Of a stretch of DNA of 64,000 bases, positions 1 through 64,000 are shown in pieces. Below the pieces are notes generated by a model. It worked only from the letters and a program-made list of their open reading frames with translations. It did not search any database and was not told the DNA's origin. The position numbers were made by a program, and so were the translations under genes. Within the stretch, counting starts at the first letter, position 1, and every line of letters begins with the position of its first letter. This DNA is from Candidatus Delongbacteria bacterium (GTDB lineage: Bacteria; UBA4055), in the NCBI GenBank assembly GCA_016938275.1, contig JAFGUZ010000169.1, positions 1,734 to 65,733 of the forward strand. Direction: 5' to 3'.

Positions 1-764
1 GTATCAGTACCTATAGTTCCAGTTCCTGATCCTCCGTTCACTGAAGTTACTTTGAAAGAATATTCTCCTTCAGAACCGGTAAAAAATTCCCCATATGAAC
101 TCATTTCAGCAGTTCCAATATTGTCTTCTGAAGTTCTTACATCTGAAATTGCGACATCCCTAAAACTGTTTTTTAGTACAGCAGTACCACCTAGCTCAAT
201 TTGTGAATCTAGTCCAGACTCTTTCGAAGTTAAAATAAGTCTATAATTTTCACCATCATTCATTATCGATGCTACAATGTCACTATCTGTATTATTATTG
301 ATCAATTTTTTAAGATCAGAAAGATTTGTAGAAGTTGTCACATTCAGTGTTATGGTTTCTTCGCTGCTTCCAGTGATAGTAAATGTACCAGCTGAATCAA
401 ATATAGGATCAGAAGTAGTTTCATATCCCTCTGAAATCAGCTTATGACCATTTGCTAATTGCTTGATTTCAACTGAATAAGTACCTGGTGTTGCACTTTC
501 TGAGGCTGTAACTCCCAGAAAATCACCGTCTGATGAAGATGCTTGTTTTACGCTCATCTCACCAAGAGTATCCATACTTTCCAGTGTTGTCTTTAAAGCC
601 GCTAGTTGAGTGTTAATTTGGGACCAGGCTGATTTTTTTGATTCATACTCTTTGACACGCTCTTGCTTTTTATAAAGCGGCTGTTTCTCAATCTCCATTA
701 ATTGATCGACAGTATCTTTCCACTGTATACCGGAACTTAAACCTGTTATTTGCGTGTCAGCCAT
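1..764 (-). CDS. fliD: Flagellar filament cap protein FliD (hook-associated protein 2), N-terminal part; gene runs off the window start
   Basis: Reverse-strand translation from ATG at 764 gives MADTQITGLSSGIQWKDTVDQLMEIEKQPLYKKQERVKEYESKKSAWSQINTQLAALKTTL, the typical FliD N-terminus. GGAG RBS sits upstream. The gene lies directly downstream of flagellin on the same strand. It is absent from the ORF track because no stop falls inside the window. Confidence 0.75.
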   Translation of the reverse strand, partial: MADTQITGLSSGIQWKDTVDQLMEIEKQPLYKKQERVKEYESKKSAWSQINTQLAALKTTLESMDTLGEMSVKQASSSDGDFLGVTASESATPGTYSVEIKQLANGHKLISEGYETTSDPIFDSAGTFTITGSSEETITLNVTTSTNLSDLKKLINNNTDSDIVASIMNDGENYRLILTSKESGLDSQIELGGTAVLKNSFRDVAISDVRTSEDNIGTAEMSSYGEFFTGSEGEYSFKVTSVNGGSGTGTIGTD

Positions 765-821
765 AATAATCTCCAGTTTAGGTAATTATCGGCAATAAAT
801 ACCTAATACTTAAATCAGCCA

Positions 822-1709
822 TTATCCGATAAGCTGTGCAACCATCTGAGGTATCTGATTTGCCTGTGTTAACATACTGATACCAGAATTGAATAGAATT
901 TGAGCTCTGGTAAAGTTTGCCATTTCTAGGGCAATATCTGCATCTCTTATCTGAGTTTCAGATGATTGAGCATTTTCTTTAGAAACTTGTAACTCAGTAA
1001 TTGTACTTTGAAGTCTGTTTACTAAAGCTCCGATAAATGTTCTTGTAGTATCTTTAGACTCAATGGCACCATCAATCATATCAATAGCTGATTGGGCTGC
1101 TGCTGTATCAAGAATATCTGTATCGGCAATACCCAGATCTTCTGCTCTAGCACCAGCAAGATTAACATAGTAATAATCATTATTGACTTCGTTATTTGCT
1201 CCAATATGAAATTTTAGAGATCTTCCATTAGCTTTCGAAGAAGTCAGGTTTCCTAACTCACCACCCATTGTTTCACTAGCTGACAATGAACCATCAATAA
1301 GTGGAAAAGTGTTATAGTTTGTTACATTTGCGATTCTGGTGATTTCAGACTTTAATTGCTGAAATTCCACATCAAGAAACTCTCTGTCACTTTCAGTTAA
1401 TGCTCCGTTTGAAGCTTGTACAGCAAGTGATCTCATCCTGATTAGCTTTTCATCTATTACAGATAAAGCTCCTTCCGCCGTTGCAAGCAGATTGATGTTG
1501 TAATTCGCATTTCTTTCAGCTTCCACCATACCGGAAATTTGTGCTCTAAATCTTTCTGAAACAGCTAAACCAGCCGGATCATCCCAAGAACTATTGATTC
1601 TTAGTCCGGAAGAAAGTTTATTTACTGCTGAATCTAAAGAATTCTGAGACTGTCCGATATATCTTTGGGCAGACATCGACAGGATGTTGTGATTTATCCT
1701 GGTACTCAT
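822..1709 (-). CDS. fliC: Flagellin
   Basis: Conserved flagellin N-terminus (RINHN...LSSGLRINSSWDDPAGLAVSERFRAQISG) and C-terminus (ALEMANFTRAQILFNSGISMLTQANQIPQMVAQLIG) flank a short variable centre; 295 aa. Confidence 0.9.
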   Translation of the reverse strand: MSTRINHNILSMSAQRYIGQSQNSLDSAVNKLSSGLRINSSWDDPAGLAVSERFRAQISGMVEAERNANYNINLLATAEGALSVIDEKLIRMRSLAVQASNGALTESDREFLDVEFQQLKSEITRIANVTNYNTFPLIDGSLSASETMGGELGNLTSSKANGRSLKFHIGANNEVNNDYYYVNLAGARAEDLGIADTDILDTAAAQSAIDMIDGAIESKDTTRTFIGALVNRLQSTITELQVSKENAQSSETQIRDADIALEMANFTRAQILFNSGISMLTQANQIPQMVAQLIG

Positions 1710-1765
1710 AATTCCTCCTGATGCATCTATTTTAATTTTTCGTCATCACATTTCATTCGCTATTT

Positions 1766-1782
1766 TGCAAATCATATGCCAA
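1766..1782 (-). promoter_or_regulatory. Sigma54 (-24/-12) type promoter upstream of flagellin
   Basis: Minus-strand sequence TTGGCATATGATTTGCA has GG and GC elements with the consensus 11-nt offset (TGGCAC-N5-TTGCW), about 45 nt upstream of the flagellin ATG. Confidence 0.4.
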
Positions 1783-1870
1783 GGAATAAATAGTTGTGTT
1801 TATAAATCTTTTCAGCTTTGAATAATAGTAAAGTGTCAAACTTGTTCATTGTTTTTGGTATTTTATGTAT

Positions 1871-1898
1871 TAAAGATTAGAGCTAATTCTTCCGATAA
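1871..1898 (+). promoter_or_regulatory. Sigma28 (FliA)-like promoter driving the small + strand ORF
   Basis: TAAAG-N15-TCCGATAA resembles the sigma28 consensus TAAA-N15-GCCGATAA, about 25 nt upstream of the ORF at 1923. Confidence 0.35.
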
Positions 1899-1922
1899 TT
1901 AATTAACAGACAGGAGGAAAAA

Positions 1923-2120
1923 ATGGAACCAACCATAAACACTTCTGATCTGGCAGTCAGGGCGGCTGAGCGTCAAATGAAGAGTGTAGCTGATTTATAT
2001 CCTGTTCCTTCAAAACAGGAGTTAAATTCGAAAGAGAATGAAGAATTAAAACAGGATGAAATCGAAAAGGAAACTAAGATTAAAAGATCAGAGGATCACC
2101 GATTTGATGAGTATGCTTAA
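1923..2120 (+). CDS. Small acidic hypothetical protein (65 aa) in the flagellar locus; function unknown
   Basis: ORF with a strong AGGAGG RBS and a sigma28-like promoter; no recognisable domain. Confidence 0.3.
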   Translation: MEPTINTSDLAVRAAERQMKSVADLYPVPSKQELNSKENEELKQDEIEKETKIKRSEDHRFDEYA

Positions 2121-2168
2121 CCTGTAATTAAAACTACTAGATTTGCCCTGATGGCGGATCGAATTGCA

Positions 2169-2204
2169 AAAACCGTCATTGTGAAAATGACGGTTTTTTG
2201 TTAT
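2169..2204 (+). terminator. Rho-independent terminator
   Basis: Hairpin ACCGTCATT-GTGAAA-ATGACGGT followed by TTTTTTG. Confidence 0.6.
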
Positions 2205-2227
2205 TTTCATGAAAAACTAAATGGTGA

Positions 2228-3808
2228 ATGATGAAGACATTGATTATCAACCTTACAAGGATGGGCGATATATTGCAAACAGTACCATTATTAAGGAATC
2301 TAAAAGATAGGGGAGATGAAGTTCATTATTTAGCAGTAGAAGGGTTCGATACAATTCTGAAAACTTTTTCTCTAGTTGACACTATTCATACTTTTTCTGT
2401 GGCAGATACGATATCAAATTTGATTGAGAACAAATTTGTTACCGTTTATAAAAAATTGTCTATTTTATTGGAAAGATTAAAAAATTTAAAATTTGATATC
2501 TGCATCAATCTAACACACACTGATGAATCTAGATATATAGCTGATTATTTGAATATTAAGGATACAAGAGGAATTGTTTCAAAAATGAGCGGAGATAGAT
2601 GTGTGAAGAATGATTGGGCTAATTATTTTTATGTCTCAAATCTCAACAGGAATTTTAATAGAATAAATATAATAGACCTATACAATATGATTGGAGATTT
2701 TTACAACACGAGGAAAATGATATCTTATATACCTGATAATGAATCCTTAATCAATGCTGAAAAGGTTACAAGAGGTGAAAAATATTTTTGTGTTCAACTT
2801 GGTGCATCAGTGGAAAGTAAAAGATGGAGCTCGGAAAATTTCATTCAAGTAGCAGAAAAAATTTATAATGAATTTAATATTATTCCTTGTTTTATAGGTA
2901 CAAAATCGGAGAAAGAGTTTTTTGATAAGATAAAAGATAAAATTACATTCAAATGCTATGATCTGTTTGGAAAAACAAGTGTAGATGAATTGGCTGGAGT
3001 TTTGAAAAAGTCAGAATTTTTACTTACAAATGATACAGGAACTATGCATATTGCAGCTGGGGTTGGGACAAGGATAATTGCTATATGTCTGGCAACAGCA
3101 TATGCTCATGAAACTTCGCCATATATTGAAGATTCTTATATTTTTGAAGCTGATATCTCATGTTCGCCATGTTCTCATCACGTCCAATGTACAAACCCTA
3201 TTTGTAAAGATATGATAAAAGCTGAATATGTATCAGATCTGATCTCAAAATTATTAGATAAAAAAGATATTGTTGTTGATTCTTTCAATAATGTCAATGT
3301 TTATAAAACTTATTTTGACGAATACAATAATCTTAGGTTGAAAAGATTAAACACAGGAAAAGAGGAAGACTCAATCAATAATATTTTTTATCACCTGTTT
3401 ATGAATACTTTTAAACATGATTCGTATGATGATATTTCACAGGAAAAATACATTGAAATTTTAAGGGTAAAATCAGATGGACAGATTGATAAGAGATATG
3501 AAGCTGATTTTCAGTATCTTTTGCAATGTTTTTATACAATAGAAAGACTTTATGAAGGATTCGAAGTTTCCTATAAAGAAAAGGACAGTAATAAAATTTC
3601 AGAAATAGCTGCAGAAATTGAAATCATAGTGAAGGATATTGTTAATTTTGGATTGGCTAAAGACTTTATAAGACCATTAACTTCAATATTTCAATTCGAT
3701 AAAGAAAATATGGATTTTACAACTTTTGAAGAGTTTATTAGTATGAATGTGAAAGTAAATAAAAAATTTATTTTTTGGCTTAAAATAATTATTGATTTAA
3801 TACATTAA
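2228..3808 (+). CDS. GT9-family glycosyltransferase (heptosyltransferase-like) with a roughly 200-aa C-terminal extension
   Basis: N-terminus MKTLIINLTRMGDILQTVPLLRNLK and the TNDTGTMHIAAGVGTRIIAI motif match ADP-heptose:LPS heptosyltransferase (GT9) signatures. A CSPCSHHVQCTNPIC Cys cluster is also present. Confidence 0.65.
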   Translation: MMKTLIINLTRMGDILQTVPLLRNLKDRGDEVHYLAVEGFDTILKTFSLVDTIHTFSVADTISNLIENKFVTVYKKLSILLERLKNLKFDICINLTHTDESRYIADYLNIKDTRGIVSKMSGDRCVKNDWANYFYVSNLNRNFNRINIIDLYNMIGDFYNTRKMISYIPDNESLINAEKVTRGEKYFCVQLGASVESKRWSSENFIQVAEKIYNEFNIIPCFIGTKSEKEFFDKIKDKITFKCYDLFGKTSVDELAGVLKKSEFLLTNDTGTMHIAAGVGTRIIAICLATAYAHETSPYIEDSYIFEADISCSPCSHHVQCTNPICKDMIKAEYVSDLISKLLDKKDIVVDSFNNVNVYKTYFDEYNNLRLKRLNTGKEEDSINNIFYHLFMNTFKHDSYDDISQEKYIEILRVKSDGQIDKRYEADFQYLLQCFYTIERLYEGFEVSYKEKDSNKISEIAAEIEIIVKDIVNFGLAKDFIRPLTSIFQFDKENMDFTTFEEFISMNVKVNKKFIFWLKIIIDLIH

Positions 3809-3842
3809 ATCTTATTTTATTGGATTAAAATTGGAGAATTAA

Positions 3843-4487
3843 TTGGCAAAGAGAAGAGGGACTGGAAAGAAGGGTTCTACAAGAAAACCTAAAAAGAAGA
3901 AAAGTAACATAAACCTGCTGTTTGTTTTTATAATTATTGTCCTTATAGCAATTATTTTGTTTCTTTTTTACAGTACTAGAATAACAGATATTGAACAACC
4001 TAAACCCAAAGTAATAACTAAAGAGCGTACAATACAAAAAGATAATGGAGCAGTTAATCGTCTGGAGATTTTTTATCAAAGTATAAGCCAGTATTCGAGA
4101 AAATTCCATACTCTTTCATTTGGAATGGGTAAAGACCCCATTAAGGATAATAAAACAGATAATTCTCATCTTATATTCAGAATTTTAGAACAATCTGCAA
4201 AAAAAGCAGGTTATAATTATCCGACATATCTCACCGTGGATCAACTCTTAGAAAGATCGACTGAAGTAAATATTTCAGAAGTAAGAAATGGAGACCTGAT
4301 AAAAACAAAAGACAATTCAATAGCTTTGGTTTTTGATCTGGAGCAGAAAGATGGATTTAGCGTGGTTTATGCTTCTGAAAAAAATAATGGTGTTGTCATC
4401 GTTGAAAGTAGAGATCTAAGGAAGTATTGGTTAAACCCAGACTACTTTACAGGTTTTTATAGAATTAGTGAAGAATTGTTTAGATGA
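3843..4487 (+). CDS. Single-pass membrane protein with a basic N-terminal tail; function unknown
   Basis: KRRGTGKKGSTRKPKKKK is followed by the hydrophobic helix LLFVFIIIVLIAIILFLFY. Its stop overlaps the start of the next gene. Confidence 0.4.
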   Translation: MAKRRGTGKKGSTRKPKKKKSNINLLFVFIIIVLIAIILFLFYSTRITDIEQPKPKVITKERTIQKDNGAVNRLEIFYQSISQYSRKFHTLSFGMGKDPIKDNKTDNSHLIFRILEQSAKKAGYNYPTYLTVDQLLERSTEVNISEVRNGDLIKTKDNSIALVFDLEQKDGFSVVYASEKNNGVVIVESRDLRKYWLNPDYFTGFYRISEELFR

Positions 4488-5599
4488 TGAAGATTTTATT
4501 CATAGGTTTAGATCCCATTAAGTTTGATGCTAGAGCTATGAGAAGTTGTATTTCAGCATCCCAGAATGGTTGTGATGTTAATTTTATTGGCTGTTCGTCT
4601 TACAAAGATAGATCGGAAGATTCTAGATTCAATATCCATGAGATACATTTTATAAACTCCTTCCCATTGAGCATGAAAATGATAATATTTTGGGTTTATA
4701 CCTTTTATCTAGGATTTAAGTTGTTAGTAAATAAAAATAAGTTTGATTTGATAGTCTCCTTGGATATCTATCCTCTTTTGCCGTCATACCTATTAAAAAT
4801 AATCTATAGATCTAAATTTGTTTATGATATACATGAATATTGGCGAGGTCATACATCATTCAAAAAAGGTAGTTTGAAATATTATATATGGACTTCGTAT
4901 GAAAATTTTTTTATTAGTAAAACTGATTACAATATTACAGTTGGTAATTTTCTTTCGGAAAAATTAGCTAATGATTATAAAGTTGTTAAACCAAGAGTCC
5001 TTCCAAATATACCTATGTCTAAACCTGAGTTAAGAAATGATTATTTAAGAGAAAAATTTAAACTTGATTCTAATACTTTTATTTATATTTATCAGGGAAC
5101 TATTTATAAAGGTGAGTCATACAGAAAAATTATAGATACGATAAATAAAATCGATAATTGTGCTCTTGTTTTCATAACTCATAAACCGGACAGAGTTGAG
5201 GAGTTAAAGCAGTATGCTAAACATAACAATATTGATAATGTCTACTTTCACGAAGGAGTAGTAAGCGAAAAACTTTTAAAAATAACAGCTTCAGCAAACT
5301 GTGGCTTAACTATTCTAGACAATCTTGGAGATACTTTCTATTATAGTGTACCAAATAAAATGTATGAGTTTATTTTAGCTGGAATACCACAAATATCTTC
5401 TAATTTCCCTGAGATGATTGAAATAGTAGAAAAAAATGAAATTGGAATAACCCTAAATCCAGATATGCCAGTTTATCTTGATAGTTTCAATAGAATTAGA
5501 AATGATATCAATTTTTACAAAAAGCTCGTTTCAAACGTAAAAAACATCCAAAATGATTTTTCATGGGAAAGAATATTTGTTGAAGTTTATGAGCTTTAA
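4484..5599 (+). CDS. Glycosyltransferase, GT4-like (GT-B fold)
   Basis: Rossmann-like N-terminus MKILFIGLDP, and a C-terminal EFILAGIPQISSNFPEMIEIVEKNEIGITL resembling the GT4 E-x7-E region. It overlaps the upstream gene by 4 nt. Confidence 0.5.
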   Translation: MMKILFIGLDPIKFDARAMRSCISASQNGCDVNFIGCSSYKDRSEDSRFNIHEIHFINSFPLSMKMIIFWVYTFYLGFKLLVNKNKFDLIVSLDIYPLLPSYLLKIIYRSKFVYDIHEYWRGHTSFKKGSLKYYIWTSYENFFISKTDYNITVGNFLSEKLANDYKVVKPRVLPNIPMSKPELRNDYLREKFKLDSNTFIYIYQGTIYKGESYRKIIDTINKIDNCALVFITHKPDRVEELKQYAKHNNIDNVYFHEGVVSEKLLKITASANCGLTILDNLGDTFYYSVPNKMYEFILAGIPQISSNFPEMIEIVEKNEIGITLNPDMPVYLDSFNRIRNDINFYKKLVSNVKNIQNDFSWERIFVEVYEL

Positions 5600-5875
5600 A
5601 TTTTCATAGTTTATTTTTTTAATTTTAGAACCATTTTATCTTTTTAAAATGTTAATCATTATTGTACTCATTATTGGATGAGAAATTTTATAAGATAAAC
5701 TTCATAATCAATTGGAATCATAAATTCGACAATATTTACATTTTATATTTACGAATAATATCTCCATTTTCTGATTCTGAAATCTCACTGTAGACACCCA
5801 GTCAATTTCCCGTCAAGATTGAATCTCCTAAATCTAAAATTAATTTATATGTATCAACCAAAGCAAAGTTGTCAC

Positions 5876-7351
5876 TCATTTCATTAAAATCATCTTCTTA
5901 AACTCAACATTTGACTCTGATTTTAAGCAACAAAAATATACTCCGCTAGAAATATCCTTGTTGAGCCAAGTAAAAGTATGAGAACCTTTTGTAGCTATAC
6001 CAGAATAGATGATATCAATTTCGCTTCCTGAATCATTAAAAACTGATAGTCTGACCATTTCTGTTCTTTCCAGTTCAAATCTTAGATTTGTCTCAGGATT
6101 AAACGGATTCGGATAATTTTGTTTTAATTTATTAGTATTTGGAAGGTTTTCATATATCTTAACAGGATTATCTTCATATTTCACCAGCCAAAAATCATAT
6201 GCTCCATTACCAAAACTATTAGTAAATCCTGTGATGATAAATTGATTATCTGTGATGTGTTTTATTGATCTGAAACTATCGCTACCTTCACCTCCTAGAG
6301 TGACATTGTATACTTCATTACCTTCAAGATCGTATTTAAGAACATATCCATCAGTTGTGCAATTTAATGGATGGTTATAACTTCCAGCAACTAAAATTCC
6401 ATCTTCAGTGGCTTCACATACAGTATAACCATAATCGTAAAAACTACCTATTTCTTTATTTCTTTTCCATATGAGATTCAAATCTGTATCAATTTTAATT
6501 ACGCCAATATCCATAGGATCCACACCTTCTTTTGAAGTAGAACCACTTATGCATAAATTACCATCAGATAATGAACAAATGGAATAACCAGTATCATAGT
6601 CTATCTGACCACTTCCCATAACCCAGTAAGCATTTTCAGAAACAAGATTACCATTCAGATCTGTTTTAAAAACTGCTACTTCTTTATTGTTTCCAGATGA
6701 ATTTCCTGGTGTATCAAACTTTGCAGTAGACCCTGTTGAATAATAGAACCCATTAAATTCAGTAGTACAATATCCTAGATCAGAACTTGGACTTCCAAAA
6801 GTTTTAGTCCATAATGTATCTCCATATGTGTCGAATTTTAACAACCATAGATCGCCCTCTCCTTGACCAAATGATTCTGTGGTTCCAGTAACTAGATAAT
6901 TATTATCACTGGTTTTGATAATTTTTTCTGCGAAATCGTTTTTCTCGCCACCAAATTGATAAAGCCAATCATAATTTCCTTCATGATCAAAATGAGCAAT
7001 AAAAAGATTAAATGAACTTCCTAAGCTTCTATCAATAATTCTGCCAGATATTGTAAAACCTTCATTTGAGATATCATTAACTACTGAGTTTCCGAATATC
7101 CACCCATCGATTTCATGTTTTTTTAGCCATAACTGATTACCATCTTCATCAGTTTTGATTAAGCTTAAATCTGTCTTTAAGTCATTAGGGTTATAGCTAT
7201 AACCAATCATCAAGAAATTGTTATCATCAGTAATAACGATATCTCTTGCTCCATCTGATAATTCAGTACCAAATGTTTTACTCCATATAAAGTTATCAGC
7301 TACGGCAAAATATTTAACAAGTAAAATTAAAAATATTATAGACTTCAGCAT
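5876..7351 (-). CDS. Secreted beta-propeller-like repeat protein with a T9SS C-terminal sorting domain
   Basis: Signal peptide, repeated D/G/Y/S-rich blades, and a C-terminal LKQNYPNPFNPETNLRFEL...SGVYFCCLKSE...KKMILMK (Por_Secre_tail-like). Confidence 0.7.
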   Translation of the reverse strand: MLKSIIFLILLVKYFAVADNFIWSKTFGTELSDGARDIVITDDNNFLMIGYSYNPNDLKTDLSLIKTDEDGNQLWLKKHEIDGWIFGNSVVNDISNEGFTISGRIIDRSLGSSFNLFIAHFDHEGNYDWLYQFGGEKNDFAEKIIKTSDNNYLVTGTTESFGQGEGDLWLLKFDTYGDTLWTKTFGSPSSDLGYCTTEFNGFYYSTGSTAKFDTPGNSSGNNKEVAVFKTDLNGNLVSENAYWVMGSGQIDYDTGYSICSLSDGNLCISGSTSKEGVDPMDIGVIKIDTDLNLIWKRNKEIGSFYDYGYTVCEATEDGILVAGSYNHPLNCTTDGYVLKYDLEGNEVYNVTLGGEGSDSFRSIKHITDNQFIITGFTNSFGNGAYDFWLVKYEDNPVKIYENLPNTNKLKQNYPNPFNPETNLRFELERTEMVRLSVFNDSGSEIDIIYSGIATKGSHTFTWLNKDISSGVYFCCLKSESNVEFKKMILMK

Positions 7352-7353
7352 AA

Positions 7354-8025
7354 TTACTTTCCTTTCCTTAAGTTTCGACTATTTTCAAGTGCATTTACTA
7401 AAGCATTGAAAATTTGCTCGTTGTAGAATTGACCTCTAGTAGAAGTAACAATATTTCCATCGACAACTGGTAAAATATTTTGTCCATCATAGATACCACC
7501 AGCAGCCAAAACCTCATTTAGAAATATATTTCCATTTCCAGCTTTGCCTGTTACGTGCTTTCCATTGATTACATCTGCTGCTGCAAGTACTCTCATTCCT
7601 GCACATGTTGCTGAAACTACTAAACCAGCTTCATTTGCATTGTGAATAAGTTCAAGACATTCTGGTGAATTTTTAAGATCCATATAGGCTGTACTTCCTA
7701 CCACTAACCAACTACTTGAAGCAACTACAACACAATCATAAACCGTAACATCTGTTATATCTGAGATCTTTATATCTACAGGATAAGAGTTGCTCCCCTG
7801 ACTTGAACTGTAGTTACATGGCTGAACGGTACTATCTACAGCTGTTAAAGTTACTTCCCATCCATAACTATCCATCATCTCACGTATAAGATGAGTGTTT
7901 AATCCAAAATACTTCGGAAGAATTACCAAAGCTTTAACATTCTCTGCCACTATTGTTGAAACAAACAACAGAGTTAATACTACTACACTTACTTTCATAA
8001 GCACTCCTTTCAATCTTTTAAACAA
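7354..8025 (-). CDS. DJ-1/PfpI family protein (class I glutamine amidotransferase-like), secreted
   Basis: ATCAGMRVLAAADVINGKHVTG nucleophile-elbow region with a catalytic Cys; N-terminal signal peptide; 2-nt gap to the downstream T9SS cargo gene. Confidence 0.7.
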   Translation of the reverse strand: MFKRLKGVLMKVSVVVLTLLFVSTIVAENVKALVILPKYFGLNTHLIREMMDSYGWEVTLTAVDSTVQPCNYSSSQGSNSYPVDIKISDITDVTVYDCVVVASSSWLVVGSTAYMDLKNSPECLELIHNANEAGLVVSATCAGMRVLAAADVINGKHVTGKAGNGNIFLNEVLAAGGIYDGQNILPVVDGNIVTSTRGQFYNEQIFNALVNALENSRNLRKGK

Positions 8026-8138
8026 AATCTAAAAAGACTGACACAGTGTACGTCAATAACAATTTTTTTTCTGAGACTTGACAAACACGGTGTCAGAGAT
8101 GTTATAATTTTCTATATTACTATTTAAGGATTGGAGAT

Positions 8139-9035
8139 TTGATGAAAAAAATTGTAGTGTCGACTTTTGTTGGGAATAAACAAGACCTAAATGATACATT
8201 ATTGATGGCTGAAAGTGTGAAGAGATTTTCTATAAATGAAGATATTCTAATACTTGTTTATTACGCGAGTTGTTTACAGGTAGATAAGCATCTGGAACAG
8301 GTATTTGAAAATTTAAATATTCAAGCGGAAAGTCTAAAACTTGACCAAAAAATCTTAGATTTTCCTTATGCTGCGAAAGTTTTTGCGTCCTCTTCTGCAG
8401 AAAAAATTGCTCTTGCAAATGATATGGATTTAATCTGGATTGATCCTGATAATATATTTCTAAAATCACTTAAATTGATAAAAATCCCTGAAAGCAAGAA
8501 GATAGGATTAAGACCAGTATACTTACTAAATATTGGATCGAAGATAAATGAAGAGCCGAATGATTTCTGGAAATTTATTTATAGAGATTGCAGAACAGAT
8601 ATTTCAAAGATTTTTCCAGTTGAAACGATAGTAGATAAAAAAATAGTTAGAAATTACTTCAATGTAGGTTTTATGTACATTAAACCTAAGTATGGAATTT
8701 TAAATAAGTGGGCTTCAAACTTTAGAAAAGTATTGTATAATGAAAATTATACACGTTTTTATTCTGATAATCTCTATAAAGTTTTTGTTCATCAGGCTGT
8801 TTTTTCAGCAACTTTATCCGAGCTTTACGATAAAAATGATATTGAAATTTTTGATAAAAGCTTTAGTTTCTCTCTCTATTTTCATGGTAAAAATCCAAAT
8901 ACAACAAATGAATTCTCTGAAGTATTTAACTTAAGACATGAATGGTTTTGGAATATTCATAACTGGGAAAAAATACTACCATTTAGTCCTGAGATAAATA
9001 CTTGGATAATCGATAAAAGAAAATTATGGAGTTAA
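8139..9035 (+). CDS. Hypothetical protein, possibly a DxD-type nucleotide-sugar transferase-like fold
   Basis: LIWIDPDNIF motif; no confident family assignment; translationally coupled to the next gene. Confidence 0.35.
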   Translation: MMKKIVVSTFVGNKQDLNDTLLMAESVKRFSINEDILILVYYASCLQVDKHLEQVFENLNIQAESLKLDQKILDFPYAAKVFASSSAEKIALANDMDLIWIDPDNIFLKSLKLIKIPESKKIGLRPVYLLNIGSKINEEPNDFWKFIYRDCRTDISKIFPVETIVDKKIVRNYFNVGFMYIKPKYGILNKWASNFRKVLYNENYTRFYSDNLYKVFVHQAVFSATLSELYDKNDIEIFDKSFSFSLYFHGKNPNTTNEFSEVFNLRHEWFWNIHNWEKILPFSPEINTWIIDKRKLWS

Positions 9036-9036
9036 T

Positions 9037-10935
9037 TTGAAATCAGACTTTAAGAAATATACGATAGGGGAAGTTTCAAAGATGACCGGAGTGCAAATTA
9101 AAACTTTGCAAAGATGGGTAGATAAAAAGTATGAAGGTATGGCGATCACTTCATCTGAAAAAAGGGCTAAGAAAAATGCCGAAAAAAATCAGCAATTAAT
9201 AGAGATTGAAATTGACGACAAAGGGTATAGATTTTTCACAAGAAAGGATATTGAAAAAATTCTGGTAATTAATTTGTACCGAGATATTGGTATGAGTTAT
9301 GAAGATATACGATTAATTTTAAATGATGAAGTAAAGTTTAGGGATAGTTTAATTTTACATCAAAAAAGATTAAGGAAAATAATTGATCATAATGAAAAGA
9401 ATTTAAGAGATATAAAATCAATATTACGCTTTGAAAAGGATGAAGATCAATTTATTGCCATTCAAGAGTTAAGCCAACGTATATCTCCTATTACATTTGA
9501 AAATCTTGATTTGACAAAGAAAAATATTACAAAACCAGTGCTTCTAGAAAATTTTGTATGGAATGATGAGGGTGCTCTAAAATCGTGTTTGGATTTTCTT
9601 GGGATAGATATAACCAACCAATGGCTTCTTGGTCCTTCTCTATTTGTTTTAAATATTCATGAAGATGTGATCTATGACGGAATGGAAAAATGGTATGATG
9701 GATACACTGGTAGAATGGATAAATTAAAAAGAGATTTAGGAATCCATGAGATTAAAATTACAGCCAATAAAATTGATCCGTATTTTAGACAAAATCAGAA
9801 AATTGCATTTGATGAAGTAAAGGAAGCTATCAATAACAATTTCCCAGTTTATGCGTGGGAACTTGAAAACTGCGAATACTATATAATTAATGGCTATTCT
9901 GAAACAGGATATTTCTACTCAGGCCCAGATTGTCCGCCTGTCAGTGGTCCAAAACATTATGAAGACTTAGCTGATAGTAATTGGGGGTGGCTGGAAGTCC
10001 ACATAGTTCATCCAGGTTCATCGAGTTCAAATATAATTTATTTAAAAGAAGTGATTGAGATTGTACTCGATCATAGTAAAAATTTACCTTATTGGATTCA
10101 AAATGGTTTTAAATCGGGATTGGAAGCTTACGACCTGTGGATAGAAGGAATTGTTAATAATAGAGCTGACTTTAAAGGAGTTGCCTCGAATATTTCATTC
10201 TGGACAAATAGAAGAAAGCAGGCTATTAGTTTTCTAATTGAAGCCGACAATAAAACTGAAAATTTCTTTCATAAAATTTTTGTAGATTTAATAAATCTAT
10301 ACAATTTGATTTATAATGAATTTTTGCAGATGGAATATAGTTTACTCAATACAGATGAGGCTATTTACCAATTGAATGATAAGATCAAAGATGATTTAAT
10401 TTCTGGGCTTGGGAAATTAAGGAAATTGGAGGAAAGTGCGTATAGTTGTTTTGAGAAACTGCTAGTGAAGGTAAATTCTAATATATTGCCTCCATTTAAC
10501 TTTACACTTAAAAATGAAAAAAAAGACCACTACTCATTAGAGAGGTTAAATTATGATCTGTTTAATAAATACAGAATAGATTTAAACGAAAGTGAAGAGA
10601 ACTACCTGTTAAAGAGATTGAATGACACCTTTTCACATATTCTGGTTTTAACTAAAAATTCAATTTATAAAGGTTTTATAAGCGGAAAAATTAAAAAAGA
10701 TAAAATTAATAATTCAATTGCTTATGGTCATATCGACAATATATCATTCGATGAAGAGTTAAATAAAGAGGAGATCCTAAAAAATGCCATTTCTAAAATG
10801 AAGGAATTTTTTGTTAATAACGAAGCTAAGGAGATCTTTCTAGATAGTAAAATTTGTAAGCAGATTGATTTTGTTGATTTTGGATTCGAAGAATATAATA
10901 TCAGATATCGATTGAGACTGGATAATGATGCATAA
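9037..10935 (+). CDS. MerR-family HTH regulator fused to a large C-terminal domain of unknown function (about 480 aa)
   Basis: N-terminal YTIGEVSKMTGVQIKTLQRWVDK matches the MerR-type HTH, followed by a coiled-coil, then a long uncharacterised domain (…NCEYYIINGYSETGYFYSGPDCPPVSGP…WLEVHIVHPG…). Confidence 0.55.
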   Translation: MKSDFKKYTIGEVSKMTGVQIKTLQRWVDKKYEGMAITSSEKRAKKNAEKNQQLIEIEIDDKGYRFFTRKDIEKILVINLYRDIGMSYEDIRLILNDEVKFRDSLILHQKRLRKIIDHNEKNLRDIKSILRFEKDEDQFIAIQELSQRISPITFENLDLTKKNITKPVLLENFVWNDEGALKSCLDFLGIDITNQWLLGPSLFVLNIHEDVIYDGMEKWYDGYTGRMDKLKRDLGIHEIKITANKIDPYFRQNQKIAFDEVKEAINNNFPVYAWELENCEYYIINGYSETGYFYSGPDCPPVSGPKHYEDLADSNWGWLEVHIVHPGSSSSNIIYLKEVIEIVLDHSKNLPYWIQNGFKSGLEAYDLWIEGIVNNRADFKGVASNISFWTNRRKQAISFLIEADNKTENFFHKIFVDLINLYNLIYNEFLQMEYSLLNTDEAIYQLNDKIKDDLISGLGKLRKLEESAYSCFEKLLVKVNSNILPPFNFTLKNEKKDHYSLERLNYDLFNKYRIDLNESEENYLLKRLNDTFSHILVLTKNSIYKGFISGKIKKDKINNSIAYGHIDNISFDEELNKEEILKNAISKMKEFFVNNEAKEIFLDSKICKQIDFVDFGFEEYNIRYRLRLDNDA

Positions 10936-10961
10936 AATTAATGTTTAACAAATAATCAGTA

Positions 10962-11327
10962 TTAATCTATGTCTTCATAAGCCTGAGGTTTGAACCTTGG
11001 AGTACACAATGCATAGAAAACTAAGTCTTCAGAGCCTGTGTTTGTAATTCGTTGTCGACATCCGGGAGGAATAATTACAACATCTCTTGCATTAACAACC
11101 TGTGCTGTTAAATTGCCGATCTCTACAATGCCTTTCCCTTCAAGGATGATATATCTCTCGGTTGTGCCAATCAACCGATGCCATTTAGTTGTAATTCCAG
11201 GTTCGACTCTGGCCAAAGCAATCGATAATTCATCGTCTAGTTCAGAATTTGAAAGTTCTGTGATGTAACATTGTTCTTCAGTGTAGAACTCTGATTCTGG
11301 TTTATATTGAAAAATTTTTGGTTTCAT
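10962..11327 (-). CDS. Cupin domain protein
   Basis: Small beta-barrel cupin signature (HRLIGTTERYIILEGKG…VVIIPPG…ITNTG). Confidence 0.55.
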   Translation of the reverse strand: MKPKIFQYKPESEFYTEEQCYITELSNSELDDELSIALARVEPGITTKWHRLIGTTERYIILEGKGIVEIGNLTAQVVNARDVVIIPPGCRQRITNTGSEDLVFYALCTPRFKPQAYEDID

Positions 11328-11664
11328 TTTTCCTTTTCTTATATAATTTTTTATGAACTAATGTAACTTACTATAATCTTCAAAACAATCATTAACTTTT
11401 TTTTGTAATTTAGTTAAGTATTTAAAATTTCAATAACTCAGACAACTATATCACCAAATAGTGCAAAATATTTTTTTTTGATTTTGTCCTAAAATATGCA
11501 AATTAGCTAACATTAGCTGGTAAAATCTAAAGTACTTTTTATTTGAATAAAAAAGCTTTTGAAAAATGCATAAGAACAAATATATTTCATCTATTACGGA
11601 TAACAGTAAGTTGAGAAAGCTTGATTATTGATACTATTATAAAATTAAAAATGAAGGTATAAGA

Positions 11665-12099
11665 ATGGATAAATCAAGAGAGTTAACCGCAAAAATAAAG
11701 CTAGTAAACGACAAGCTTCATTTTTCAGGTAGTGTAGATTCGAACGATCCAATTTCAATTGACTATATATCACCAATTGGAGATGATTTGGGTTATACTT
11801 CGTTAGAATTATTACTTCTAAGTTTATCATCTTGCGTTGGAAGTTCAATTTTGGTGATTTTACGTAAAATGCATAAAAGCATTGCTGGATTGGAAATAAA
11901 TACTACTGGACTAAGAAATGAGAATCATCCGACATGTTTTCACACGATAAATTTAGATTTAAATCTTCGATCACCAAACACTTCATTCGAGGAATTAAAT
12001 AAAGTAATATCACTTTCTGAAGAGACATATTGTCCCGTTTGGGCTATGTTGAAAGGCAATGTAGAAATAAAGATAAATTCAGAGATTATATCATCTTAG
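11665..12099 (+). CDS. OsmC/Ohr family peroxiredoxin-like protein
   Basis: GYTSLELLLLSLSSCVG and C-terminal ETYCPVWAML carry the two conserved Cys of OsmC/Ohr. Confidence 0.7.
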   Translation: MDKSRELTAKIKLVNDKLHFSGSVDSNDPISIDYISPIGDDLGYTSLELLLLSLSSCVGSSILVILRKMHKSIAGLEINTTGLRNENHPTCFHTINLDLNLRSPNTSFEELNKVISLSEETYCPVWAMLKGNVEIKINSEIISS

Positions 12100-12130
12100 A
12101 TCTTACACAAAATGAATTTATATATGTATT

Positions 12131-13114
12131 TTACTCTTTAAACCATTCCATGACAATTTTGATGGTTTCATCCCATCCATTTTGAATGTTTCCACTAATG
12201 TCATTGAAAGAATGATCAGCATTTTCTATAAACATCAGCTTGACGTTCTTTCCCTTAGAGAGTAAGTCTAAATACGCAATATTTACAGATTCAGGAAATA
12301 CAGCTTTGTCTTGACCTCCTTGAATGAGAAGAATTTTACCATCATATTTATCTAGTTCATCGATTACAGATGTTTTTAAAAAGGATGACCATCTTAAGTA
12401 TGAATGCCCCATAAATTGCTTGTTAACATTACTAGAGTCTTTTAAAATTTCCGCCCAATTATCTAGTACGATCTTTTTTCTTGCGTCTGAATCTGGTTCA
12501 TCTCCAAAAAACTCTCCTTTTTCAGCTAGCTTGTATAAGCAATAAAGCTGAGAAATTCCTCCACCTGCAAGAATAGCTACATTAGATACAGTATTGTTCA
12601 TCTCTTTTGCAACTTTTGAAACAACTAAACCTCCTTCAGAATGCCCAGCAAGTAGTATTTTATTTTTATCAATATTTTCATTTTCTATTACATAGATCAA
12701 TACTTTTTTTATTCTCTCACACCAACTTTCTAAGCAAAATCTACTATTAAAATCATTAGAAGTCTCCTTTTGTAGAAACTCTACTCCAGGCTTTTCAATG
12801 ATCAAGAATCTTGCAAAATCTTTACTGTTTTTATACCATGAGTAATGTCCCATAGATGGAATAATTTTGTTGTTACGTAATGAAAACAATGAATTAGAAC
12901 CTGATCCTTGTATGTAAACTACGAGAGGAATATTGGATTGTTTTATATTGTTGGACATGTAAAATGTAATTGTATCGTTGTCATACATTTCATATCGAAA
13001 AAATGGCAGGTCTGCAATTTTCTCATGGTTGATATTAAATGCTAATAATGAATTAACGCAAATTATGATAATTATTATCAATAGTTTTATACTAAATTTC
13101 CCAAGCATCAACAT
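12131..13114 (-). CDS. Secreted alpha/beta hydrolase (serine hydrolase)
   Basis: Signal peptide; GHSEGG nucleophile elbow; downstream Asp and His (QGGQDKAV…ADHSF). Confidence 0.65.
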   Translation of the reverse strand: MLMLGKFSIKLLIIIIIICVNSLLAFNINHEKIADLPFFRYEMYDNDTITFYMSNNIKQSNIPLVVYIQGSGSNSLFSLRNNKIIPSMGHYSWYKNSKDFARFLIIEKPGVEFLQKETSNDFNSRFCLESWCERIKKVLIYVIENENIDKNKILLAGHSEGGLVVSKVAKEMNNTVSNVAILAGGGISQLYCLYKLAEKGEFFGDEPDSDARKKIVLDNWAEILKDSSNVNKQFMGHSYLRWSSFLKTSVIDELDKYDGKILLIQGGQDKAVFPESVNIAYLDLLSKGKNVKLMFIENADHSFNDISGNIQNGWDETIKIVMEWFKE

Positions 13115-13168
13115 ATTACTCCTATTTTTTAATTTATTCTTTTAGATCAATTTTATGATTGTAACAAC

Positions 13169-13468
13169 TCAAAACTCCACTAACCTCTGTATTCCAGTGT
13201 ATGGATGAAGTTCAATAAGATCAAAATCAATAATTCTTCTTTCTACAAGGGGTAATCTGTTAAGTAATCTTTTTGCAGAATCTTTGCAATCACATTCCAA
13301 AATAAGCACGGCTGATTTTGTTTCAGAAAAATAAATTTCTCTAAGATTTCCTTCCAGAAGTAGTTTATAAACTTCTTTAGCTTCATCTATTAGAACTATT
13401 TCATTCTCACTCCAATCTACTTGACAGATCTCTTTTTCTATAGCAAGTATTTTCAAGTGAACCTCCAA
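13169..13468 (-). CDS. Hypothetical protein (99 aa)
   Basis: ORF only; no recognisable motif. Confidence 0.3.
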   Translation of the reverse strand: MEVHLKILAIEKEICQVDWSENEIVLIDEAKEVYKLLLEGNLREIYFSETKSAVLILECDCKDSAKRLLNRLPLVERRIIDFDLIELHPYTGIQRLVEF

Positions 13469-13574
13469 AATTTATAAATTCGTAATAATCATAATATCTA
13501 TTCTATCCCTTGTTGAAGCTTCCTTTACCGTACAATCAATTTACCTCATATTGATAAACGATTAAATGATTTTA

Positions 13575-14774
13575 TTATTTAAATGCTTCAGCTAATTTAA
13601 ACATTAGAGGATCGGTTGTGATTTCATTATTAGTCATTATTGATATTGAAACATGATTTTCAATACAATGAAATAAATTTGTTTTAAATCCAAATCCTGT
13701 AAATTGTCCAGCATGTCCGATGTAGCTTGCTTCTTTACCAGGAACTAAAATCTTGATTAACCTGATACCCCTTCCATAAAAAACTTCAACACTATCATTT
13801 CTTTCGCATAGTCTTAGATTTGATAAGAGTTTTATCAATGATTCTGAATTCAAAATCTCACCAGATAATAGCTTGTTAAAAAAGTTAGTAAGCTCTGTCG
13901 GAGTGCTTGAAAAAGCACCAGCACCATGAGGTGCCGTTACATAATTTGAGCTTACTGGAATTATATAATCACCGTATAGATCAAAACTTGCAGTAATAAA
14001 ACTATTACAGTTATCGTCATCTAAATAGTATATATCGATTAAACCTACTTTTGATTTAATATTTTGTTCGAAAATCTCACTCACTGATTTTCCTGTAACT
14101 TTTCTCGCAATGATGCCAAGTAGTACATAACCAGTGTTCGAATAATGAAATGCAGAGCCTGGTGTGAACAACTTTTTATTTTGTTCTGATACAACAAGTT
14201 CAACGAGTTCCTCTTCACTCCAAATTCTAATGCCATTATTGAATTTTTTTAAAATTTCATAAGTAACAATCCCAGAAGTATGAGAGAGAAGATGATCAAT
14301 AGTAACATCTTTAAACAACTTCTCATTTGGAAACCATTTAATTATCTGATCATCTAAAGATAGTTGCTCATTTTCGATTAATGAGAATATTAAAGTAGAC
14401 ATAATCAATTTTCCACAACTAGCAGTATGAAATTGAGTAGAGGAATCAACACTAATGCTTTTCTCTGAATCAGAGAAACCTCGATAGCTATTCCAAGGGT
14501 AACTATCCTTGAAGTTGACAGAAATACCAATTCCTTCTGAATTTGTTGTGGATAGAAAATTATCAGTGATTTCATTTAGCAAATCTGATATTGAATCATT
14601 TAGAACAATCGAGCTGGGATTCAAAACTTCATTTATGTCAAGATTAGTAGTTTCTTGATGATAAAAAATTTCAGGCTCAATTACGAAAAGATCTTTATCC
14701 CCATTAATCGAATTTTTACATGAGCTTACTAGTAGCATAACTAATAAAGACAATATTAACTTGATAGTATTCAT
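13575..14774 (-). CDS. Beta-lactamase-fold serine hydrolase / PBP-like lipoprotein
   Basis: Lipoprotein signal LLVSSC; S-x-x-K (ASCGK); Y-x-N (HYSNTGY); HAG in place of KTG. Confidence 0.7.
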   Translation of the reverse strand: MNTIKLILSLLVMLLVSSCKNSINGDKDLFVIEPEIFYHQETTNLDINEVLNPSSIVLNDSISDLLNEITDNFLSTTNSEGIGISVNFKDSYPWNSYRGFSDSEKSISVDSSTQFHTASCGKLIMSTLIFSLIENEQLSLDDQIIKWFPNEKLFKDVTIDHLLSHTSGIVTYEILKKFNNGIRIWSEEELVELVVSEQNKKLFTPGSAFHYSNTGYVLLGIIARKVTGKSVSEIFEQNIKSKVGLIDIYYLDDDNCNSFITASFDLYGDYIIPVSSNYVTAPHGAGAFSSTPTELTNFFNKLLSGEILNSESLIKLLSNLRLCERNDSVEVFYGRGIRLIKILVPGKEASYIGHAGQFTGFGFKTNLFHCIENHVSISIMTNNEITTDPLMFKLAEAFK

Positions 14775-14895
14775 ATTATCCCTTTCACGATTTAAACTAT
14801 TTTAAATCAATTGTTTCGATTTTTTAGATTTAATGGATCTATTTTTATTGTCATTAACTTTAATAATATCCTCTATCACTTTCAACGAATATTAC

Positions 14896-15288
14896 TCATT
14901 TGTTTAATAATCCTGAGCACATTTCTATTAAATTACCTTCAGAATCTCTTAAATGAACGACTCTCATTCCCCAATCTGGCATATCAACTGGTATATTAAT
15001 AAAATCTACTCCTCTTGATTTCATCTTGTTATACTCATCATCAACACTGTTTACACTTAAAATTATCATAACTTTCTCTCTACAATTAATCGGCAACTCC
15101 TCCTCTGAATTTCCAACAACTGACGCCATTAAATCTGACTTAAAAATTCCAATTTCACCTCTATTTCCGTTATCAAAACTGGCATATACATCACCTAATT
15201 TACCCCAAATTACTTTCAGTCCAAGTTTTTCTGAGTAAAATTTGAAACATTCGTCAAAATCTTTCACCAATAATCTTAATACTTCCAT
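14896..15288 (-). CDS. Glyoxalase/bleomycin resistance/VOC family protein
   Basis: VOC fold pattern (DFDECFKFYSEKLGLKV…RVVHLRDSEGNLIEM). Confidence 0.6.
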   Translation of the reverse strand: MEVLRLLVKDFDECFKFYSEKLGLKVIWGKLGDVYASFDNGNRGEIGIFKSDLMASVVGNSEEELPINCREKVMIILSVNSVDDEYNKMKSRGVDFINIPVDMPDWGMRVVHLRDSEGNLIEMCSGLLNK

Positions 15289-15327
15289 AATATCTCCGTT
15301 TTTTTATTCTTATATTCTAAATATTCA

Positions 15328-16734
15328 TTATTTTACTAAATTCATAGCTCTTGTATACTCTACTTTTCCTATATAGATTTTGCAATAATATACACCACTT
15401 ACGAGATTTGAACCATCAAAAGTGAATTCATGATAACCACTATTTAACATACCATTATAAAGCTTATCAATAATCTGTCCTTTACTATTGTAGATCATCA
15501 TACTGACATCAGAATTTTCATAGATCTCAAATGAGATCTGTGTTTCTGGATTAAAAGGATTAGGATAATTTTTAAGATCTATTCCTTTTGGAATCGCTTG
15601 CTCACCAATATAAACTTCTGGAGGAAAGCATTCATAAGTTTTCCCTATAGCCGCAATATATAATCTTTGCTTTCCATCATTCCTTGCATCTCCAAATCCG
15701 ATATTAACCGTAGCTCCAGTTACTGACTCAACAATCTCTTCTTCCCACTGATTGTTCAAATATGAGTGTCTTCTAGTATCTCCGCTTTGAGCAGTTGAAT
15801 ATACATAATATTTGCCATCATCTTCCATTCCTACTTCAAGCCCATATCTGGAAAGTAGAGGTGATGTCTCGTCTTGAATATCTATCATATTCCATTGATC
15901 ATTTTCCCATGTAAACTCATATACATGTCCAAATCGACCTGCTCCGTAAACTCTGTTTTTCCCATCATTTCTAGCAGGTCCAATAGCTGTTTTTATCATC
16001 TGATTTGGTGCATTGAGTTGCATCTCAGTATATTCAGTTCCATTCCAACTGTATTCTCTTATACAATTGTTAGATTGGTGACCATCAGAGCTGTAGATTC
16101 TATTTAAACCGTCACCTCTACCATCATCAATATTTACAGCCCAGAAATCTATATTACCAGGACAAATAATTAACTCGTCCCAATCATTACCATTCCAAGT
16201 AAATTCTCTTGTGGAAGTATATCCTGCACCAACAACTCTCATTACTCCGTCATTACGTGGAATACCAACATCAGCTCCTCCAGTTACCCAATTACTTGCC
16301 CCTCCAACTTTCTCCACTTTCCATTGTTCATTTTCATAAGAGTATTCGTAAACATAGCCATCTTGAACTGCTGCATATATTCTATTGACACCATCTCCAC
16401 GTCCATCACCTACTGTAACAGTGGATATATTGCAGAAGCTTAAATTATTAGCTTTTCCACAACTTTTCATCTCCCATTCACCGTCTTCAAATGATAACTC
16501 TAAAACTTCAGCTGAACTTGTTCCACAATACAATCTTTTAATGCCATCATTTCTACCCTCACCGATGCTATAGCTATAATACCTATGAGACGTTTGACCA
16601 ATTATAATGAATTCCCATCCTGCATAAAGGCATACAACTAATAGAGATAGAATTGAAATAATCTTAACTTTTCTCGTCATAAGAACTCCCTGATTTGATA
16701 GTCGTAATCTAATATTACTACAGATATTAGTCAA
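15328..16734 (-). CDS. Secreted repeat protein (G-x-ARNDG-x-NR-x-Y repeats, FG-GAP-like) with a T9SS C-terminal domain
   Basis: Five repeats such as GDGRGDGVNRIYA, GPARNDGKNRVYG, GDARNDGKQRLYI; C-terminal LKNYPNPFNPETQISFEI…SGVYYCKIY…MNLVK. Confidence 0.7.
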   Translation of the reverse strand: MTNICSNIRLRLSNQGVLMTRKVKIISILSLLVVCLYAGWEFIIIGQTSHRYYSYSIGEGRNDGIKRLYCGTSSAEVLELSFEDGEWEMKSCGKANNLSFCNISTVTVGDGRGDGVNRIYAAVQDGYVYEYSYENEQWKVEKVGGASNWVTGGADVGIPRNDGVMRVVGAGYTSTREFTWNGNDWDELIICPGNIDFWAVNIDDGRGDGLNRIYSSDGHQSNNCIREYSWNGTEYTEMQLNAPNQMIKTAIGPARNDGKNRVYGAGRFGHVYEFTWENDQWNMIDIQDETSPLLSRYGLEVGMEDDGKYYVYSTAQSGDTRRHSYLNNQWEEEIVESVTGATVNIGFGDARNDGKQRLYIAAIGKTYECFPPEVYIGEQAIPKGIDLKNYPNPFNPETQISFEIYENSDVSMMIYNSKGQIIDKLYNGMLNSGYHEFTFDGSNLVSGVYYCKIYIGKVEYTRAMNLVK

Positions 16735-16976
16735 TACTAATTTTATTTATTTTCGAACAAAATAAACAATTAAACCTGTAGGATCTCTTGTGATTTATGT
16801 AATATCTAGGATCTATGCATACTAAGAGTATTTCAAATTTAAACTTCATAATAAAAAAGGAAAATTATATTAGAATATTAGAAATCAAATCAAAAGTAAG
16901 TATATAACTTTTTACAATAATTACAGTGTGAGTATGCGATTTACTTTGCGAATTTAGCCCATGGCCTTTATAATTG

Positions 16977-17822
16977 TTACTTGATGAAAATATTAAATAC
17001 TGTACCAAGATTTTGACCCTCACTTGTTACAGAGATATCGATTTTTAAGAGATCACATAGTTTTTTGACAACGTATAAACCGAAGCCTGAAGAGTTTTCG
17101 TCATTAGTTGGAGATGCAGATAAATTAGAAAATCTTTTGAAAATTGACTTTAAATCACTGTTAGTCATTCCTAGACCTTCATCTTTTAAAGTTATCGATG
17201 TTAGATCATCTTTTTTTGTAACGGAAATTTGTATCCTTTTTTCATTTGGACTGAATTTTATTGCATTAGAAATCAAATTTTCCATGATTGTATAAAACAT
17301 TTTTTTGTCTGTATAAATGAAGAGATTAATTTGACCAATGACTTCAATTTTTTGCTTCTTTATGCTTAATGCAGTTGAATATGTATTTATTAGTTCTAAA
17401 ATAACTTGAGATAAATTCACATACTCCATTGAAGGTGCAATTTCCATTTCATCTAATTTTAAAATTTTCATTGTAGAGCACAATTTCTTAACCAACTGAG
17501 CTGACGAAATATGAATGGAATCTATATATGCTTGATAATCATCTTTAGATAACTCTTTTTTTATTTTCAGTAAAGATGTATTAGCAGTAATGATGGAAGC
17601 TATATTTTTCAAATCATGAATAGCCATAGCAAAATCATCAAATTGAGTATTCAATTTCTTATTCAATATTTCTAAATCATTTCGTAAGGATAAAATAGTA
17701 TCTAGACTGTCTAATCTCCTTAGATAACGGCTTTTAAAAGAAAGTCTCTCTTTATTATATTTAGGCATAACTATTCCATATAAGAAAAGATGTTCAAAAT
17801 TGAGTTCAATTCTGAACATCAT
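16977..17822 (-). CDS. Cytoplasmic histidine kinase (HisKA + HATPase_c) with no sensor or transmembrane domain
   Basis: H-box AMAIHDLKN; N and G boxes (NLISNAIKFS…DEGLGM…GFGLYVVKKL). An 8-nt gap separates it from the upstream T9SS cargo gene. Confidence 0.7.
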   Translation of the reverse strand: MMFRIELNFEHLFLYGIVMPKYNKERLSFKSRYLRRLDSLDTILSLRNDLEILNKKLNTQFDDFAMAIHDLKNIASIITANTSLLKIKKELSKDDYQAYIDSIHISSAQLVKKLCSTMKILKLDEMEIAPSMEYVNLSQVILELINTYSTALSIKKQKIEVIGQINLFIYTDKKMFYTIMENLISNAIKFSPNEKRIQISVTKKDDLTSITLKDEGLGMTNSDLKSIFKRFSNLSASPTNDENSSGFGLYVVKKLCDLLKIDISVTSEGQNLGTVFNIFIK

Positions 17823-17830
17823 ATTTGATA

Positions 17831-20182
17831 TTATTTTAGATAAATCATCTTCTTTAAATAATCTTGCTTAGTTGTTTTCATTCTATAGTAATATACACCG
17901 CTACTTAAATTATCAGCTTTATAATTAATAACATGATTACCTTTTACAAAAAAACCATTGGTTATTGATTGCAGAAATTCTCCGTTTGAATTATAAAGTA
18001 AAAGTTCGACTGGAGAATCCTGAGGTATCGAAAAATTAATTATAGTTTGTGAATTAAAAGGATTTGGATAGTTTTGAGAAAGTTTTATCTCATCAGGTAT
18101 ATTTTTTTCATTATTGATACCGACTTCCTCTGGTTTAGGAATAATAATATGATCTATGAATAAAGTTCCTGAACCTCCTCTAAAGAAACCAATATAGTAA
18201 TTACCCTCTAAATCTAAATCAGTTTCAAACCTTGAGAAGAGATGATTAGGTATGAAATCAGTAATTTCGGTCCAATTTACTCCATCTTCTGAATATTTGA
18301 TTTTAAGATATGGTGACTGCCAATAATAGTTACGTGCATAAAGAGTTAGTTTATCTCCGTAAGAAATTTCAAGTTTTGGTGTGATAAGAGGAGAAGCGTC
18401 AGTTGGCAAACTTGATGACACTGCACACATTATACCTGAATATACACCACTGGCAATATCTTGCAGAAACCAGCTATTGCTATCAGTAGTCCATCCATTT
18501 GGCGGAAATCCACCAGCTTCAAAGTCTTCAAGAATATATCTATCACCTTCAACATCAATTATATCTGATTTTGCATTATTATCATTAAAAAAATCATCAG
18601 ATAGAACTGCTTCAATATTAAAGCTTTGTCGAATAACATCAGGTGTATTCCAATTAAATGTATACTCCTTAATTTCACTTGGCACAATATTGTTTATTTC
18701 AATTATCTCTACTACTTCATCATCAATTTTAATTTCCATAGCACTTCCATTACAGACTTCAAAGCCATTGTTTAAAACTTTCAATGTTATCAATAGATTA
18801 TCATTGGGCATAATCTGAATAGTTTTATCATATTCAATACTTAGAAGTTGCAAATCATTTACGTCTTGTTTAATTTCTGGTCCAATTACATGATCAAGTT
18901 TCACGACACCAAAAAAATCTTTATAGAATCCTAGGTAATATTCCCCTTGGATTGATGATAAACTAATCGAATATTTTTTAACTTCTCCATCAATCATTAT
19001 TGTCTCAAAATCATTCCAGTTTACCTTATCTTCAGAATATTGAATTATAAATGGTTGAGGTGGATCAAAGTTATTTCTACTAATGAAAGAAATAGAATCG
19101 TTTTCATCAATTGTGAGCATTGGAGTTATTATTCTTCCCTGATCATCATGGAAAGAGGTTGCCATATAGTCACCAATAAATCCGAATACAGTTATTTCTT
19201 GACTATACCAAGAATCTGGGAATATCCATACTGATTGAATATCCCAACCGTGAGGTGGAAAAAGTTCACCTTCAAATCCTTCAGCAATCTGCGTATTTGT
19301 AAAAACAGGAACTTTAATTTTTTTTAGATTATTTACAAGATTATCATCATTTATATCAATCAATGTTCCAACATTAACATAGGATGACAATTCTGAATGA
19401 GTTACTTCCCAGCTAAATTGATGTTGAAAAGATGTACCAGATGTTAAATAATCAATAGTTACACTATCAACTTTAGACTCTTCTTTGAGAAGATAAACTT
19501 TTATATTTTCAAAATTTACACTACCTAAATTCACTATATCAGTGTTTATTTGAATTGTCTCACCTTCATAGATATAGTCGAGATCCGATGAAACATAACT
19601 CATTTCTCCTACATAAAGATCGTTAGTTGATTCAAAAATTTCAGGTCCACTTACATCATCTATATGCCATATTGCATTCATATCTGGTTCTTTCAAAAAT
19701 GCTATATAAGCGAATGTGTCTAAAGAATCCAGATCAAACTCAAAGTTATTATATCCACCATTAATTACTGATATTTCACTCAACAAATTCCAATTTGATT
19801 TATCTTCAGACCACATAATTTTGAAGTTTTCTGGTTCCCAAGAATTTTGACTAATCCAAAAACTCAATACTGTGTTTTCTTCTCCAGTAAAATCTAACAT
19901 TGGAGTAACCAGATACCCCCAATTATCACCCTGGATGTAACCACAATAACTTCCAGAATGTGCTCCCCAGCCTTGTCTTACCCATCCGTCATTGAAACTT
20001 CCCGGACGAATTACTTCCCAACCCTCTGGAGGCCATGTCGTAGCTTCAAAACTTTCGTTTAGGATTGAACCTTTTTTCCCTTGTAAAATTGACACGAAAA
20101 CTAAGAGGTATATTAAAGATCTCTTAATTTCGATTACTAGTTTTGACTTTTTCATTTTATCCTCATTTAATTTGTAACTCAC
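17831..20182 (-). CDS. Large secreted protein (783 aa) with a T9SS C-terminal domain
   Basis: Signal peptide; internally repeated roughly 150-aa modules (…FWISQNSW…, …SWYSQEIT…, …SWFLQDIA…); C-terminal LSQNYPNPFNSQTIINFSI…SGVYYYRMKT…KKMIYLK. Confidence 0.7.
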   Translation of the reverse strand: MSYKLNEDKMKKSKLVIEIKRSLIYLLVFVSILQGKKGSILNESFEATTWPPEGWEVIRPGSFNDGWVRQGWGAHSGSYCGYIQGDNWGYLVTPMLDFTGEENTVLSFWISQNSWEPENFKIMWSEDKSNWNLLSEISVINGGYNNFEFDLDSLDTFAYIAFLKEPDMNAIWHIDDVSGPEIFESTNDLYVGEMSYVSSDLDYIYEGETIQINTDIVNLGSVNFENIKVYLLKEESKVDSVTIDYLTSGTSFQHQFSWEVTHSELSSYVNVGTLIDINDDNLVNNLKKIKVPVFTNTQIAEGFEGELFPPHGWDIQSVWIFPDSWYSQEITVFGFIGDYMATSFHDDQGRIITPMLTIDENDSISFISRNNFDPPQPFIIQYSEDKVNWNDFETIMIDGEVKKYSISLSSIQGEYYLGFYKDFFGVVKLDHVIGPEIKQDVNDLQLLSIEYDKTIQIMPNDNLLITLKVLNNGFEVCNGSAMEIKIDDEVVEIIEINNIVPSEIKEYTFNWNTPDVIRQSFNIEAVLSDDFFNDNNAKSDIIDVEGDRYILEDFEAGGFPPNGWTTDSNSWFLQDIASGVYSGIMCAVSSSLPTDASPLITPKLEISYGDKLTLYARNYYWQSPYLKIKYSEDGVNWTEITDFIPNHLFSRFETDLDLEGNYYIGFFRGGSGTLFIDHIIIPKPEEVGINNEKNIPDEIKLSQNYPNPFNSQTIINFSIPQDSPVELLLYNSNGEFLQSITNGFFVKGNHVINYKADNLSSGVYYYRMKTTKQDYLKKMIYLK

Positions 20183-20241
20183 GGTTACAAAAATACAAAA
20201 TTATCAAAAGAAAGCAAAATAAAAAAAATAAAATTTTGTAA

Positions 20242-21045
20242 CTAGCGGTTAAAATTTGCTATAAAACTCTCAATTGAGTGTGAATTAGAAAATTGATAAT
20301 CAAAAAATTCTGAAAATTGTTTAGAGAACTCTGCATGTTCAATACTGACTGTTGTTTTTGTAACATTTGTTCCAGCTGTAACTTTATTTTCTAATGAAAT
20401 GAAAGTTAATTCCTGATCAAAAATTATCATTTTTAGAGGAACATTACTCATTATTCTTACTTCAGCACCATCTTTTTCAAACAATCTCAATGTATTAATC
20501 AATTCTTCGTCATAATTATCATGCACTTCAAATATAAATTTATATTTTATACCTTTTGTAAGTTTGGTTCCATTAGCCTTAATTCCACTAATTAAGCCAT
20601 CGTAAGGTGATTGATGATATGCTCTAATGATCTGTTTTACATCAGCATTTAATTGTTTTACTTTTTGAAAAATATAGTTTGGATCTTTCAGTATTTCTAC
20701 AAAATCTGATTCTTCATGTTCTTCTCTAAATCTATTATAAATTTGATCTAAAGAATCTGCTGTGTTTTTCAGTGCTACAATTTTATCTTCCAAATCTTTA
20801 TTGATTGAACTTAAACCTAGTTTTGGAGAAATAGCTCTGAATCTTTTAAATTTACCTACAGCTTTAACAACAAGTCCTTTTTTCTGTAGATTTTCTATTA
20901 CATAATAAATTTTAGTTCTTGGTACTCCTGATAGATCAGATATCTCAGTAGCACTTAAATCAATTTTCTTTAAAAGAGTATAGTATACTTTTGCTTCATA
21001 TTCAGTAAAACCAAATTTTATTAGTTCTTCGATATATTCATTCAT
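20242..21045 (-). CDS. TrmB-family transcriptional regulator
   Basis: MNEYIEELIKFGFTEYEAKVYYTLLKKIDLSATEISDLSGVPRTKIYYVIENLQKKGLV matches the TrmB wHTH. The start was moved to the internal ATG at 21045, which has a GGAGAAACT RBS; the ORF-track start at 21264 would add an implausible hydrophobic leader. Confidence 0.6.
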   Translation of the reverse strand: MNEYIEELIKFGFTEYEAKVYYTLLKKIDLSATEISDLSGVPRTKIYYVIENLQKKGLVVKAVGKFKRFRAISPKLGLSSINKDLEDKIVALKNTADSLDQIYNRFREEHEESDFVEILKDPNYIFQKVKQLNADVKQIIRAYHQSPYDGLISGIKANGTKLTKGIKYKFIFEVHDNYDEELINTLRLFEKDGAEVRIMSNVPLKMIIFDQELTFISLENKVTAGTNVTKTTVSIEHAEFSKQFSEFFDYQFSNSHSIESFIANFNR

Positions 21046-21250
21046 AGTTTCTCCGATTTGTACTTGACAAATAAAATAAATATTAAAAAAAATGAAATAA
21101 AAAAATGATGATTCTCGATAAATGAATAAAATGTAGGATAAGGAAGCTAAAAAAATCATCAAGGATACTTTATAACCAGATATGATAATATACTTGCTAG
21201 CATTTCTTATATTGTATAAATTCCATGCAAAATGATCTATGGAGTAAAAT

Positions 21251-21760
21251 GTGGAAAATAACAAAACTGATAGAATTATATCTTACTCTGCTATTGTCAT
21301 AGCATTAGCTTCAATAATTATTTCTATCTGGCAAGGGATTGAAACTAGAAATCACAATAGACTATCAGTAACGCCTAGATTAAACATAACATATCATGCT
21401 AAGTCAAACGAAATTAAATTCAAAGTCAAAAATAATGGATTAGGTCCTGCTTTGATAAGAGATTGTACTATTTCATTTGATGGGAAAAAATATAAATCAT
21501 ATGGACCAAATGAGCTTTATAAATTTCTAGAATACCTAGAAATTGAAGGTATTCTAAATTTTTCAATTATTGGTGAATCATCTTTAATACCAGCAGGCGA
21601 GGAAGAAAATCTACTTATATTTTATTCAGATTCTCTAAGCGAAGAGATGCTCCTTCATACTTTACCAAATTCATTAGGTTTTAAAATAGAATATTCATCC
21701 ATGTATGACGAGCATTTCACTTCTACAAATGATGTTTATGATGAATTGGATGAGAATTAG
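21251..21760 (+). CDS. Membrane-anchored hypothetical protein
   Basis: N-terminal TM helix IISYSAIVIALASIIISIW; no known domain. Confidence 0.35.
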   Translation: MENNKTDRIISYSAIVIALASIIISIWQGIETRNHNRLSVTPRLNITYHAKSNEIKFKVKNNGLGPALIRDCTISFDGKKYKSYGPNELYKFLEYLEIEGILNFSIIGESSLIPAGEEENLLIFYSDSLSEEMLLHTLPNSLGFKIEYSSMYDEHFTSTNDVYDELDEN

Positions 21761-21924
21761 CAATACTATTGTTTTTATCTATACAGGAACCTGCTCGAAA
21801 ATGCTAAATTTTCGAACAGATTCCTATTGTTATAAATCTTAACATTGAAATTATTGAAAGAATGAGCTTTTTAGAAAAATACAATAATAATCTAAATAGT
21901 ATTTTTCAATAATTCCAGTCAATC

Positions 21925-22749
21925 CTATTTCTTATCGATTCCTTGTTTAATATGATCTGGTAATACAGAGTTTACGTCAATTTCATTACCGTAATATTTT
22001 CTTACAATATCTATATATTCTCCATTTTCAACAATTTCTTTTAAACCTTTTTTGAAAGATTGTATAACTTCATTATCTTCTTTCTTAAACATAAGACTTG
22101 AGTTTGCTACAAAAAAAGGAGTTTCAACAGCTTCAAACTGTTCCGTAGATTTTGGAAATAATTCTTTAATGATATCCCATCCCGCTAAATCAACAGCAGC
22201 AACAAAATCAACTCGACCGGCTTCAAGTTTTCTAAAATTCAATTCAATATCACTTACATAATCGAGATTTAGTCCTTTTTTTTCTAAAGTTGAAACAGTA
22301 GAACTACCTCTAACCGTTCCAATTTTGTATTCTTTAAGCTCTCCTAAATCAGAATAAGATACACCATTTGGAAAATTACTTTTTTTATAGAAAAGAACAA
22401 ACCTTATAAGATGCAAATCTACAGCTTCCACTAAGTCAAGCTTTCCTGATGAATCAAGCCACTTTATAGTCCCTACTAATCCGGTACTACCTTTATCAAA
22501 CAATGACCATGAAGCTCTTGTCATAGGGACATACTTCAATTCAATGTTTTCATCAGCTTTTTTAAAAGCTTTTTCGACAATCTCAATCGAAAAGCCTTTT
22601 TTGCCATCAGATGAAATTTTTTCTATCTGAAACGGTGGATAGTTTACAGCAGAAATGGAAATTAACTCTTTAGATTCCAATAACGGAACTAAAACCAATG
22701 CCAGACTTACAAAAACTACATAAAATAATCTGCTCATACGATTCTCCAT
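21925..22749 (-). CDS. Periplasmic solute-binding protein, family 3-like (SBP_bac_3)
   Basis: Signal peptide and two-lobe SBP pattern; paralogous to 35129..35854. Confidence 0.55.
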   Translation of the reverse strand: MENRMSRLFYVVFVSLALVLVPLLESKELISISAVNYPPFQIEKISSDGKKGFSIEIVEKAFKKADENIELKYVPMTRASWSLFDKGSTGLVGTIKWLDSSGKLDLVEAVDLHLIRFVLFYKKSNFPNGVSYSDLGELKEYKIGTVRGSSTVSTLEKKGLNLDYVSDIELNFRKLEAGRVDFVAAVDLAGWDIIKELFPKSTEQFEAVETPFFVANSSLMFKKEDNEVIQSFKKGLKEIVENGEYIDIVRKYYGNEIDVNSVLPDHIKQGIDKK

Positions 22750-22823
22750 TTTTTTAATGTTTTCTTCATTAGGAATTTTGCTATAAAAAAAATATACACT
22801 TTTCTTAACTTCTATGTCAAGCT

Positions 22824-25151
22824 TTATTTCTGATGATCACTTTTCTCATAATTTTTCAAATCCTGGATTCTCTCTAAAAGATCATCCCTTTTAAACAACT
22901 TAGCTTGTTCCTCTAATCTTATAATTTTCCTTTTATTTATCTTTCTTTTTTTTATTGTTAGATTCAGTTCAACCTCCTCGATCTCTACCTCGCAAATTCT
23001 GAACAAATCATGATTTATTTTAAAATGTCGTTTACAGTTTCTTAAACATTTAAATGCCATATCATAATGATTTAAACCCTTATAGGCATAAAACTTACCT
23101 TGATATGCTAAACCTACAAATAGAACTTCATTATTTCTTTTTGCCAGTTTTAATTGTTTATCAAAATATAAAATAGCATTACTATAATGTTCTAATTGCA
23201 ATGAGCAGATACCTAAGTTTGTTATAGCAGTAAACTTCAATCGTATATTATCAATATTTTCAGATAAATGAAGCTGCTGATTAAATCGATTGATCGCTAT
23301 TTTATATTTTTTTTTACTTAAGTAGACCGCTCCAATATTTCCCATAGCAGTTGCTATAAATTCGAGATTTTTCATATTTGTAGAAATCTCAAGATCTTTT
23401 AAATGACACTTAAGAGCTTCTTTATATTTTTTTAAAGACATCAAACATATTCCTTTTATCCTATAAGCAATTGCTCTCCCAATGTCACTCTTAATTTTTC
23501 TACTAATTGATAAATAATTATCAGCATACAAGATACTTTGGGTATAATCATTTTTTCGTAATGATAGCATTGCTAGTTTACTTAAACTCTCACCTTGAAG
23601 TTGAAGATTAGTGTTCTTATAACCTAGTTCAATCAATGGTTTATAGTATTTTTCTGCTTCATCGATATTATTTCTAAACAAATAGAGTCCACCAATTCGA
23701 CTAAGGACTGTTGCTTCTAAAGAATAATCTTCTATCCTTTTGGCTACCTCTCTTGCTTTCAAAAGATAAAATCTACCCTTTTCTGTCTCTCCAATTGTTA
23801 AGAAATATGTTCCTAAATTGAGTTGTGCAAAATATAGATCTTTAGGACGATTATATTGCTTTGACAATGTTTCAAGCTTTAGAAAAGTATCTATTGATAA
23901 TTGTTTTTGGCCAGTTTTTTTATAAATATTTGACAAATTTGAATAACTCTCAATTTTTAAGTCTATACTATCTTCAGCACAATTATTTATACAATCAATA
24001 TAAAAGCTTTGAGCTTGAGTATAGTTTAGTTTAATCTCATTGAATTTTGCAGAGATAAAATAATATCTCGTTGAAGTTAAACTATTTTTTTTGATCCACA
24101 TCTTATATATGATCAACATTTCTTCACAAATATCAAATTTTTCATTAAAAGAGGCTTTTTCAATTACAAGAGAAAGTAGAAGTTCAAATTCTGGAATAAC
24201 ATACTTATTCTCAATTAAATAACGAAAAATTGGAATATACATTTTCAAAGATAAATTCATTGCTTTTGTTTCTAATTCAGTAGTTAGATATATTATAAAC
24301 TTACGAGCAAATTTAAAACTCATGGAAAATCGTTCAAAGTTTAGTCTCTCAAACAAAGGTAAACACAACTTAATATCTCTATAATTCACAAACTTGTTAA
24401 GATTAAACTTTAAAATTTCAATAATTGAACTAATTCTTAATTCATTCAAACTCTTAAAATTCAATTTACTAATTAGATGTTTTAAATCCAGATAATAAGA
24501 ATTTTTAAGTTTAACTTTTATTGGAGGAGAGTTTGTATAGTTTGATACAATATTATAAAAGGGACCACTACTTTTTGCATAATGAAAGAATCTTCCCATA
24601 CCAACTTGTACCTTATCTACATGATCAAAACCGTTTAACAAAGTGGTATTTTTAAAGACATATTCAGCAAAATTAGCATTAGTTTGAGAGATGTTTTCAT
24701 TTGTAAAACCAATAATTATCGTATCACTTTTTAAATTGTGAGCTATTTGTATATATTTATATAAACTTTGCACTTGCAAAGGTACAGTATTAAATTGAAT
24801 AACAACTGAATTTACTTTGTTATCTTCTGAAATATATTGAGAAATCTTTTTTAAAACAGTAGATTCTGAAGCCTCAATTTCAAACTCGTCAATTATTTTA
24901 CTTGCACTCCATTTTGGATAAACTGTTTTTGCTGTGATAATTGTAGAAACTATATCATCAGATAAAGAAGAAGGATGAGTTTGTAGTAGTCTAGACTTTG
25001 TTTTCAGTCCAAATTCACCTTCAAGTTTATATCTTTTCACCCATTTTGAAACACTAACTCTAGAAATTTTATATATTTCAGCACTATAAGTGATACCTTT
25101 TTCTAAAGCAGTCTTTACTACTTTGTATCTTAGTTCTGCATTTAACTTCAT
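22824..25151 (-). CDS. Regulatory protein with an N-terminal transposase-like HTH and a C-terminal TPR repeat array
   Basis: N-terminal LRYKVVKTALEKGITYSAEIYKISRVSVSKWVKRYKLEGEFGL is an HTH resembling the IS630/IS3 OrfA family; multiple 34-aa TPR-like repeats follow. Confidence 0.55.
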   Translation of the reverse strand: MKLNAELRYKVVKTALEKGITYSAEIYKISRVSVSKWVKRYKLEGEFGLKTKSRLLQTHPSSLSDDIVSTIITAKTVYPKWSASKIIDEFEIEASESTVLKKISQYISEDNKVNSVVIQFNTVPLQVQSLYKYIQIAHNLKSDTIIIGFTNENISQTNANFAEYVFKNTTLLNGFDHVDKVQVGMGRFFHYAKSSGPFYNIVSNYTNSPPIKVKLKNSYYLDLKHLISKLNFKSLNELRISSIIEILKFNLNKFVNYRDIKLCLPLFERLNFERFSMSFKFARKFIIYLTTELETKAMNLSLKMYIPIFRYLIENKYVIPEFELLLSLVIEKASFNEKFDICEEMLIIYKMWIKKNSLTSTRYYFISAKFNEIKLNYTQAQSFYIDCINNCAEDSIDLKIESYSNLSNIYKKTGQKQLSIDTFLKLETLSKQYNRPKDLYFAQLNLGTYFLTIGETEKGRFYLLKAREVAKRIEDYSLEATVLSRIGGLYLFRNNIDEAEKYYKPLIELGYKNTNLQLQGESLSKLAMLSLRKNDYTQSILYADNYLSISRKIKSDIGRAIAYRIKGICLMSLKKYKEALKCHLKDLEISTNMKNLEFIATAMGNIGAVYLSKKKYKIAINRFNQQLHLSENIDNIRLKFTAITNLGICSLQLEHYSNAILYFDKQLKLAKRNNEVLFVGLAYQGKFYAYKGLNHYDMAFKCLRNCKRHFKINHDLFRICEVEIEEVELNLTIKKRKINKRKIIRLEEQAKLFKRDDLLERIQDLKNYEKSDHQK

Positions 25152-25271
25152 TAAAATCCCATCAGAATCAATTTAGATAATGTAAACTTAAAATATCAAA
25201 ATTTCATCTATAATTGTTTTCATTCTCATTAATTTTATATTCCATGAAAAGAAAATAAAAAAGGAGTCGAT

Positions 25272-26882
25272 ATGAAAACAATAATCCTAATCTTACTTCT
25301 AAATGTTGTAAGCAATATGTTTGCTTCTCAGAAGGGTGAGATAACTCTATTTGAAGAAAATTGGGAAAGTTACCCTGAAGAGGTTTTACCCTTACCTGAG
25401 TATGACCCAAACTGGAAAACAATAATTCACCCTAATGGATCTTATTTTGGTATATGGGCAATTGCCCATGGAGGTACTAGATCTGTTTCCCATTCGACTG
25501 TAGGTCAAGTTTCTGGAAGTCCAAGAGATTGGCTAATTTGTAAGAAACCTTTGGTAATTCCAGAGTATGGTGGAGAATTATCCTTTTGGGCATTATCTTA
25601 TGAACCTCAAAACATAGAAATAAGAGTTTCTGAGACAGTTTATACAGATACGACCGCATTTTCAAGTTATCTATTCAATGAGTCATTTCAGTCCGCTTCA
25701 TTTGCAAAACAAGTGTTTGATTTGACTCCATATGCTGGAAAAACAATCTATATTGCCTGGAAAAGAAAAGGTCCATATGGTTATGCACATGGATCAAATT
25801 GGATTATAGATGACATAAAAATGATTGGGTACACTGAAGATCTTGAAGCTCCAATTTGTGAATATATTACTGGAAATATTGGTCTTGTTGGAAAATCTGT
25901 TTTTTTAAGAGCTAAGATGAAAGATCAAACTAATATCGAATCAGTTTATGGTAGAAGTGAGATTAATGGACAAGTTTCAAGTGATATACTTCTCAGTGAA
26001 AGTGAGCCAGGTAGTGGTGTATATATATTTGAGGTTCCTTACGTAGATGGTGAGTATACAGGATCTGTAAAATTTATTACTAGGGATACTTTAGGAAATG
26101 AAGGAATAACTGAAAGTTTTGAAATAAACTGGAAAAACTATCTTTTATCTGAAAATTTTGAAGATTTGTTTCCTCCTATTGGTTGGTACAATAATGGTTG
26201 GAAAAAAATGAATCAATATGGAGCAAACAATTCATCATGTGCATACAGCAATTACTTAGATGACGGAGAACTTGAATCATCACCTATTAAATTAACAGAT
26301 GATATGCAACTAAGTTTTTATTGTGCGAATAGGTATCTTTATAAGAATTCAAAAATTGAAGGAATAGACACATTGTTTTGTGAACTAAAAACTATAGGTG
26401 AAGATGATTGGACAATTGTAACTATTCATTCTCCTGAAACTCCAGATGAGTCTCATGTGAAATATGTTATCGATCTTAGTCCAGTGAGTGGAGAGGAGAT
26501 TATTCTTCGTTGGAGACACTCTACTAATGGATCATTTCAAGCCGAAGGAGCTCTTGTAGATAGTATTCTAGTTTATAAGAATAACACAACTGCAATTGAT
26601 GATGATGTTACATTTGCAAATACAGCCAAAATAATTGGAGCTTATCCGAATCCTTTTAATCCTACGACTACAATTTCTTTTGAAACTTCAATGAATGGAA
26701 ATGTTAGATTAACAGTTTTTAACTCAAAAGGAGAATTTGTTTCTGAATTAATTAACAAGAATCTAAATAAAGGAAATCATAAAGTTAATTTTGATGCTAC
26801 TTCATTACCTACAGGTGTTTTTTACTATACACTGGAAACGCCTTTCGAGAGTTTAACGAACAAAATGGTATTGGTAAAATAA
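25272..26882 (+). CDS. Secreted protein with a T9SS C-terminal domain
   Basis: Signal peptide; C-terminal IGAYPNPFNPTTTISFETS…TGVFYYTLETP…NKMVLVK. Confidence 0.7.
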   Translation: MKTIILILLLNVVSNMFASQKGEITLFEENWESYPEEVLPLPEYDPNWKTIIHPNGSYFGIWAIAHGGTRSVSHSTVGQVSGSPRDWLICKKPLVIPEYGGELSFWALSYEPQNIEIRVSETVYTDTTAFSSYLFNESFQSASFAKQVFDLTPYAGKTIYIAWKRKGPYGYAHGSNWIIDDIKMIGYTEDLEAPICEYITGNIGLVGKSVFLRAKMKDQTNIESVYGRSEINGQVSSDILLSESEPGSGVYIFEVPYVDGEYTGSVKFITRDTLGNEGITESFEINWKNYLLSENFEDLFPPIGWYNNGWKKMNQYGANNSSCAYSNYLDDGELESSPIKLTDDMQLSFYCANRYLYKNSKIEGIDTLFCELKTIGEDDWTIVTIHSPETPDESHVKYVIDLSPVSGEEIILRWRHSTNGSFQAEGALVDSILVYKNNTTAIDDDVTFANTAKIIGAYPNPFNPTTTISFETSMNGNVRLTVFNSKGEFVSELINKNLNKGNHKVNFDATSLPTGVFYYTLETPFESLTNKMVLVK

Positions 26883-26907
26883 AATTTTATCATAACTCAA
26901 TGCGACA

Positions 26908-26945
26908 AAGATCTGATCTTTACAAGTTCAGATCTTTTTTATTTG
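26908..26945 (+). terminator. Rho-independent terminator
   Basis: AGATCTGA-TCTTTACAAGT-TCAGATCT followed by TTTTTTATTT. Confidence 0.6.
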
Positions 26946-27142
26946 GTTTTAATGAATTGATATCAAACCCTAATCTTTGGTTGCCAAGCTTCAAACAACA
27001 AAATGAAGAGTCTTATTAGGGAAAATCTCATTAGATCTAGCGATATCAATTAAACTTGAAAAAAGTTAAGTTAGCCTTACTATGCGTTATAGTTATCATC
27101 TGTGTAACTCGTTTCATGCTAATTTGTTAAACATATTGCGTA

Positions 27143-28645
27143 TTATTTTCTGAAACGACTTTTTTTTGAGACTTTACTTCTATCTTCAAAAACAACCATA
27201 TCCGTATCTTCCAGATATGTATCAAAATAGAAGTTATTGGTATTATCATTATATTTCTTTAAAGTTTTTTCAATACGATGAAGAGACTCTTCCATCATAA
27301 GTATTAAATTTGATACTTTTATATCAAAGTTCAATGAATTTGTATATGATAAAAAAAGCTCTAAACTTCCTTTTAAAATTGAAAGAGGTTGATTAAGCTC
27401 ATGGTTTGTAGTTGCTATCATTGCCAGTACAGAATTTCTCTTTTCAAGTCTTACAATCTCTTCCTGAGATTGAATAAGTTTTCTATTTAATTCTTCAAGT
27501 TTAGCAACCAAATCTGCTAACTCTATATTCTTAAGTTTGAATACTTCAGATTCAGCTTTTGCTAATAAAGTTTCGTTTTCTTTATTCTTTAGATCGAATT
27601 TAATCTGAAGTTCCTCAATTATCCTATTTTTTGATTCCTCCTGTATAATCTGAGATAAATCGAAACCATCTTTAAAATATTGTAAAGAGTTCGTTAAATC
27701 TTTTTTTAGTTCATAACATTCCGATAAATTCATATAAAGAGACATTTGAAGATCTTGATAATGGTTTTCTTCTGAAATTTTTTTGCTTTTCAAAAAGTAA
27801 GCTATTGACTCATCATAATTTTTCAAAAATTTTTCCACAAGGCCCAAACTTCTATAGCCTATTGCCAATGTTCTTGGATCACCAATAATTAAATATAATT
27901 TGAGAGCTTTTAAATAATATTTTCTTGCAGTTTTAAAATTTTCAGTTTTCAATGACAAAGCTCCAAAATTTGTAAAAATTGCTCCCTTTATTCTTATATC
28001 AGAAGTTTTCTCTACTATTTCAAGTGCTTCAGCGAGGTAATTTTCTGAGCTCTGGTAATCGTTTTCATCTTTACACAATAAACCTAAATTGCTAAGTGAA
28101 GATGCTATAGATGTTAAATCATCAGCTTTTCTTCTGAGTTCTAAACTTTTGACAAAACATTTTTTTGCTTCGTTAAGTTTTTTCTGATGCCAATAAACTC
28201 TCCCAATTAGATTCATGGTTAATGCGAATTTTTGAGTATCATTTTCTTTACTCTCATAAAAATTATAAGCTTTATAAAGATTTATTAAAGCTGATTCGAT
28301 TTTATTTTGATCAGTCAAAATTCGCCCAAGAATATTAAGCGAATCACCATAATATTCATAAATTTCAAGACTTTCACACAACTTGATTTGCTTTTCACAA
28401 TAAGTAACAGAATTTTGAATATCCCCATTTTCGAAATAATATTCACCTAACTTGTTAAGTATAATTAGATAGGTTCTATCGTCACATAACTTCGATGATA
28501 ATGATTCGATATGTAATAAAATTGAGTAATAGTTTTTATGTGTTTTATTACTTACATTCTCGAGATAGTTAATAATTATTTTTTTATTTTTTGAATAAGA
28601 ATCCTCTTTCAGTTCAAGCAAAATATCATTGTTTTCTAATGTCAT
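27143..28645 (-). CDS. TPR-repeat protein with a HisKA-like phospho-acceptor domain and no ATPase domain
   Basis: Long TPR array, a coiled coil, then the H-box LAMIATTNHELNQPLSILKG. The 90 aa after the H-box contain no N/G1/G2 boxes. Confidence 0.5.
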   Translation of the reverse strand: MTLENNDILLELKEDSYSKNKKIIINYLENVSNKTHKNYYSILLHIESLSSKLCDDRTYLIILNKLGEYYFENGDIQNSVTYCEKQIKLCESLEIYEYYGDSLNILGRILTDQNKIESALINLYKAYNFYESKENDTQKFALTMNLIGRVYWHQKKLNEAKKCFVKSLELRRKADDLTSIASSLSNLGLLCKDENDYQSSENYLAEALEIVEKTSDIRIKGAIFTNFGALSLKTENFKTARKYYLKALKLYLIIGDPRTLAIGYRSLGLVEKFLKNYDESIAYFLKSKKISEENHYQDLQMSLYMNLSECYELKKDLTNSLQYFKDGFDLSQIIQEESKNRIIEELQIKFDLKNKENETLLAKAESEVFKLKNIELADLVAKLEELNRKLIQSQEEIVRLEKRNSVLAMIATTNHELNQPLSILKGSLELFLSYTNSLNFDIKVSNLILMMEESLHRIEKTLKKYNDNTNNFYFDTYLEDTDMVVFEDRSKVSKKSRFRK

Positions 28646-28879
28646 AGTTCATCCTATTAGTAACTATTAATTTAATATAACTGCAATTCTACTTTTTTAT
28701 ATTTAAATTGTTCGAGGCTTCAATCATTTGTTTTAAAAGAGATGCAACTTTCAACCAGATGATATCAATTGTTGTTTTCAAGAATTATGTGAAATAATAA
28801 AAAATCATTAATTTCACTCTTAAATATTTCTCTCAGTTTTATAAAACTACAAAAAAACTAAATTGTTATTTTTTCATTT

Positions 28880-29400
28880 CTTCTGAGTTGATTGATTTTT
28901 TTATCATTTCAATAATCTTGATCGCTTTATACGCAGATTTAATTTCTAAATATTCACTTTTTTTATTATTTACTTGGTAACTCAATACGTGACGCATTAC
29001 TTCTTCATAATCATCTAAAAACAAAGTTTTAATTTCCTCTTTTTAGCCATTTTCATAATATATTTCAAATTCTTCAGTTTTTTTTCTCCGTAAGAGACAT
29101 GAAACATTAATAATCCTTTCTCATACATTAATTCAAATCCAACAATAAATGGTGAGTTTTTGGGTAAGTTAGAAACACTTTCTACTATTAATAATTTATT
29201 ACTTTCCTCAAATTTAAAAATACTTACTACAATAGATTTTTTATCTATATCAACACCTTGAGTAAATAATTTTTAAGGAACTCCAATTGTTTCCAAAATA
29301 AATTTGATATGACCACATTTCTAAGAACGAGGTGTGATTGGACCAATGATTCAATTTTCGGGTCATGATCAGATGACTGAAATCGTTTGATCAACCTTTT
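28880..29400 (-). pseudogene. Decayed gene remnants: frameshifted and stop-interrupted fragments of an unknown gene
   Basis: Minus-strand translation gives peptide runs (…GVDIDKKSIVVSIFKFEESNKLLIVESVSNLPKNSPFIVGFELMYEKGLLMFHVSYGEKK…, …FLDDYEEVMRHVLSYQVNNKKSEYLEIKSAYKAIKIIEMIKK…) split across three frames. Confidence 0.3.
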
Positions 29401-29440
29401 TTGTATTGAATAGAAGATTCTTTATTAAATAAATGCAAAG

Positions 29441-29770
29441 ATATCTTGCACCAGCGTAGGTTTATCCTCGCAAAGAAAGGTAATATCTGATGCCAGTCAA
29501 ATGTTAAATCATTTAAATGTAAAAGTAACGATAATCTTTTCAAATAAAAGCTCTTGGTTTATTTTAAGATGGATAGAAACAGAGGTTGAGCTAGCAAAAC
29601 TAGCCGTTTTCAACAGCTACCCCCTACATATTGTAAATTAAAATGTAAAATTCTGTTCTCTGTTCCGTAAAAGCTATTTCCTCAAGGCTGATAAGCTCAG
29701 CTGTTCAACCTTTTTCTTTAAAACTTTATTACAAAAAAGGCAACCCCATTACCAGCGATGAAATCGCTGG
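29441..29770 (+). repeat. Repeat element copy A (about 330 nt), ending in the hairpin CCAGCGATGAAATCGCTGG (29752..29770) plus a T-run
   Basis: The 5' 65 nt (TATCTTGCACCAGCGTAGGTTTATCCTCGCAAAGAAAGGTAAT…) and the 3' hairpin are about 80% identical to an inverted copy at 63635..63845. The same hairpin recurs at 47414..47432. Confidence 0.6.
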
Positions 29771-29849
29771 ATTATTTCTCATTTTTTTTAATAAAAAAAT
29801 AATATTTTATTACATAATTTAGTTAAAATGTTTGGAATGCAATTTTTTA

Positions 29850-32800
29850 CTATTTTACTTGTATATCTTTATCGTCATTCCATAAACCTTTATCACCTTT
29901 TAATGTTCCTCCAATACGGATAGATCCGTTAGGATTAATCGATGGAACTATGGTGTTCACTGGTGGATCGTTAATTGGAAGTATCTCTATAGTATAATTG
30001 TAGATTTCACTATCAATTACCCCATCATTTACTTTTACATTTACGTCTAGATTACCAAAAAAGTCTATGTTTGGAACTATTTGCTGATTATTAAGTGAAT
30101 AATTTTCTCCTGACAATATAATCATACTAAAATCTAAAGGGTTTGAATTATCAGGATCAATGATAGTTAAATCAGATATGCTTATGCTAAAACTTTGTTC
30201 TTCAAGAAAACTTTTTGAAGCAAAATTAGTAATAATTGGTTTGTCATTTACTGGAGTTATTTCAATTATTCTTGATATTGCCAAAGAACTTGAATCACCA
30301 TCAAAAATCACAAAAGATATTGTTCTATCCAAATCTTCAGGATTATCAGATGTGTTATAGTATTTTATAGATCTCAATGCACTAAGGTAATTTTCTTTAG
30401 AAGAAGAACCTGAAAGACCTAGTATTCCTGTTTCATTATCATAATTTCCTGTTATCCCATTTTGATCTTGAAATTGAAGAATATCCTCTCCTGTTACGAA
30501 ATTTGAAGCTATTGAAATAGTTGCACTTTCTATTGAGGTGTCATCTACATCGGTAATTTTTAGAGTAGATGAAATTATTGTCGCGTCTTGGTTTTCAGTG
30601 TAAGAAATATTAGATGCTTCAATCTCAGATAGAATAGGTTTGTCGTTAACAGCAATTACGACAATCGGTCTTGATAATTCATTAGAAGAACCAGATTCAT
30701 TATTGATAGTAATTCTCACAGTTCGTGGAGTAGTAGTCGGAGTATCTGAATTATTTATAAAACCTAAACTTCTTACAAGAGTTAGATAATTGGAATAGTT
30801 TGACGATCCACTAAAAGTAAAAGTACCATTAACTTGCGATAGAACTATTCCAGATGAGGGAGGAATATTATAATATAACTCATCTTCACCGTTCATATAT
30901 CCATCTATTACAACATTCATTCCCAGCAAATTAGGATCATCATTATTGATAATATTTACAGTTCCACTAAAACCATAAATATGATTTTCAAGACAACCAA
31001 TAGGATTAGGATCAAAATTATTTATCACAAGAAGATCATTAACTGGGGATACATTGACTGTCAAAGTATTAAATTCTGTTGAATAATCAATACCATCATT
31101 AACTTTGTAATAAAGGGATAATTTGCCATTTCCATAAACATTTGCTGTAGGTTTAAATTTAATTTTAGACAAATCTTCTTTCCAAATTACTTGATCAATT
31201 TGAATTTGTTCATCATTTTCAGCAATATCATTTCCATTTTGATCAAAAAACAACGTACCATCTTTATAAAATCCAACGATTTTAATAAAATGCATAGTTT
31301 CAGTAGGGTCATCACTATCAAAGGATATATCGGTTGCATTCAGAGTAAATAAACCATCTTCTACTATAGTTTTTGTAAAATCTGATGAAGATGGAGGGGT
31401 ATTGGTAGGGATTTTAACAAATTTTATCTTACCAGGATTTGAAAACACAATTGTATTATTGTCTATTACAAAGCTGTTCTGTTTAATGTAAGTAGTTGTA
31501 GAAAAAAGATTAGGAAATTCAACATATTTACATTGCATATATCTACCTTCATCGAAGTTAAATAGGGATAAACGGTCACATTCGGATATAATATTTTCTA
31601 AATGAGCGATATATGAGTTAGAAACAGCTGCAACCTTGAAATTACCCGGATACTCATGAGTTTTCACAAAAATATTATCTTGATTTTTATAAACGCTAAC
31701 TATTCCGTCTAAAACTGTTAATATTGAATTTTCATCAGAGTATGAAAAGGTCGTGCCAGAGATAGTTTGTACAAGTGTAAATGAGTTATCTTGTTTTTTG
31801 AAAACATAAATATGAGCACCAAAATCATGAACAATATAATAATCATTGAGAAGTGTGACTTTTGGAGAGTAGGAATGTAAACTAGATGTTAAAAATGTGA
31901 AATCACTCTCCTTTACACACAAATTGTTTGTAAGGTCATACGTTGTAATTCTAAACATCTTATTATTAGATAGATGATTTAAGCTAGTACTGATAATCAA
32001 TTTATTGTTTTTAACTAATAATCTTCCACCAAAATATAAATCATCGTTCTCGTTAAATATTGTTTGCTGTAATTTCCATATATTGTTACTTTTTTTAAAC
32101 AAATAGACATAATCATAATCGCAGGTTCCTACAGCAATATATTCTCCATCAGTAGATATATTAGCACCAAATTTTTCACCTGGAATATATGGAATATATT
32201 TTGGAGATACTAATTGACTATCGAATACCCAGTCATTATTAATTTTGTTATAGATATTGACTACTCCATCAACACCATGTCCATATAAATTTGGCTCACC
32301 AATTACAAGAAGATTATCATTTATTTCTATAGGATTTAATTCATATTCTGAATTATAACTTGCAACATCAGCTGAAAACAATTTTCTTTGTTGTATCCAT
32401 GATTGCCCATTAAAATAAAAACTTGAAGCAGAACCAGAATCAGATCCAAATTCGTCATCTGCATAAGCTCCACATAATAATTGATCTCCCTTTAGACAAA
32501 TTACGGAACCTAATCTATCTCCTGGTTTGCGATTATAATCCATAGTATAATCTAAATAGTTCCATATTCCATCTTCTTTATGATACGTATAAACTGCTCC
32601 AGTTAATCCATAAACAGCATAAGCACCAACAGCAAAATTGTATCCAGATAAGGAAACAGAACAACCAAAAAATTCATAAGCAGCTGGATTTGGCTTTTGT
32701 ACTATTTTTTTTTGAACCCATACATTATCAATTTTTTCAAATATATATGCAGCACCAGCATAAGTATTTTTGCCATACGCACCAACTAATATTGTTGTGT

Positions 32801-33590
32801 TATCTATTGAAACACTAAAACCGAAATAATTATAAGCCAATCCATCTGATGCTAACAAATTCGCTTCTTGTACCCAATTGATTCCATCAAAACGAAAAAC
32901 GTAGGCAGATCCAGAATCTGCTCCTCTATCATCGTTTTTACTTGCTCCTACAACCAAATCATTTCCAGATATGGATATACTTTCTCCAAAGGCATCAAAT
33001 TGTCCACCGTCTGAAGCCATAATCTTCGATTGGTATTCCCAATTAGAATTGTTAAGCTTGTAGGTAAACACTGCTCCATTTTTTGAAGTTGAAAATGGAG
33101 CACCAACAACGATATAATGGCCATTTATAGCAATACTCGTTCCAAATTTATCTTCTGACTCTCTAGCTGGTGCTGTCAATTTTTGAACTTGATTCCATCC
33201 ATTTTCATTTAGAAGGAAAACATATGCAGAACCTGCACTATTATCATCACCAGGTGCACCAACAACAGCGTAGTTTCCGTATATTGCCACACTACTTCCA
33301 AATTTATCTCCAGCATATCTATCTGAAGCAGTTAATCGTTTTTGTCGTGACCACTGGTTTCCATATTTGTAATGAATATATGCAGAACCCATATCTCCAT
33401 CATCTCCATAAGCACCTACTATTCCAACATCATTAGATATTGAAACACTACATCCGAAATAATCATTAGAATCAGCATAGTTTTCTAAACTTATCTCACT
33501 CTCTTCCCACCCTGCAAAGATGTATGTAGACAAAAATAAAATAATCATAATCACAGTTATCGCTCTTATCTGATAAAAACTATTCATCAT
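29850..33590 (-). CDS. Giant secreted adhesin-like protein (1246 aa): N-terminal FG-GAP/integrin-alpha-like repeats followed by cadherin-like (VNDxP) domains; no T9SS tail
   Basis: Signal peptide; at least seven repeats of the type DYFGCSVSISNDVGIVGAYGDDGDMGSAYIHY; C-terminal modules with PVNDLLV, AVNDKPIL, PVNDKPII, PINDPPV. Confidence 0.7.
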   Translation of the reverse strand: MMNSFYQIRAITVIMIILFLSTYIFAGWEESEISLENYADSNDYFGCSVSISNDVGIVGAYGDDGDMGSAYIHYKYGNQWSRQKRLTASDRYAGDKFGSSVAIYGNYAVVGAPGDDNSAGSAYVFLLNENGWNQVQKLTAPARESEDKFGTSIAINGHYIVVGAPFSTSKNGAVFTYKLNNSNWEYQSKIMASDGGQFDAFGESISISGNDLVVGASKNDDRGADSGSAYVFRFDGINWVQEANLLASDGLAYNYFGFSVSIDNTTILVGAYGKNTYAGAAYIFEKIDNVWVQKKIVQKPNPAAYEFFGCSVSLSGYNFAVGAYAVYGLTGAVYTYHKEDGIWNYLDYTMDYNRKPGDRLGSVICLKGDQLLCGAYADDEFGSDSGSASSFYFNGQSWIQQRKLFSADVASYNSEYELNPIEINDNLLVIGEPNLYGHGVDGVVNIYNKINNDWVFDSQLVSPKYIPYIPGEKFGANISTDGEYIAVGTCDYDYVYLFKKSNNIWKLQQTIFNENDDLYFGGRLLVKNNKLIISTSLNHLSNNKMFRITTYDLTNNLCVKESDFTFLTSSLHSYSPKVTLLNDYYIVHDFGAHIYVFKKQDNSFTLVQTISGTTFSYSDENSILTVLDGIVSVYKNQDNIFVKTHEYPGNFKVAAVSNSYIAHLENIISECDRLSLFNFDEGRYMQCKYVEFPNLFSTTTYIKQNSFVIDNNTIVFSNPGKIKFVKIPTNTPPSSSDFTKTIVEDGLFTLNATDISFDSDDPTETMHFIKIVGFYKDGTLFFDQNGNDIAENDEQIQIDQVIWKEDLSKIKFKPTANVYGNGKLSLYYKVNDGIDYSTEFNTLTVNVSPVNDLLVINNFDPNPIGCLENHIYGFSGTVNIINNDDPNLLGMNVVIDGYMNGEDELYYNIPPSSGIVLSQVNGTFTFSGSSNYSNYLTLVRSLGFINNSDTPTTTPRTVRITINNESGSSNELSRPIVVIAVNDKPILSEIEASNISYTENQDATIISSTLKITDVDDTSIESATISIASNFVTGEDILQFQDQNGITGNYDNETGILGLSGSSSKENYLSALRSIKYYNTSDNPEDLDRTISFVIFDGDSSSLAISRIIEITPVNDKPIITNFASKSFLEEQSFSISISDLTIIDPDNSNPLDFSMIILSGENYSLNNQQIVPNIDFFGNLDVNVKVNDGVIDSEIYNYTIEILPINDPPVNTIVPSINPNGSIRIGGTLKGDKGLWNDDKDIQVK

Positions 33591-33919
33591 ATCTCCATTC
33601 TGGTTATATACTATTGTCGATTCAATCCGAGCGAAAAATAATAATTCTTATAAAAAAATCAATGATTTTGTGTAAGTTTTATGTTATACTTTAAAGATAA
33701 TGTGGTTTATAATCCTAAAATTAAATGATTGGTTAATATTGGAATAGTACTCATATGCGATAGAATTTCTTTTATGAAATTAGAAAATATGAAAAAGAAT
33801 AAAATTTTAAGCTATTAAAATGAGGTGTCAAAAACGACACCTTTTAAAAATAGTAATTCTAGTGTCTTTTATATCTCATATTTCTTTTAAAACTTAAGTT
33901 GCAAATAAAGTTTTCCAGT

Positions 33920-34879
33920 TTATTCAATGAATGAGACTTTGAATTTTTTTGGAATGTCCAATTTCCACTTTTCAACTTGAGACTTACTAAACAAGAATCT
34001 TCCATCATTTTCAGATATTGGAAGAATTTCCTGTGGTTTTTTTCCGTTGAATACCATCTTAACAATAACAGCTGCTTTTTTTCCCATTTCTTCTGCTGAA
34101 ATTACGTAACCGCCAATAGTTTTATTTTTACCAATACTAAAATCCCAAAATCCAAACAAAGGTAGTTGAGAGTTTTCTGATGTCCAAGTTATAATATTGT
34201 CCATACTCATAACTTTTCCAGATTCATCTTTGATTGTTTGATATAAGCCGACTATGATAAAGTCATAAAGATCTTTTGCATCTAGAATGGTTTTTTCCCA
34301 TTCAGAGGTTGAAGAAATTTGTTTAATTTCAACGTCACATCCATCGATAATTGTTTTATCTTTTTTACCAAAATATTCACTTTTTACAATATCTGAAGTT
34401 ACCCCATCATCAAATAGTATAAGTATTTTTTTTGAATCAGGAATAATCTCAGATAAGTATACTACAGATCTTTTTAGATTTGGTCTTTCTAGAACTCCGG
34501 TGATATTGTCAGGTAAATCTTTAAAATAATGACGTGGATTATTATTGATACCTAGATAAACAATAGGGGTGTTTGAATTTTCAAGTAAAGGTCCTACGTA
34601 TTGCAAGGCATTATCATCTCCTAAAACAACTAGATCGGGTTTCTTTTCTTCGTAGACTTGGAAAGCTTTTTCAGCCATTTTTGAAAATTCACTTTTAGGA
34701 ATATTCTTTGTATTCATTTCAAAAAAAGTCAGGTTATGACTACTACCCAACTCTTTTGATAAAGACTCTGTATAAGTCTTGTCCCAGCTAAAATCTGAAG
34801 AATAACTTTGTATCACTAGAATCTCTTTAGCCAGAAGAAATATCGGTAATACAAAAATTGCAACTAATCTAAGAAACAT
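33920..34879 (-). CDS. ABC-transporter-type substrate-binding protein (ABC_sub_bind/BMP-like)
   Basis: Signal peptide and a periplasmic-binding-protein type I-like pattern (LVVLGDDNALQYVG…IVYLGINN…). Confidence 0.5.
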   Translation of the reverse strand: MFLRLVAIFVLPIFLLAKEILVIQSYSSDFSWDKTYTESLSKELGSSHNLTFFEMNTKNIPKSEFSKMAEKAFQVYEEKKPDLVVLGDDNALQYVGPLLENSNTPIVYLGINNNPRHYFKDLPDNITGVLERPNLKRSVVYLSEIIPDSKKILILFDDGVTSDIVKSEYFGKKDKTIIDGCDVEIKQISSTSEWEKTILDAKDLYDFIIVGLYQTIKDESGKVMSMDNIITWTSENSQLPLFGFWDFSIGKNKTIGGYVISAEEMGKKAAVIVKMVFNGKKPQEILPISENDGRFLFSKSQVEKWKLDIPKKFKVSFIE

Positions 34880-35128
34880 ATACTACCCCTTCTTTATTAA
34901 ATTATAAAATAAAAATCACTATTTCCTTTTTTATATATCATATTTGTCATATTAAGATATTCTAATGATTATTCTATCAATTGTCAATGGCTTGTAGAAA
35001 TATAATATTTCATGAAAACATTGTACCAAGCAGTTAAATGGAAGTAATTTATATTTTGTTTTGAAATTATAATTATATTATATACTATTAAATAGTATCA
35101 TTAATTAAATAACAACTCGAGGTGACTC

Positions 35129-35854
35129 ATGAAAATGTTTTTACTGTTTCTAGTTGTATTCTCACTTTATGGGGAAAAAATAGTAATTGCTTCTGGAGAT
35201 TGGGAGCCATTCACATCAAGCAGAGATGAGAATGGAAAATTACTTGAATTGATAGTAAATGAAGTATTTAAAAATGCAGGTATTGATGTTGAGTACTTAT
35301 ATTATCCTTGGAAAAGAAGCTATGAACTTGTTAAGTCTGGAAAAGCTGATGCTACATTTCCTTGGATGAAAACGGAGGAGAGATTAAAAGAGGTGATTTA
35401 TCCAAATGAAAGTATCTTGCTAGAAAAATCAGTATTTTTTCACTTGAAAAGCACAAATTTTTCTTTTACAAATGATGCAGATTTAAAGAAATATAAATTT
35501 GGAGGAACACTTGGTTATTCTCTTGTCGGTTATCTAAAAGACAAAGGATTAGAAGTTGATGAAGTAGGGAATGAAATTTTGAATTTTAAAAAACTTTTAG
35601 CAAATAGGATAGATGTTTACCCAACATCGTTCATTGTTGGATATAATCTAATAAATAGAGAATTTCCTCCTGAGCAAGCGGCATTATTTACTAATTCTCC
35701 AAATATTATTAGTGAAGACGAGTACTTCCTTGTATTTTCTAAATCATCAGAAAATGGTAAATCTTTATCAGAAAAATTTGATAAAGGATTGAAGATGCTG
35801 AAAGAAAGTGGAAGATACGATGAAATTATGAATAGTTTCCTCGATAAGAAATAG
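35129..35854 (+). CDS. Periplasmic solute-binding protein, family 3-like
   Basis: Signal peptide; paralogue of 21925..22749. Confidence 0.5.
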   Translation: MKMFLLFLVVFSLYGEKIVIASGDWEPFTSSRDENGKLLELIVNEVFKNAGIDVEYLYYPWKRSYELVKSGKADATFPWMKTEERLKEVIYPNESILLEKSVFFHLKSTNFSFTNDADLKKYKFGGTLGYSLVGYLKDKGLEVDEVGNEILNFKKLLANRIDVYPTSFIVGYNLINREFPPEQAALFTNSPNIISEDEYFLVFSKSSENGKSLSEKFDKGLKMLKESGRYDEIMNSFLDKK

Positions 35855-35872
35855 TCAAACATTATATTGTTG

Positions 35873-35906
35873 AGAACAGCAGGAGTTTTAGACTCCTGTT
35901 GTTTTT
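35873..35906 (+). terminator. Rho-independent terminator
   Basis: CAGGAGT-TTTA-GACTCCTG stem followed by TTGTTTTT. Confidence 0.6.
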
Positions 35907-36061
35907 GATATTTTGAAAGGGCTTTTTCAACCACTTTTTAAAAAGTTCTACTATTTGAACAATTAAACAAAATAGATAGGATTATAAATTATGAAATTAC
36001 ATAAATGAACCCATTGTATCAACTTCTCAAATTTTTAACTTTAAAAGTCTTCAATTTTCTC

Positions 36062-37135
36062 TTACTTCACAGTAATTCCGTTGCTATCATCGTCTAAAAC
36101 AACATGTCCAATTATTTCAGCTCTCTCATAACCTTCAGATCTAACTCTTTTTAAAAGCTTTTCTCCTTCATTTTCAGGAACGCTAATCAGTAATCCTCCG
36201 GAAGTTTGGGCATCGTACATCAACATTAGCTTGGTAGAATCCTCTACTGATGTTGTAACATATTTTTTAGCAAAATCTCTATTACTGTATGATCCGGACG
36301 GGAATAAACCCATACTTCCCATATCGTATGCACCCGACATAAATGGGATTTTTGCTGAATCTATAATAATTTTCAAATCATCGTGAAGCATCTCTTTTAA
36401 GTGACCTAACAATCCAAATCCTGTAACATCTGTCATCCCATTTACCCTGTGATCTAAAGCCGCAATAGAGCCAAGTTTATTCAATTGTGACATATAAAAA
36501 GCAGCCTCTAGCATATCTTTCTCATCGCACATATCAGCTTTTATAGCCGTAGTGAGTACACCCGTACCAATAGGTTTGGTTAATATTATTACGTCACCTT
36601 CCTTGATCCCACAATTTTTTATAAATCTTTTAGGATGAACAATTCCAGTAACAGACATACCAAATTTCATTTCAATATCCTCTACAGTATGACCACCAAG
36701 TATTACTCCACCAGCTTCTTTAACTTTTGAAATACCACCAGCTAAAATCTCTCTCAACATCTCTGCACTAATGTGACAGGAATCGTAAGCTACAACATTA
36801 AGTGCATTAAGGACTTTTGCTCCCATAGCAAAAATATCAGATAGACTATTAGCAGCTGCGATTTGACCATAAATATATGGGTCATTAACAACAGGAGTTA
36901 TAAAATCTACAGTTTGAACAATAGCGATATCATCACTAATACGGTAAATTCCGGCATCATCATTACCGTCAAATCCGTGTATGAAATCAGGTGAGACAGG
37001 ATAGTCCAATCCATGTAATACCTTGTGTAAGTCCGACGGACTTAATTTACCGGCTCAACCAGCAGCTCTTACATAGTTGGTTATCTTAATCTCTTTACCT
37101 TCATCGTCCAGATACTTTTTTATTTTGGGTAACAT
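36062..37135 (-). CDS. selD: Selenophosphate synthetase (selenide, water dikinase) SelD, a selenoprotein with an in-frame UGA (Sec) at 37055..37057
   Basis: The ORF-track protein (36062..37009) aligns to SelD from about residue 40 onward (DDAGIY…TVDFITPVVNDPYIYGQIAAANSLSDIFAMGAKV…MTDVTGFGLLGHL). Reading upstream through a TGA gives MLPKIKKYLDDEGKEIKITNYVRAAG-U-AGKLSPSDLHKVLHG, which matches the E. coli N-terminus [22 protein letters not shown] with Sec in place of the catalytic Cys. The start ATG is at 37135 or 37138. Confidence 0.85.
37028..37044 (-). promoter_or_regulatory. SECIS-like recoding hairpin just 3' of the selD UGA
   Basis: mRNA reads UGA-GCCGGUAAAU-UAAGUCCG-U-CGGACUUA; a perfect 8-bp palindromic stem begins about 10 nt after the UGA, the spacing expected for bacterial SECIS elements. 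Confidence 0.5.
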
Positions 37136-38885
37136 CATAGCTTTTTACCAATTCGTAATGTTTTTTTAACTCTTTTTTTGAAAAATAAGATAGTAGTTCT
37201 TTTCTATTTCCAGGTTTTTGGAAACCGAAGATTTTATCTAATAGTTTTCTTTCGTCTACATTTTTTATAACAATTAGCTCTTCACCTGAATAAATATTTC
37301 TTTCAGTGTTGTAAACTATACTTGATAAAGATAAAGGTAATGGAACAAAAGGTCTAACTTCTGCCACAATAAGATTGTTTTCTATTACAAATTGCAATGT
37401 GTCCAGAACTGTATCAAGTGTCTCTCCAGGCATACCAGAGGTTAAAACAATTTTCAAAGTTTTATTAACACTAAACTCACCACATTTTTTCTTGAATTTT
37501 GTAACGAATTTTTTCAAGGGTTCAGAAGGAGGTAAATCATTGGCTTTTCTAACTATATCGGAGAAAGATCCGCAGTAGAGAGTAAATGTTGTACCTGTTC
37601 TTTTCTTCAAAATATCCTTTAAAAGGTCATCACTTTGGTTCAAAATTCTGTAATCGAAGGTATTGTCAAAATAAACTTGTCTAATACCTTTGAAATCCGA
37701 AATATCATCCATAGCTTTTGTAAATCTTGGAACATTTACAGAAAGATTTGAGCAAAAATCTTTACCTGCAGTTTCAAGACAAGTGTATCTTACACAGGAG
37801 TTACACTTATATGGCTTACGAATATCCAAAGCGTATTGATCACCCTTTCCATAGCCAGGATTCTTTAAAACAGATTTAAAATATTTACTTTTTCTTGTTC
37901 TGTCAGAATCCATCACCAAGGCTCCAATTCCTCTCTGTGAAATATCTCTGCCCTCGTGAATATAGGTATTACCACTAAGATCACCGATCTGAGTAAATAA
38001 TCCATTAGAAAGAACTTTTTCAAAGAATGGGATTTCTCCATTGATACCGAAATGAGGTTTATTTCTATAGGATTGATTAAAAATTATTTTCAACTGATCA
38101 TTATCGTATGGCAAATGGTTTTTATTTATAACTATATATCTGTCAAGTACTTTTTGGAATAGACCGTTTGAACCAGGATGAATATTGGCAAGGAAGGTTC
38201 TATACATAGAAATAAATGTTTCCTTATTTTCCCTGCATTCATCATAAGAAGGTAGTTCTTCATATCCTACGGGTTTATCTTTCGATATATAGGAAATTCC
38301 AGGTTGACCATAAAGACTTTCAAAACCAAGATCACTCTTCATGTGGTTGGCTGTTCTTTGAACATTTAGCTCCAATTTATCAAAAATTAAAAGATCTGCT
38401 TTAGAGTCGAAGAGAACAGGCTTTCTGATTTGATCACCCCAAAAATCATAGTGTGTAATTCTTCTGCCAGAAGCTTCTGCACCAGCTAAGACAACTTTAC
38501 AATCTTTGTATAGCGATTTTAATTTTGAAGTGATTGTAATGATGGCTCTGTCGGGTCTGTTTGATCTCTCTCCATCTTTTTGGAATGGATCAGAACTTCT
38601 AAACTTTTTAAAAGCACTGTAATTCATTGTCATCGAGTCTTCTTTACCTGTTATTAAGAGAAAAAAAAGTTCCGGTTTCCCGAATTTTTTAAAATCTTCA
38701 TCCTTACCAGGGTTGGAGATTATTACCGTTCTCATACCTGAACTTACCAAAACTCTTCCCACTCTTGCAATTTCATAATAGGGGTGATCTACATATTCAT
38801 CACAAGTAACGATTATTACATCTGCTTTTTTCCATCCATTTTTTTTCATTTCGTCATTATTAACGGGAAGAAAATCGGTCTTCAT
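37101..38885 (-). CDS. YgiQ/UPF0313-family protein (radical SAM N-terminal domain homolog) lacking the canonical CX3CX2C motif
   Basis: DVIIVTCDEYVDHPYYEIARVGRVLVSSG…KPELFFLLITGKEDSM…RPDRAIITITSKLK…VLAGAEASGRRITHYDFWGDQIRKPVLFDSKADLLIF aligns closely with the E. coli YgiQ N-domain. At the position of RGCFGGCSFCSITEHEGR it has FTQIGDLSGNTYIHEGR, with no Cys. Its 3' end overlaps the selD start by about 35 nt. Confidence 0.65.
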   Translation of the reverse strand: MKTDFLPVNNDEMKKNGWKKADVIIVTCDEYVDHPYYEIARVGRVLVSSGMRTVIISNPGKDEDFKKFGKPELFFLLITGKEDSMTMNYSAFKKFRSSDPFQKDGERSNRPDRAIITITSKLKSLYKDCKVVLAGAEASGRRITHYDFWGDQIRKPVLFDSKADLLIFDKLELNVQRTANHMKSDLGFESLYGQPGISYISKDKPVGYEELPSYDECRENKETFISMYRTFLANIHPGSNGLFQKVLDRYIVINKNHLPYDNDQLKIIFNQSYRNKPHFGINGEIPFFEKVLSNGLFTQIGDLSGNTYIHEGRDISQRGIGALVMDSDRTRKSKYFKSVLKNPGYGKGDQYALDIRKPYKCNSCVRYTCLETAGKDFCSNLSVNVPRFTKAMDDISDFKGIRQVYFDNTFDYRILNQSDDLLKDILKKRTGTTFTLYCGSFSDIVRKANDLPPSEPLKKFVTKFKKKCGEFSVNKTLKIVLTSGMPGETLDTVLDTLQFVIENNLIVAEVRPFVPLPLSLSSIVYNTERNIYSGEELIVIKNVDERKLLDKIFGFQKPGNRKELLSYFSKKELKKHYELVKSYDVTQNKKVSGR

Positions 38886-39029
38886 TTTATCTCCAATAAA
38901 TTTGTCTCAATATACTATGAATGTGCATAAAAGTCAAAAAGGACACATTATAAATATACCATTATTCAGTCAATTTATAGTAAAATGAGGTTGCCCACTA
39001 TAAGTTTCACAGACAACCCCATATTATCA

Positions 39030-39758
39030 CTATTGATTAAATCTTTTTTTACAAAAATCTAAATCTTCCAACGAGTTAATTCCATAAAGTGAATAAGGAT
39101 CATCAACAGTAAAGCTATCAATTTTAATATTATCTTCGATCATCAATTTAATCACATCAGGTAGATAATACTCATTTTGAGAATTATTATTATCTATTCT
39201 GTTTAGATATTTTAATAACAATTTATTATGAAAACAATAGTGTGAAGTGCTAACTTCGTTGATCATCAATTCCGAACTATTTGCATCTTTCTCTTCAACT
39301 ATTTTCACTATCTCTCCATTGTTGTCTCTTACCACTCTTCCATATGGTGGAGGTGTAACAAATTTAGCTGTAAGGAAAGTACAACCAGCTAAAGATTTTT
39401 CATGGACAGAAATAAGTTTTTTAACGATTTCTCTAGATATGAATGGAGCATCTCCAACTGTAATCAATGTATTACCATCAAAATCTTTCAGCCAATTTTC
39501 AGCACATAAGACAGCGTGTCCAGTGCCTAGCTGATCTTTTTGGATAATGTATTCATGGCATTTATTGCCAAGTTCTGATTTAATAGCATCAATATTCTCA
39601 GGACTTACAATTATTGCAATTTCATTCTCAGGCGATGAATATGCATCTACAACCATCGATATCATAGTCTGATCATTAACTTTTACTAAAACCTTAGGAA
39701 CATCTGTTTTCATTCTCGTTCCCTTACCTGCAGCAAGGATAACAACTTTATTTTTCAT
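39030..39758 (-). CDS. Sugar-phosphate/phospho-alcohol nucleotidyltransferase (GlmU N-terminal/LicC-like)
   Basis: VVILAAGKGTRMKTDVPKVL (G-x-G-T-R signature) and QKDQLGTGHAV resemble GlmU; there is no left-handed beta-helix acetyltransferase domain. Confidence 0.65.
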   Translation of the reverse strand: MKNKVVILAAGKGTRMKTDVPKVLVKVNDQTMISMVVDAYSSPENEIAIIVSPENIDAIKSELGNKCHEYIIQKDQLGTGHAVLCAENWLKDFDGNTLITVGDAPFISREIVKKLISVHEKSLAGCTFLTAKFVTPPPYGRVVRDNNGEIVKIVEEKDANSSELMINEVSTSHYCFHNKLLLKYLNRIDNNNSQNEYYLPDVIKLMIEDNIKIDSFTVDDPYSLYGINSLEDLDFCKKRFNQ

Positions 39759-41005
39759 TATATTCTCACTTCTTCCACTGTTCCATTTTTACGAGATTTT
39801 TCTGATCTGAAAACCATGAGGTGACTCATCAGAGTTTCATCAGCACCAGTTAGAATTTTTGAACTGTCACCACTAGATACAGCTTCGATAAAGTTTTCCA
39901 TTATACCACTATCTCCACCACCATGACCAGATAGCTTGTCAATACCTTCTTGGGAATCAATTTTTTTAACAGAATTGTCTCTGAAATTTATGATTTTGAT
40001 ATATCTTCCATCGCCTCTTATCTCGCCATGTGTACCGAAAATAGTAGTTCTTCTAGCTGTATATTCATTGAAAGCAGTCATTGTAAAATTTACTGTAGAT
40101 CCATCATCGAATGACATAGCGACAACCTGATTATCTACAACATCATTATCACACTCATAAACACATCTTCCATAAGGTCCTTCCTCTAAAGCTTTATAAA
40201 CACCATCGTAGCTTATATCGTCAGTTAAAATTGACAGAGGCCAACCTTTTACACCCTTATCAAAAAATCCCAAATAGATCTTTTTTGCAGAATAAGGGCA
40301 ATCCTTTTCTATATTCTCCGGACACATTGTACATTTGTCTGCTGCACCAGCCGGCTTTTCACTCTTTTTAAAATGATAAAGAGAGCCAAATGAAGCAACT
40401 TTACTACATTTAGAAGGCATGATATAATTTATCCAGTCCAAATCATGACAAGATTTCGCTAAAAGCATGAAGGATGATTCTTCCTCATTTCTCCAGTTGC
40501 CTCTTACAAATGAGTGTGCCTGATGCCAATATCCAACAGGTTCAAGTCTTTGCATAGATACTATTTTGCCAATAATACCAGTGTTTAAAACTTCTTTTAA
40601 CTTCTTTGTGAATGGAGTATAACGCAAAACATGACAAACAGACAAAATTACTTTATTGTCTTTACAAGCTTGAACAATCCGTCTGCATTCTTCTTCAGAA
40701 GGAGCCATTGGTTTTTCAAGAAGGATATGATATTTTTTTTCTGCAAACTTAATTGCAGGCTCTGTGTGCATTTTATCCTGAGTTGCAATAATTACTGCAT
40801 CTGCATGTTTTTCTTTATCAGCCAAACCTTCCCAACTATAAAAACATTGTTCTTCATTAAGATTAAACATGTTTTTAATTAGGTTTCTCTGAAAATCTCT
40901 AGGCTCTGCGACTCCAACGATAACTGCTTTATCTGGATTGTTTTTTATATAATTTGCATAAATTTGCCCTCTGTCACCAGCACCAGCAAGTATAACTTTT
41001 ATCAT
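39758..41005 (-). CDS. Gfo/Idh/MocA-family NAD(P)-dependent oxidoreductase with a Cys-rich insertion
   Basis: N-terminal Rossmann MIKVILAGAGDRGQIYA…EKP; insertion CTMCPENIEKDCPYS…CVYECDND. It overlaps the start of the downstream nucleotidyltransferase by 1 nt. Confidence 0.7.
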   Translation of the reverse strand: MIKVILAGAGDRGQIYANYIKNNPDKAVIVGVAEPRDFQRNLIKNMFNLNEEQCFYSWEGLADKEKHADAVIIATQDKMHTEPAIKFAEKKYHILLEKPMAPSEEECRRIVQACKDNKVILSVCHVLRYTPFTKKLKEVLNTGIIGKIVSMQRLEPVGYWHQAHSFVRGNWRNEEESSFMLLAKSCHDLDWINYIMPSKCSKVASFGSLYHFKKSEKPAGAADKCTMCPENIEKDCPYSAKKIYLGFFDKGVKGWPLSILTDDISYDGVYKALEEGPYGRCVYECDNDVVDNQVVAMSFDDGSTVNFTMTAFNEYTARRTTIFGTHGEIRGDGRYIKIINFRDNSVKKIDSQEGIDKLSGHGGGDSGIMENFIEAVSSGDSSKILTGADETLMSHLMVFRSEKSRKNGTVEEVRI

Positions 41006-41106
41006 TTTTCTCCCCTGGAAATATTTGTTGTTTAAATAAAAAAACTTAATTGCTTCATAGCAAGTTAATTTTGATCATTTTTTTTGTATATTTATCAAAA
41101 AAAGCG

Positions 41107-41553
41107 ATGGAGTTTCGTATGGAATCAGGAAGGTTAGAAGAACTGTTGACCAATGCCAAGAATCAAGTTAAGAATGCTTTGAAGTTTATGATAAAAACTG
41201 ATTTCAGTAGTTATGCAGAAGGTCGGTATGAAGTAGATGAAAATATGTTTTTTATAGTAAATCAATATCAAACAAAAGAAACCGGACTACTTGAAGTGCA
41301 TAGAAAATATATTGATATACAATTTATGATTTCAGGAAGTGAAAAGATTGGTTTTGAAAAACTTAGAGATCAGGAAATTTCTCAAGTCTATAATACTGAA
41401 AGAGATATTGCATTTTTTTATGGCAATTTTGAGACACTAGTATTGACACCTGGTTTTGCAGCTATTTTTTATCCTGATGATCTTCACGCACCAGGTCTAA
41501 TAAATGAAAACAAGGAAAGTATAAAAAAAATTGTAATGAAAGTTAAAGTATAA
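41107..41553 (+). CDS. YhcH/YjgK/YiaL (DUF386) family protein
   Basis: Cupin-like DUF386 pattern (…YIDIQFMISGSEKIGF…FFYPDDLHAPG); start set at an internal Met because the ORF-track start adds a hydrophobic leader. Confidence 0.5.
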   Translation: MEFRMESGRLEELLTNAKNQVKNALKFMIKTDFSSYAEGRYEVDENMFFIVNQYQTKETGLLEVHRKYIDIQFMISGSEKIGFEKLRDQEISQVYNTERDIAFFYGNFETLVLTPGFAAIFYPDDLHAPGLINENKESIKKIVMKVKV

Positions 41554-42045
41554 GTAGGATTGAACTAAAGATTATTTGTTGACAACTCAAAAGTATAAAC
41601 TTTTGAAACTATGATAAATCTACTAATCTCATTATTTTTTCTCTTGCTTTTAGAAATAGTTTTAATATGTTACACTTAAATAAACTACGGAGGTTCTGAT
41701 GATTGTATCTGTTTATAAACAAAATGGTTTTGTTAAATAACCACTATCCCAAGTTTAATTTTTTATTCTGATTTGTTGGTGTTTTAGCAAAATCAAATTA
41801 TCAATATCACATATTCTGTAAGATTTAAATATCTTTTGGCTGTGTTTTATATAAGCAAAATTTCATAAATGTTGAATTTTGTTCGCAATTGTAAAATGCA
41901 ATTTTCTAAGTAGTTAAACTATTCGCAGGTGTGATATTGCTGCTCTAGGTGATCATAGTTAACCACACTATGAAACAGTTAATTAAATCGATGGGGGAGA
42001 TGATGATTGTAATAGAAAAGTTGTGCAAGGAATTGTGGAGTTAAG

Positions 42046-43248
42046 TTGGTTTTTAAAATCAGCTTGTCTCCAAGGTTAAAAAAAATGGAGACACAAATGA
42101 CAACATTGAAAAATTATGGTTGGGATGATTTTTTTGAAGTTAACTTTAAAAATAATGGTTATTTGGAATTTGGGTATCAACCAGCAAGAATAACTAAGGA
42201 AACAAAAAATCTATATTTTATTATGACTAAAGATGGAGAAGCTAAGGCTATTAATTCAAATAAATTCTTTTTGAGTACTTTCTCAAGAGATCAATTACCT
42301 GTAGTAGGGGACTGGGTGGTAGTCCACAAGCCTGTTAATAATGAAAATTATTTTATTGAAGGAGTTCTTGAAAGGAGAACCAGACTTGTAAGAAAAGGTA
42401 AAGATACATTTGGAAGAAATTTTGTGAAAGCAGGAGATAGTAGTGTTAGTGTCATTTCTGCAAATATTGACACTGTATTTTACGTTGCATCTTTGGATTA
42501 TAGAGATTTTAATCTATCAAAAATTGAAAGATACATTCTTATGCTCCATGATAGCGGAGCTAAACCTGTACTAATTCTGAACAAAAAAGATATTTGTCCC
42601 GATTATTTAGATTATATCGAAAAACTTAAGAAAATTTCTGGAGATATACCGATACATGCGGTAAGTGCAGTCGATTTCGATGGAATTGAAGAGCTTTTGG
42701 ATTATATATCTGAAGGAAAAACGGTATCATTTATTGGATCTTCGGGAGTTGGAAAATCATCAATTGTCAATGCTCTTATGGGCGAGGATAAGATGTATGT
42801 AAGCAGAATACGAGAGGCTGACAAAAGAGGTCGTCACACAACTACACATAGAGAAATGATTTTGTTTCCAGAAGGTGGAGTTTTGATTGATAATCCCGGA
42901 ATTAGAGATTTAAAACCTGTTTCATCGTCCGATGCATTAGATGCGACTTTTGAAGATATTACTGATTTAGAAAGTCAATGCAGATTCAGTGATTGTAAGC
43001 ATAATAACGAACCTGGATGTGCAATCATTAAAGCTCTGGAATCAGGAGAATTATCCGTAAAAAGATATGAGAATTATCTAACATTAAAACGAGAAGCTGA
43101 TTTTTTTGAAAGGAGAGCAAAAATGAGAGAACATTTTTTAGAGAAAGCTGCTGTAAATGAAAAAAAAGGAGGTAAAAAGATTAAAAACCATATGAAGGGA
43201 AGAAAGAAAAGAGATAAATATTTTGATTCAACTGAATATAGTCTCTAG
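42046..43248 (+). CDS. rsgA: Ribosome small-subunit-dependent GTPase A (RsgA/YjeQ)
   Basis: Circularly permuted GTPase order (NKKD…GSSGVGKSSIVNAL…DNPG) and zinc-finger CRFSDCKHNNEPGCAI; the true start may be an internal Met (METQ… or MTTL…). Confidence 0.8.
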   Translation: MVFKISLSPRLKKMETQMTTLKNYGWDDFFEVNFKNNGYLEFGYQPARITKETKNLYFIMTKDGEAKAINSNKFFLSTFSRDQLPVVGDWVVVHKPVNNENYFIEGVLERRTRLVRKGKDTFGRNFVKAGDSSVSVISANIDTVFYVASLDYRDFNLSKIERYILMLHDSGAKPVLILNKKDICPDYLDYIEKLKKISGDIPIHAVSAVDFDGIEELLDYISEGKTVSFIGSSGVGKSSIVNALMGEDKMYVSRIREADKRGRHTTTHREMILFPEGGVLIDNPGIRDLKPVSSSDALDATFEDITDLESQCRFSDCKHNNEPGCAIIKALESGELSVKRYENYLTLKREADFFERRAKMREHFLEKAAVNEKKGGKKIKNHMKGRKKRDKYFDSTEYSL

Positions 43249-43260
43249 TTATTATTGAAT

Positions 43261-43285
43261 TGGGAGTAAACTACTCCCTTTTCTT
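43261..43285 (+). terminator. Rho-independent terminator after rsgA
   Basis: GGGAGTA-AAC-TACTCCC followed by TTTTCTTT. Confidence 0.6.
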
Positions 43286-43498
43286 TGCACAATTTTAACT
43301 TACTCAAGGAGTTGAGGAGTAAATGAGTGAAGACAAAGAAATAGTAATGACTGCCAATTTTTAAAAACTCTGTTCCCTTCATTTTCAAATTTCAATCAAA
43401 TAAATCATAAAACCCTCAACAACATTTCCTCTTGAATTTAACTGTAAAATATAGTATCCTTTCAATAATGTATATCGTCAATTTGGAGATTATAAATT

Positions 43499-44404
43499 AT
43501 GACACAACGAAAACTTATAAGCTTTGACTGGGCAATGAAAAAAATGCTGAGGAGTAAAGCCAATTTCGATATTCTTGAAGGGTTCTTATCTGAACTTTTA
43601 TCAGACGATATAAAAATTTTAGAAATACTAGAAAGTGAAAGTAATAAATCTTATGATAATGACAAGTTTAATAGAGTTGATCTATTAGTAAAAAGTAAAG
43701 ATGATAGTATTATAATAATTGAACTTCAATATGATTATGAATATGATTTTATGCTCAGAATGCTTTATGGAACAAGTAAAATTGTAACAGAGCATATGAA
43801 ACAAGGTGCTCCGTATTCAGAAGTAAAAAAGGTAATATCTATAAATATTGTTTACTTTGATCTGGGACAAGGCAAGGATTATGTTTACAAAGGAACAACC
43901 AATTTTATTGGTCTCCACGAAAAAGACGAATTACAATTAAGCCAAATTCAAAAGGATAAACTAAAGAGAGAATCTATTTATCAACTATATCCTGAATATT
44001 ATCTTTTGAAAATCAATAATTTTAATGACTTTGCAAAAAATACACTAGATGAGTGGATCTACTTTCTGAAAAATGAAGAGATAAAGCCAGAATTTAAAGC
44101 TAAAGGTTTAAAAGAAGCTAAAGATAAATTGGATATTATGAAACTATCTGGTAGCGATTTGCAATCATACAATAGACATAGAGAAAATTTACATTATGCT
44201 GCTAGTATGGCTGAATCTGTTAAGATTGAAGCAGAAGAGAAGATTTGGAAAAAAGGATTAGTTGAAGGCGAGAAATTAGGTCTTGAAAAAGGTGAGAAGT
44301 TAAAAGCTATTAAAATTGCTAAAAACTGTCTAGAAAAAAAGATGGATTATGATACCATTTCTTTTTTAACTGGTTTGTCTGTAGAAGAGATAAGAGGATT
44401 GTGA
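43499..44404 (+). CDS. Rpn-family recombination-promoting nuclease / putative transposase (PD-(D/E)XK, YhgA-like)
   Basis: RVDLLVKSKDDSIIIIELQYDYE nuclease core; C-terminal EGEKLGLEKGEKLKAIKIAKNCLEKKMDYDTISFLTGLSVEEIRGL repeat tail is characteristic of the family. Confidence 0.7.
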   Translation: MTQRKLISFDWAMKKMLRSKANFDILEGFLSELLSDDIKILEILESESNKSYDNDKFNRVDLLVKSKDDSIIIIELQYDYEYDFMLRMLYGTSKIVTEHMKQGAPYSEVKKVISINIVYFDLGQGKDYVYKGTTNFIGLHEKDELQLSQIQKDKLKRESIYQLYPEYYLLKINNFNDFAKNTLDEWIYFLKNEEIKPEFKAKGLKEAKDKLDIMKLSGSDLQSYNRHRENLHYAASMAESVKIEAEEKIWKKGLVEGEKLGLEKGEKLKAIKIAKNCLEKKMDYDTISFLTGLSVEEIRGL

Positions 44405-44415
44405 AGAGTCTGTAG

Positions 44416-44450
44416 AGGCGTTATTTATAACGCCTTATCCATTTTAATTT
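44416..44450 (+). terminator. Possible terminator
   Basis: AGGCGTTAT-TT-ATAACGCCT hairpin followed by an interrupted T-rich tail. Confidence 0.4.
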
Positions 44451-45313
44451 TAATTGCCCTGTCATCTTGAACGAAGAAAGAGATCTTTTTTAGCCTCGAA
44501 TTACACGAATGAAATACCAGAATACAATATTCTATAGAAGGACGTTTAGACATGGATAATCTCACAATTCTGTAAATCATGGTTCAAATGATCCAGATGT
44601 CAGACACCTTTGAGGTGGCAGACATCTAAACTCTCGCGATGCCTGAAAGGCACAAAATGATTATAGCTTTGAAAGAAGCAAATGAAACAGAATATTAGCT
44701 GATGTTGTTAAGATATAGTGAATCCATAGATTTAAAAAGCTATGATTCCATTTATCCTGAAGCTGAATCACTAATAAAACTTTTAGTAAGTATAGTAAAT
44801 ACTACGAAAGTAAAATTACAATCTTAACATTTTCCATTTTCAATTAGATAAGTAGACATTAACGAGAAAATTAAGCTGACTGGCTTTTACATGGAACTAT
44901 AAAAAAGACTATTGAAGAGGAACTTAGGTTCGATTTGAATGATAAAATTGAAGAATTTAAACTCATTGCTGAAAACTGTGTGAACAATCCTGATCTTGGT
45001 AAAGGTCTTTCTATGTACGGGAAAATTGATAGATTACGATTTGATAACTTCTATATCGATAGTGATAGAATTACGCTGTATATTTATGCCAACGGTCATT
45101 CTGGTATTATGATGAAATAGTTTTTAAGATTTTATTAATTAGGTGAAGTAGATATACTCTTAATATTAACTGTTATAAGAAATTATTTTAGGAGATTTGT
45201 TAACAAATATTGTATATTTTTAAATAATTTAAAAAAATATTGCGAGATCATTTTTCTGTTTATATAATGTTTATGTTATCAAGTTGAAATAGCAATGTGT
45301 ACAAAAGTTAACT

Positions 45314-45724
45314 TTGTATTCAAAGCGGAATGGAGCATACATAAAAAAGCTAATTGTAATTTTTAATCATGGAAAACTTACTGAAGATCAAGCGTATTAT
45401 GCTTATGATGTATTGAAGATTGGTGAGATTATTTATATGAATGAAGAGTTGAAAAGTATTTGGTCAGAAATTGATCCTTTTGAAGATGTAGTAAATGTTG
45501 AGAAAATTGAAGAATTCCTTTTAAAATCTAGTAAACCGTACGACTATGTATTAGTTCAAGGAGAGTTTGGAGCTACATTCAAAACTGTGAACTTTTGCCT
45601 AGAAAATGAAAGAATAGCAATCTATGCAACAACCGAAAGAGTCAGTAGGGAAATGAGAAATGATGATGGAAGCGTTTCAAAGACAAGTGAATTTAAGTTT
45701 GTTAGGTTTAGGGAGTATGGGTAA
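45314..45724 (+). CDS. Hypothetical protein (136 aa)
   Basis: ORF only, in an island-like region; no recognisable motif. Confidence 0.3.
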   Translation: MYSKRNGAYIKKLIVIFNHGKLTEDQAYYAYDVLKIGEIIYMNEELKSIWSEIDPFEDVVNVEKIEEFLLKSSKPYDYVLVQGEFGATFKTVNFCLENERIAIYATTERVSREMRNDDGSVSKTSEFKFVRFREYG

Positions 45725-45812
45725 TAGGAATTAATTAAAAGTTGAAAAACGTATATCTTAACAAAAATCAAATAGTGAAATCAATAGTTCTTGCAAAAGG
45801 GTAAATTACAAT

Positions 45813-47186
45813 ATGACATTAGACGAGATAAAAAGGTTTATAGAACTGGGTGAAGGTTTTCATCTTGAGTTGAAAGAATCATTAGATAAAAATTTAATAG
45901 AAGAAGTTTGTGCTTTTGCTAATTCCAGTGGCGGAAAAATTATACTCGGAGTTACAGATAAAGGTATTATAAAAGGAATCAATACAGATAATGCCACTCG
46001 TTCAAAAGTACAAGATATGTTACAACAGCTTGAACCTTCTTTACCTATTATAATCAGTGTGCTTGAAAATTTAATAATAATTGATGTACCTCAGGGAACA
46101 GAAAAACCTTATGGTTGTTCAAGAGGATTTTTTTTAAGAATTGGTCCAAATAGTCAAAAATTATCAAGAAATGAAATCGTTAGTTTTTTTGAAAAAGAAG
46201 GTCGAATTCGTTTTGATGAATTAGAAAACAGAAAAGCTGATTTCAGTAATGACTTTGACGAGAATGCATATAAGAAATTTATTCAACTTGCTAATATAAC
46301 GCCGTCTATTGAAAAAACATATCTTTTAAAAAACCTTGACTGCTTAAATGAGAATAGTAAACTGACTAATGCTGGAGTACTCTTTTTTACAAAATCAACT
46401 GATTTCTTAATAAATCATGCAACTGTTGTATGTGTTTTATATAAAGGAAATGAAAAACTTCATATCTTAGATAAGAAAGATTTTAAATCCAGCATCATTG
46501 AAAATATTGAAAACGCTGTTCTTTTTGTACAAAGACATACAAATCTTGCCTATAAAATAGAGCATTTACAAAGAGAAGAAATACCGGAAATACCAGAACT
46601 AGCTTTAAGAGAATCTATTATTAATGCTGTTTGCCATCGAGATTACTTCCAAAAAGGCTCTAATGTTATGATTGAAATATTTGATGATAGAGTTGAGATA
46701 TCAAATCCTGGAGGAATACCTTCTGAATTAGATCCGGCTGATTTTGGCACTAAAAGTGTAGCTCGGAATCCTGTTATCGCTTCATTATTACATCGAGTTG
46801 ATTATATTGAGAAAATAGGTAGTGGAATAAACAGGATAAAAAATTCTGTCAGTGATCAAAACAGTTGTACAGTTGAGTTTAAGCTTACTGGCTTTTTTAC
46901 AGTAACTTTTAAAAGAGTAGATATGATTATGAGCAGTAAAACTTCGGAGAAAACTTCGGAGAAAACTTCGGAGAAAACTTCGGAGAAAACTTCGGAGAAA
47001 ACTTCGGAGAAAATATTAAATTTGTTAAAAGAAAACTCAACAATTACTATTCAGGATTTAGCAAATTTACTCAATAAATCTACAAGGGCTGTAGAGATGC
47101 AGATTAGCAAACTAAAGTCTGAGAATAAAATTTTAAGAATTGGTGCCGATAAAGGTGGATACTGGGAAGTTGTCGAAAAAGAATGA
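45813..47186 (+). CDS. AlbA_2 (Schlafen-like) + HATPase_c_4 putative transcriptional regulator with an internal SEKT x6 repeat and a C-terminal wHTH
   Basis: N-terminal FHLELKESLD…AFANSSGGKIILGV (AlbA_2); ALRESIINAVCHRDY…GSNVMIEIFDDRVEISNPGG (HATPase_c_4); C-terminal TIQDLANLLNKSTRAVEMQISKL. Confidence 0.6.
   Translation: MTLDEIKRFIELGEGFHLELKESLDKNLIEEVCAFANSSGGKIILGVTDKGIIKGINTDNATRSKVQDMLQQLEPSLPIIISVLENLIIIDVPQGTEKPYGCSRGFFLRIGPNSQKLSRNEIVSFFEKEGRIRFDELENRKADFSNDFDENAYKKFIQLANITPSIEKTYLLKNLDCLNENSKLTNAGVLFFTKSTDFLINHATVVCVLYKGNEKLHILDKKDFKSSIIENIENAVLFVQRHTNLAYKIEHLQREEIPEIPELALRESIINAVCHRDYFQKGSNVMIEIFDDRVEISNPGGIPSELDPADFGTKSVARNPVIASLLHRVDYIEKIGSGINRIKNSVSDQNSCTVEFKLTGFFTVTFKRVDMIMSSKTSEKTSEKTSEKTSEKTSEKTSEKILNLLKENSTITIQDLANLLNKSTRAVEMQISKLKSENKILRIGADKGGYWEVVEKE
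46941..47012 (+). repeat. Perfect 12-nt tandem repeat (ACTTCGGAGAAA) x6, encoding (TSEK)6
   Basis: Six identical in-frame units within the linker of the 45813..47186 gene. Confidence 0.9.
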
Positions 47187-47413
47187 ATCCGGACGGTATA
47201 TGCTACAAGAAGGTTAGTTGGAAGAAATTAAAAAGAAGCAAAACAATAAAGGGGTTATAGGAATATGAACGACAATATACTGGTGCTGAATTTCAGCAGT
47301 TGAATGGTTAAATGACTAGAATACTTTCTTAAATGGAACCGATTTTGATTGAACTTTTAGAAAAATTCAGGTTTTTATATTTACCTTTTTTAGCAAAAGA
47401 GATAATCATGTCT

Positions 47414-47432
47414 CTAGCGATGAAGTCGCTGG
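47414..47432 (+). repeat. Hairpin repeat copy C (CTAGCGATGAAGTCGCTGG) plus a T-run
   Basis: 17 of 19 positions identical to the hairpins at 29752 and 63635. Confidence 0.5.
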
Positions 47433-47536
47433 ATGGATTTTTTTCATAGCTATTCTACTTAGTATGTATTCCTGCCTATGAAATAGTGAATTATATAAAA
47501 CAATTCAAAATTTGATAAGCTTAGAATTCTCAGAAG

Positions 47537-49258
47537 CTAATTTGTTCCTTTTTTTAAAAGAAATTTATTACCAGAATAGTGAAAACTACATGGATTTTTG
47601 ATAAGAATCTTATATCCTTTTCCTGGTTGCATTTCATTGAGAGAATGATAATTCCATAACGGAACATTCAAATATCCTTCAATCGATTTAACAGCATAAA
47701 TATTATTCAGAATATCAGATAAAACCTCGTCTACAGTAATTGAAGTATTCTTATAATAAGGTAAAAAATTCCACCCGATTTCTAGATCGATAATTTCAAC
47801 TTCTGGATTAATAATATTCCCTTGTAAAGTTAAATTTACACTTTCTGTAGTTTTAACAAAGAAACAATCATCAAAATCCCATTGCATCTGAGATCTATTT
47901 TTCAATAATGGACTGTAAATATTTCCCAATTCATCTTTAACGAGAATTACACTATTGTTAATCTCTGAAAAAATTTGATCAATATTTGACTGTATCGGAT
48001 TTATATATGAAGAAATAAGATTCCAACCTTTTTCTAATGAAATTGTTTGTGAACCTCCAATAACTTCGATGTTAAAGATATGATGAATCTGAGCAAAACC
48101 ATCTGAAAAAGTTAGATTAATTTCATAATCACCAATATCACTCACTTGAGGAGTTCCAGATAATTTTTTAGTAGTATTATCATATACCATCCAACTTGGT
48201 ATTGTCGCATTAGTAGTTTCAATATTATCACCATCTATGTCTTGAATTGCTATATCGTAGAGATATTCAGTTCCAATTAAAGCAATAGTTTCAGGGCTTG
48301 ATGCTATTTCAGGTGATTTATTACCAAATGACCCTGTCAAAATAAAATTATTACCAAAGTTAGAACTATTAAAGTTAAGTAAATTATTGTTTATGTTAAC
48401 TTGATTTATAGTTTCAAGTGTATCTACAGCATAAAATGAATTATACATATGATTTTCTGCTCCATTTAGGTCAGAATCTAAATATGAACAGTTAAAACTA
48501 CATTCATAACCGGAAATACCATTCATTTTAATAGACCAGTACCTATTGATGGAGGAGCTAGCTGAACTTAAAGAAAATTTTTCACTCTTAAGTGATACTT
48601 CTACACTACTTTTATTAAAAACACCTGATGAAAAATTCAGCGTAATTGGAGTTATATTATCTCCATCAGCTATAGTATTAATTGGAAATGTAAAAATTCC
48701 TGAACTATTATAATCTTTTAATACGCTACCGCCATCTTCAATAGTTATGTATCCATTATCCCTTAAAACATCAACTCCCTCAGCAAAATAAACACTATTA
48801 CTTCCTGTTCTAATTTTACTATCGTTTAGAAAAAGTGAATTTTCAATTCTTATGGGAATATTCAAACATATACCAAAAGGATTATTTAGCTCGAGTTTAT
48901 TAAATGTTATAGAGTAAACTCCAGATAAAGTTTGAATACTTAAACCATTAAATAATGTTTTACCTCTAGAATTGTAATGAATTGGGTTAGCTGAGTTGTT
49001 TTGACTAATAAAATCTCCGGTAAGACTAAAAACTGCGTTTTCAAAAATATTTACAGCACCATATCCGAAACTTTTATAATCTCCATCAACAGTAAAAAAA
49101 GTACCATTTTCAACAACTATATAAGCACGATCATTACTTACAATCACTTTATCATCATCTTTCGAGTCGTTAATCTCTATCTTATAGTCAGTACTATTAC
49201 TATGGACATGATAGGTAAAGAAAAATAAAACTATTAGAATTATAATATTTTTTTTCAT
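47537..49258 (-). CDS. Secreted protein with a cadherin-like/putative Ig (He_PIG-like) domain
   Basis: Signal peptide; …IPSWMVYDNTTKKLSGTPQVSDIGDYEINLTFSDG… matches the He_PIG pattern. Confidence 0.45.
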   Translation of the reverse strand: MKKNIIILIVLFFFTYHVHSNSTDYKIEINDSKDDDKVIVSNDRAYIVVENGTFFTVDGDYKSFGYGAVNIFENAVFSLTGDFISQNNSANPIHYNSRGKTLFNGLSIQTLSGVYSITFNKLELNNPFGICLNIPIRIENSLFLNDSKIRTGSNSVYFAEGVDVLRDNGYITIEDGGSVLKDYNSSGIFTFPINTIADGDNITPITLNFSSGVFNKSSVEVSLKSEKFSLSSASSSINRYWSIKMNGISGYECSFNCSYLDSDLNGAENHMYNSFYAVDTLETINQVNINNNLLNFNSSNFGNNFILTGSFGNKSPEIASSPETIALIGTEYLYDIAIQDIDGDNIETTNATIPSWMVYDNTTKKLSGTPQVSDIGDYEINLTFSDGFAQIHHIFNIEVIGGSQTISLEKGWNLISSYINPIQSNIDQIFSEINNSVILVKDELGNIYSPLLKNRSQMQWDFDDCFFVKTTESVNLTLQGNIINPEVEIIDLEIGWNFLPYYKNTSITVDEVLSDILNNIYAVKSIEGYLNVPLWNYHSLNEMQPGKGYKILIKNPCSFHYSGNKFLLKKGTN

Positions 49259-49262
49259 CAGG

Positions 49263-51086
49263 TTATTCCTTTGATGAATTATTACTTTTTATCAAATCTT
49301 CAACAACTTTCTTTAATTCCTCGATCTGTTTTTGCTGATTTTCTATCAATAATTGCTGTTCCTGAATCGCTTTTGTTAATACTGGAACTATACCATCATA
49401 ATTTATTCCTAAAGTCTCCCCTTTTTCAATGTCACCTTCCATACCACTTACAACCTCTGGTAATATTTCTCTGATCTCTTGTGCTATAAAACCCAGCTGT
49501 TCTTTTTTCTCTGTATCAGATTTGTAATTATATGAGACCGGTTTCAGCTTCATAATTTGTTTGATTCCATTTTTTTCATATGGAGTGATGTTTTCCTTCA
49601 ATCTTGAGTCCGAAGCACTAACCCAAGTTTCTCCATCAGAATATGCTCCACCATCAAGTGCGAAGAGATGATAAGTATATATTGATCCAATCCCAACATT
49701 TCCATTTGTCATAACTGTAAATGAAATATCACCAGTATACATATTATCTTTTTCAGCTCCCCTCCTTACTTGAAAAGCTATGTTATAATCATTATCCTTC
49801 TCAGTTCCTATAACCATAGCTGCTTCTTTCCCGTAAAAGTAATAACTCGGCCATTCAAGATTTTCTGATACAATATGAAATCTATACTTTGGATTGACTC
49901 CAATCCCCACATCTCCTTCTTCTGTTAATCTTATCTTAGAAGATGGATAATTATTTTCATATACAGGAACTCTAATATCAGTCCAATTTTGATATCCATC
50001 ATGACCAACTTCAATAACTGTTTGTTGATCCCAATATGATGCTCCCATCGAAAGTAATACTCCATAGGTTTCACCTAAATGAAGCAAACCGTATGGATTT
50101 AAAGTCTTAATTCCAAATTTACCAGCTTTATTAAATGTGAATAAATTCTGACTGGACTCAGATACAATCATCTGATCTGAGGATGCAGGAGAGAAAATTT
50201 GCCAGTCTGTGTCATAGGAAGTATCTGTTCTTTTGATTTGGTATCCTGACTGAACATTAGTTGAGACTGATGCAGAAATTCTATTTAAAGTTGTATTTGA
50301 AACTTCCAAACTATTAGTAGAATTAGTTGTACCAATGGAAACATTTCCACCAAAATAACTTTTTGCTGTACCATTGGAATAGAATGCGTAATTATTTGAA
50401 GCAGAATTTAAACCAGAAACATAAAAAGCATAATTGTTATTATTTCCAATGTTTTCTAAGTCAGCATAGTAGCCATAATTTGTTGAATTGCTTGCTCCAT
50501 TTACATATGTATTAACTCCATAGTTTACAACACCACCAGATAATCCTTGAATTAAAATATTTGCACCGATATTGTATGTTGCTCCTGCAACATCTAAGGA
50601 TATACCCCTATTCTGAAATCCTCCTACACCTTTAGCTTCAGACATAATAGAAAAATTATCATGATTGTTTAGATTAGATAGACTTCTAATTCCAATAGAT
50701 CCTCCTTCTACCAATAATTTTGAAATACTCGGAGCAGCTCCTATACCAACATTGCCAGAATTATAGTATATATCATTACCATTTACTTCCCATTGATAGG
50801 AATTTTCACCACTGTTAATTTTCGTCCAAGCTGATCCGGTGTAATAGTAGTATCCTGTAATATCATCTGTTTGGAAAACTGTTAATCCTGAAGCTGGACT
50901 CGCAATAGCTTCTCTTTCAGATTTAGTCATTCTTGGTGCTAGAAATCCTTTTGTGGTTGAAGATACATCAAGCATAGCAGAAGGATGGGCTAAAGATCCA
51001 GTCGTGTTAATACCAACTGATTGTGCATTTATTACTGTTGTAAAAAACAACAATGCGATCAAAAAAAACTTTACACACTTAACCAT
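49263..51086 (-). CDS. Tail-fibre-domain protein with a C-terminal intramolecular chaperone (peptidase S74) domain
   Basis: N-terminal …TKGFLAPRMTKSEREAIASPASGLTVFQTDD…; C-terminal SDSRLKENITPYEKNGIKQIMKLKPVSYNYK…GFIAQEIREILPEVV…INYDGIVPVLTKAIQEQ is the endosialidase-type chaperone domain. Confidence 0.6.
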   Translation of the reverse strand: MVKCVKFFLIALLFFTTVINAQSVGINTTGSLAHPSAMLDVSSTTKGFLAPRMTKSEREAIASPASGLTVFQTDDITGYYYYTGSAWTKINSGENSYQWEVNGNDIYYNSGNVGIGAAPSISKLLVEGGSIGIRSLSNLNNHDNFSIMSEAKGVGGFQNRGISLDVAGATYNIGANILIQGLSGGVVNYGVNTYVNGASNSTNYGYYADLENIGNNNNYAFYVSGLNSASNNYAFYSNGTAKSYFGGNVSIGTTNSTNSLEVSNTTLNRISASVSTNVQSGYQIKRTDTSYDTDWQIFSPASSDQMIVSESSQNLFTFNKAGKFGIKTLNPYGLLHLGETYGVLLSMGASYWDQQTVIEVGHDGYQNWTDIRVPVYENNYPSSKIRLTEEGDVGIGVNPKYRFHIVSENLEWPSYYFYGKEAAMVIGTEKDNDYNIAFQVRRGAEKDNMYTGDISFTVMTNGNVGIGSIYTYHLFALDGGAYSDGETWVSASDSRLKENITPYEKNGIKQIMKLKPVSYNYKSDTEKKEQLGFIAQEIREILPEVVSGMEGDIEKGETLGINYDGIVPVLTKAIQEQQLLIENQQKQIEELKKVVEDLIKSNNSSKE

Positions 51087-51244
51087 ATTTCACCTTATTA
51101 TTTTATTTCCTGTGAAGTTAGATAACAACTTTATTAACTACTGTGATACAGATCAAATATAAGATATTGTGATCAAAAAAACACTACAATTAAATGAATT
51201 ATTATGTATGGTTTGAATGCTATTCCAATGTAATTTCAATATTT

Positions 51245-53236
51245 CTAATCATGACACAACGAACATTTAATATCATCGTTAGTTTTATGATTTCCACTGA
51301 ATGAAAAGCTCCATTCATCATGGCAACGTAGACAATCAAATGAAGCATTAACATGAAACTTAGAAGATGCTTTTAAAAAGTCAGTTTTATGACAATCATA
51401 ACAATTATTATGAGGTTTAGTAGTTCTGAAAGTAATATCATTTTCATGGCATTCATCACAATCGGCAATTTTATGAGAACCATTGAGTCTAAATCCCGAA
51501 AATTTATGTTTATAATCTAAAATACTCCATTCTTCAACATCATGACATTCGGAGCAATTACTATTTAAATAACCTTTATGATAATCTGAATGACAACTAA
51601 TACATGATGACGACACATTAAAATTATGATTCTTATGACAGACATTACAATCTGTTTGAGCATGCTTTCCAGCTTCGAACTTTTGGTTCTTGTGATCATA
51701 ATTTACATTCTTAAACTTAACATCATTATGACAGGTATTACACTTTAAGTCTAGATTATTATTATGGATATTCTCATGACAAAATTTACAATCAATTGAT
51801 TTATCCTCAAAAACTGCATTTTTTACATTTTTATAATCCGGACTGCTTCCACTCCACTTGTGACACTCTCTACATTTCAAATCTTTATGGCTGTTTACGG
51901 TTTTAAAATTTAGTTTATTATGATCAAATTTACCGGTATTTTTCCAATCAGTCTGATTATGACAATCCAAACAATTTTTACTCAATTGATTATTATGACG
52001 ATCTTCATGGCAGTCTAGACAAGTAACATCTTTATCAGAAATATAAAACTTATGCTCTTTTTTATGGCATTTACTACACTCTTTATCCTTGTGAGCCTCA
52101 ACTAGTTCATATTTTGCCAATCTTGTATGGTCGAAATTGTCTGCAATCTTAAAATTTTTCTGATTATGGCACTTCAGACATTCATCACTTAATGTATTTT
52201 TATGAACATCCTCATGGCAGCTTTGACAAGTGGAAAATTTCAATTTTCGATTAACTTTATGGCATTCAAAACATTTTAAATCTGCATGAGTATCCACTAG
52301 TTCGTAATTTGATACTTTCTTATGGTCAAAAGGTTTTAAATCTTTAAATGATGTTTCCTTATGACATAATTGACAATCTTTATCCTTAGTATCGAAAACA
52401 TTTTGGTGGTTTGATTCATGACAAGATGAGCAAGTTTTTTTATCAAGCTTGTACTCTCTGGTTTCATGGCAAGTATTACAACTTAATGTTCTATGAACAT
52501 CAACAAGTTTAAAACCTGTCGTATCATGATTAAAAATTTCTGGTTGAAAAAATGTTTTATCAAAAACACTGTGGCAAGCTTCGCATTTATTGCCAAGTTT
52601 TCCTTTATGAGGCTCATCTTTTCCGTGACAATCAATACAATTTTTCTTTTCAGTTTTAAATTTATATTCAGAGTGACACTTAAGACAAGTTAGCTTAGTA
52701 TGAGAACCCAAAATATCAAATTTATCATGTTTAAAACTATCATTCATTTTCTTGAAACTATTTGTATTATGGCATCTCTCACAATCATTATCAAACTCTT
52801 TATCATGTTTACTTTCATGGCATGTATGACAATTTGTAGACTCTACCATATACGTGGAATCACTTTTTGTATGGCAATTATTACAATTAACTCTAATATG
52901 ATTTCCAGTAAGTTTATATCCTGTTTCATCATGATTAAAGGATCCAATATTCAAATTTCTAGAATCATAATCTATTCCATGATGGTCAGAATGACACTTA
53001 AAACAATCCTCTTTCTTATCTTTATGATAACCTTTATTTTCGTCAATTCTCTTCTTTAAAACTTTATGACATGCTAAACACAAATCTTCAGATAAAGTTT
53101 TTTCAGAGGTGTGACATAATGAACAGCTATCCAGCGTATCGTAAGCAGAATGAGACTTTGTCAATTTTCCTGGACTGAAAATACTTGAAATTCCCAGAAC
53201 TGTCAGGATGAATATGAATAGAATTATTTTTTTCAT
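51245..53236 (-). CDS. Periplasmic multiheme cytochrome c (about 28 CxxCH motifs)
   Basis: Signal peptide; about 28 CxxCH haem-binding sites in 663 aa with repeating CxxCH-(x)n-H modules. Confidence 0.85.
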   Translation of the reverse strand: MKKIILFIFILTVLGISSIFSPGKLTKSHSAYDTLDSCSLCHTSEKTLSEDLCLACHKVLKKRIDENKGYHKDKKEDCFKCHSDHHGIDYDSRNLNIGSFNHDETGYKLTGNHIRVNCNNCHTKSDSTYMVESTNCHTCHESKHDKEFDNDCERCHNTNSFKKMNDSFKHDKFDILGSHTKLTCLKCHSEYKFKTEKKNCIDCHGKDEPHKGKLGNKCEACHSVFDKTFFQPEIFNHDTTGFKLVDVHRTLSCNTCHETREYKLDKKTCSSCHESNHQNVFDTKDKDCQLCHKETSFKDLKPFDHKKVSNYELVDTHADLKCFECHKVNRKLKFSTCQSCHEDVHKNTLSDECLKCHNQKNFKIADNFDHTRLAKYELVEAHKDKECSKCHKKEHKFYISDKDVTCLDCHEDRHNNQLSKNCLDCHNQTDWKNTGKFDHNKLNFKTVNSHKDLKCRECHKWSGSSPDYKNVKNAVFEDKSIDCKFCHENIHNNNLDLKCNTCHNDVKFKNVNYDHKNQKFEAGKHAQTDCNVCHKNHNFNVSSSCISCHSDYHKGYLNSNCSECHDVEEWSILDYKHKFSGFRLNGSHKIADCDECHENDITFRTTKPHNNCYDCHKTDFLKASSKFHVNASFDCLRCHDEWSFSFSGNHKTNDDIKCSLCHD

Positions 53237-54459
53237 AGTAGATTTATATAGTTATACCCAACTTTAAAACTTATTAATATATGAACTATCAACAAGATAA
53301 ACATTATTATCGTTGCGACAATGTGAATTATATGCCATGACTTTAGAAGATTTCTATAACAAGTGAATCTAAAATATTGAAAATAAAGGACAGCAATTTT
53401 TTGCTCATCTTCACTGGTTATTCCTAAAGATTTAAAAAATCTAACCATACCAAACAAGACTGATTTTGGAATTTTCCTGGAGTCTTTTATCTTTTCTAAT
53501 CTATTTAGTAAATTTTGCAAATTTTCTTTATCTTCTGAATTTAAAATAATATGCTCTGCTTTAGCTAGAAACTCCATATGACTTTCATCGTAGAAAAAGA
53601 AAAATGAAAGTTTAGTGTAAACATATCTTCCCAATGCACCAGTAAGCACAGCAAGTAGTGTCGCTAAAAAAAGATAGAAAGCTAAAGTCTCACTATTAAA
53701 TTTAAACGCAGTATGCCAAATGATCAGAACAAAAGCCATTACACCCGTCGTCATATGAATCTTTAGATTTCGTTCCAGATTAAATTTTTCGTATCGTTTA
53801 AATCTTCTGATATAAACATAAAATAGGTTTATTAAAAAAAGTAAAGTCCCCACAATTCCAAGCATATGACCAACAAGTCCGCCGGGTTTAAGAAAAAAAT
53901 GTAGATCATTTTGAAGTCTCTGTTCGATCGGAGTTGAATAGTAGTTATAAAACATAAAAGCAGGAACAACCGTTATCATAATAAATAGAAGTGAAAGTAG
54001 ATAGTATTTCAAATTATCAAACGGTTTAAAATCCTCTTCACAACCTTCAATTAAAGCTCCAGTAGGACAAGCAATTATACAGGATTTATTTTCAAAACCT
54101 TTACACAAATCACACTTCATAACAGAGTCAGCTCTCCCACGCTTTTCTCTATTGTTAAATACTGCCGAAAGAACACCATTCGAACATTTCTTAACACACA
54201 ACGTACAGCTAATACATTTGGAATAATCAATTATAGGAATCTGTTTTTCATCGTCAATTGTAATGCATTTTACAGGACATGATGCCATACATGCATGATC
54301 TTCACAGATAAGACAATTTACAGTTTTACGTATGAATCCTACTTCTTCACCATATGGAATACGTCTATTTTGTCCGTGTCTATCAGCACAAGCTGTTTCA
54401 CAAAGTCCACAATCTATACATCTGTCAGTTCTGCAATATATTATATTTTTTCTACTCAT
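53233..54459 (-). CDS. Membrane-anchored polyferredoxin: N-terminal cytoplasmic domain with four [4Fe-4S]-type Cys clusters fused to a five-helix His-rich membrane domain (NarI/HdrE/DsrM-like candidate di-haem b)
   Basis: CIDCGLCETAC, CLICEDHACMASCP, CISCTLCVKKC and CDLCKGFENKSCIIACP; then five hydrophobic helices with conserved His (GHMLG, IHMTTG, WHTAF, WHIIHIV, VHILI). No signal peptide. Confidence 0.65.
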   Translation of the reverse strand: MSRKNIIYCRTDRCIDCGLCETACADRHGQNRRIPYGEEVGFIRKTVNCLICEDHACMASCPVKCITIDDEKQIPIIDYSKCISCTLCVKKCSNGVLSAVFNNREKRGRADSVMKCDLCKGFENKSCIIACPTGALIEGCEEDFKPFDNLKYYLLSLLFIMITVVPAFMFYNYYSTPIEQRLQNDLHFFLKPGGLVGHMLGIVGTLLFLINLFYVYIRRFKRYEKFNLERNLKIHMTTGVMAFVLIIWHTAFKFNSETLAFYLFLATLLAVLTGALGRYVYTKLSFFFFYDESHMEFLAKAEHIILNSEDKENLQNLLNRLEKIKDSRKIPKSVLFGMVRFFKSLGITSEDEQKIAVLYFQYFRFTCYRNLLKSWHIIHIVATIIMFILLIVHILISFKVGYNYINLL

Positions 54460-55279
54460 TCCAATTCACCTGATTATGACAAGTATAGCATGCTGTATCT
54501 TCAGTTGGTTCATGATGAGAATTAAAATCATCCTCATGACAATAGAAACAGATCAATTTATTATCTTCTGGCGGTATTCCCAAGTGACATGTCGAGCAAC
54601 TGTAAGTTGCATGTTCACCCTCAATTACAAAAGAGTGACTATAATTTTGTACATTCCAATTATCCAGATCGGTATGACAATCAAGGCAATTTGAATTATT
54701 TTCAAAGTATTGGTGAATCTCATTTTGATCTTCTCCAATGTGACAGTTCAGGCAAACATTACGATTGTCTATATAATTATCAAAATGGCAGGCTATACAA
54801 GTATAAATTTGATGATATTCGCCAATTACAAGTTTAGTATGAGTGTAATTTTGAACATACCAGTCTGAATCATTATGGCAAGTTTCACATGATGAACTGA
54901 AAAGATTTGTGAAATGATTTACATAACTGTCGCTTCCTGGACGTTCTGTAGCATGACAATTTATACACTGCTTACCGATATTATGATAATCTACTGTGTA
55001 TTCAGTCATTTGATGACATTCATAACAAGTAGTTTGAATATTGTTTAATTTGTGATTTGGAACTTTAGCCGTATCGTACATCTCTGTATGACATGAAATA
55101 CACTGAATATTTTTGTATTCAGAATCATCTATATGGCAGACATTACAATCCTCAACAATATGCCTACCCAATTGCTCTTCAGTGTGATAATCCTGAGGAG
55201 ATAAATTGTTTTTGACTTTTTCACCATCTATACATGAGATTGTAAGCGATATAAGTATAAGATATATTATAATTTTCAT
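54452..55279 (-). CDS. Multiheme cytochrome c lipoprotein (11 CxxCH)
   Basis: Lipoprotein signal (LTISC); 11 CxxCH motifs in 275 aa. Confidence 0.85.
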   Translation of the reverse strand: MKIIIYLILISLTISCIDGEKVKNNLSPQDYHTEEQLGRHIVEDCNVCHIDDSEYKNIQCISCHTEMYDTAKVPNHKLNNIQTTCYECHQMTEYTVDYHNIGKQCINCHATERPGSDSYVNHFTNLFSSSCETCHNDSDWYVQNYTHTKLVIGEYHQIYTCIACHFDNYIDNRNVCLNCHIGEDQNEIHQYFENNSNCLDCHTDLDNWNVQNYSHSFVIEGEHATYSCSTCHLGIPPEDNKLICFYCHEDDFNSHHEPTEDTACYTCHNQVNWNE

Positions 55280-56415
55280 TTATGATCCAATGAATACTTG
55301 AAAGTAATATTTGCTATCTGTCTTGCATGTTTTGCAGTATCAATTACAGTATCAAACCCAAAAATAAGCTTAAAATTTTCAGTTTTCCATATACCTGATA
55401 TTCTTGGCATTATTGTTAATACGATATCCGTATAATCACTGGAATTTGAAGATTCTGTAACTAATTCAAGCCCAGCCCTTAAAAGAAAATTTCTAGAAAA
55501 TTTCTCCGTTACTCCAGTTTCAAAATCAATATAATCACACCAATTATTACTTCCTGCAATAATGTCAGAATACATATCATAACCAAAAATAAATTTGTAA
55601 ATTTCAGAATTTACACCAAACTCCACAAATTTATATTCGCCATCTCTGTATTTTGAGTTTACGTTTAAATTGAATTTCTCGAAAGGAATGTAGGTTGATA
55701 AACCATAAGTAGAAAATCTTGATTTAGAATAGATCGTATCATTTATTGCATCTGTAAAATACAATTGATTTGAATAATCTGTTCTAAGAATAAATCTATC
55801 AAAATCGTATGAGATTTGAGCACTACCATTCTTTAAATTACTATCGCTGAAATTGTAATTAAAAATTCCTGAAAAACTTTTCTCTGAATCGTTGTAGTTT
55901 AAGAAATTACAGAAATAGTATTTCCCTTGGTCTTTATTTAAAGAAGTATTAAAACCTATTAACTCTGATGAAATTCTAACTCCGGTGAAAAAATTTGTTA
56001 CATCTGCACTAAACTTATCATAATCCACACTACTTCCCACACCTGTATAGAAACCTAATTTATCAGTACCATAAGGTTCGCTAAAAATATAAGCTCCATC
56101 ATACAAGCCTGATATGGAAGGTAAAGGTATAAAATATCTACCAAGTACCATTGTATAATGTTTTTTAATTAAACTCATTTCTAGTTTCTTGACTTGAAAG
56201 TAGTTGTCATTATAAGTTTCTGTAATTTTGTTTTTGAAGAATAAATCATAGTCATAAACTACATTTTCTCCGTAAAATCCATCAGATTTAAAACCTAATC
56301 CAGGGGACAAATAGTAATTGGATCTACTATCAATACTAAAGCCGGACTTTGAATAGAACTCCAAATTTCCGGCTAAAATAATATTTACGAATATTAGAAC
56401 AAGAAATAATTTCAC
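55276..56415 (-). CDS. Putative outer-membrane beta-barrel (porin-like) protein
   Basis: Signal peptide; amphipathic beta-strand composition rich in Y/F/N/S/T/G with alternating hydrophobics; aromatic-rich C-terminal strand (…ITFKYSL); GTG start overlapping the upstream stop. Confidence 0.5.
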   Translation of the reverse strand: MKLFLVLIFVNIILAGNLEFYSKSGFSIDSRSNYYLSPGLGFKSDGFYGENVVYDYDLFFKNKITETYNDNYFQVKKLEMSLIKKHYTMVLGRYFIPLPSISGLYDGAYIFSEPYGTDKLGFYTGVGSSVDYDKFSADVTNFFTGVRISSELIGFNTSLNKDQGKYYFCNFLNYNDSEKSFSGIFNYNFSDSNLKNGSAQISYDFDRFILRTDYSNQLYFTDAINDTIYSKSRFSTYGLSTYIPFEKFNLNVNSKYRDGEYKFVEFGVNSEIYKFIFGYDMYSDIIAGSNNWCDYIDFETGVTEKFSRNFLLRAGLELVTESSNSSDYTDIVLTIMPRISGIWKTENFKLIFGFDTVIDTAKHARQIANITFKYSLDHK

Positions 56416-57242
56416 TATTTAACCAGTATCATCTTTCTTGAAAGTTCCTGATTTATTCCAGAAAATTTAACGAAATAAACACCACTTATTAATCTACTTC
56501 CATCAAAATTGAAAGAGTGTATTCCTGAGCTTAGTTTACCATTATAGACTTCTGCAACGATTTCTCCTTTTGCATTTACAACATTGAGTTTACCATAATC
56601 TTCCACATCAGATTTAAGTTCAATCGTTGTAGTTGGATTAAAAGGATTTGGATAGTTTGAAATATTCATATTGGAAGCCAAATTCTCATCAATACCAACA
56701 GGATTAACAAGTATATCAATGTTTTCACTTTGCTCATAATCGTTATTACCTACAAATGCGTAGGCTTTTAAAGTATAAGTTCCAGCGGTTTCAGGAGCTT
56801 TTAATGTCCAAGTCCAAACCAGACTTCCATCAGCTCTTTCGTTGTAATTAAATTTTGTAGTATTGCTATTAGGATCTTCAATTATTTCCCAACCTTTATT
56901 TTGAGGCATGTCAACAGTAGAACCATCAACGCTCATAAGATACACACCCATAATTTTACCAGCACCAGGATGGAACGGAGGATTGTAGCCAGGAGCTACT
57001 TCGTAAGTAAAGGTTATCTCTTCATTTATGTTTACTTCTACTTGTGTTGTTGTTAATACTAAGTTTTTTTGACCATTTGAAGGTCCTGAAGAGTGACATG
57101 ATCTACAGTATTGATTACCATACTTGTCAGTCAGATAACTTCCGTTCCAGTTTCCAGGAACATTACTGCCATTTGTGTAATGATTTGCATAGCCAAATGC
57201 AAAACCAACTAAAGCTACTATTGCTATTGCGATTATTTTCAC
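56415..57242 (-). CDS. Secreted monoheme c-type (CxxCH) protein with an Ig-like middle region and a T9SS C-terminal domain
   Basis: Signal peptide; single CRSCH; C-terminal ISNYPNPFNPTTTIELKSD…SGVYFVKFSG…RKMILVK; GTG start with a GGGG RBS. Confidence 0.6.
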   Translation of the reverse strand: MKIIAIAIVALVGFAFGYANHYTNGSNVPGNWNGSYLTDKYGNQYCRSCHSSGPSNGQKNLVLTTTQVEVNINEEITFTYEVAPGYNPPFHPGAGKIMGVYLMSVDGSTVDMPQNKGWEIIEDPNSNTTKFNYNERADGSLVWTWTLKAPETAGTYTLKAYAFVGNNDYEQSENIDILVNPVGIDENLASNMNISNYPNPFNPTTTIELKSDVEDYGKLNVVNAKGEIVAEVYNGKLSSGIHSFNFDGSRLISGVYFVKFSGINQELSRKMILVK

Positions 57243-57430
57243 TTTTGATCCCCTTTTTCTCTCTAATAACGTGGTAATTAAATAAATATTTTAAAAAAGT
57301 ATACAAAAAAAATATTTAATTTTACATCTAGTTTATTAACTAAAAAAATAAATTCTGGTTACAATGATTTTAGCATTTTCATTTAATTAGTATAAAACTA
57401 GACTAAATCTGTCAATTATTTTGTTGGCTT

Positions 57431-57446
57431 TGTAACATATATTACA
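57431..57446. promoter_or_regulatory. Imperfect palindrome TGTAA-N6-TTACA (CRP/FNR-like half-sites) in the divergent promoter region
   Basis: Seen directly in the 260-nt intergenic region between the cytochrome operon and the divergent Fe-S gene. Confidence 0.25.
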
Positions 57447-57502
57447 TTAAAGATTAAATCAATAGCTTATAATTTGATCATAAACTACGAAAGGAGAACA
57501 AA

Positions 57503-58336
57503 ATGATAAGAGAAATGGTAAAGATAGATAATGATAAATGTGATGGATGTGGATTATGTGTTCCAAATTGTCATGAGGGAGCATTGCAAATAATTGATGG
57601 TAAAGCAAGATTGATATCTGACCTAATGTGTGATGGTTTGGGGGCATGTATTGGACATTGTCCTCAAGGAGCTATCACGATTGAAAAAAGAGAAGCTATG
57701 CCATACGATGAGATTAAGGTATTAAAAGACAACATTATACCTGCTGGTAAAAATGTGTTAAAAGCTCATTTAGAACATCTACATGAGCATGGAGAAACTG
57801 AATATCTAAATGAAGCATTAAATTTTCTTAAGTCTGAAAATATAAATATTCCAGATTATAAAGCAGTAAAATTATGCTCAAGTGGTGGTTGTCCTGGCTC
57901 TGCAATAAAGGAGATAAAAAGAGAATCTGATGATTCAGTTAATGCAGAGACTCCATCAGAATTGACTCAATGGCCAGTTCAGTTACATTTAGCAAATCCA
58001 GCAGCTACCTATTTTAAAAATGCAGATCTTTTAGTTGCAGCAGATTGTACTGCTTTTACAATTGGTAATTTTCATTCAAAATATTTGAAAGGTAAAAAAC
58101 TTGTAATTGCTTGTCCAAAACTGGACTCAAATCAAGATGTTTATCTGAGAAAAATTAAAGCACTAATTGATCAAGCAGAAATCAATACATTAACAGTAAT
58201 GATTATGGAAGTTCCATGCTGTGGAGGTCTTGTTCAGCTAGTCAAAAATGCTGTAAATGATTCAAAGAGAAAAGTACCTGTAAAATTAATCATTGTTGGT
58301 ATAGAAGGTGTAATTAAAAAAAATGAATGGATTTAA
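57503..58336 (+). CDS. 4Fe-4S dicluster domain protein with a FrhB-like/CCG-like C-terminal domain
   Basis: CDGCGLCVPNC and CDGLGACIGHCP ferredoxin motifs; C-terminal VAADCTAF…VPCCGG. Confidence 0.5.
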   Translation: MIREMVKIDNDKCDGCGLCVPNCHEGALQIIDGKARLISDLMCDGLGACIGHCPQGAITIEKREAMPYDEIKVLKDNIIPAGKNVLKAHLEHLHEHGETEYLNEALNFLKSENINIPDYKAVKLCSSGGCPGSAIKEIKRESDDSVNAETPSELTQWPVQLHLANPAATYFKNADLLVAADCTAFTIGNFHSKYLKGKKLVIACPKLDSNQDVYLRKIKALIDQAEINTLTVMIMEVPCCGGLVQLVKNAVNDSKRKVPVKLIIVGIEGVIKKNEWI

Positions 58337-58685
58337 AGAATTTGTTTAAGTTAAAAGTGCAATATTATAAAATGTTCTTTTTTGATACTCAAAATTAAAT
58401 AATATCAATAAATTAAAACAAAATTGAAAAAAACCGATCAAGTGATTGGTTTTTTTCAATTTAAATAATGAGATTACTACTTTTACAAGAACTATATTGA
58501 ATATTTCATAGTAATACTTTTTATGAAAATGAATTCTGCTTAAACGTTTCACTTATTAGAAAGTAACAGTATAAGTTTTCATTTGTTATACTCAGTTACC
58601 ATCTATTTGGGATTAAAAACTTTTTGTTTTTTCTCTTGTAATTTTACAATATTCTGAACTTATTACAAAAAAATTCAGGGGAGGA

Positions 58686-61250
58686 TTGATGATTAGGATT
58701 GTGTTCTTTTTGCTTATATCTATTTCGCTTTTTGGTAATAGTTTGGAGCAAAAGATAGATAAATATTCTGGAAAAAATGGTGAACAGCTTAAGAAGCTTC
58801 AAAGTGAAGTTAAAAATGATGAAAAAGTTTCTTCTGCTATAAGTTTTCTACTAGAGAATATGGCTCCAAATGACATTGGTACTATCACTGCTGAATATCT
58901 ACTAACAAATGTAAAATCAGCTTTGGAAAGTAGAAAACTGGAATTCAATAATTATTATGATGATGCAATTTTCAGGCATTTTGTGTTACCATATAGAGTC
59001 TCCCAAGAACCACTGGAAGATTATCGTGACAATTTTTACAAAGAACTCTTTCCAATTGTTAAAGATTGTAAAAATGTGGAAGAAGCTGTTGTACTTGTAA
59101 ATTTATGGATAAATGAAAAGCTTCATTTCAAATATACTTCTGGAAGAGATGCTGGTCCATTAACATGTATCAGACATGGATGGGGGAGATGTGAAGAATA
59201 CATGATATTATTTATAGCTGCCGCCAGATCCGTTGGAATTCCTGCACGTACTGTTTCAGCTCCATTTTGGAATTTTACCGATAATAATCACGCCTGGGTG
59301 GAGGTCTATACTCCTGAAGGTTGGAAGTATCTTGGAGATGATAATATTTTAAATGACAATTGGGTCGGTCATACTGCAAGAAGAGCAACATTGATAACTT
59401 CAGAAGCTTTTGGCGATTACAAAAGTGATGAAACTGTTCAAAGCAAAAATGGGGCAACTCTTTTAAGTTCAATCAAAAACTATACTTTTGAAAAGAAATG
59501 CAGTATTCATGTTTTTGATGTGAACAACAAGCCTCTTTCAGATGCAAAAGTTACTATTTATGGTGCTTCTTATGGCGGTTTGTTTCCAATGCTAAATACT
59601 GAGAGTGATGAAAATGGAAATGTTACTGTGCCTATGGGCACTGGAACAGTCTATATAACAGCTTCAAAAGATGGTAAAATTGCTGGCGGTGTATTGGATA
59701 TGATGAATAGTGAGAATCCAGAACTTTCACTTAAGTTATTAAATAATAAACTGGAAATACAAGATTTCAATTTTATGTTTCCTATGCCTGAAGAACTTAA
59801 AAAAGAGTTTCCAAAAAGTAAGTATCATTTTGAGGATAAATTTTCTCTAATGAAAAAGTTAATGGAAAGAACAAGAGATTTTGATCAATTGAAAAACAGA
59901 AAAAGTTTAAGATTTTTAGAATATTATGAGATTCTTTACAAAGATAAACCATATGATCAAAAGAAAGAGTTTATGGAAAAATGCGATAATCTCCATTTAG
60001 CATCAGATGATTACTTGAAATTATTTGATGAGATAAAAGATGATTCTCTGTCTTTAAAAATTCTTATAAACAAAATTCTTGTTAGTTCTACTAAAGATTT
60101 AACAGAAATCCCAAACTATAATAAGATTAAAGACGATCTTTATGTTTTGAAAAATGGCTTTGAAAGATTTTCTAAAAACTATACCGATTCTATTTTTATA
60201 AAAAATGTGATTACAAGTGGTTCTCCATCGCTGGCAATTGCAAAAAATGGATGGGAACTTGAATTTTCAAAAAAACTACTAAGTGTTCTAGATAAGGATA
60301 TCTCTAAATCGGCTGAAAAGATTAAAAAATGGGTAGATGAAAATTTAAAAGAAGATGAAGATTATGAATGGAGCTATTTTAGCGGAGCAATAAATCCATT
60401 AAATATTCTAAATATTGTGAATGTTCCAAAGGGTTATATGACAAAAGTTCTTTGGGAGGGTTTGAGATTATCTGGTATTCCTGTGAGATGGGAAGGTAGA
60501 ATAGAATATTATGATGGTAAAGAGTTTAAAGCTTTTGAAAATAACGAATCTAAAAAAGATGTTAAGGAAGAGAAGCCAGAATTATTAGTCAATGTCTCAG
60601 TTGATGGTGTTGATGTAAAGGCTGAACCTTTTGCAAATTTCCTTATCCTTAGTGATGATGGCGGATCTTTATACTACACATATTTTGATGGCGAACCAAA
60701 AGAAAATAGTTTTGCTTCTTATTACTTAAAAAAAGAGAATATTAACTATTACTTAATTGGGTCTACTAGAAACGATAATGGTGATGCCAATTTAAAAATT
60801 ATCCCTCTTACTGGTGATGAAAAAGAAGTTAAAATTGAATTAACTACACCTAAAGTCCATACAGATCAAAGTACAACTTTCAGTGAAGAGACAATTGCAA
60901 AAGTTAAAGATATGACTAAAGGGATGGAAGGTAAAAAAATTGTTATAGTTCGAGGTGAAACAAAGATTGAACCTGAAATTCGTATGATTGATCATGTGTT
61001 TAACAGAATGGAATCATTCAAAAAGAATAATGTGAAAATTGCTGTATATTCTACAGATCGTGATAATAAAGACCTTCTTGAAAGAGAAAGTTCCCTTGTG
61101 TCATTGACCGGTAGTAGCATAGCCCCAGAAATCTCATATTTAAATTATCCGCTAATATTCCTTCTTGATGAAAACAATGAGCTCATCTTCTCATATAAAG
61201 GATATAATATGGGTATTGGTCAATTACTGGAAACAAAAACAAAGAAATAA
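58686..61250 (+). CDS. Secreted transglutaminase-like superfamily protein (854 aa)
   Basis: Signal peptide; core GWGRCEEYMILFIAAARSVGIPARTVSAPFW…NHAWVEVY (Cys-His transglutaminase-like motif). Confidence 0.65.
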   Translation: MMIRIVFFLLISISLFGNSLEQKIDKYSGKNGEQLKKLQSEVKNDEKVSSAISFLLENMAPNDIGTITAEYLLTNVKSALESRKLEFNNYYDDAIFRHFVLPYRVSQEPLEDYRDNFYKELFPIVKDCKNVEEAVVLVNLWINEKLHFKYTSGRDAGPLTCIRHGWGRCEEYMILFIAAARSVGIPARTVSAPFWNFTDNNHAWVEVYTPEGWKYLGDDNILNDNWVGHTARRATLITSEAFGDYKSDETVQSKNGATLLSSIKNYTFEKKCSIHVFDVNNKPLSDAKVTIYGASYGGLFPMLNTESDENGNVTVPMGTGTVYITASKDGKIAGGVLDMMNSENPELSLKLLNNKLEIQDFNFMFPMPEELKKEFPKSKYHFEDKFSLMKKLMERTRDFDQLKNRKSLRFLEYYEILYKDKPYDQKKEFMEKCDNLHLASDDYLKLFDEIKDDSLSLKILINKILVSSTKDLTEIPNYNKIKDDLYVLKNGFERFSKNYTDSIFIKNVITSGSPSLAIAKNGWELEFSKKLLSVLDKDISKSAEKIKKWVDENLKEDEDYEWSYFSGAINPLNILNIVNVPKGYMTKVLWEGLRLSGIPVRWEGRIEYYDGKEFKAFENNESKKDVKEEKPELLVNVSVDGVDVKAEPFANFLILSDDGGSLYYTYFDGEPKENSFASYYLKKENINYYLIGSTRNDNGDANLKIIPLTGDEKEVKIELTTPKVHTDQSTTFSEETIAKVKDMTKGMEGKKIVIVRGETKIEPEIRMIDHVFNRMESFKKNNVKIAVYSTDRDNKDLLERESSLVSLTGSSIAPEISYLNYPLIFLLDENNELIFSYKGYNMGIGQLLETKTKK

Positions 61251-61291
61251 AAATTCAATTTTAATAAAATCCCCGTTACTTCGGGGATTTT

Positions 61292-63130
61292 TTATATCAC
61301 AACGATTCCAACTTTTACTTTCTCTAAATTCGCTAAATCGCTACCTTTATATAATTCATCATAGATTATCTGATTTTCAGTATTGGAAAATGTAATATCA
61401 AAAGTAAAATCAGATTCATTTAGTTGATTGAATAAGTTAGTGACTTGGCTTTCCTTTAGTATTGTATCAATAAGTAAGCAGTCCGGTTCAAAGTCTGTTA
61501 AATTTGCTGTGTACTTGTTAAACTCTGTAATTGATTTCAAAAAATATACTGTTCTAAATTTATCAATTAAACTAAGTTTGTTCAAATCCCCGCTGACAAT
61601 GGTAATAAGGTTATTGGTAATTCTCTTACTCATGCTATAGTAAAGATCATTAGCGGGAAAGGTAAACTCATTGGAAAGTTCTATAAAACTCTCAATTTTT
61701 TTTACTATAAAATTATCAGGTTCAAAAAGGATAATTTCTGGGATTGTAAATGGATTTGCATGTGTAAATTTAGTAATAACTTTTTTAATAAAGTCATGCT
61801 CTGAAATGATAGTTTCTGTAAAAATAAGTTGATAAGGCGATGTTACTTTATCTATAAAATTGAAAATTCGCTCATCTATCTTTGTTATTATTATTTTTTT
61901 GAAGTAAGTACCTGCTATTTCGCCTTTGTAAGAACAATCAAAGTCAGGGTCAGGATAAAATTCTATTTCAAATTTATCGGCTGCATATTCCATAAGATTT
62001 TGGATAGAAGTAGAATCAAACTCAGGAGTTTTCAATATTGTATATGGACCATGTTCCTGATAAACTAAAGATAGATCATTAGCTTTCTTTCTAAAATCTG
62101 TCCCAGGTAAAATTGATAAGGGAAAAACTTGAATGTTGTCATAAAATTCATGTTCGTAAACAAAGTCTACGCTTTTGACAAATCCTTCTGGAGTGTCTCC
62201 AGGCAATCCTAAAATCAGATCGACCTTTGGAGAAATCTCATATTTTTTTAGCAAGTTAACACCACGTGTAAATTCAGTTAGATCACATGCTCTTTTCATC
62301 AATTTAAGAGCAGTAGGGTTTGTGGACTGTAAACCGATTTCAAATTCTTTAAAATTTGCTTTTTTAAACTTGCTTACCAAATCCTCATTTAATTTTTCGA
62401 CTCTAAGTTCACTGTAAAATGATAAACTCTTTTTATCATTTAGTTCAATAATCTTGTCTAGCAGGGATTGGAGGTCTTTCCTTACATTAAGAGAAGGATC
62501 AAGAAGGAAAATATCATTAATTTTGTTTGATTTAGCATAATTAATGACTTCAACTATATTGCTCTCAGGAATGAAGATACTTTTTTTTGAAGATTTATTG
62601 TAGAAACAAAATGAGCAATTGTAAGGGCATCCTCTTTGAGTTTCAATATATATACAATTATCAATTTTTGGATTAACAATATTCTCACTGTAAATTTTAT
62701 TGTACTCGACAGATTTTTTAGATATTGAATTATTTATGAGCTTGAAGAATTGTTCTTCGCCTTCTCCATAGACGAGAAAATCATAAATATTTGAATATTT
62801 TTCTAAATTATAATTGTCATGAGTAATTTCTGATCCACCAAAAACTATTTTACATTTCAGTTTTTCTTTCAAAATTTTAGCTATGTATGCTGATTTTTCC
62901 AGATTCCAGCAAAATATTGAAAATCCAATCAGATCAGGATTTAAATCTTTTATATGATTTATTAAAGCACTGTCGGAGAGATAAGTAGAAAACTCCTGAT
63001 CGATTACCGTTATATTATTAGTTTTACAATATGATTTAATGCTTGAAATTCCAATTGGGATATTTGCAGTTTTGAACCCAAATGTAAATTGAGGAATTGG
63101 AAGTTGGATTAAAAGTACATTATTAAACAA
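61292..63130 (-). CDS. B12-binding-domain radical SAM protein with a roughly 250-aa C-terminal extension
   Basis: N-terminal B12-binding-like region (…DLIGFSIFCWN…IVFGGSEITH…), then ETQRGCPYNCSFCFY (CX3CX2C). Confidence 0.7.
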   Translation of the reverse strand: MFNNVLLIQLPIPQFTFGFKTANIPIGISSIKSYCKTNNITVIDQEFSTYLSDSALINHIKDLNPDLIGFSIFCWNLEKSAYIAKILKEKLKCKIVFGGSEITHDNYNLEKYSNIYDFLVYGEGEEQFFKLINNSISKKSVEYNKIYSENIVNPKIDNCIYIETQRGCPYNCSFCFYNKSSKKSIFIPESNIVEVINYAKSNKINDIFLLDPSLNVRKDLQSLLDKIIELNDKKSLSFYSELRVEKLNEDLVSKFKKANFKEFEIGLQSTNPTALKLMKRACDLTEFTRGVNLLKKYEISPKVDLILGLPGDTPEGFVKSVDFVYEHEFYDNIQVFPLSILPGTDFRKKANDLSLVYQEHGPYTILKTPEFDSTSIQNLMEYAADKFEIEFYPDPDFDCSYKGEIAGTYFKKIIITKIDERIFNFIDKVTSPYQLIFTETIISEHDFIKKVITKFTHANPFTIPEIILFEPDNFIVKKIESFIELSNEFTFPANDLYYSMSKRITNNLITIVSGDLNKLSLIDKFRTVYFLKSITEFNKYTANLTDFEPDCLLIDTILKESQVTNLFNQLNESDFTFDITFSNTENQIIYDELYKGSDLANLEKVKVGIVVI

Positions 63131-63140
63131 TACTTTACCA

Positions 63141-63326
63141 CTAGCTTTCTGCAGGAGGCATAATTATAGCTAAAATTATGTATATCATAAGACCCGGGAA
63201 AGCCGCAGATAGGATAGATAGTAGAACATAAGCAATCCTGACAAGTGTTACATCCCATCCCAACCATTCAGCTATGCCTGCACAAACACCAGCAACTATA
63301 GAATTATATGATTTTTTTAATTTCAT
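63141..63326 (-). CDS. PspC-domain small membrane protein
   Basis: SIVAGVCAGIAEWLGWDVTLVRIAYVLLSI matches the PspC domain, followed by a TM helix. Confidence 0.55.
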   Translation of the reverse strand: MKLKKSYNSIVAGVCAGIAEWLGWDVTLVRIAYVLLSILSAAFPGLMIYIILAIIMPPAES

Positions 63327-63634
63327 TTGAACCTCAATTTTATGCTTTACGACTTGAATAATATAATTAAATTTGGATGATTTGTGATAATATTTTTCAA
63401 TTTAAATCATATGTCTGTTTAAGTTGTTTGTCACATTTTCCGGTTAAAATTATTGATGTTTAACTGTAAATTAACAACAAGTTTAAATATTGCGATAAAA
63501 TTAAAGATAAAGATTGCTATATCAATTATGAATACAAGAGGCACACAGCTGTGTGTCTCTACATCTTTTCCATAGAACAATTGTTTGTATTCTTCTTCAT
63601 TAAGGATTATTCGGTGCTAAAATTCTATAAGAAA

Positions 63635-63845
63635 CCAGCGATTTCATCGCTGGGAAATGGGACTGACTTTTTACTAAAAAGTCAGACAAAAAGGTCAATC
63701 TTTTTATAAAGATTGATCAAAATCGGTATCAATTTAAGAAAGAATGCTGTTACTCTACCATTCAAATGCTACGTATTTGAACCGGCTCCAGCAATTACCT
63801 TGCTTCGCAAGGATAAGCCTACGCCGGTGCAAGATACCTTTGAGA
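63635..63845 (-). repeat. Repeat element copy B (about 210 nt), inverted relative to copy A; hairpin CCAGCGATGAAATCGCTGG at 63635..63653 (minus strand)
   Basis: Reverse complement aligns to copy A: the 5' 65 nt (AAGGTATCTTGCACCGGCGTAGGCTTATCCTTGCGAAGCAAGGTAAT…) and the 3' hairpin are conserved; the interior carries deletions. Confidence 0.6.
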
Positions 63846-64000
63846 TTGTATTTTTTTTAGGAGAAGAGGAATTTTCTTCTCTTCAAAACCATACTCTTAA
63901 CCTGTAACTTTTCCAAAACTACGTAATAATTTTAAATAAAGTAATAAATATATTGCATTTATCAAAATTTGATATTATATTAGATTTTACGTAAATACAC

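Follow-up and report, generated by a model that had tools for sequence, protein, structure and literature searches.

The selD gene of Candidatus Delongbacteria in the 64-kb window (the whole stretch of DNA analysed here) is very likely a functional gene for a selenoprotein, in which the reactive residue of the catalytic loop would be selenocysteine (Sec), encoded by an in-frame UGA and specified by a hairpin that SelB would bind. This reading builds on the identity of the gene, the alignment of the UGA with the Cys/Sec position, the conservation of this codon among relatives and the presence of a conserved hairpin with bSECIS geometry; SelB presumably binds this hairpin, at 37044-37028. In the predicted course of expression, translation would start at the ATG at 37138 (or 37135), and with the UGA at 37057-37055 in the A site, the 17-nt hairpin located 10 nt downstream would recruit SelB carrying Sec-tRNA(Sec), so that Sec would be inserted at the UGA and translation would run on to the stop codon at 36062. 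The competing explanations, namely, a pseudogene, read-through without Sec, an alternative genetic code and a hairpin that is a by-product of coding, appear improbable even when taken together, the question of whether this particular hairpin is the SECIS being counted apart.

The gene is an ordinary Sec-type selD of a known kind and leaves the current understanding of Sec decoding unchanged. Among the selenoprotein families of prokaryotes, SelD ranks second in breadth of distribution (PMC13188914), and FdhA and SelD have been called 'the most widespread selenoproteins' (PMC1794560). Our literature search found no publications on selenoproteins or selenocysteine in the Delongbacteria phylum. 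The Candidatus Delongbacteria lineage is a probable selenocysteine user, and its contig also bears a yedE-type cluster for the uptake and delivery of selenium.

The selD gene and its annotation

The full coding sequence of selD occupies positions 36062-37138 on the minus strand and consists of 358 codons, including the one for Sec, followed by the stop codon at 36064-36062. Translation from the ATG at 37138 reads MMLPKIKKYLDDEGKEIKITNYVRAAG*AGKLSPSDLHKVL..., with the TGA at 37057-37055 as the sole internal stop, and continues downstream of the TGA with the longer excerpt AGKLSPSDLHKVLHGLDYP. Three codons before the first ATG, the frame is closed by a TAA (37147-37145), which limits the possible ATG starts to 37138 and a second ATG at 37135 (minus strand). 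The former is probably the actual start, given that M1 then falls on the first Met of L091, the nearest relative (N-terminus MKLPNFKKY, compared with MMLPKIKKY in the window).

By the evidence of profile searches and of matches to solved structures, this locus is a gene for SelD (selenide, water dikinase). The profile search was run on the 358-aa product with Cys in place of the internal stop, and the NCBIfam model TIGR00476 (selD) matched it over profile positions 2-309 of 311 with 338.3 bits (cut-off, 125); the stricter PRK00943 model gave 281.5, under its cut-off of 299. Among the solved SelD structures, HMMER matched the chains from Aquifex (2yye, E = 1.5e-68) and from E. coli (3u0o, E = 4.3e-59). 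The nearest database relatives, among the matches listed, are 57-62% identical.

The mechanical ORF list contains, instead of the full gene, a shortened ORF of 315 aa that starts with TTG (36062-37009, minus strand), for which the two domains AIRS and AIRS_C (PF00586 and PF02769) are recorded. This product lacks the catalytic loop and, compared to the full frame, 42-43 residues. It is likewise called on Logan contigs, and the 315-aa ORF is known from Logan only. The initial annotation, which was made from the sequence alone, had identified the gene as a SelD with an ORF start at the TTG at 37009 that omits about 42 N-terminal residues, and both the translation and the profile match of the extended product bear this out; its gene end at 36062 also stands, and its start at 37135 gives way to the likelier 37138.

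The same annotation described the gene as missed by ORF calling, which is accurate for stop-to-stop lists and Prodigal-type callers and very probably does not extend to GenBank, where the numbering leaves room for one record. Positions 1-47024 of the window are also covered by contig JAFGEE010000180.1 (GCA_016931755.1) of a Delongbacteria MAG, which has a sibling MAG. The protein accessions run, in the first and the second MAG, respectively, from a Gfo-family oxidoreductase (MBN1969765 and MBN2835978) through an NTP transferase (MBN1969766 and MBN2835977) and ygiQ (MBN1969767 and MBN2835976) to a substrate-binding protein (MBN1969769 and MBN2835974), with one number missing in each MAG at the position of selD. 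Because the gap coincides with selD in both MAGs, a protein of this locus very probably exists in GenBank already, as MBN1969768.1 / MBN2835975.1, and the missing record is probably the U-containing SelD call of PGAP. Selenoprotein genes are usually misannotated owing to the UGA (PMC4561486). The finding is chiefly of use for annotation, in which a selenoprotein of 358 aa should replace the 315-aa ORF, the latter being devoid of the catalytic loop.

Immediately upstream of selD lies a gene for a ygiQ-family radical SAM protein (37101-38885, minus strand; TIGR03904, 352.8 bits, below the cut-off of 462), the last 38 nt of which overlap the start of selD. Given this overlap, the two genes are probably co-transcribed. 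The adjacency, together with an overlap, is kept in L091 (ygiQ at 8128-9900 of that locus). We know of no link between YgiQ and selenium.

The UGA codon and the catalytic loop

Alignment with homologues places the in-frame TGA (37057-37055, minus strand) at residue 28, within the loop G-U-A-G-K, in exactly the column of the loop Cys of both 2yye and 3u0o, and the Lys three residues on is retained. Specifically, AAG-U-AGK aligns with SSGCAAK in 2yye and with GAGCGCK in 3u0o. The conserved Lys of the G-[U/C]-x-x-K loop, K31, is encoded by the AAA codon at 37048-37046 (minus strand), in which AA is invariant (alignment columns 19-20), and matches the K of GCGCK in the E. coli protein. The G-[U/C]-x-x-K motif was found in all full-length SelD homologues, and in the Cys-type homologues the residue aligned with the TGA is Cys. 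The assignment of the UGA to the catalytic position in the initial annotation, and the E. coli loop that it quoted for comparison, thus agree with the alignment to the solved structures, in which the TGA falls on Cys.

Two known systems frame this gene. The Sec-type SelD of Aquifex aeolicus (PDB 2yye/2zod) belongs to the same family, with the AIRS and AIRS_C domains and the same N-terminal loop, and its reactive residue is aligned to the UGA and followed three residues later by Lys, as in the selD of the window. The deposited Aquifex chains have Cys at this site, in contrast to the UGA in the window; the native enzyme carries Sec. The Cys-type SelD of E. coli (PDB 3u0o) is the same enzyme, and its loop aligns with AAGUAGKLSP of the window, but the residue is Cys rather than Sec, and the E. 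coli-type Cys genes in our sample have no downstream hairpin.

Among the listed matches in species-representative GTDB relatives, the aligned codon is TGA in 71 of 80 and TGC or TGT in the remaining 9. L091 and L093, the nearest relatives (62% and 61% identity, respectively), also have the TGA, and so do both Logan assemblies of the organism, L001 and L002, which are independent of each other. Compared with L091, synonymous and non-synonymous substitutions are about equally numerous in the 27 codons that precede the TGA, and the peptide KEIK(I/L)TN-VRAAG is kept, so that this stretch is under coding constraint.

These comparisons bear directly on the possibility that the TGA is a real stop, in which case selD would be a pseudogene, or a truncated gene with only the 315-aa product made from the TTG at 37009. 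The listing of this product by ORF callers and the failure to find the Sec machinery in the approximately 84 kb searched would fit such a gene. A random nonsense mutation, however, would not recur at the same codon in 71 of the 80 listed relatives from many phyla, the peptide upstream of the TGA would not be expected to remain conserved with synonymous differences from L091, and the 315-aa product has no G-[U/C]-x-x-K loop, a feature of all full-length homologues. We consider a pseudogene or a truncated SelD very unlikely compared with a complete selenoprotein gene.

Traces of the UGA are discernible in the protein database as well. The close SelD homologues there are mostly about 319 aa long, among the matches listed, and were thus cut at the same place, at the UGA. 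Several public SelD entries of full length (P0003, P0004, P0005, P0068, P0081, P0082, P0115 and P0117) have W at the Sec position (AAGWAGK). Given that the selD loci for which the DNA was read show TGA, TGC or TGT and never TGG, the W-bearing entries are probably mis-translated selenoproteins in which a gene caller read the UGA as Trp; P0003-P0005 are known from protein records alone.

An alternative genetic code, with UGA as a sense codon for Trp or Gly, could be invoked in view of the low G+C content (about 30%) and of the W found at the UGA position in several database homologues. Against it, of the 42 long ORFs in the window, 8 end in TGA, the upstream neighbour of selD among them, TGG is used 179 times in the window, and the homologues that lack TGA always have Cys at the aligned residue. 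Furthermore, selD is the only candidate in the 64 kb with an in-frame TGA that stands out from noise. Stop-codon usage effectively refutes a reassigned UGA, which is the least probable of all the explanations considered, and the UGA of selD is best read as a Sec codon in an otherwise standard code. When in-frame TGAs flanked by long open frames were sought in all six frames of the window and in the flanks, selD and noise were all that was found; three further TGA positions that appeared in the six-frame scan of the window are explained by overlapping genes. The search for additional UGA-containing genes that had been proposed along with the initial annotation accordingly returned selD alone, within the window and its flanks.

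The hairpin downstream of the UGA

RNA folding predicts a bSECIS-type hairpin, UAAGUCC-GUC-GGACUUA, at 37044-37028 on the minus strand, with a stem of 7 bp and a 3-nt loop at 37037-37035. The stem begins 10 nt, and the loop 17 nt, after the UGA. In DNA, this segment is the palindrome TAAGTCCG-T-CGGACTTA (37044-37028), from which the initial annotation had deduced a perfect hairpin of 8 bp about 10 nt past the UGA. The palindrome and its location are as described there, but the RNA stem comprises 7 bp with a GUC loop rather than 8 bp with a 1-nt loop, because a 1-nt loop is sterically impossible. The SECIS-type placement, as also claimed, agrees with the spacing of the bSECIS model, and the hairpin is conserved (80.9% pairing over 57 genes).

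According to the description of the bSECIS model of Zhang and Gladyshev given in a 2026 review (PMC13188914), the loop has 3-9 nt, the stem 4-16 bp, and the distance from the UGA to the loop is 16-37 nt, with a G among the first two nucleotides of the loop, after which G or U is usual, and a minimum free energy of -7.5 kcal/mol or lower. The selD hairpin shares with this consensus the location of a stem-loop inside the coding sequence just past the UGA, and has the 3-nt GUC loop, 7-bp stem, G followed by U, and 17-nt spacing that fit the rules for loop size, stem, loop G and distance. Its energy is -7.0 kcal/mol in context (-6.3 kcal/mol when isolated), so that the hairpin alone is slightly weaker than the -7.5 kcal/mol limit of the model and thus a borderline case in this respect. 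With a possible lower helix of 3 bp, in which GCC at 37054-37052 would pair with GGU at 37022-37020 (37020-37054, minus strand), the energy of the resulting MFE structure reaches -9.5 kcal/mol; this helix is weakly supported, 64.9% of the cells being paired in relatives. The minimal SECIS element of E. coli fdhF is a 17-nt upper stem-loop located about 11 nt past the UGA. It shares its working principle with the selD hairpin, which has closely similar dimensions (17 nt, at 10 nt); the two sequences are unrelated, and the selD hairpin has no bulged U and a loop of 3 nt (GUC).

A bSECIS of selD has been recovered by RNAz (PMC4561486). In an Rfam scan of the window at the gathering score, neither the SECIS family nor any other family was matched, and a permissive scan of 36900-37200 yielded only chance-level matches to snoRNA and lncRNA models. 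A second hairpin, UGCUGGU-UGA-GCCGGUA, in which the UGA forms the loop, was considered and rejected as a by-product of the Ala and Gly codons; it pairs in 51.5% of the cells in relatives.

Perfect palindromes of this size are not in themselves rare: the window contains 14 with a 7-bp stem and a 3-nt loop, compared with 11.5 in shuffled sequences. In the interval permitted for a bSECIS after any given site, approximately 0.04 such palindromes are expected. When the peptide AGKLSPSDLHKVLHGL was recoded synonymously (5000 versions, with the codon usage of the window), 1.3% of the versions folded as well as the native sequence, with a mean of -4.1 ± 1.9 against the observed -9.2. Thus, position, conservation and rarity among synonymous recodings (1.3%) jointly place the hairpin above chance.

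To assess conservation, pairs were counted over 57 Sec-type selD genes that represent many phyla and were aligned without gaps. The seven column pairs of the hairpin hold standard pairs in 80.9% of the cells, compared with 21-61% when the 3' arm is slid. Both sides of a pair have changed in 15 cells, against 3.8 expected, and none of 500 shuffles reaches 15, in a count that takes neither kinship nor coding into account; these double changes fall at 3 of the pairs. In Campylobacter, GACCC-GUC-GGGUC (encoding D-P-S-G-L) differs from AGUCC-GUC-GGACU of the window (S-P-S-D-L) by three consecutive compensatory pairs, which replace amino acids yet preserve the pairing. Alignment column 25, the first base of a Ser or Gly codon (A or G), co-varies with the synonymous U or C of a Leu codon (odds ratio 12, Fisher p = 0.002, kinship being ignored). 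A G is present within the first two loop columns in 55 of the 57 genes.

The selD genes with a Cys codon offer a partial control. Those of the E. coli type (L046, L051, L052 and L055) form 2-5 of the 7 pairs. In the Campylobacterota, three selD genes with a Cys codon (L024, L035 and L043) keep the hairpin, for example, AUGGGUCCGGGGGAUCUA, and tRNA-Sec is still located within 10 kb of the Cys-type selD in two of these (L035 and L043). Such hairpins are consistent with fossil SECIS elements left after a recent Sec-to-Cys conversion. The 'remnant SECIS' situation, as in these Campylobacterota Cys forms, has been described previously (PMC1794560).

It is also conceivable that the hairpin is a by-product of coding for K-L-S-P-S-D-L, in which case SelB would recognise another element and the gene would still be a selenoprotein. 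The conserved peptide (G/S)-P-x-D-L does force part of the pairing, the codon pattern GGN-CCN...GAY-YUN being self-complementary, and RNAalifold returned an empty consensus structure for the 57-sequence alignment, which would suit such an origin, as would the near-background frequency of 7-bp palindromes noted above. Nevertheless, so few synonymous recodings fold equally well, and the substitutions between S-P-S-D-L and D-P-S-G-L change amino acids while keeping the stem; in addition, the first position of the Leu codon, where the change is synonymous, follows its partner. Nor do three of the E. coli-type Cys genes (L046, L052 and L055) form more than 2-3 of the 7 pairs, and no alternative conserved helix was found, the one around the UGA being paired at 51%. 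A coding by-product is therefore unlikely, even if it is the least improbable of the alternatives, and the hairpin is best regarded as the putative SECIS of selD. On a more speculative reading, at which the amino-acid-changing compensatory substitutions hint, this hairpin would be an ancient SECIS that has constrained the protein sequence next to the loop in more than 10 phyla.

Selenium genes and other features of the window

The initial annotation assigned selA, selB and tRNA-Sec to the genome outside the window. ARAGORN predicted no tRNA, either in the 64-kb window or in its flanks, the NCBIfam scan of 42 window ORFs found neither selA nor selB, tblastn with the verified SelA and SelB of relatives gave no match in the window or flanks, and walking contig JAFGEE010000180.1 for another 10 kb revealed no selA, selB or tRNA-Sec. 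The search thus covered approximately 84 kb, that is, the 64-kb window and about 20 kb of adjoining contig, and because this is a small part of the genome, the missing Sec genes are uninformative. These genes are presumed to lie elsewhere in the genome.

In relatives, the Sec machinery is directly linked to selD. Within 10 kb, tRNA-Sec is found at 14 TGA-type selD loci and a SelB-like ORF at 16; among the neighbouring ORFs, models confirmed three SelB and two SelA, including a SelB that adjoins selD in Cloacimonadota. As indirect support in the case of this organism, a four-gene cluster associated with selenium lies 5.3-8.1 kb beyond window position 1 (L083, 17039-19792), on contig JAFGEE010000180.1, which also carries selD of the window. 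It consists of yedE (TIGR04112, 511 bits against a cut-off of 200), a TusA/YedF-like gene of 67 aa, a cysteine desulfurase of the EF2568/SclA family (410 bits; cut-off, 377) and a DUF3343 'Se/S carrier'. In the relative L093, the yedE, yedF-like, desulfurase and DUF3343 genes are located directly upstream of selD.

The distribution of these genes weighs on whether the UGA could be read through without Sec in a genome devoid of selA and selB, either by a near-cognate tRNA for Cys or Trp, or with stimulation by the hairpin, as proposed for hymenopteran SPS1-UGA. The Sec machinery was indeed not encountered in the approximately 84 kb, and stem-loops by the UGA have been described that promote non-Sec read-through in insect SPS1 (PMC4561486). 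On the other side, an absence from so small a part of the genome carries no weight, those relatives with readable flanks that showed Sec genes all had them by a TGA-type selD, and the contig has its own selenium uptake and delivery cluster. We regard read-through without Sec as very improbable, marginally more so than a pseudogene, and retain Sec insertion as the mode in which the UGA of selD would be decoded; were it true, such read-through would make selD a bacterial counterpart of the hymenopteran SPS1-UGA element.

Several features of the window are unrelated to selD. An Rpn-family recombination-promoting nuclease is encoded at 43499-44404 and a Csx20 CRISPR-associated protein at 45314-45724 (both plus strand); a repeat search of 43000-48000 found no CRISPR array. 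The ORF at 45813-47186, for the product of which no family was matched, contains a perfect tandem repeat with a 12-nt unit, AAAACTTCGGAG x 6.3 (46938-47013, plus strand), translated as (KTSE)n.

The genes at 51245-57242 (minus strand) and 57503-58336 (plus strand) include faint Pfam matches to multihaem cytochrome c, 4Fe-4S ferredoxin-type proteins and a T9SS-tailed protein, and no NCBIfam match was found for most of the proteins in this run. Together, these genes may form a module for electron transfer in the periplasm or outside the cell. Five proteins of the window (5876-7351, 15328-16734, 17831-20182, 25272-26882 and 56415-57242) bear a C-terminal sorting domain of T9SS type A (TIGR04183), and the organism accordingly possesses a type IX secretion system, as do bacteria of the FCB group. 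Finally, the gene at 22824-25151 (minus strand) encodes a 775-aa protein in which an IS481-transposase-like N-terminal region (residues 8-100) is fused to TPR-type repeats, an unusual combination.

Follow-up and report, generated by a model that had tools for sequence, protein, structure and literature searches.

A YgiQ-family protein of Candidatus Delongbacteria without the radical-SAM cysteine motif: a probable non-radical descendant

Radical SAM proteins possess "by definition" three cysteines, in CX3CX2C or a variant spacing, that ligate the SAM-binding [4Fe-4S] cluster (PMC9477430). The window, which is the whole 64-kb stretch of DNA that was analysed, encodes a relative of E. coli YgiQ in which these cysteines are missing and which is followed by a gene for selenide, water dikinase (selD). 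The locus raises the question of what a protein of a radical-SAM family does when the cluster motif is gone, and of whether selD has a part in the answer. The features considered are collected in Table 1.

Table 1. Positions of the features in the window.
Feature	Position	Strand	Remarks
YgiQ-like ORF without the radical-SAM CX3CX2C motif	37101..38885	-	594 aa, ATG start
N-terminal PF08497 (Radical_SAM_N) domain, residues 5-291	38013..38873	-	Pfam match; Rossmann/flavodoxin-like
Degenerate cluster loop FTQIGDLSGNTYIHEGR, residues 297-313	37947..37997	-	replaces HRGCxGGCxFCxxxxHQGR
NPGYGKGDQ, residues 342-350	37836..37862	-	replaces the family motif D[IV]GGP[ST]AN
Four-Cys motif C361-x2-C364-x4-C369-x8-C378 (KCNSCVRYTC...DFC)	37752..37805	-	homologous to the canonical auxiliary Cys motif
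TGTTFTLYCGSF, residues 430-441	37563..37598	-	replaces the family-invariant SGQLK[VI]APEH
Retained family motif F-x-P-x-P (FVPLPLS), residues 513-519	37329..37349	-	start of the DUF3362-like tail
selD (selenide, water dikinase)	36062..37138	-	358 codons, one of them an in-frame TGA (Sec; 37055-37057) in AAGUAGK
Hairpin AAGUCC-GUC-GGACUU, putative SECIS	37029..37043	-	12 nt downstream of the selD UGA
Promoter-like TTGACT-17-TATATT	38909..38937	-	10/12 consensus match only; in the 144 nt that precede the ORF

Family membership and the radical-SAM core

The Pfam model PF08497 (Radical_SAM_N) matched the window protein with 252.5 bits (E = 7e-75; cut-off, 25). The TIGR03904 (SAM_YgiQ) model matched it with 352.8 bits (E = 3e-105) along model positions 1-552 of 558, which is under the curated cut-off of 462.35 bits. 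In BLASTP, YgiQ of E. coli K-12 (b4469, from NC_000913.3) aligned with residues 5-573 at 26% identity (E = 2e-68); the similarity to E. coli YgiQ that had been noticed in the N-terminal domain in fact extends along the full length. Judged from these matches, the window protein is a YgiQ homologue and not a TIGR03904 equivalog. The YgiQ family (TIGR03904, UPF0313) has the architecture PF08497, PF04055, and PF11842. The window protein shares with it the collinear full length, the N-terminal domain, the auxiliary cysteines, the HPG-like and F-x-P-x-P motifs, and a predicted fold of two domains. It differs in the absence of CX3CX2C, GGP[ST]AN, SGxRxD, SGQLK[VI]APEH, and the PF04055 and PF11842 matches, and it is shorter at the C-terminus than the 739-aa E. 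coli protein. Beyond PF08497, no Pfam model matched the window protein even at E ≤ 10. The F-x-P-x-P...Y motif is kept despite the absent PF11842 (DUF3362) match; in P0002, a PF11842 match was found below threshold (20.4 bits; cut-off, 27.6).

In the BLASTP alignment, IGDLSGNTYI----HEGR of the window protein stands opposite RGCFGGCSFCSITEHEGR of E. coli YgiQ, in frame and with conserved flanks on both sides. The loop contains no cysteine, and an alignment with 32 canonical homologues likewise placed a Cys-free loop at the CX3CX2C site. Among the best 120 homologues, CX3CX2C was present at this position in 112 of 112 others and was missing from the eight closest relatives only, a difference far beyond chance. 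The original prediction that the cluster motif is absent and that no frameshift is involved was borne out by these observations. Frameshift and assembly error were rejected as explanations, since both flanks are in frame, the assemblies are independent, and the trait is clade-wide. The window protein is no assembly artefact, because an NCBI MAG and a Logan assembly made independently both encode the identical protein sequence.

The family-invariant core motifs GGP[ST]AN, SGxRxD, SGQLK[VI]APEH, and HQG are also gone from the window protein. The position of D[IV]GGP[ST]AN is one that we take, from general knowledge of radical-SAM proteins, to be the GGE-type SAM-binding strand. We counted the aligned columns that are at least 90% conserved in canonical YgiQ. 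The window protein keeps 17 of 54 (31%) such columns in the core and 46 of 65 (71%) in the N-terminal domain, and 30 of the 54 core columns, including those of GGP[ST]AN, SGxRxD, and SGQLK[VI]APEH, are gone in essentially all Cys-less members. PF04055 (Radical_SAM) gave no match at E ≤ 10 in the window protein, P0002, P0005, or P0123; the controls did match, P0009 with 25.4 bits (gathering score, 29.5) and E. coli YgiQ with 46.2 bits. Of the features that make a radical SAM protein, the window protein lacks the three cluster cysteines and the PF04055 signal and has the barrel fold. Because the cysteine motif and other needed residues have been lost, the window protein very probably no longer performs radical chemistry.

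A check proposed with the original prediction was to look for a clade of Cys-less members, and such a clade exists. Thirteen Cys-less protein clusters, consisting of the eight closest relatives and five further representatives of 50%-identity clusters, were monophyletic in 100 of 100 bootstraps (neighbour joining), and all 13 members lack CX3CX2C. The named members come mostly from Candidatus Delongbacteria MAGs. Subclade B displays a relic of the first cysteine (HRGCLND). Scanning metagenomes for the clade-specific pattern KEDSMxMNY returned subclade B and the known PDWJ01 contig only, with no new genomes of subclade A. The GTDB genome collection was also scanned with a profile built from the 13 Cys-less sequences; the peptide patterns were shared with canonical YgiQ, and only canonical loci were retrieved among the matches listed. 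The Cys-less clade is a new variant of a parent family that is already known but uncharacterised.

The auxiliary cysteines and the predicted fold

In canonical YgiQ, three of the four auxiliary cysteines are strictly invariant. Behind the second barrel strand, the window protein contains the auxiliary motif of the family (C-x(2-9)-C-x4-C-x5-C), with a last spacer of 8 and not 5. C364, C369, and C378 align with cysteines invariant in all 40 sequences, and the downstream cluster, which had been described as retained, is indeed the auxiliary motif of the family. C361, C364, C369, and C378 are the only conserved cysteines of the 13-member clade and are kept in 11 of the 13; they are presumed to form a metal or Fe-S site. 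P0123 and P0124 have lost all four, so the site is not essential to the role of the clade. Three suitably spaced cysteines from elsewhere in the sequence, which had been named as the case that would overturn the prediction, did not appear in the clade alignment: no substitute triad was found, and no other column has Cys in more than 7 of the 13 members. The protein had been called likely non-radical or, alternatively, differently ligated. The first part stood, with the cluster cysteines, the other core motifs, and the PF04055 signal gone; the second found no support, as the clade has no triad to offer.

The conservation of the four cysteines in most of the clade could also be explained by a radical-SAM enzyme that binds a non-canonical cluster through the four-Cys loop or other residues. 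The three cysteines strictly invariant in canonical YgiQ would fit a cluster with an open Fe site, and ThiC, Dph2, and PhnJ are radical-SAM families that bind their cluster without CX3CX2C (PMC9477430). These families, however, have their own conserved cluster-binding Cys triads, and the window protein has no such triad. Furthermore, every canonical member has the four-Cys motif alongside CX3CX2C, which indicates an auxiliary motif and not a replacement. With the other invariant core motifs and the PF04055 signal lost as well, and with two clade members devoid of these cysteines, we regard a surviving radical enzyme as distinctly improbable.

The AlphaFold2 model of the window protein has a pLDDT of 91.7 and a pTM of 0.91, with locally lower confidence in the loop FTQIGDLSGNTYIHEGR. 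Strands and helices alternate in residues 297-527 and provide the (β/α)6 elements; in the model, the partial (β/α)6 TIM-barrel fold is intact. The best Foldseek matches, MgmA, MtaB, TokK, MiaB, AprD4, and RimO, are all radical-SAM enzymes. A sequence search of the PDB with the single window protein yielded nothing significant, and a family-profile search yielded MgmA, RimO, and MiaB only.

The class B cobalamin-dependent enzymes TokK and MgmA (PDB 7kdx, 9ccb) were the top structural matches to the whole model; they are active radical enzymes, unlike the predicted non-radical window protein. Searched alone, the N-terminal domain also matched TokK best, although weakly (E = 3e-4; TM, 0.33), and the modelled N-terminus appears cobalamin-domain-like with weak structural similarity. 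E. coli YgiQ gives a weak match to the B12-binding model PF02310, whereas the window protein gives none. The methylthiotransferases MiaB, RimO, and MtaB (PDB 7mjz, 4jc0, 9a6d; Foldseek E of 1e-6 to 2e-8) combine an N-terminal Rossmann-like domain, a radical-SAM barrel, and an extra Fe-S site, as is predicted for the window protein. They keep CX3CX2C and hold the auxiliary cluster in the N-terminal domain, whereas the extra cysteines of the window protein are inside the barrel domain; in addition, the window protein has no TRAM domain and shares approximately 10% identity with them. A precedent for a protein with a radical-SAM fold that serves mainly in binding and transfer, and not in radical catalysis, is HemW, a HemN-like haem chaperone (PMC10114718). 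HemW retains a [4Fe-4S] cluster and weak SAM cleavage, whereas the cluster motif of the window protein is wholly lost, and within the superfamily HemW and the window protein belong to families that are not related.

The selD neighbour

As had been noted, selD adjoins the YgiQ-like gene; it lies immediately downstream and, with readthrough of the in-frame TGA, is longer than the version given by the ORF finder. TIGR00476 matched the 315-aa part of SelD with 314.2 bits (cut-off, 125), and the upstream extension reads AAGUAGK at the N-terminal G-x-G-[C/U]-x-x-K loop. The start of selD (ATGATG, 37138/37135) lies within the final ~12 codons of the YgiQ-like ORF, and the same overlap was found at L001, the locus of one close relative (53% identity), although other genes flank the pair there on either side. 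Both SelD proteins contain Sec. Because the 3′ end of the YgiQ-like gene overlaps the selD start, co-transcription and translational coupling of the two genes are very probable in both genomes. The YgiQ-like gene comes first in this unit of two cistrons, and the promoter-like site in front of the ORF in the window fits such an operon. The hairpin downstream of the selD UGA reads GCCC-GUC-GGGU in L001, and this short shared structure with one compensatory change (U-A to C-G) is what points to a putative SECIS element. The MFE fold of the window sequence downstream of the UGA was not significant (z = -0.7), and Rfam gave nothing meaningful in the 34-42 kb region.

Whether Cys-less members are linked to selD had been part of the proposed check, and outside these two genomes no linkage emerged. 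At least 10 further loci of the clade lack the adjacency; it was not found in the sister lineage P0125, in subclade B, or in P0121, P0122, and P0123. The neighbourhood in subclade B (at least 7 lineages) is KdtA/GT28/Omp85. In regard to canonical YgiQ, selD was within 10 kb in 0 of 80 loci among the matches listed, and these loci showed no conserved neighbours beyond lineage-specific synteny. The link to selD is genuine but of limited breadth, being confined to the window genome and one related genome.

This link brings in the possibility that the protein is a selenium-handling accessory of SelD, whose metal or Fe-S site or N-terminal domain passes on selenide or another Se donor. The overlap shared by two loci with different flanks and the Sec in both SelD proteins would fit such a role, and MiaB and RimO carry polysulfide on the auxiliary cluster (titles of PDB entries 7mjz and 4jc0). 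The restriction to two related genomes, the unlinked clade members and canonical loci, and the lack of other selenium genes near the locus in the window speak against it, and we consider an accessory role unlikely. A more specific version, a selenium chaperone in which a site with a free coordination position delivers selenide or perselenide to the coupled SelD, is less probable still. If true, it would represent a previously unrecognised type of Se donor in selenophosphate synthesis, and chalcogen handling might be the ancestral business of YgiQ, the closest structural relatives being the sulfur-inserting MiaB and RimO. For selenium biology, the coupling with a Sec-containing selD, seen in two genomes, offers a lead that is weak at present.

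Selection and the role of the Cys-less clade

The ORFs of the clade are intact (563-594 aa) in 13 lineages with identities from 53% down to ~33%. Between P0001 and P0002, pN/pS was 0.25/0.67 in the N-terminal domain (dN/dS, ~0.18) and 0.35/0.66 in the core (dN/dS, ~0.31), values that are rough owing to saturated synonymous sites. The ratio of core to N-terminal identity was 0.98 in canonical pairs and ranged from 0.56 to 0.89 among clade members. The barrel fold, the PF08497 domain, and, in most members, the four-Cys site are under purifying selection, and constraint has been relaxed on the core only. The PF08497 domain keeps almost every invariant polar residue; the invariant residues of the N-terminal half are D22, D29, Y31, D33, H34, D83-S84-M85, R110, E137, R141, H145, D160, and D164.

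The faster evolution of the core and the additional loss of auxiliary cysteines in some members might suggest a decaying relic, that is, a functionless pseudogene in the making. Such a relic is scarcely credible, given the intact ORFs over this range of divergence, pN well under pS in both halves, the confident model across the core, and the fully supported monophyly, which implies long persistence after the loss. A conserved fold with a dead core is a common pattern among pseudoenzymes, and the conserved fold and N-terminal domain of the clade would also suit a catalytically inactive paralogue that acts as partner or regulator of a canonical YgiQ from another part of the genome. No canonical YgiQ is present within the window, however, and the named canonical matches in the best 120 include no Delongbacteria; a partnership of this type seems doubtful.

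We consider it probable that the window protein, a descendant of the YgiQ/UPF0313 radical-SAM family, is functional but non-radical, a reading built on sequence comparison. An ancestor of the clade, whose named members are mostly Delongbacteria, lost CX3CX2C, the holder of the SAM-cleaving [4Fe-4S] cluster, and the barrel was then remodelled in what had been its active-site shell. Binding of SAM to a cluster and generation of the 5′-deoxyadenosyl radical would be impossible for the Cys-less protein. Recognition of the YgiQ-type ligand or macromolecular partner has probably been kept by the N-terminal domain, and the four-Cys site probably still holds a metal or Fe-S centre. The protein may accordingly be described as having a putative binding, scaffold, carrier, or regulatory role and not that of a radical enzyme. 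The clade points to a role of the PF08497 domain, perhaps jointly with the four-Cys site, that is independent of radical chemistry.

The parent family had been described as one of unknown function, and this description holds: we found no functional study of YgiQ/UPF0313 in the literature. The "YgiQ" of PMC8950095 was set aside, as the citation there is to a P-methylating radical SAM enzyme of Shewanella denitrificans. E. coli ygiQ is co-expressed with translation genes (PMC6412132). The clade represents a natural separation-of-function variant, in which the radical machinery has been discarded, the N-terminal domain is almost intact, and selection is maintained; it offers an experimental handle on what YgiQ proteins bind. 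For annotation, a PF08497 match ("Radical SAM N-terminal") should not count as evidence for a radical-SAM enzyme. YgiQ is a widespread bacterial "y-ome" protein with "radical SAM" as its sole annotation, and the NCBI name of the window protein is "hypothetical protein".

Homology to YgiQ and the missing cluster motif

We compared the product of the YgiQ-like ORF (the window protein) with E. coli K-12 YgiQ, taken from NC_000913.3. The two proteins are homologous and, as originally predicted for the N-terminal domain, align convincingly: they are collinear over residues 5–573 with 26% identity (E 2e-68). PF08497 ("Radical SAM N-terminal"; residues 5–291, 252.5 bits) was the only Pfam domain of the window protein, and PF04055 and PF11842 were absent from it even at E ≤10. 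The NCBIfam model TIGR03904 (YgiQ family radical SAM protein) spanned the whole protein with 352.8 bits, which is under the equivalog cut-off of 462.35 bits. A MAG of Candidatus Delongbacteria contains the identical protein under locus tag JXR48_13525, and a second contig is on record from a Logan assembly; because the protein misses the radical-SAM model, it is annotated by NCBI as "hypothetical protein".

In the pairwise alignment, the Cys-free segment IGDLSGNTYI----HEGR faced RGCFGGCSFCSITEHEGR of E. coli YgiQ. The predicted replacement of the radical-SAM motif CX3CX2C is thus borne out, and the downstream Cys group was retained as claimed (C361, C364, C369, and C378, the auxiliary motif). 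An intact cobalamin-type radical-SAM gene (PF02310 and PF04055) also lies in the window, and the organism therefore uses canonical radical-SAM chemistry elsewhere.

Coordinates of the features discussed in the text
Feature	Position	Strand	Remark
YgiQ-like ORF	37101..38885	minus	594 aa
selD, selenoprotein gene	36062-37138	minus	in-frame TGA 37055-37057 = Sec in AAGUAGK loop
Hairpin AAGUCC-GUC-GGACUU, candidate SECIS	37029-37043	minus	12 nt after selD UGA
Sugar-nucleotide-type gene set	39030-41553		upstream of the YgiQ-like ORF
PD-(D/E)XK and Schlafen genes	43499-47186	plus	
Multihaem cytochrome c cluster	51245-57242	minus	
Multihaem cytochrome c cluster	57503-58336	plus	
Por_Secre_tail proteins	17831-33590 and 56415-57242		
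Cobalamin-type radical-SAM gene	61292-63130	minus	CPYNCSFC at ~62629

The Cys-less clade and its residues

Among the top 120 homologues, CX3CX2C was missing from the best eight, which carried PF08497 only, and was present in the remaining 112 of 112. The eight comprise the window protein itself, one protein at 53% identity (P0002), and six at ~34%, most of them labelled Delongbacteria. Five further Cys-less representatives (P0121–P0125) emerged when 1.84 billion cluster representatives were searched exhaustively, and at 50% clustering the group formed seven clusters (P0002, P0007, and P0121–P0125). A neighbour-joining tree that also included 55 canonical sequences grouped all 13 Cys-less proteins as monophyletic in 100/100 bootstraps, on a long stem. 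The Cys-less clade envisaged in the original prediction therefore exists, and this topology indicates that CX3CX2C was lost once, in its ancestor. A relic first Cys survives in the larger part of the clade, subclade B (HRGCLND...), and in neither member of the window subclade (the window protein and P0002).

CX3CX2C was also lost independently, partially or completely, in three other, unrelated YgiQ lineages (P0158, P0183, and P0192), and the radical site has therefore degenerated repeatedly in the family. P0158, in which the four auxiliary Cys remain, may be the sister lineage of the Cys-less clade (86/100 bootstraps), although long-branch attraction is a risk here; in P0183 and P0192, one or two Cys are left. 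No description of Cys-less YgiQ homologues was found in the searchable literature. The clade is a new variant of the known YgiQ family, itself of unassigned function.

In addition to the three Cys, the clade lost the family-invariant motifs D[IV]GGP[ST]AN, SG[IV]R[YF]D, and SGQLK[VI]APEH, as well as the H in HPG. At columns ≥90% conserved across 32 canonical proteins, the window protein kept 46 of 65 residues (71%) in the N-terminal domain and 17 of 54 (31%) in the core, the radical-SAM barrel; 30 of these 54 core columns were lost in essentially all Cys-less members. The core survivors in the window protein include G301, G312, R318, G344, C364, C369, C378, P486-G487, F513, P515, P517, and Y525.

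No substitute Cys set able to form the cluster site was found in the 13 members. The suggestion of alternative ligation through other Cys accordingly gained no support, and the alignment that would have refuted the original prediction did not arise, as no other triad could be placed at the site and the only clade-conserved Cys were the auxiliary four, in 11 of 13 members. We infer that reductive SAM cleavage is beyond the ability of the window protein. A radical enzyme of non-canonical type, relying on the four-Cys loop, would draw on that conservation; P0123 and P0124 (loci L010 and L109) lack all four auxiliary Cys too, and we regard such an enzyme as very unlikely. Both proteins keep the invariants of the N-terminal domain, which points to this domain as the probable indispensable part. 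P0123 has just 2 Cys in 588 aa.

Fold, constraint, and possible function

The AlphaFold2 model of the window protein, built from a 40-sequence alignment, had a pLDDT of 91.7 and a pTM of 0.91, and its sole weak core stretch was the former cluster loop (residues ~300–320, pLDDT 68–78). The top Foldseek matches in the PDB were all radical-SAM enzymes (MgmA, MtaB, TokK, MiaB, AprD4, and RimO), and MgmA, RimO, and MiaB were reached by sequence with the family profile. Modelled by itself (pLDDT 89), the N-terminal domain was closest, weakly, to the cobalamin-binding domain region of TokK (E 3e-4, TM 0.33); E. coli YgiQ gave a weak PF02310 match.

The core/N-terminal identity ratio was 0.98 for canonical pairs, that is, equal, and 0.56–0.89 in the Cys-less clade, where the core diverged faster. 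The pN/pS values between the window protein and P0002 were 0.25/0.67 for the N-terminal domain and 0.35/0.66 for the core, ratios that are rough because synonymous sites are saturated; in each half, non-synonymous differences stayed well under synonymous ones. Constraint is therefore loosened but not absent in the former catalytic domain, and it falls mainly on the N-terminal domain. A decaying relic would account for the eroded core; under this purifying selection, with the fold and the N-terminal domain retained and the four-Cys site kept in most members, we give that reading hardly any credence.

The protein probably acts through its N-terminal domain and putative metal site, with a role in binding or regulation or as a scaffold or carrier. 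HemW, in which a radical-SAM fold became a carrier, is a loose precedent (PMC10114718), although, unlike the window protein, it keeps its cluster. A putative dead partner of a canonical paralogue would likewise combine a retained fold with a lost cluster, and we consider it unlikely. The parent family is, as claimed, without assigned function, being an "uncharacterized protein family UPF0313" subgroup in SFLD/RadicalSAM.org (PMC9477430), and no specific function is therefore assignable to the window protein. E. coli ygiQ is known solely for co-expression with translation genes (PMC6412132). The clade could serve the study of YgiQ as a natural separation-of-function allele; alone, it opens no long-standing question and is a mild surprise for the radical-SAM specialist.

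The selD overlap and other gene neighbourhoods

The reported adjacency to selD was confirmed: selD lies directly downstream of the YgiQ-like ORF, and its start (ATGATG, 37138/37135) falls within the last 12 codons of that ORF, an overlap of ~35 nt. ORF finders give only a TTG-initiated fragment of 315 aa, because the in-frame TGA encodes Sec; upstream of the fragment, the frame reads through the TGA (...ITNYVRAAG-U-AGKLSPS...) as the SelD glycine-rich loop. The organism must therefore possess Sec-decoding machinery. No tRNA genes were found within the window.

P0002 is the sole close relative, and its locus (L001; contig PDWJ01001284, GCA_002754885.1) has the identical arrangement: overlap and Sec codon are the same, and the UGA is likewise followed by a short, similar hairpin (GCCC-GUC-GGGU, ~9850–9863), in which one U-A pair is changed to C-G relative to the window. 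The hairpin is a plausible bacterial SECIS; the whole-region fold after the UGA in the window was not significant (z −0.7). The YgiQ-like gene and selD are regarded as a probable two-gene operon in the window lineage, because of the overlap, the same arrangement at the P0002 locus despite different genes on both flanks, and a promoter-like site (TTGACT-17-TATATT) just upstream of the YgiQ-like ATG.

The linkage of Cys-less members to selD held for the window protein and P0002 and failed for P0125, subclade B, and P0121–P0123. No selD was found within 10 kb at 80 canonical YgiQ loci, a targeted metagenome scan gave no further subclade-A genomes, and the surroundings of the pair in the window contained no other selenium-related genes; the association is limited to the window lineage and P0002. 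A SelD-linked selenium carrier would explain the overlap in two genomes and is improbable given this distribution; a selenium-delivery role coupled to SelD is still less probable.

P0125, the sister lineage, has RNase HII/D-Tyr deacylase on one side and a chemoreceptor gene on the other. At least seven lineages of subclade B and P0122 have another block in common (loci L003, L006, L009, L093, L096, L101, L102, and L104): a histidine kinase, a KdtA-like Glycos_transf_N gene divergent from the YgiQ-like gene, the YgiQ-like gene, and, downstream of it, genes for a GT28_C-like glycosyltransferase and for an Omp85/POTRA protein. The block persists down to 45% identity in the YgiQ-like protein and 33% in the Omp85-like protein, and this neighbourhood is of outer-membrane/LPS type, not selenium-related. 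The gene after P0121 encodes a GT2 glycosyltransferase, and the one after P0123 an HD-domain protein.

The gene set upstream of the window ORF encodes an NTP_transferase/MobA-like nucleotidyltransferase, a GFO/IDH/MocA oxidoreductase whose stop overlaps the nucleotidyltransferase start, and a divergent DUF386 (YhcH/YjgK/YiaL) protein. Possible mobile or defence-related insertions lie a few kb away: a PD-(D/E)XK "transposase"-family gene and one for a Schlafen AlbA_2/HATPase_c_4/HTH protein. The cytochrome cluster comprises proteins of 663 and 275 aa with cytochrome c3/c7 and MtrC-like domains, together with 4Fe-4S ferredoxin-domain proteins, and suggests a module for electron transfer outside the cell or in the periplasm. 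Por_Secre_tail domains (type IX secretion sorting) occur in several large secreted proteins, and a 1246-aa FG-GAP/cadherin-like protein was noted alongside them.

Follow-up and report, generated by a model that had tools for sequence, protein, structure and literature searches.

A five-gene multihaem operon from Candidatus Delongbacteria with the parts of a candidate cytoplasm-to-surface electron conduit

Five overlapping genes, here called g1 to g5 in order of transcription, lie in a 64,000-nucleotide stretch of Candidatus Delongbacteria DNA (the window), and they raise the question of whether a single operon could carry electrons from the cytoplasm to the cell surface, as an earlier note on this DNA proposed, and whether its parts belong together. 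On recheck the five minus-strand open reading frames match the coordinates of that note exactly (Table 1). The overlaps, claimed as 1-8 nt, are 1, 4, 8 and 4 nt, with junctions reading TAGTG (g1/g2), ATGA (g2/g3), ATGAGTAG (g3/g4) and ATGA (g4/g5), and we regard tight translational coupling as confirmed. Counts of CxxCH motifs in g1 to g5 are 1, 0, 11, 0 and 28, and a motif scan across all five revealed no CxxxCH or CxxxxCH variants. Motifs and profiles bear out the proposed parts list of a T9SS-tailed monohaem protein, an 11-haem lipoprotein, an Fe-S/b-type fusion and a 28-haem cytochrome; no gene for a cytoplasmic electron donor is present among the five. The GC content of the operon (0.30-0.31) is the same as that of the remainder of the window, and there is thus no sign of recent acquisition. 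The intergenic region 5' of g1 is common to g1 and a divergent gene encoding a ferredoxin domain; promoter matches within it are generic only and no better than those of shuffled sequences. A G-rich stretch, AAAAAGGGGATCAAAA, lies ahead of the g1 start.

Table 1. Features of the operon and its upstream region (window positions; strand in brackets).
Feature	Position	Extent	Description
g1	56415..57242 (-)	275 aa	Secreted monohaem protein; CRSCH at aa 46-50
g1 haem-attachment motif CRSCH	57093..57107 (-)		Contains the sole two Cys of g1
g1 T9SS type A C-terminal sorting domain	56418..56654 (-)	aa 197-275	PF18962, TIGR04183
g2	55276..56415 (-)	379 aa	Secreted; candidate outer-membrane barrel, beta-type and aromatic residues abundant
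g3	54452..55279 (-)	275 aa	11-haem c-type lipoprotein
g4, full open reading frame	53233..54459 (-)		
g4 N-terminal domain	54025..54459 (-)	aa 1-145	Cytoplasmic 4x[4Fe-4S] domain, HycB/HydN-like
g4 C-terminal domain	53236..54012 (-)		Five-helix membrane domain; four invariant His; probable dihaem cytochrome b
g5	51245..53236 (-)	663 aa	28-haem c-type cytochrome
Intergenic region	57243..57502 (.)	260 bp	5' of g1; presumed promoter region

A plausible scenario, to which we give a probability of about 0.58, is that the five gene products form an extracellular-electron-transfer conduit of the porin-cytochrome kind, passing electrons from one redox protein to the next across both membranes, from cytoplasm to surface. 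We infer that a low-potential cytoplasmic donor, perhaps reduced ferredoxin or a docking dehydrogenase, would reduce the HycB-like N-domain of g4 at its four [4Fe-4S] clusters. The sequence of g4 supports a crossing of the inner membrane via two stacked bis-His haems b, ligated by H235/H379 towards the cytoplasm and by H249/H393 towards the periplasm, in a logic resembling that of NOX, MsrQ and DUF4405; a quinone step would not be needed, though possible, and the conduit may bypass the quinone pool. As the sequence of g5 likewise suggests, electrons would then pass into its 28-haem chain of nine c7-type trihaem modules which, if extended like Geobacter c7 polymers, could span much of the periplasm. 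From there we infer transfer to the 11-haem g3, which with the putative barrel g2 would cross the outer membrane in porin-cytochrome fashion, and g1, exported and probably surface-attached via the type IX secretion system, would presumably be the outermost redox centre. We favour outward flow because electrons would run from low-potential Fe-S clusters to haems and because the membrane potential aids their outward movement. The operon would then probably serve to unload reducing equivalents onto an external acceptor, for example Fe(III), Mn(IV), humics or a partner cell.

The inner-membrane entry point, g4, has no signal or Tat peptide, and its 16 cysteines form four [4Fe-4S] motifs (C14x2Cx2Cx3C, C49x2Cx4Cx3C, C82x2Cx2Cx3C and C116x2Cx7Cx3C). 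These motifs, together with five hydrophobic helices whose loops follow the positive-inside rule, agree with the proposed cytoplasmic four-cluster domain and five-helix anchor. Profile A1, compared with PDB, matches HDCR HycB4 (6e-22), HycB3 (1.3e-20) and FHL HycB (3.4e-16) over aa 10-161, the best Foldseek matches also being HycB-type, and across alignments most of the 16 cluster cysteines are invariant and the others nearly so. The invariant histidines of the membrane domain are H235/H249 on TM3 and H379/H393 on TM5 (Hx13H twice), and across two phyla there are no others. Among ten members of the g4 family, eight match DUF4405 in Pfam (best 6e-6), two Ni_hydr_CYTB (1.6e-7) and three Ferric_reduct, g4 itself being under every Pfam cytochrome-b cut-off (16.6 bits vs 28; 12.9 vs 30.1). 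The AlphaFold model of g4 is poor (pLDDT 57), and its Foldseek match to the NOX5 fold is not significant (E 0.41). The membrane domain is probably a dihaem cytochrome b holding two bis-His haems. Of the earlier assignment to a di-haem b of NarI/DsrM type, the dihaem part thus stands as probable, on the four invariant histidines, but the NarI/DsrM affinity is absent and is rejected here, weak but consistent affinities pointing to PF01292, Ferric_reduct and DUF4405, with a likeness across the family to DUF4405, b561 and ferric-reductase models. Haem b binding is reported for a purified DUF4405 protein with four central histidines, and transmembrane electron transfer was proposed as its role (PMC11334425). 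Cytochromes of the DUF4405, MsrQ, PepSY-like and NOX kinds resemble g4 in having four conserved histidines on two transmembrane helices (Hx13H twice) and in their proposed task, which is to supply extracytosolic acceptors, across the membrane, with electrons from the cytoplasm. Unlike DUF4405-type cytochromes, g4 carries an N-terminal HycB-like 4x[4Fe-4S] fusion rather than having flavin partners, and its electrons would go not to a flavinylated protein or to MsrP but to a giant multihaem cytochrome c.

A periplasmic multihaem cytochrome, a membrane cytochrome b and a cytoplasmic Fe-S protein also make up TmcABC and HmcA/E/F, and this equal topology invites an inward reading, in which the multihaem cytochromes would collect electrons in the periplasm, from hydrogenase or formate dehydrogenase for instance, and the b haems would relay them to the Fe-S domain for a reduction in the cytoplasm. 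We consider this quite improbable. Matches to HmcA, HmcB, QrcA and DsrO exist but are weak and sub-threshold, all matches to the NCBIfam models of Hmc, Qrc, Nrf, Dsr, DmsB and Arr being far under cut-off; membership of an Hmc complex is not supported, HmcA for instance scoring 16.7 bits against a cut-off of 400. The Fe-S module is HycB-like and not HdrD/CCG-like, the anchor is not NarI-like, genes for hydrogenase, formate dehydrogenase and sulfate reduction are absent from the window, and the OMP-like and T9SS-sorted partners would be left unexplained. The concern that the operon might be a known reductase-type complex with a catalytic subunit is not borne out either, Pfam and NCBIfam searches having found no such subunit and no known reductase family among its genes.

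The presumed acceptor of g4, g5, begins with a signal peptide or signal anchor and is built of nine c7-type trihaem modules in tandem, repeating every 63-80 aa, and one C-terminal haem. It matches Pfam Cytochrome_C7 at 9.7e-33 across 8 stretches, and weakly matches the PDB entry 3ouq_A, which we take to be a fragment of GSU1996. Geobacter c7 polymers extend about 3 nm per module; those of the GSU1996 type are made of the same kind of trihaem module as g5, GSU1996 having four modules and 12 haems as compared with nine and 28.

Genome comparisons show the g4-g5 pair at about 30 loci in Myxococcota and in two relatives of low GC content. In 31 loci the g4 homolog is adjoined by a collinear g5 ortholog, and the stop and start codons of the pair usually overlap in the relative L001 and the Myxococcota loci. 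The cytochromes at these loci contain 24-28 haems and are collinear with g5 at 28-30% identity (E 1e-54 to 1e-69). Where the flank is long enough, in 24 of 24 Myxococcota loci, this core is followed by a gene for a signal-peptide protein with the ending ...FARIAYRF. The terminus resembles an OMP beta-signal, and the arrangement gives an independent link between the core and the outer membrane. In some Myxococcota loci the gene immediately upstream encodes a flavoprotein of the NAD(P)H type that has a ferredoxin domain, and in Type B loci a Fer4 + Pyr_redox flavoprotein (3e-40) adjoins the g4 homolog. L001 has no g1-g3-like genes near its g4 and g5, so the core can occur without this outer module. 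The orders g3-g4-g5 (overlapping) and g1-g2 recur in fragments of one related metagenome. The neighbourhood conservation that had been suggested as a check therefore holds for g4 and g5 in Myxococcota and L001, but for g1-g3 only in fragmentary close relatives. By these comparisons g4 and g5 are an old conserved pair and g1-g3 a lineage-specific add-on, and the five are not one evolutionary unit. The proposed path from cytoplasm to surface gains from the tie between the core and an OMP-type gene in Myxococcota and loses in that g1-g3 are not part of the conserved unit.

The chain could instead end in the periplasm, with g4 and g5 feeding a periplasmic sink or store (a haem 'capacitor') or, in the manner of MsrQ, reductases or repair enzymes; g1-g3 would then be secreted haem proteins that happen to share a transcript, and g2 would not be a membrane barrel. 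Such an ending is consistent with the L001 arrangement, with the putative status of the g2 barrel (pLDDT 29.8; no profile match) and with the extracytosolic, not extracellular, acceptors that DUF4405, MsrQ and PepSY-like cytochromes typically serve (PMC11334425). It is nevertheless unlikely, given the OMP-like gene attached to the core in Myxococcota, the bona fide T9SS export tail of g1, the 1-8 nt overlaps that tie all five genes, and the cost of forty haems for a periplasmic shuttle.

In the favoured outward route the outer membrane would be crossed by g3 and g2. The N-terminus of g3 comprises a signal peptide and, by inspection, an L-T-I-S-C16 lipobox, which presumably satisfies the PROSITE lipoprotein rule; its haems are packed at 25 residues per haem, with 12 non-motif histidines. 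In the fragment L088 the C-terminus of a g3 ortholog (56% column identity, ~70 aligned residues) overlaps the g4 ortholog. The g2 product has a signal peptide, a mature part without a hydrophobic helix (maximum KD19 0.77), a 19.6% share of F+Y+W, and an end, ...FKYSLDHK, that is no textbook beta-signal. Its AlphaFold single-sequence model (pLDDT 29.8) is unusable, profile and PDB searches returned no family or PDB match, and a search of 5.8e9 word-indexed clusters and an exhaustive scan of 1.84e9 representatives returned only g2 itself. There is no significant profile match to the barrel-like family of Myxococcota (probability 0.4%), and fragments L087 and L089 share the g1-to-g2 order and an N-terminal g2 motif. 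We therefore describe g2 as a candidate, a putative small outer-membrane barrel and a sequence orphan.

A further alternative, which we think very improbable, is that g2 anchors g1 as a PorP/SprF-like outer-membrane adaptor of the T9SS, specific to this cargo and not an electron-conducting sheath, another component crossing the outer membrane. Genes for T9SS cargo often lie beside one for a small outer-membrane barrel of comparable size, and the g1-to-g2 synteny is conserved; however, no match to PorP/SprF or any other T9SS component was found in Pfam or NCBIfam at E < 0.1, and the tail of g1 is type A whereas PorP/SprF partners are type B CTD cargo. As for a porin role, the argument that the barrel is too small for a decahaem and so implies a different mechanism is weak, since Pcc porins, with just 18-22 predicted strands and partner cytochromes of 5-14 haems, are 'much smaller than MtrB' (PMC4245776). 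They are also extremely divergent, down to 8% identity (PMC4245776), and an orphan sequence such as g2 is therefore not unusual for this role.

The putative outermost component, g1, begins with a signal peptide, followed by an Ig-like or choice-of-anchor V-like beta domain and the C-terminal sorting domain that had been claimed for it, which scores above the curated cut-offs of PF18962 (39.1 bits, 9.3e-10; cut-off 27) and TIGR04183 (35.4 bits, 7.5e-9; cut-off 23). Residues 35-172, including the N-terminal GCxxCH region, align with the choice-of-anchor V domain (NF041895; MXAN_6652 family) at 39.6 bits, narrowly below the cut-off of 42, and g1 orthologs score lower (28.7 and 24.5 bits); CxxCH is retained in the orthologs P0012 (53%) and P0013 (48%). 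Judged by these alignments g1 is a divergent choice-of-anchor V-like monohaem domain. As a T9SS-sorted c-type protein g1 is not unique, since two bona fide choice-of-anchor V proteins, P0050 and P0047, also end in T9SS type A tails. The motif position is a canonical CxxCH in P0050 and a degenerate CF-CH in P0047. Of the bona fide members the latter alone has an informative contig (L083), where its neighbours are T9SS-tailed proteins with no Pfam cytochrome matches. Four more T9SS-tailed proteins are encoded within the window. We also note that a single surface haem would be an unusual terminal reductase, which counts against the favoured reading.

An N-terminal monohaem CxxCH beside a small barrel-sized protein recalls Cyc2, a fused cytochrome-porin, and the g1-to-g2 adjacency is kept in three relatives. 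Electron uptake or Fe(II) oxidation, with g1 and g2 as a split Cyc2 and electrons moving inward via g3 and g5, is nonetheless the least probable of the readings: this route would end at low-potential [4Fe-4S] clusters, strongly uphill and against the membrane potential, genes for carbon fixation, a terminal oxidase or a high-potential acceptor are absent from the window, and g1, which has a T9SS tail and an Ig-like domain, is not fused to the barrel.

The earlier note knew of no description of this five-part combination, and we too found none in searchable papers, nor one of a g4-g5-type inner-membrane entry module. Several known systems share parts of the plan. Geobacter CbcL, a quinone-linked bc-type cytochrome, and CbcBA couple a dihaem b-type membrane domain to a periplasmic multihaem c, and to our knowledge both are without a cytoplasmic Fe-S domain. 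CbcBA is described as a quinone-linked bc-type cytochrome in a preprint (bioRxiv 10.1101/2021.04.15.440034). The Geobacter-type Pcc (OmbB-OmaB-OmcB; one in Ignavibacterium album) likewise has a barrel-sized secreted protein, a compact multihaem cytochrome (5-14 haems in Pcc periplasmic partners, 11 in g3; PMC4245776) and an outward-facing c-type protein. No homology between the operon and Pcc is detectable, and the operon differs in that g3, its multihaem partner, is a lipoprotein, that the monohaem T9SS-sorted g1 takes the place of a multihaem lipoprotein as surface component, and that the cluster includes its own inner-membrane entry module (g4) and a 28-haem periplasmic cytochrome (g5). Shewanella MtrCAB shares the concept of a haem wire through an outer-membrane barrel with a surface cytochrome. 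MtrB has ~700 aa, however, about twice the 379 aa of g2, which is without an MtrB_PioB match; the MtrA/DmsE model gives g3 a score of 27.5 bits (cut-off 192.2), the MtrC-type domain score is sub-threshold (23.9 vs 30), and Mtr is fed by the quinol dehydrogenase CymA, in place of which the operon has an Fe-S/cytochrome b fusion. Desulfovibrio Tmc/Hmc is alike in combining a cytoplasmic Fe-S protein, a membrane cytochrome b and a periplasmic (high-molecular-weight) multihaem cytochrome c, but its parts are non-homologous (HdrD/CCG rather than HycB-like, NarI-like rather than DUF4405-like), the presumed direction of electron flow in the operon is opposite, and the operon adds outer-membrane and surface partners.

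The five overlapping minus-strand genes g1 to g5, numbered in transcription order, lie where inspection of the sequence had placed them, and their overlaps and haem-motif counts are likewise confirmed. The junctions from g1/g2 to g4/g5 read TAGTG, ATGA, ATGAGTAG and ATGA, giving overlaps of 1, 4, 8 and 4 nt, and there are 1, 0, 11, 0 and 28 CxxCH motifs in g1 to g5 respectively, with no variant haem motifs in any of the five. The GC content of the operon (0.30-0.31) is the same as that of the window; a promoter scan gave no promoter-like sites clearly above shuffled sequence, and no terminator was detected 3' of g5. Our preferred reading, to which we give a probability of roughly 0.58, is that the operon is an outward electron conduit, a trans-envelope system of the porin-cytochrome kind.

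Coordinates of the operon, its neighbours in the window and related loci on contigs of other genomes
Feature	Sequence	Position	Strand	Length or remark
g1, T9SS-tailed monohaem protein	window	56415-57242	minus	275 aa
g2, candidate outer-membrane barrel	window	55276-56415	minus	379 aa
g3, 11-haem lipoprotein	window	54452-55279	minus	275 aa
g4, Fe-S/putative cytochrome b fusion	window	53233-54459	minus	408 aa
g5, 28-haem cytochrome	window	51245-53236	minus	663 aa
Ferredoxin-domain protein	window	57503-58336	plus	277 aa
Peptidase_S74 secreted protein	window	49263-51086	minus	607 aa
He_PIG secreted protein	window	47537-49258	minus	573 aa
Schlafen AlbA_2 protein	window	45813-47186	plus	
Flagellin gene	window	822-1709		
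T9SS type A sorting-domain protein	window	5876-7351	minus	
T9SS type A sorting-domain protein	window	15328-16734	minus	
T9SS type A sorting-domain protein	window	17831-20182	minus	
T9SS type A sorting-domain protein	window	25272-26882	plus	
g4+g5 pair	L001	5580-9230		second low-GC lineage
T9SS-tailed repeat protein	L001	3380-4672		upstream of the pair
Fusion protein with extra N-terminus	L024	7242-9521		Myxococcota
Barrel-like protein	L010	11937-13865		Myxococcota
Flavoprotein	L005	5102-7339		matching ORFs in L007, L018
Small haem lipoprotein (alignment A8)	L005	4405-5088		precedes fusion gene
Small haem lipoprotein (alignment A8)	L007	4567-5088		precedes fusion gene
Small haem lipoprotein (alignment A8)	L016	6747-7406		precedes fusion gene
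Small haem lipoprotein (alignment A8)	L018	11-520		precedes fusion gene
Small haem lipoprotein (alignment A8)	L002	3721-4203		precedes fusion gene

Two large secreted proteins are encoded downstream on the same strand as g5, the nearer, 158 nt away, with an intramolecular-chaperone domain (Peptidase_S74, tail-fibre type) at its C-terminus and the farther with a He_PIG Ig domain; because there is no terminator-like site in between, co-transcription of these two genes with g5 is possible. Divergent from g1, and 260 bp upstream of it, lies a gene whose product combines a 2x[4Fe-4S] ferredoxin domain at the N-terminus with a C-terminal Cys-rich region that matches no family. This protein may serve g4 as a redox partner in the cytoplasm or may have nothing to do with it. 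The window also holds a flagellin gene and a gene for a protein with Schlafen AlbA_2, HATPase_c_4 and HTH domains, which carries a perfect tandem peptide repeat, (TSEK)x6, near its C-terminal third.

The product of g4 has neither a signal peptide nor a Tat peptide, and its first 145 aa contain 16 Cys and four [4Fe-4S] motifs, the cluster Cys being invariant or nearly invariant across alignments. When the g4 family profile is compared with the PDB, residues 10-161 match HycB4 (6e-22) and HycB3 (1.3e-20), which are four-cluster subunits of hydrogen-dependent CO2 reductase, and HycB of formate hydrogenlyase (FHL; 3.4e-16); Foldseek with a g4 model confirms the HycB-like domain, with the same top matches. 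The four motifs and the similarity over the whole domain make this a four-cluster ferredoxin of the HycB/HydN type, in agreement with the cytoplasmic four-cluster domain described in the earlier note.

Five hydrophobic helices follow the Fe-S domain, with loop charges that fit an N-in, C-out topology. Across ten sequences from two phyla the only invariant His of the transmembrane domain are H235 and H249 in TM3 and H379 and H393 in TM5, each pair spaced as Hx13H, and these pairs would hold two stacked bis-His haems. Among ten family members DUF4405 is matched by eight (best 6e-6), Ferric_reduct by three and Ni_hydr_CYTB by two (best 1.6e-7; the relative P0003, at 29.3 bits, falls short of the 30.1 cut-off), and g4 itself lies under the gathering thresholds of Ferric_reduct (16.6 bits; 28) and Ni_hydr_CYTB (12.9 bits; 30.1). 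We assign the domain as a putative dihaem cytochrome b because of the His pattern and these weak, family-wide Pfam matches. A profile of the transmembrane domain finds no true match among PDB sequences, an AlphaFold model from four sequences is poor (pLDDT 57), and the Foldseek match of this region to NOX5, at E 0.41, is a hint rather than evidence. A purified DUF4405 protein binds haem b and has four central conserved His in an MsrQ/PepSY-like architecture, and its authors suggest that it takes part in moving electrons across the membrane (PMC11334425). The earlier suggestion of a di-haem b anchor of the NarI/DsrM type holds for the five helices and a probable dihaem b and fails for the family, since neither g4 nor its 10 relatives match NarI or DsrM at E <= 0.1.

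The cytochrome encoded by g5 is built from nine trihaem modules of the c7 type in tandem, repeating every 63-80 aa, and one C-terminal haem; the 28 CxxCH agree with the earlier estimate, and there are 33 non-motif His. Eight stretches match Pfam Cytochrome_C7 (9.7e-33, 112.3 bits, cut-off 24.8), and NCBIfam nanowire_3heme scores 22.2 bits, under its cut-off of 40. The single match in a PDB sequence search is 3ouq_A (0.0026), which we take to be part of GSU1996, a c7 polymer of Geobacter, and the tandem trihaem arrangement suggests that g5 is a multihaem polymer of that c7 type.

Comparison with relatives indicates that g4 and g5 are a conserved unit. On a contig from a second low-GC lineage (L001), a g4 homolog with 38% identity is separated by 4 nt from the next gene, for an 820-aa multihaem cytochrome collinear with g5 (33% identity, E 5e-116); a gene for a T9SS-tailed repeat protein lies upstream and a DJ-1/PfpI gene downstream. 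Full-length g4 relatives are also found in about 30 Myxococcota MAGs of the Kofleriaceae and Haliangiales, in a scan of one genome per species, and some of these MAGs are named after EBPR (wastewater) and sediment samples. In nearly all of the Myxococcota loci a cytochrome of about 800 aa with 24-28 CxxCH lies directly 3' of, or overlaps, the g4 relative, and aligns collinearly with g5 (residues 1-647) at 28-30% identity, with E 1e-54 to 1e-69. The Myxococcota fusion proteins are about 700-760 aa long, and about 250 aa of this form an additional N-terminal region without a Pfam match. Some shorter, ferredoxin-only relatives (P0006, P0009 and P0010) have cNMP-binding domains, a hint that a nucleotide ligand may act as a regulator.

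Directly 3' of the large Myxococcota cytochrome is a gene for a protein of about 550-640 aa. The protein carries a signal peptide, its linker is acidic and rich in Lys, its body is beta-rich, and it ends in ...GFARIAYRF, a C-terminus typical of outer-membrane beta-barrels. It follows the cytochrome in all 24 of the loci with enough flanking sequence, with identities of 28-64% (alignment A7), and has no match in Pfam, NCBIfam or the PDB; such proteins probably form an uncharacterised family of outer-membrane barrels that is specific to the module. A 467-aa 'conserved ORF' near these loci was discarded as an Arg-rich shadow frame. Among the conserved neighbours of the type A loci no electron-donor gene is present, the flanks carrying the rpe and rsmB housekeeping genes and a response regulator.

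A second layout is seen in four loci (L005, L007, L016 and L018), in which the cytochrome and barrel-like genes are transcribed divergently, and genes for a flavoprotein with Fer4 and pyridine-nucleotide-disulfide-oxidoreductase domains and for a small haem lipoprotein lie 5' of the g4 relative. The flavoprotein of L005, encoded immediately upstream of the fusion, matches Pyr_redox_3 (3e-40) and a YpdA-like family (1.4e-44), and is a candidate for the electron donor on the NAD(P)H side in this layout. The small lipoprotein (A8) has an AGC lipobox, an invariant CLMCHH/CLSCHH, a C-terminal CNT[SA]GCH (CX4CH-like) and a CarboxypepD_reg-like beta-sandwich. With its monohaem and Ig-like fold it may be a functional counterpart of g1, and no homology between the two was detected.

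The conservation of the neighbourhood, which the earlier note had left to be checked, therefore extends to the g4+g5 pair and stops short of the outer module: counterparts of g1-g3 are found neither in L001, where the 16.7 kb of contig retrieved also holds no barrel-like gene near the pair, nor in the Myxococcota loci. A chain that ends in the periplasm, where it would take up or store electrons or provide them to periplasmic enzymes, would account for a pair such as that of L001 standing without g1-g3, and would sit easily with a barrel fold for g2 that is only putative; we consider it unlikely. The strongest independent argument that the chain reaches the exterior is that an outer-membrane-type gene is recurrently attached to the core in another phylum.

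Closer to home, two short contigs of one metagenome (SRR26541473) represent a nearer relative, of which public data hold fragments only. On one, a g4 ortholog (49%) overlaps both the C-terminal end of a g3 ortholog, which has 56% column identity in about 70 aligned residues, and the N-terminus of a g5 ortholog, and on the other a g1 ortholog is followed by a g2-like start; a metagenome scan with g4 returned ferredoxin-domain matches only. Relatives within the lineage probably share the order of all five genes, and the outer module with its T9SS-sorted monohaem protein is lineage-specific.

Within this outer module, g3 contains 11 CxxCH at 25 residues per haem and 12 other His, enough for bis-His ligation of all haems. 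Its signal peptide ends, by inspection, in a lipobox (L-T-I-S-C16) and its Pfam matches are of the c3/c7 type, as expected of the 11-haem lipoprotein cytochrome that had been proposed.

The assignment of g2 is less direct. The protein, which is identical to JXR48_13595 of a Candidatus Delongbacteria MAG, carries a signal peptide and lacks hydrophobic helices; 19.6% of its residues are aromatic, and Ser, Asn, Asp and Gly are abundant. It has 13 merged segments of alternating hydrophobicity; a hydrophobic-moment periodicity test for beta amphipathicity did not separate it from controls. A word-indexed search and an exhaustive phmmer search of 1.84 billion representatives each recovered the query itself and no homolog, so that g2 is a strict sequence orphan; Pfam and NCBIfam give no family, phmmer against the PDB nothing relevant, and AlphaFold from the single sequence an unusable model (pLDDT 29.8). 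In two short metagenome fragments a g1 ortholog is followed by an ORF, available as its gene start alone, with a signal peptide and the N-terminal motif Y-x-[KR]-S ... Y-x-L-x-P-x-x-G in common with g2; the g1-to-g2 pair therefore recurs. An outer-membrane barrel is a plausible candidate identity for g2. Comparison with the Myxococcota barrel-like family by hhalign is not significant (E 0.15). This alignment includes a short common stretch, GR[QY]FI...(9)...[FY]DG (g2 residues 92-107, A7 consensus columns 175-246), which may resemble a motif of AlgE-like barrels and on which we place no weight. That g2 might instead be an adaptor for T9SS cargo is very improbable, since it matches no PorP/SprF-type model in Pfam or NCBIfam, and PorP/SprF membership was rejected for that reason.

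The surface component would be g1. It has an N-terminal Sec signal peptide, judged by inspection (MKIIAIAIVALVGFAFGYA), and only two Cys, both in CRSCH at residues 46-50. Residues 197-273 score above the curated cut-offs of TIGR04183 (35.4 bits; 23) and PF18962 (39.1 bits; 27), which points to a T9SS type A cargo and supports the secreted, T9SS-tailed monohaem protein proposed earlier. Residues 35-172 reach 39.6 bits with NCBIfam choice-of-anchor V (NF041895), just below the cut-off of 42, and the full-length orthologs P0012 (53%) and P0013 (48%), which keep the CxxCH, reach 28.7 and 24.5 bits, so g1 is best described as a divergent relative of this family and not a formal member. Two bona fide members, P0050 (133 bits) and P0047 (151 bits), have CASCH and a degenerate CF-CH, respectively, at the position aligned to the g1 CxxCH, and choice-of-anchor V is a family of surface-anchored, putatively haem-binding domains. 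Both carry T9SS tails, so this locus is not alone in encoding a c-type protein with such a tail. Of the bona fide members only P0047 lies on an informative contig (L083), where its neighbours are T9SS-tailed proteins without Pfam cytochrome matches. No T9SS machinery genes (SprA/Sov, PorV, PorU etc.) occur within the 64-kb window; it encodes four further T9SS-tailed proteins, from which we conclude that such cargo is abundant in this genome, and T9SS cargo annotation is found on many Delongbacteria proteins.

A plausible scenario for the preferred outward conduit is that a low-potential cytoplasmic donor reduces the Fe-S clusters of g4, the flavoprotein neighbour in Myxococcota suggesting NAD(P)H as the donor in some lineages. 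Electrons would pass from the four clusters to the two b haems across the inner membrane and on to the periplasmic c7 polymer g5, two steps that have sequence support, and may then reach g3, acting with g2 at the outer membrane, and finally g1 at the cell surface. Outward flow is favoured because the low-potential Fe-S clusters lie at the cytoplasmic end and the membrane potential would aid outward movement of electrons; the reverse would be strongly uphill.

The g4+g5 core would be an inner-membrane entry module that is phylogenetically widespread and apparently undescribed. Searches of literature outside subscription journals found no description of a Fer4-cytochrome b fusion with a giant cytochrome, nothing joining T9SS and multihaem cytochromes and nothing on electron transfer in Delongbacteria, in keeping with the earlier remark that the combination is not known to have been described; nor was a module of this type found described in literature on Myxococcota, DUF4405 or choice-of-anchor proteins with multihaem cytochromes or extracellular electron transfer. 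A bolder proposal, which we hold as doubtful, is that the core and an outer-membrane partner form an undescribed class of 'hard-wired' trans-envelope electron export. A HycB-like Fe-S domain fused to a NOX/DUF4405-like dihaem b would feed a single cytochrome of about 28 haems, bypassing the quinone pool, and this cytochrome would span the periplasm and plug into an outer-membrane barrel; the class would be widespread in uncultured Kofleriaceae and Haliangiales and capped in Delongbacteria by a T9SS-displayed cytochrome c. Such a cap would be, to our knowledge, the first functional link between type IX secretion and extracellular electron transfer, and raises the question of whether T9SS can export and display a holo-cytochrome c.

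The characterised Gram-negative routes of extracellular electron transfer that we know of start at the quinone pool (CymA, ImcH, CbcL, CbcBA), and a path from cytoplasmic Fe-S clusters through two b haems to a giant cytochrome in the periplasm would differ from them in bioenergetic design; such quinone-independent wiring from cytoplasm to surface would, if real, surprise specialists. The module would dissipate charge and conserve no energy, suiting it to the shedding of excess fermentation reductant, and candidate electroactivity would be extended to the poorly studied Delongbacteria and Kofleriaceae/Haliangiales. The conserved three-gene Myxococcota version provides a compact system in which this is directly testable.

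Known complexes offer several points of comparison. NCBIfam scores against cut-offs are 16.7/400 for HmcA, 24.6/180 for QrcA, 20.6/420 for HmcB, 22.3/200 for DsrO, 19.6/134 for NrfH and 20.4/378 for NrfC, and on HMM scores Hmc/Tmc/Qrc/Nrf membership was ruled out. An inward Hmc/Tmc-like complex would have the identical topology, yet with every model score far under cut-off and no hydrogenase or formate dehydrogenase within the window it is improbable. A catalytic subunit is present neither in the operon nor beside it, and the known reductase-type complex that the earlier note had weighed against its own proposal was not found. Mtr membership was likewise excluded on HMM scores: g3 gives 27.5 bits with the MtrA/DmsE model TIGR03508, far under its cut-off of 192.2, and the MtrC/OmcA domain PF22113 scores 23.9 in g3 and 26.4 in g5 (cut-off 30). 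In MtrCAB a barrel of the MtrB/PioB-type family is expected, whereas g2 belongs to no Pfam or NCBIfam family, and no curated family in either collection covers g2, the whole g4 fusion, g5 as a family or the Myxococcota barrel-like protein.

Cyc2 combines a monohaem domain and a 16-strand porin in one polypeptide, whereas here, judged by layout, two genes encode the haem motif and the candidate barrel, and the haem protein g1 comes with an Ig-like domain and a T9SS tail. A split Cyc2 made of g1 and g2 that takes up electrons or oxidises Fe(II) would be thermodynamically awkward given the Fe-S terminus and is very improbable.

The organisation of g1-g3 resembles that of Pcc, whose small porins, with 18-22 predicted strands and identities down to 8%, are paired with cytochromes of 5-14 haems (PMC4245776), just as the 11-haem g3 adjoins and overlaps the candidate barrel g2. 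The small size and divergence of these porins undercut the earlier argument that a 380-aa barrel is too small and implies a different mechanism. Differences from Pcc are that g3 has a lipobox, whereas the OmaB type is soluble, and that most Pcc clusters include an outer-membrane multihaem lipoprotein cytochrome, whereas g1 has one haem motif, no lipobox and a T9SS tail; with one defining feature lacking, in a comparison with OmaB, OmbB and OmcB by features, we do not count the locus as a Pcc member. The compartment logic of the core is that of TmcBC/HmcEF, built from different parts: its inner-membrane module would work like the transmembrane wires of NOX, MsrQ and DUF4405-type proteins, and g5 is a larger relative of the Geobacter c7 polymers.

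Follow-up and report, generated by a model that had tools for sequence, protein, structure and literature searches.

A four-cluster ferredoxin fused to a five-helix, di-heme-b-type membrane domain and paired with a 28-heme cytochrome in Candidatus Delongbacteria

Introduction

How do electrons reach the multiheme cytochromes encoded by a five-gene operon in a MAG of Candidatus Delongbacteria? In the characterised extracellular electron transfer systems of diderm bacteria (CymA of Shewanella; ImcH, CbcL and CbcBA of Geobacter), electrons exit the quinone pool. The operon studied here lies in a stretch of 64,000 nucleotides (the 64-kb window) and includes a gene for a 408-aa protein, NCBI MBN1971391.1, whose sole annotation in the database is '4Fe-4S binding protein'. 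The initial annotation described this protein as a cytoplasmic polyferredoxin fused to a NarI-like membrane module that would feed periplasmic multiheme cytochromes. An inner-membrane protein with related features is the hypothetical IMP of the putative porin-cytochrome clusters PCC3 and PCC4, which He, Barco, Emerson & Roden predicted from genomes (2017, Front Microbiol 8:1584; PMC5566968); in the 2025 literature, PCC3 is still called 'functionally unverified'.

Results

A fusion gene within a multiheme cytochrome operon

The gene was confirmed as an open reading frame with four Cys motifs, five transmembrane (TM) helices and no signal peptide (Table 1). It is the longest reading possible from the upstream stop, and its start is backed by the aligned N-termini of two homologs, P0001 (49% identity) and P0002 (38% identity). 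The five genes of the operon run into one another by 1-8 nt at every junction, a layout that points to co-translation. Multiheme cytochromes flank the fusion gene as initially annotated: g3, with 11 CxxCH motifs, lies upstream and overlaps its start by 8 nt, while g5, with 28 motifs and 23.7 aa per heme, lies downstream and overlaps its stop by 4 nt. For g2, neither a Pfam match nor a hydrophobic helix past the signal peptide was found, and its many alternating-hydrophobicity windows make it, from sequence pattern only, a candidate outer-membrane beta-barrel. The product of g1 is a candidate cell-surface monoheme component.

The 64-kb window contains no other heme, quinol dehydrogenase or multi-cluster Fe-S gene. 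The locus is distinct from NapC/NirT/CymA-type operons, as had been noted from the start. A promoter scan of this AT-rich DNA was uninformative (60 promoter-like sites where 42 would be expected), and a terminator scan of the same DNA found none.

Table 1 Positions in the 64-kb window of the fusion gene, its predicted parts and the other genes of the operon
Feature	Positions	Strand	Description
g5	51245..53236	(-)	663-aa cytochrome c, 28 CxxCH, signal peptide
Fusion gene	53233..54459	(-)	408 aa, four-[4Fe-4S] ferredoxin head joined to a five-TM membrane domain of di-heme-b type
TM5 (residues 376-398)	53266..53334	(-)	W375-x3-H379-x13-H393, all three invariant (111/111)
Insert (residues 283-375)	53335..53613	(-)	K/R-rich, all-helical, cytoplasmic, between TM4 and TM5
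TM4 (residues 260-282)	53614..53682	(-)	T273-G274-x-x-G277-R278-Y279, an S/T-G-x-x-G-R-Y motif
TM3 (residues 228-253)	53701..53778	(-)	H235-x13-H249, predicted axial ligands of inner/outer heme b
TM2 (residues 195-217)	53809..53877	(-)	Invariant G201 and Y214
TM1 (residues 150-173)	53941..54012	(-)	In-to-out
Fe-S head (residues 1-140)	54040..54459	(-)	Four-cluster polyferredoxin, like HycB, WOR5-B and the AOR Fe-S subunit
g3	54452..55279	(-)	275-aa cytochrome c, 11 CxxCH, lipoprotein-type N-terminus (…LTISC)
g2	55276..56415	(-)	379-aa secreted protein, candidate outer-membrane beta-barrel
g1	56415..57242	(-)	275 aa, one CxxCH, BatD/Ig-like region, type IX secretion (T9SS) C-terminal sorting domain

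Cytoplasmic location of the Fe-S head

The four Cys clusters reported initially proved to be four complete [4Fe-4S] motifs within residues 14-131 (C14xxCxxCxxxC24, C49xxCx4Cx3C61P, C82xxCxxCxxxC92 and C116xxCx7Cx3C131P), the four motifs and 16 ligands of a HycB/DmsB-type ferredoxin. All 16 Cys are invariant among full-length homologs. The head aligns Cys-for-Cys with solved four-cluster ferredoxin subunits, namely 9mqx_E (E = 5.5e-11), WOR5-B, HDCR HycB3 and HycB. When the full model was compared with PDB structures in Foldseek, it matched HycB (7z0s_B, E = 7e-4) through the head only, which is the less confidently modelled part (AlphaFold pLDDT 65-80). The head resembles the HycB-type subunits (formate hydrogenlyase HycB, WOR5 subunit B, AOR and HDCR HycB3/4), which are cytoplasmic wires of about 140-170 aa with four Cys motifs. 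However, those are soluble subunits on catalytic partners, whereas here the ferredoxin forms one polypeptide with a membrane cytochrome, and no gene for a catalytic partner lies nearby.

We examined whether an overlooked Tat signal might place the Fe-S domain in the periplasm. The N-terminus, MSRKNIIYCRTDRC, has neither a twin-arginine motif nor a hydrophobic h-region, and the first cluster ligand is already C14. Because the first motif begins at residue 14 and the reading frame cannot be extended upstream, a signal peptide would not fit, and a periplasmic Fe-S domain was rejected. Membership in the Tat-exported four-cluster class (NrfC, HybA, DsrO, HmcB and ActB) was rejected as well, as the protein lacks the twin-arginine motif of that class.

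The charge distribution agrees with the positive-inside rule and a cytoplasmic head: the predicted cytoplasmic loops contain 7 and 15 Lys plus Arg residues, and the periplasmic side has 2, 0 and 1. The nearest solved relatives of the head (HycB, WOR5-B, AOR and HDCR HycB3) are cytoplasmic polyferredoxins. In addition, sister proteins carry a FAD/NAD(P)H-binding head, which must be cytoplasmic, at the same N-terminal position as the Fe-S head. The missing signal peptide, the charge bias, the solved relatives and the sister heads all support the cytoplasmic head proposed initially.

Two conserved His pairs in the membrane domain

Hydropathy and AlphaFold models both bear out the five membrane helices of the initial annotation, the former placing them at residues 150-173, 195-217, 235-253, 260-282 and 376-398. 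The membrane-domain model is confident (pLDDT 90.7, pTM 0.84). The family of this domain comprises 2,252 representative clusters; conservation was scored on 111 aligned sequences and head architectures on 151 representatives. Six His residues lie on the helices (H198, H235, H249, H376, H379 and H393), and only four of them are kept family-wide: H249, H379 and H393 in all 111 sequences and H235 in 110. H198 on TM2 is kept in just 74. The four conserved residues make up an H-x13-H pair on each of TM3 and TM5. This supports the paired His at heme-b-type positions that had been expected; helices devoid of such pairs, the contrary possibility, were not found.

The Trp position of W-x3-H on TM3 is occupied by Asn, which is unique among the 111 sequences, while 100 of them have Trp. 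The first position of the TM4 motif is Ser in 87 sequences and Thr in 23, followed by a nearly invariant G274 (110/111) and an invariant G277 (111/111). Throughout the family, a cytoplasmic helical insert separates TM4 from TM5; it may offer the Fe-S head or partners a surface to dock on.

Relationship to known membrane cytochromes

The 'NarI-like' label of the initial annotation did not hold. E. coli NarI binds its hemes through H56/H66 and H187/H205 on TM2 and TM5, in contrast to the invariant His on TM3 and TM5, spaced by 13 on both helices, seen here. Neither the protein nor any of the 111 family members matches Pfam NarI (PF02665), hhalign against E. coli NarI aligned 18 irrelevant residues with no His (E = 0.32), and Foldseek placed NarI (1siw_C) at rank 37 (E = 4.4, TM-score about 0.2). 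As profile, fold and ligand positions all disagree, we rejected the NarI/HdrE/DsrM reading.

Other searches with the membrane domain returned distant matches. Its profiles gave only spurious coiled-coil matches to PDB sequences, and Foldseek with the membrane-only model found nothing significant in the PDB, the top rank being the NOX5 TM domain (E = 0.44, TM-score about 0.2). The Pfam families that recur among the 111 members are all di-heme cytochromes b: DUF4405 (70 members), Ni_hydr_CYTB (27) and Ferric_reduct (26).

Members of the ferric reductase superfamily hold two stacked b hemes by bis-His ligands on TM3 and TM5, 12-13 residues apart, and carry a cytoplasmic redox head. The spacing of H235/H249 and H379/H393 and the cytoplasmic redox head are shared with this superfamily (NOX/DUOX, FRE, STEAP and MsrQ/YedZ; PF01794; Zhang et al. 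2013), and the sister proteins even carry a FAD/NAD(P)H head. It differs in having five TM helices rather than six, an N-terminal Fe-S head rather than a C-terminal FAD/NADPH head, and the 93-aa insert between TM4 and TM5. It scores 15.0-16.5 bits against PF01794, below the cut-off of 28, and the matches of its relatives are weak (best E = 2.8e-5). In hhalign against E. coli MsrQ, the heme-ligand helices align without significance (E = 0.075 with the single sequence and 0.12 with the family alignment). The MsrQ template profile is too shallow, since the best 120 homologs listed all have at least 84% identity.

DUF4405 proteins (PF14358) likewise have four conserved His at the centre of a bundle of transmembrane helices. 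One of them has been purified and shown experimentally to bind heme b, and it has been proposed that DUF4405 proteins, with the related PepSY-like FoxB and FezC, pass electrons through the cytoplasmic membrane to extracytosolic acceptors (mSystems 2024; PMC11334425). Unlike the protein studied here, DUF4405 proteins are modelled with six TM helices, and their partners are flavinylated (ApbE) proteins rather than multiheme cytochromes. The protein itself has no DUF4405 match in Pfam, and those of its relatives are weak (best E = 7.2e-7), with the relatives that were scanned one by one, such as P0011 at 25.6 bits, scoring just under the 26.7-bit cut-off. CymA/NapC/NirT, ImcH, CbcL and CbcBA also form an inner-membrane step ahead of periplasmic multiheme cytochromes; they differ in being quinone-fed, with periplasmic c-hemes and/or a HydC/PhsC-type cytochrome b and without a cytoplasmic Fe-S chain.

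The PCC3/PCC4 IMP was defined by five TM helices, SGXXG on TM4 and WX3HX13H on TM3 and TM5, and its HX13H pairs were likened to ferric reductase/NOX (PMC5566968). Here, the five helices are present, SGXXG appears as T273-G-A-L-G277, TM5 carries the complete W-x3-H-x13-H, and TM3 retains the His pair and lacks the Trp. As to the cluster setting, the operon contains the 28-heme and 11-heme cytochromes, and g2, by its residue pattern, is a porin candidate. This motif set, the stand-alone relatives of ~300 aa and the gene context suggest that the protein belongs to the IMP group.

Further likenesses are the size of the membrane module (about 270-300 aa) and an adjoining, very heme-dense cytochrome (28 hemes here, 21-27 in PCC3), along with a putative porin, for which g2 is the candidate here. 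A four-cluster Fe-S partner is known from PCC4 subgroup II, where a Fer4_11 gene lies upstream of the one for the IMP; in one genome the two were annotated as a single gene, which He et al. split as a probable annotation error (PMC5566968). Our protein differs from PCC4 in that the Fe-S protein is covalently fused, and from both PCC3 and PCC4 in the TM3 Trp-to-Asn change and in its host, as those clusters come from Proteobacteria, Planctomycetes or similar. The outer parts also differ, here being a T9SS-tailed monoheme protein, an 11-heme lipoprotein and the 379-aa barrel candidate. A cytoplasmic Fe-S route was not discussed for the IMP by He et al.

The novelty implied by the initial annotation was overstated, because the membrane family, its HX13H pairs and an adjacent Fe-S gene had already been described in 2017 (PMC5566968). 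New here are the recurrent Fe-S fusion, the FAD/NAD(P)H-headed sisters and the 27-28-heme cytochrome next to every fused locus that has enough flank.

Head variants and a conserved cytochrome partner

The four-cluster Fe-S head is fused to the membrane domain in 13 of the 151 representatives, from Ca. Delongbacteria and Myxococcota; the fusion is genuine and recurrent. Another nine have a head in which a ferredoxin is joined by a Pyr_redox FAD/NAD(P)H oxidoreductase, in a NOX-like layout. Stand-alone members of ~290 aa with no cytoplasmic head make up 120 of the 151, indicating that the core membrane domain must manage with another partner. Relatives of 700 aa have a ~200-aa N-terminal extension with no Pfam match.

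A homologous 27-28-heme cytochrome adjoins every fused locus that has enough flank (L001, L002, L003 and L009, with a truncated one in L011), and the 28-heme g5 is the conserved partner of the fusion protein. The loci with this pairing range from 28% GC, on the contig of one relative, to 72% GC on Myxococcota contigs. Homologs of g1 and g2 were not found in related loci, which suggests that the pathway's outer part is particular to this lineage; a T9SS-tailed protein is encoded just upstream in L001. A scan of GTDB genomes yielded one locus, in a Kofleriaceae MAG, and a metagenome scan yielded eight, mostly distant or short.

Discussion

We consider it moderately likely that electrons pass from a cytoplasmic donor through four Fe-S clusters and two b hemes to a 28-heme periplasmic wire and on to outer components, without quinone. 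The fusion protein would then be a single-polypeptide electron conduit through the inner membrane. Electrons would enter the chain of four [4Fe-4S] clusters in the HycB-like cytoplasmic head from reduced ferredoxin, or from a dehydrogenase docking on the head. One b heme, close to the cytoplasmic face, is predicted to have H235 and H379 as its ligands, and a second, close to the periplasmic face, H249 and H393; the His of each helix, 13 residues apart, would lie about 20 Å from each other as in NOX/ferric reductases and cytochrome b. The two membrane hemes would pass electrons to the co-translated 28-heme cytochrome, from which they may continue through the 11-heme lipoprotein and a candidate outer-membrane barrel to the T9SS-anchored monoheme surface protein. 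Taken together, these parts would make up a PCC3-like system for extracellular electron transfer, which electrons would enter at the inner membrane independently of the quinone pool. For the direction of flow we favour the outward one, as an electron sink for an anaerobe, because export is downhill with the membrane potential while import to low-potential clusters would be uphill. More tentatively, and with some doubt, we suggest a modular NOX-like family of five-helix di-heme-b conduits with interchangeable heads, a four-cluster ferredoxin here and a ferredoxin with an NAD(P)H flavoprotein in Myxococcota. Such a family would link the cytoplasmic ferredoxin/NAD(P)H pool directly to a periplasm-spanning 27-28-heme cytochrome independently of quinone, and fermentative or otherwise non-respiring bacteria could then shed electrons to the exterior with no need of a quinone pool.

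The membrane domain could instead be a quinone-coupled cytochrome b, acting as a (mena)quinol:cytochrome c oxidoreductase or in reverse, with the Fe-S head as an HdrDE- or NarGHI-like side branch that would connect the quinone/heme b site with a reaction in the cytoplasm. Such a role would suit the 120 headless representatives and the weak Ni_hydr_CYTB matches, which are to a quinone-reactive cytochrome b family, and in their model of a quinone-active IMP, He et al. drew on the analogy of the cytochrome b in bc1 and in hydrogenase (PMC5566968). We nevertheless regard it as unlikely: we did not identify a recognisable quinone-site motif, similarity to NarI/HdrE/DsrM is absent, a four-cluster chain of roughly 40 Å is costly for a side branch, and the complete NAD(P)H-flavoprotein heads of the sisters form a self-sufficient, NOX-like path from donor to heme.

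A conduit running inward, in which Fe(II), a mineral, a cathode or a syntrophic partner outside the cell would supply electrons that pass through the cytochromes and b hemes to the cytoplasmic Fe-S chain and on to a cytoplasmic acceptor, seems quite improbable. In its favour, multiheme conduits are generally reversible (PMC10734462), PCC3/PCC4 were first found in Fe(II) oxidisers, and Sideroxydans CL21 upregulates its PCC3 inner-membrane gene with iron oxidation. However, electrons would have to move against the membrane potential into HycB-type [4Fe-4S] clusters that are usually low-potential, so that uptake from Fe(II)-level donors would be strongly uphill, and the host is a low-GC candidate-phylum MAG in which the 64-kb window gives no indication of lithotrophy. 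It is less probable still that the pathway stops short of the outer membrane, the fusion protein and the 28-heme cytochrome forming a periplasmic reductase or an electron-storage capacitor next to unrelated surface proteins g1 and g2. Only these two components are conserved together, g1 and g2 lack homologs in related loci, and g2 has no family assignment. Against this stand the overlaps joining all five genes, the density of 24 residues per heme, which is typical of wire-like cytochromes and not of enzymes, and the T9SS-tailed protein encoded in L001.

If the quinone-independent outward path is correct, cytoplasmic Fe-S or flavin carriers would deliver electrons to a giant periplasmic cytochrome by way of two b hemes. 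This would depart from the solution of the characterised systems and follow an NADPH oxidase-like logic. The energetic consequences of such a conduit would differ too, because electron export would dissipate the membrane potential instead of building it up. Being compact and conserved together, the 408-aa polypeptide and its 28-heme partner offer a direct way to address what He et al. (2017) hypothesised for the IMP. The locus would also extend porin-cytochrome-type systems to Ca. Delongbacteria, with a type IX secretion substrate as the surface component.

Fe-S head and topology of the target protein

The target gene encodes a 408-aa protein in which residues 14-131 contain four Cys motifs (C14xxCxxCxxxC24, C49xxCx4Cx3C61P, C82xxCxxCxxxC92 and C116xxCx7Cx3C131P). 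All 16 motif Cys residues are invariant in three full-length relatives found by a word-indexed search. The relatives P0001, P0002 and P0003 are 49%, 38% and 23% identical to the target, respectively; alignment of P0001 and P0002 with the target begins at residue 1, in support of the assigned start codon. An identical protein is present in NCBI (MBN1971391.1 and MBN2835988.1; phylum Ca. Delongiibacteriota) under the label 'MAG: 4Fe-4S binding protein [Candidatus Delongbacteria bacterium]'; therefore, the public annotation covers only the ferredoxin part.

The best solved match to residues 1-140 by sequence is 9mqx_E (E=5.5e-11), with further matches to WOR5 subunit B, HDCR HycB3, HycB and the AOR Fe-S subunit. 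A Foldseek search with the full-length model matched only through the Fe-S head, to HycB (7z0s_B, E=7e-4) as well as WOR5-B and AOR. The nearest solved relatives of this region are thus cytoplasmic polyferredoxin subunits.

Hydropathy places five TM segments at residues 150-173, 195-217, 235-253, 260-282 and 376-398, and the five-helix domain of the initial annotation is also present in two AlphaFold models, one of the full-length protein (pLDDT 81.8, pTM 0.72) and one of the membrane domain alone (pLDDT 90.7, pTM 0.84). The 17-residue loop 218-234 has 7 Lys and Arg residues and loop 283-375 has 15, compared with 2 in loop 174-194, none in loop 254-259 and 1 in the C-terminal tail. By the positive-inside rule, this distribution indicates an N-in, C-out topology in which TM3 and TM5 both run from inside to outside.

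Three independent lines agree that the Fe-S head is cytoplasmic, as the initial annotation had proposed. Export through Tat is the only way for a domain with four [4Fe-4S] clusters to enter the periplasm, and the target N-terminus (MSRKNIIYCRTDRC…) has neither a twin-arginine motif nor a hydrophobic stretch, leaving no space for a signal peptide; a hidden Tat signal, which would have moved the domain to the periplasm, was looked for and was absent. The closest solved relatives are cytoplasmic, and in sister proteins the same N-terminal position is occupied by an FAD/NAD(P)H-binding head.

A predicted di-heme-b-type membrane domain

An exhaustive HMMER search with a membrane-domain profile built from four sequences matched 2,252 representative clusters at E≤1e-3 (996 at E≤1e-10), most of them stand-alone proteins of ~290 aa. 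In an alignment of 111 sequences with ~23% identity to the target, H249, H379, H393, W375, G201 and G277 are each present in 111/111, and H235 and G274 in 110/111. Position 273 is Ser in 87/111 and Thr in 23/111, while H198 and H376 are found in 74/111 and 76/111. These counts define a conserved core of H-x13-H on TM3, W-x3-H-x13-H on TM5 and S/T-G-x-x-G-R-Y on TM4, so that the paired His residues expected of the membrane helices are indeed there (H235/H249 and H379/H393). Conserved basic residues on both membrane faces, K/R218 (111/111), R219 (96/111), R278 (103/111) and R181 (97/111), are candidate heme-propionate binders. At residue 231 on TM3, the target is the only aligned protein with Asn, where 100/111 have the Trp of a W-x3-H motif; in P0001 and P0002, the relatives closest to it, this Trp is missing too.

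The target itself scores below threshold with Pfam Ferric_reduct (15-16.5 bits, cut-off 28) and Ni_hydr_CYTB (E=0.41). The Pfam families that recur among the 111 relatives are exclusively those of di-heme cytochromes b: DUF4405 (70/111, best E=7.2e-7), Ni_hydr_CYTB (27/111, best 1.6e-7), Ferric_reduct (26/111, best 2.8e-5) and PepSY_TM (4/111). A purified DUF4405 protein, with a model similar to MsrQ and to the PepSY-like FoxB, binds heme b (PMC11334425). A PDB sequence search with the membrane domain gave no match. In Foldseek with the membrane-only model, the top-ranked entry was the NOX5 TM domain, with no better than E=0.44 and a TM-score of about 0.2, and hhalign against E. coli MsrQ aligned only the W-x3-H…H helix (E=0.075 with a single sequence, 0.12 with the family alignment). 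The NarI-like label given initially did not hold up: there was no Pfam match, NarI stood at Foldseek rank 37 with its ligand His residues on other helices, and hhalign to NarI gave E=0.32 over an irrelevant stretch. We have corrected the label to PCC-IMP / ferric-reductase-like.

The hypothetical inner-membrane protein (IMP) of the putative porin-cytochrome clusters PCC3 and PCC4 has five TM helices, SGXXG on TM4 and WX3HX13H on TM3 and TM5; He, Barco, Emerson and Roden (2017) likened it to a ferric-reductase domain and predicted two b hemes (PMC5566968). The target family has the same motif set. By motif, size and context, we provisionally file the membrane domain with the PCC3/PCC4 IMP group; its design appears ferric-reductase/DUF4405-like, and we claim membership of neither Pfam family.

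Variable cytoplasmic heads across the family

We classified the heads of 151 family representatives, with P0104 counted in two classes because it matches both the four-cluster Fe-S head and the flavoprotein head. Stand-alone proteins account for 120/151. A four-cluster Fe-S head is found in 13/151, namely four short target-like proteins, eight with a further N-terminal extension of ~200 aa (P0003, P0010, P0020, P0021, P0079, P0083, P0102 and P0121) and P0104. Nine of the 151 (P0062, P0071, P0097, P0104, P0114, P0134, P0146, P0153 and P0154) carry a 2×[4Fe-4S] ferredoxin plus Pyr_redox_3/Pyr_redox_2 FAD/NAD(P)H head, and 10/151 have other extensions. The flavoprotein-fused proteins come from Archangium/Myxococcaceae MAGs and are annotated solely as 'NAD(P)-binding domain-containing protein'. 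Like NOX, they combine a flavin/NAD(P)H head with a di-heme membrane domain, although in the reversed order. Of the comparative evidence, these sisters make the best case that cytoplasmic carriers feed the membrane module at its cytoplasmic end.

A gene-calling artefact was considered for the target fusion and rejected, since the Fe-S/membrane fusion is a recurrent architecture among the representatives. In PCC4 subgroup II, a pfam13247 Fe-S gene lies directly upstream of the IMP gene; for Oceanospirillum beijerinckii, He et al. split into these two what had been annotated as a single gene (PMC5566968). The extension-bearing relatives are ~700 aa long and come from high-GC loci, and their extension has no Pfam match. 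P0005, P0008 and P0009, which are shorter Fe-S-only relatives, contain cNMP-binding domains, a hint that the module may be regulatory.

The operon and its giant cytochrome

The operon comprises five minus-strand genes, with the target in fourth place and overlaps of 1, 4, 8 and 4 nt between neighbours. The domains of g1 suggest a monoheme cell-surface protein delivered by the type IX secretion system (T9SS), not via a porin-cytochrome complex. The g2 product is S/F/Y-rich, with no Pfam match and no hydrophobic helix, and is a candidate small outer-membrane barrel from its sequence pattern; its C-terminus (…KYSLDHK) lacks the usual terminal aromatic residue. The 64-kb window contains no further CxxCH or multi-cluster Fe-S ORF apart from the divergent ferredoxin-domain gene, and hence no CymA/NapC/NirT, NrfD or Cbc-type partner. 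This supports the earlier remark, which set the protein apart from the NapC/NirT/CymA-type quinol dehydrogenases common in such operons.

Coordinates of the features in the window and at related loci
Feature	Position	Strand	Description
Target	53233..54459	-	408 aa; longest reading after preceding stop
N231 codon	53767-53769	-	Asn on TM3
g1	56415-57242	-	one CxxCH, BatD/Ig-like region, type IX secretion C-terminal sorting domain
g2	55276-56415	-	379 aa, signal peptide, many alternating-hydrophobicity windows
g3	54452-55279	-	11 CxxCH, lipoprotein-type N-terminus
g5	51245-53236	-	28 CxxCH in 663 aa, 23.7 residues per heme
Divergent ferredoxin-domain gene	57503-58336	+	277 aa; N-terminal 2×[4Fe-4S] domain, Cys-rich C-terminal region (…ACPKLD…EVPCCGG…)
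Secreted protein	49263-51086	-	directly downstream of cytochrome operon
Secreted protein	47537-49258	-	directly downstream of cytochrome operon
Repeat ORF	45813-47186	+	457 aa
Odd-pairing ORF	22824-25151	-	775 aa
L001 cytochrome	6768-9230		27 hemes, directly downstream; locus 28% GC
L002 cytochrome	105-3488		28 hemes
L003 cytochrome	2360-4828		27 hemes; Kofleriaceae MAG
L003 extended relative	6618-8675		~200-aa extension before Fe-S head
L009 cytochrome	2353-4641		27 hemes
L011 cytochrome			at least 13 hemes up to contig end

In the related loci with enough flank, the Fe-S-fused protein is always adjoined by a 27-28-heme cytochrome, and these cytochromes share homology with g5 (E=7e-125 for L001 and 8e-74 for L003). 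These partners range from 663 to about 820 aa in hosts of 28% to 72% GC while their heme count is nearly constant; the heme number looks constrained, perhaps by periplasmic width. In both heme density and heme number they agree with the PCC3 periplasmic cytochrome, which has 21-27 hemes at 22-39 residues per heme (He et al.; Hoover et al.). Homologs of g1 and g2 were absent from the related loci, so that the conserved unit is the Fe-S/heme-b protein plus the giant cytochrome, with lineage-specific outer components.

Elsewhere in the window, one of the two secreted proteins bears a Peptidase_S74 'chaperone of endosialidase' domain, of a kind typical for the tail fibres of phages and for surface fibres that cleave themselves, and the other a He_PIG Ig-like domain. 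In the repeat ORF, the peptide 'SEKT' occurs six times in perfect tandem (…SEKTSEKTSEKTSEKTSEKTSEK…) close to the C-terminal region, and another ORF oddly pairs a weak match to the N-terminal region of an IS481-type transposase with one to a FimS-like sensor histidine kinase.

Proposed electron path and alternatives

The gene, its motifs and their conservation, the topology indicators, the family and the cytochrome pairing are observed directly; cofactor occupancy, carrier order, quinone independence and direction are what we infer. A cytoplasmic donor would reduce the four-cluster chain, which would pass electrons to a b heme near the cytoplasmic face (ligands H235 and H379), then to a second near the periplasmic face (H249 and H393), and on to the 28-heme cytochrome g5 and to g3, g2 and g1. 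The 13-residue spacing corresponds to ~20 Å along a helix, the usual two-heme separation in NOX and cytochrome b. The divergent ferredoxin-domain protein, whose Cys-rich C-terminal region has no Pfam match, could serve the Fe-S head as a donor or other partner in the cytoplasm, and adjacency alone links the two. This path from the Fe-S chain through two b hemes into the cytochrome conduit is our best reading, and on balance we think it somewhat probable.

The membrane domain may instead be quinone-reactive, as He et al. proposed, with the Fe-S head as a branch. Such a role would suit the headless majority of the family, but complete NAD(P)H-flavoprotein heads on sister proteins and the absence of NarI/HdrE-type similarity speak against it, and we regard it as rather unlikely. 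The same conduit could also run inward for electron uptake, given that PCC3 and PCC4 originate in iron oxidisers and that a PCC3 IMP gene is upregulated with iron oxidation. The energetics are unfavorable: the membrane potential aids electron export and opposes import to low-potential clusters, which favors outward flow and makes uptake improbable here. With outward flow, the conduit would provide a sink for electrons, not a coupling site. Least probable, and by our estimate quite doubtful, is a periplasmic-only module, a reductase or capacitor to which g1 and g2 are unrelated.

The genome-based hypotheses of 2017 already held the membrane family, its ferric-reductase-like His pairs, the link to a heme-dense cytochrome and the adjacent Fe-S gene; therefore, the finding is not categorically new. 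PCC3 was still called 'functionally unverified' in 2025. Added here are a covalent Fe-S fusion that is real and recurrent, sister proteins whose flavoprotein heads suggest cytoplasmic donors, a 27-28-heme partner that is strictly conserved between lineages very far apart, and the first example from Ca. Delongbacteria, with a T9SS-type surface component. A quinone-independent, NOX-like reading is one that we hold tentatively, as a possibility somewhat short of even; if true, extracellular electron transfer would have, in this family, a distinct route of entry at the inner membrane.
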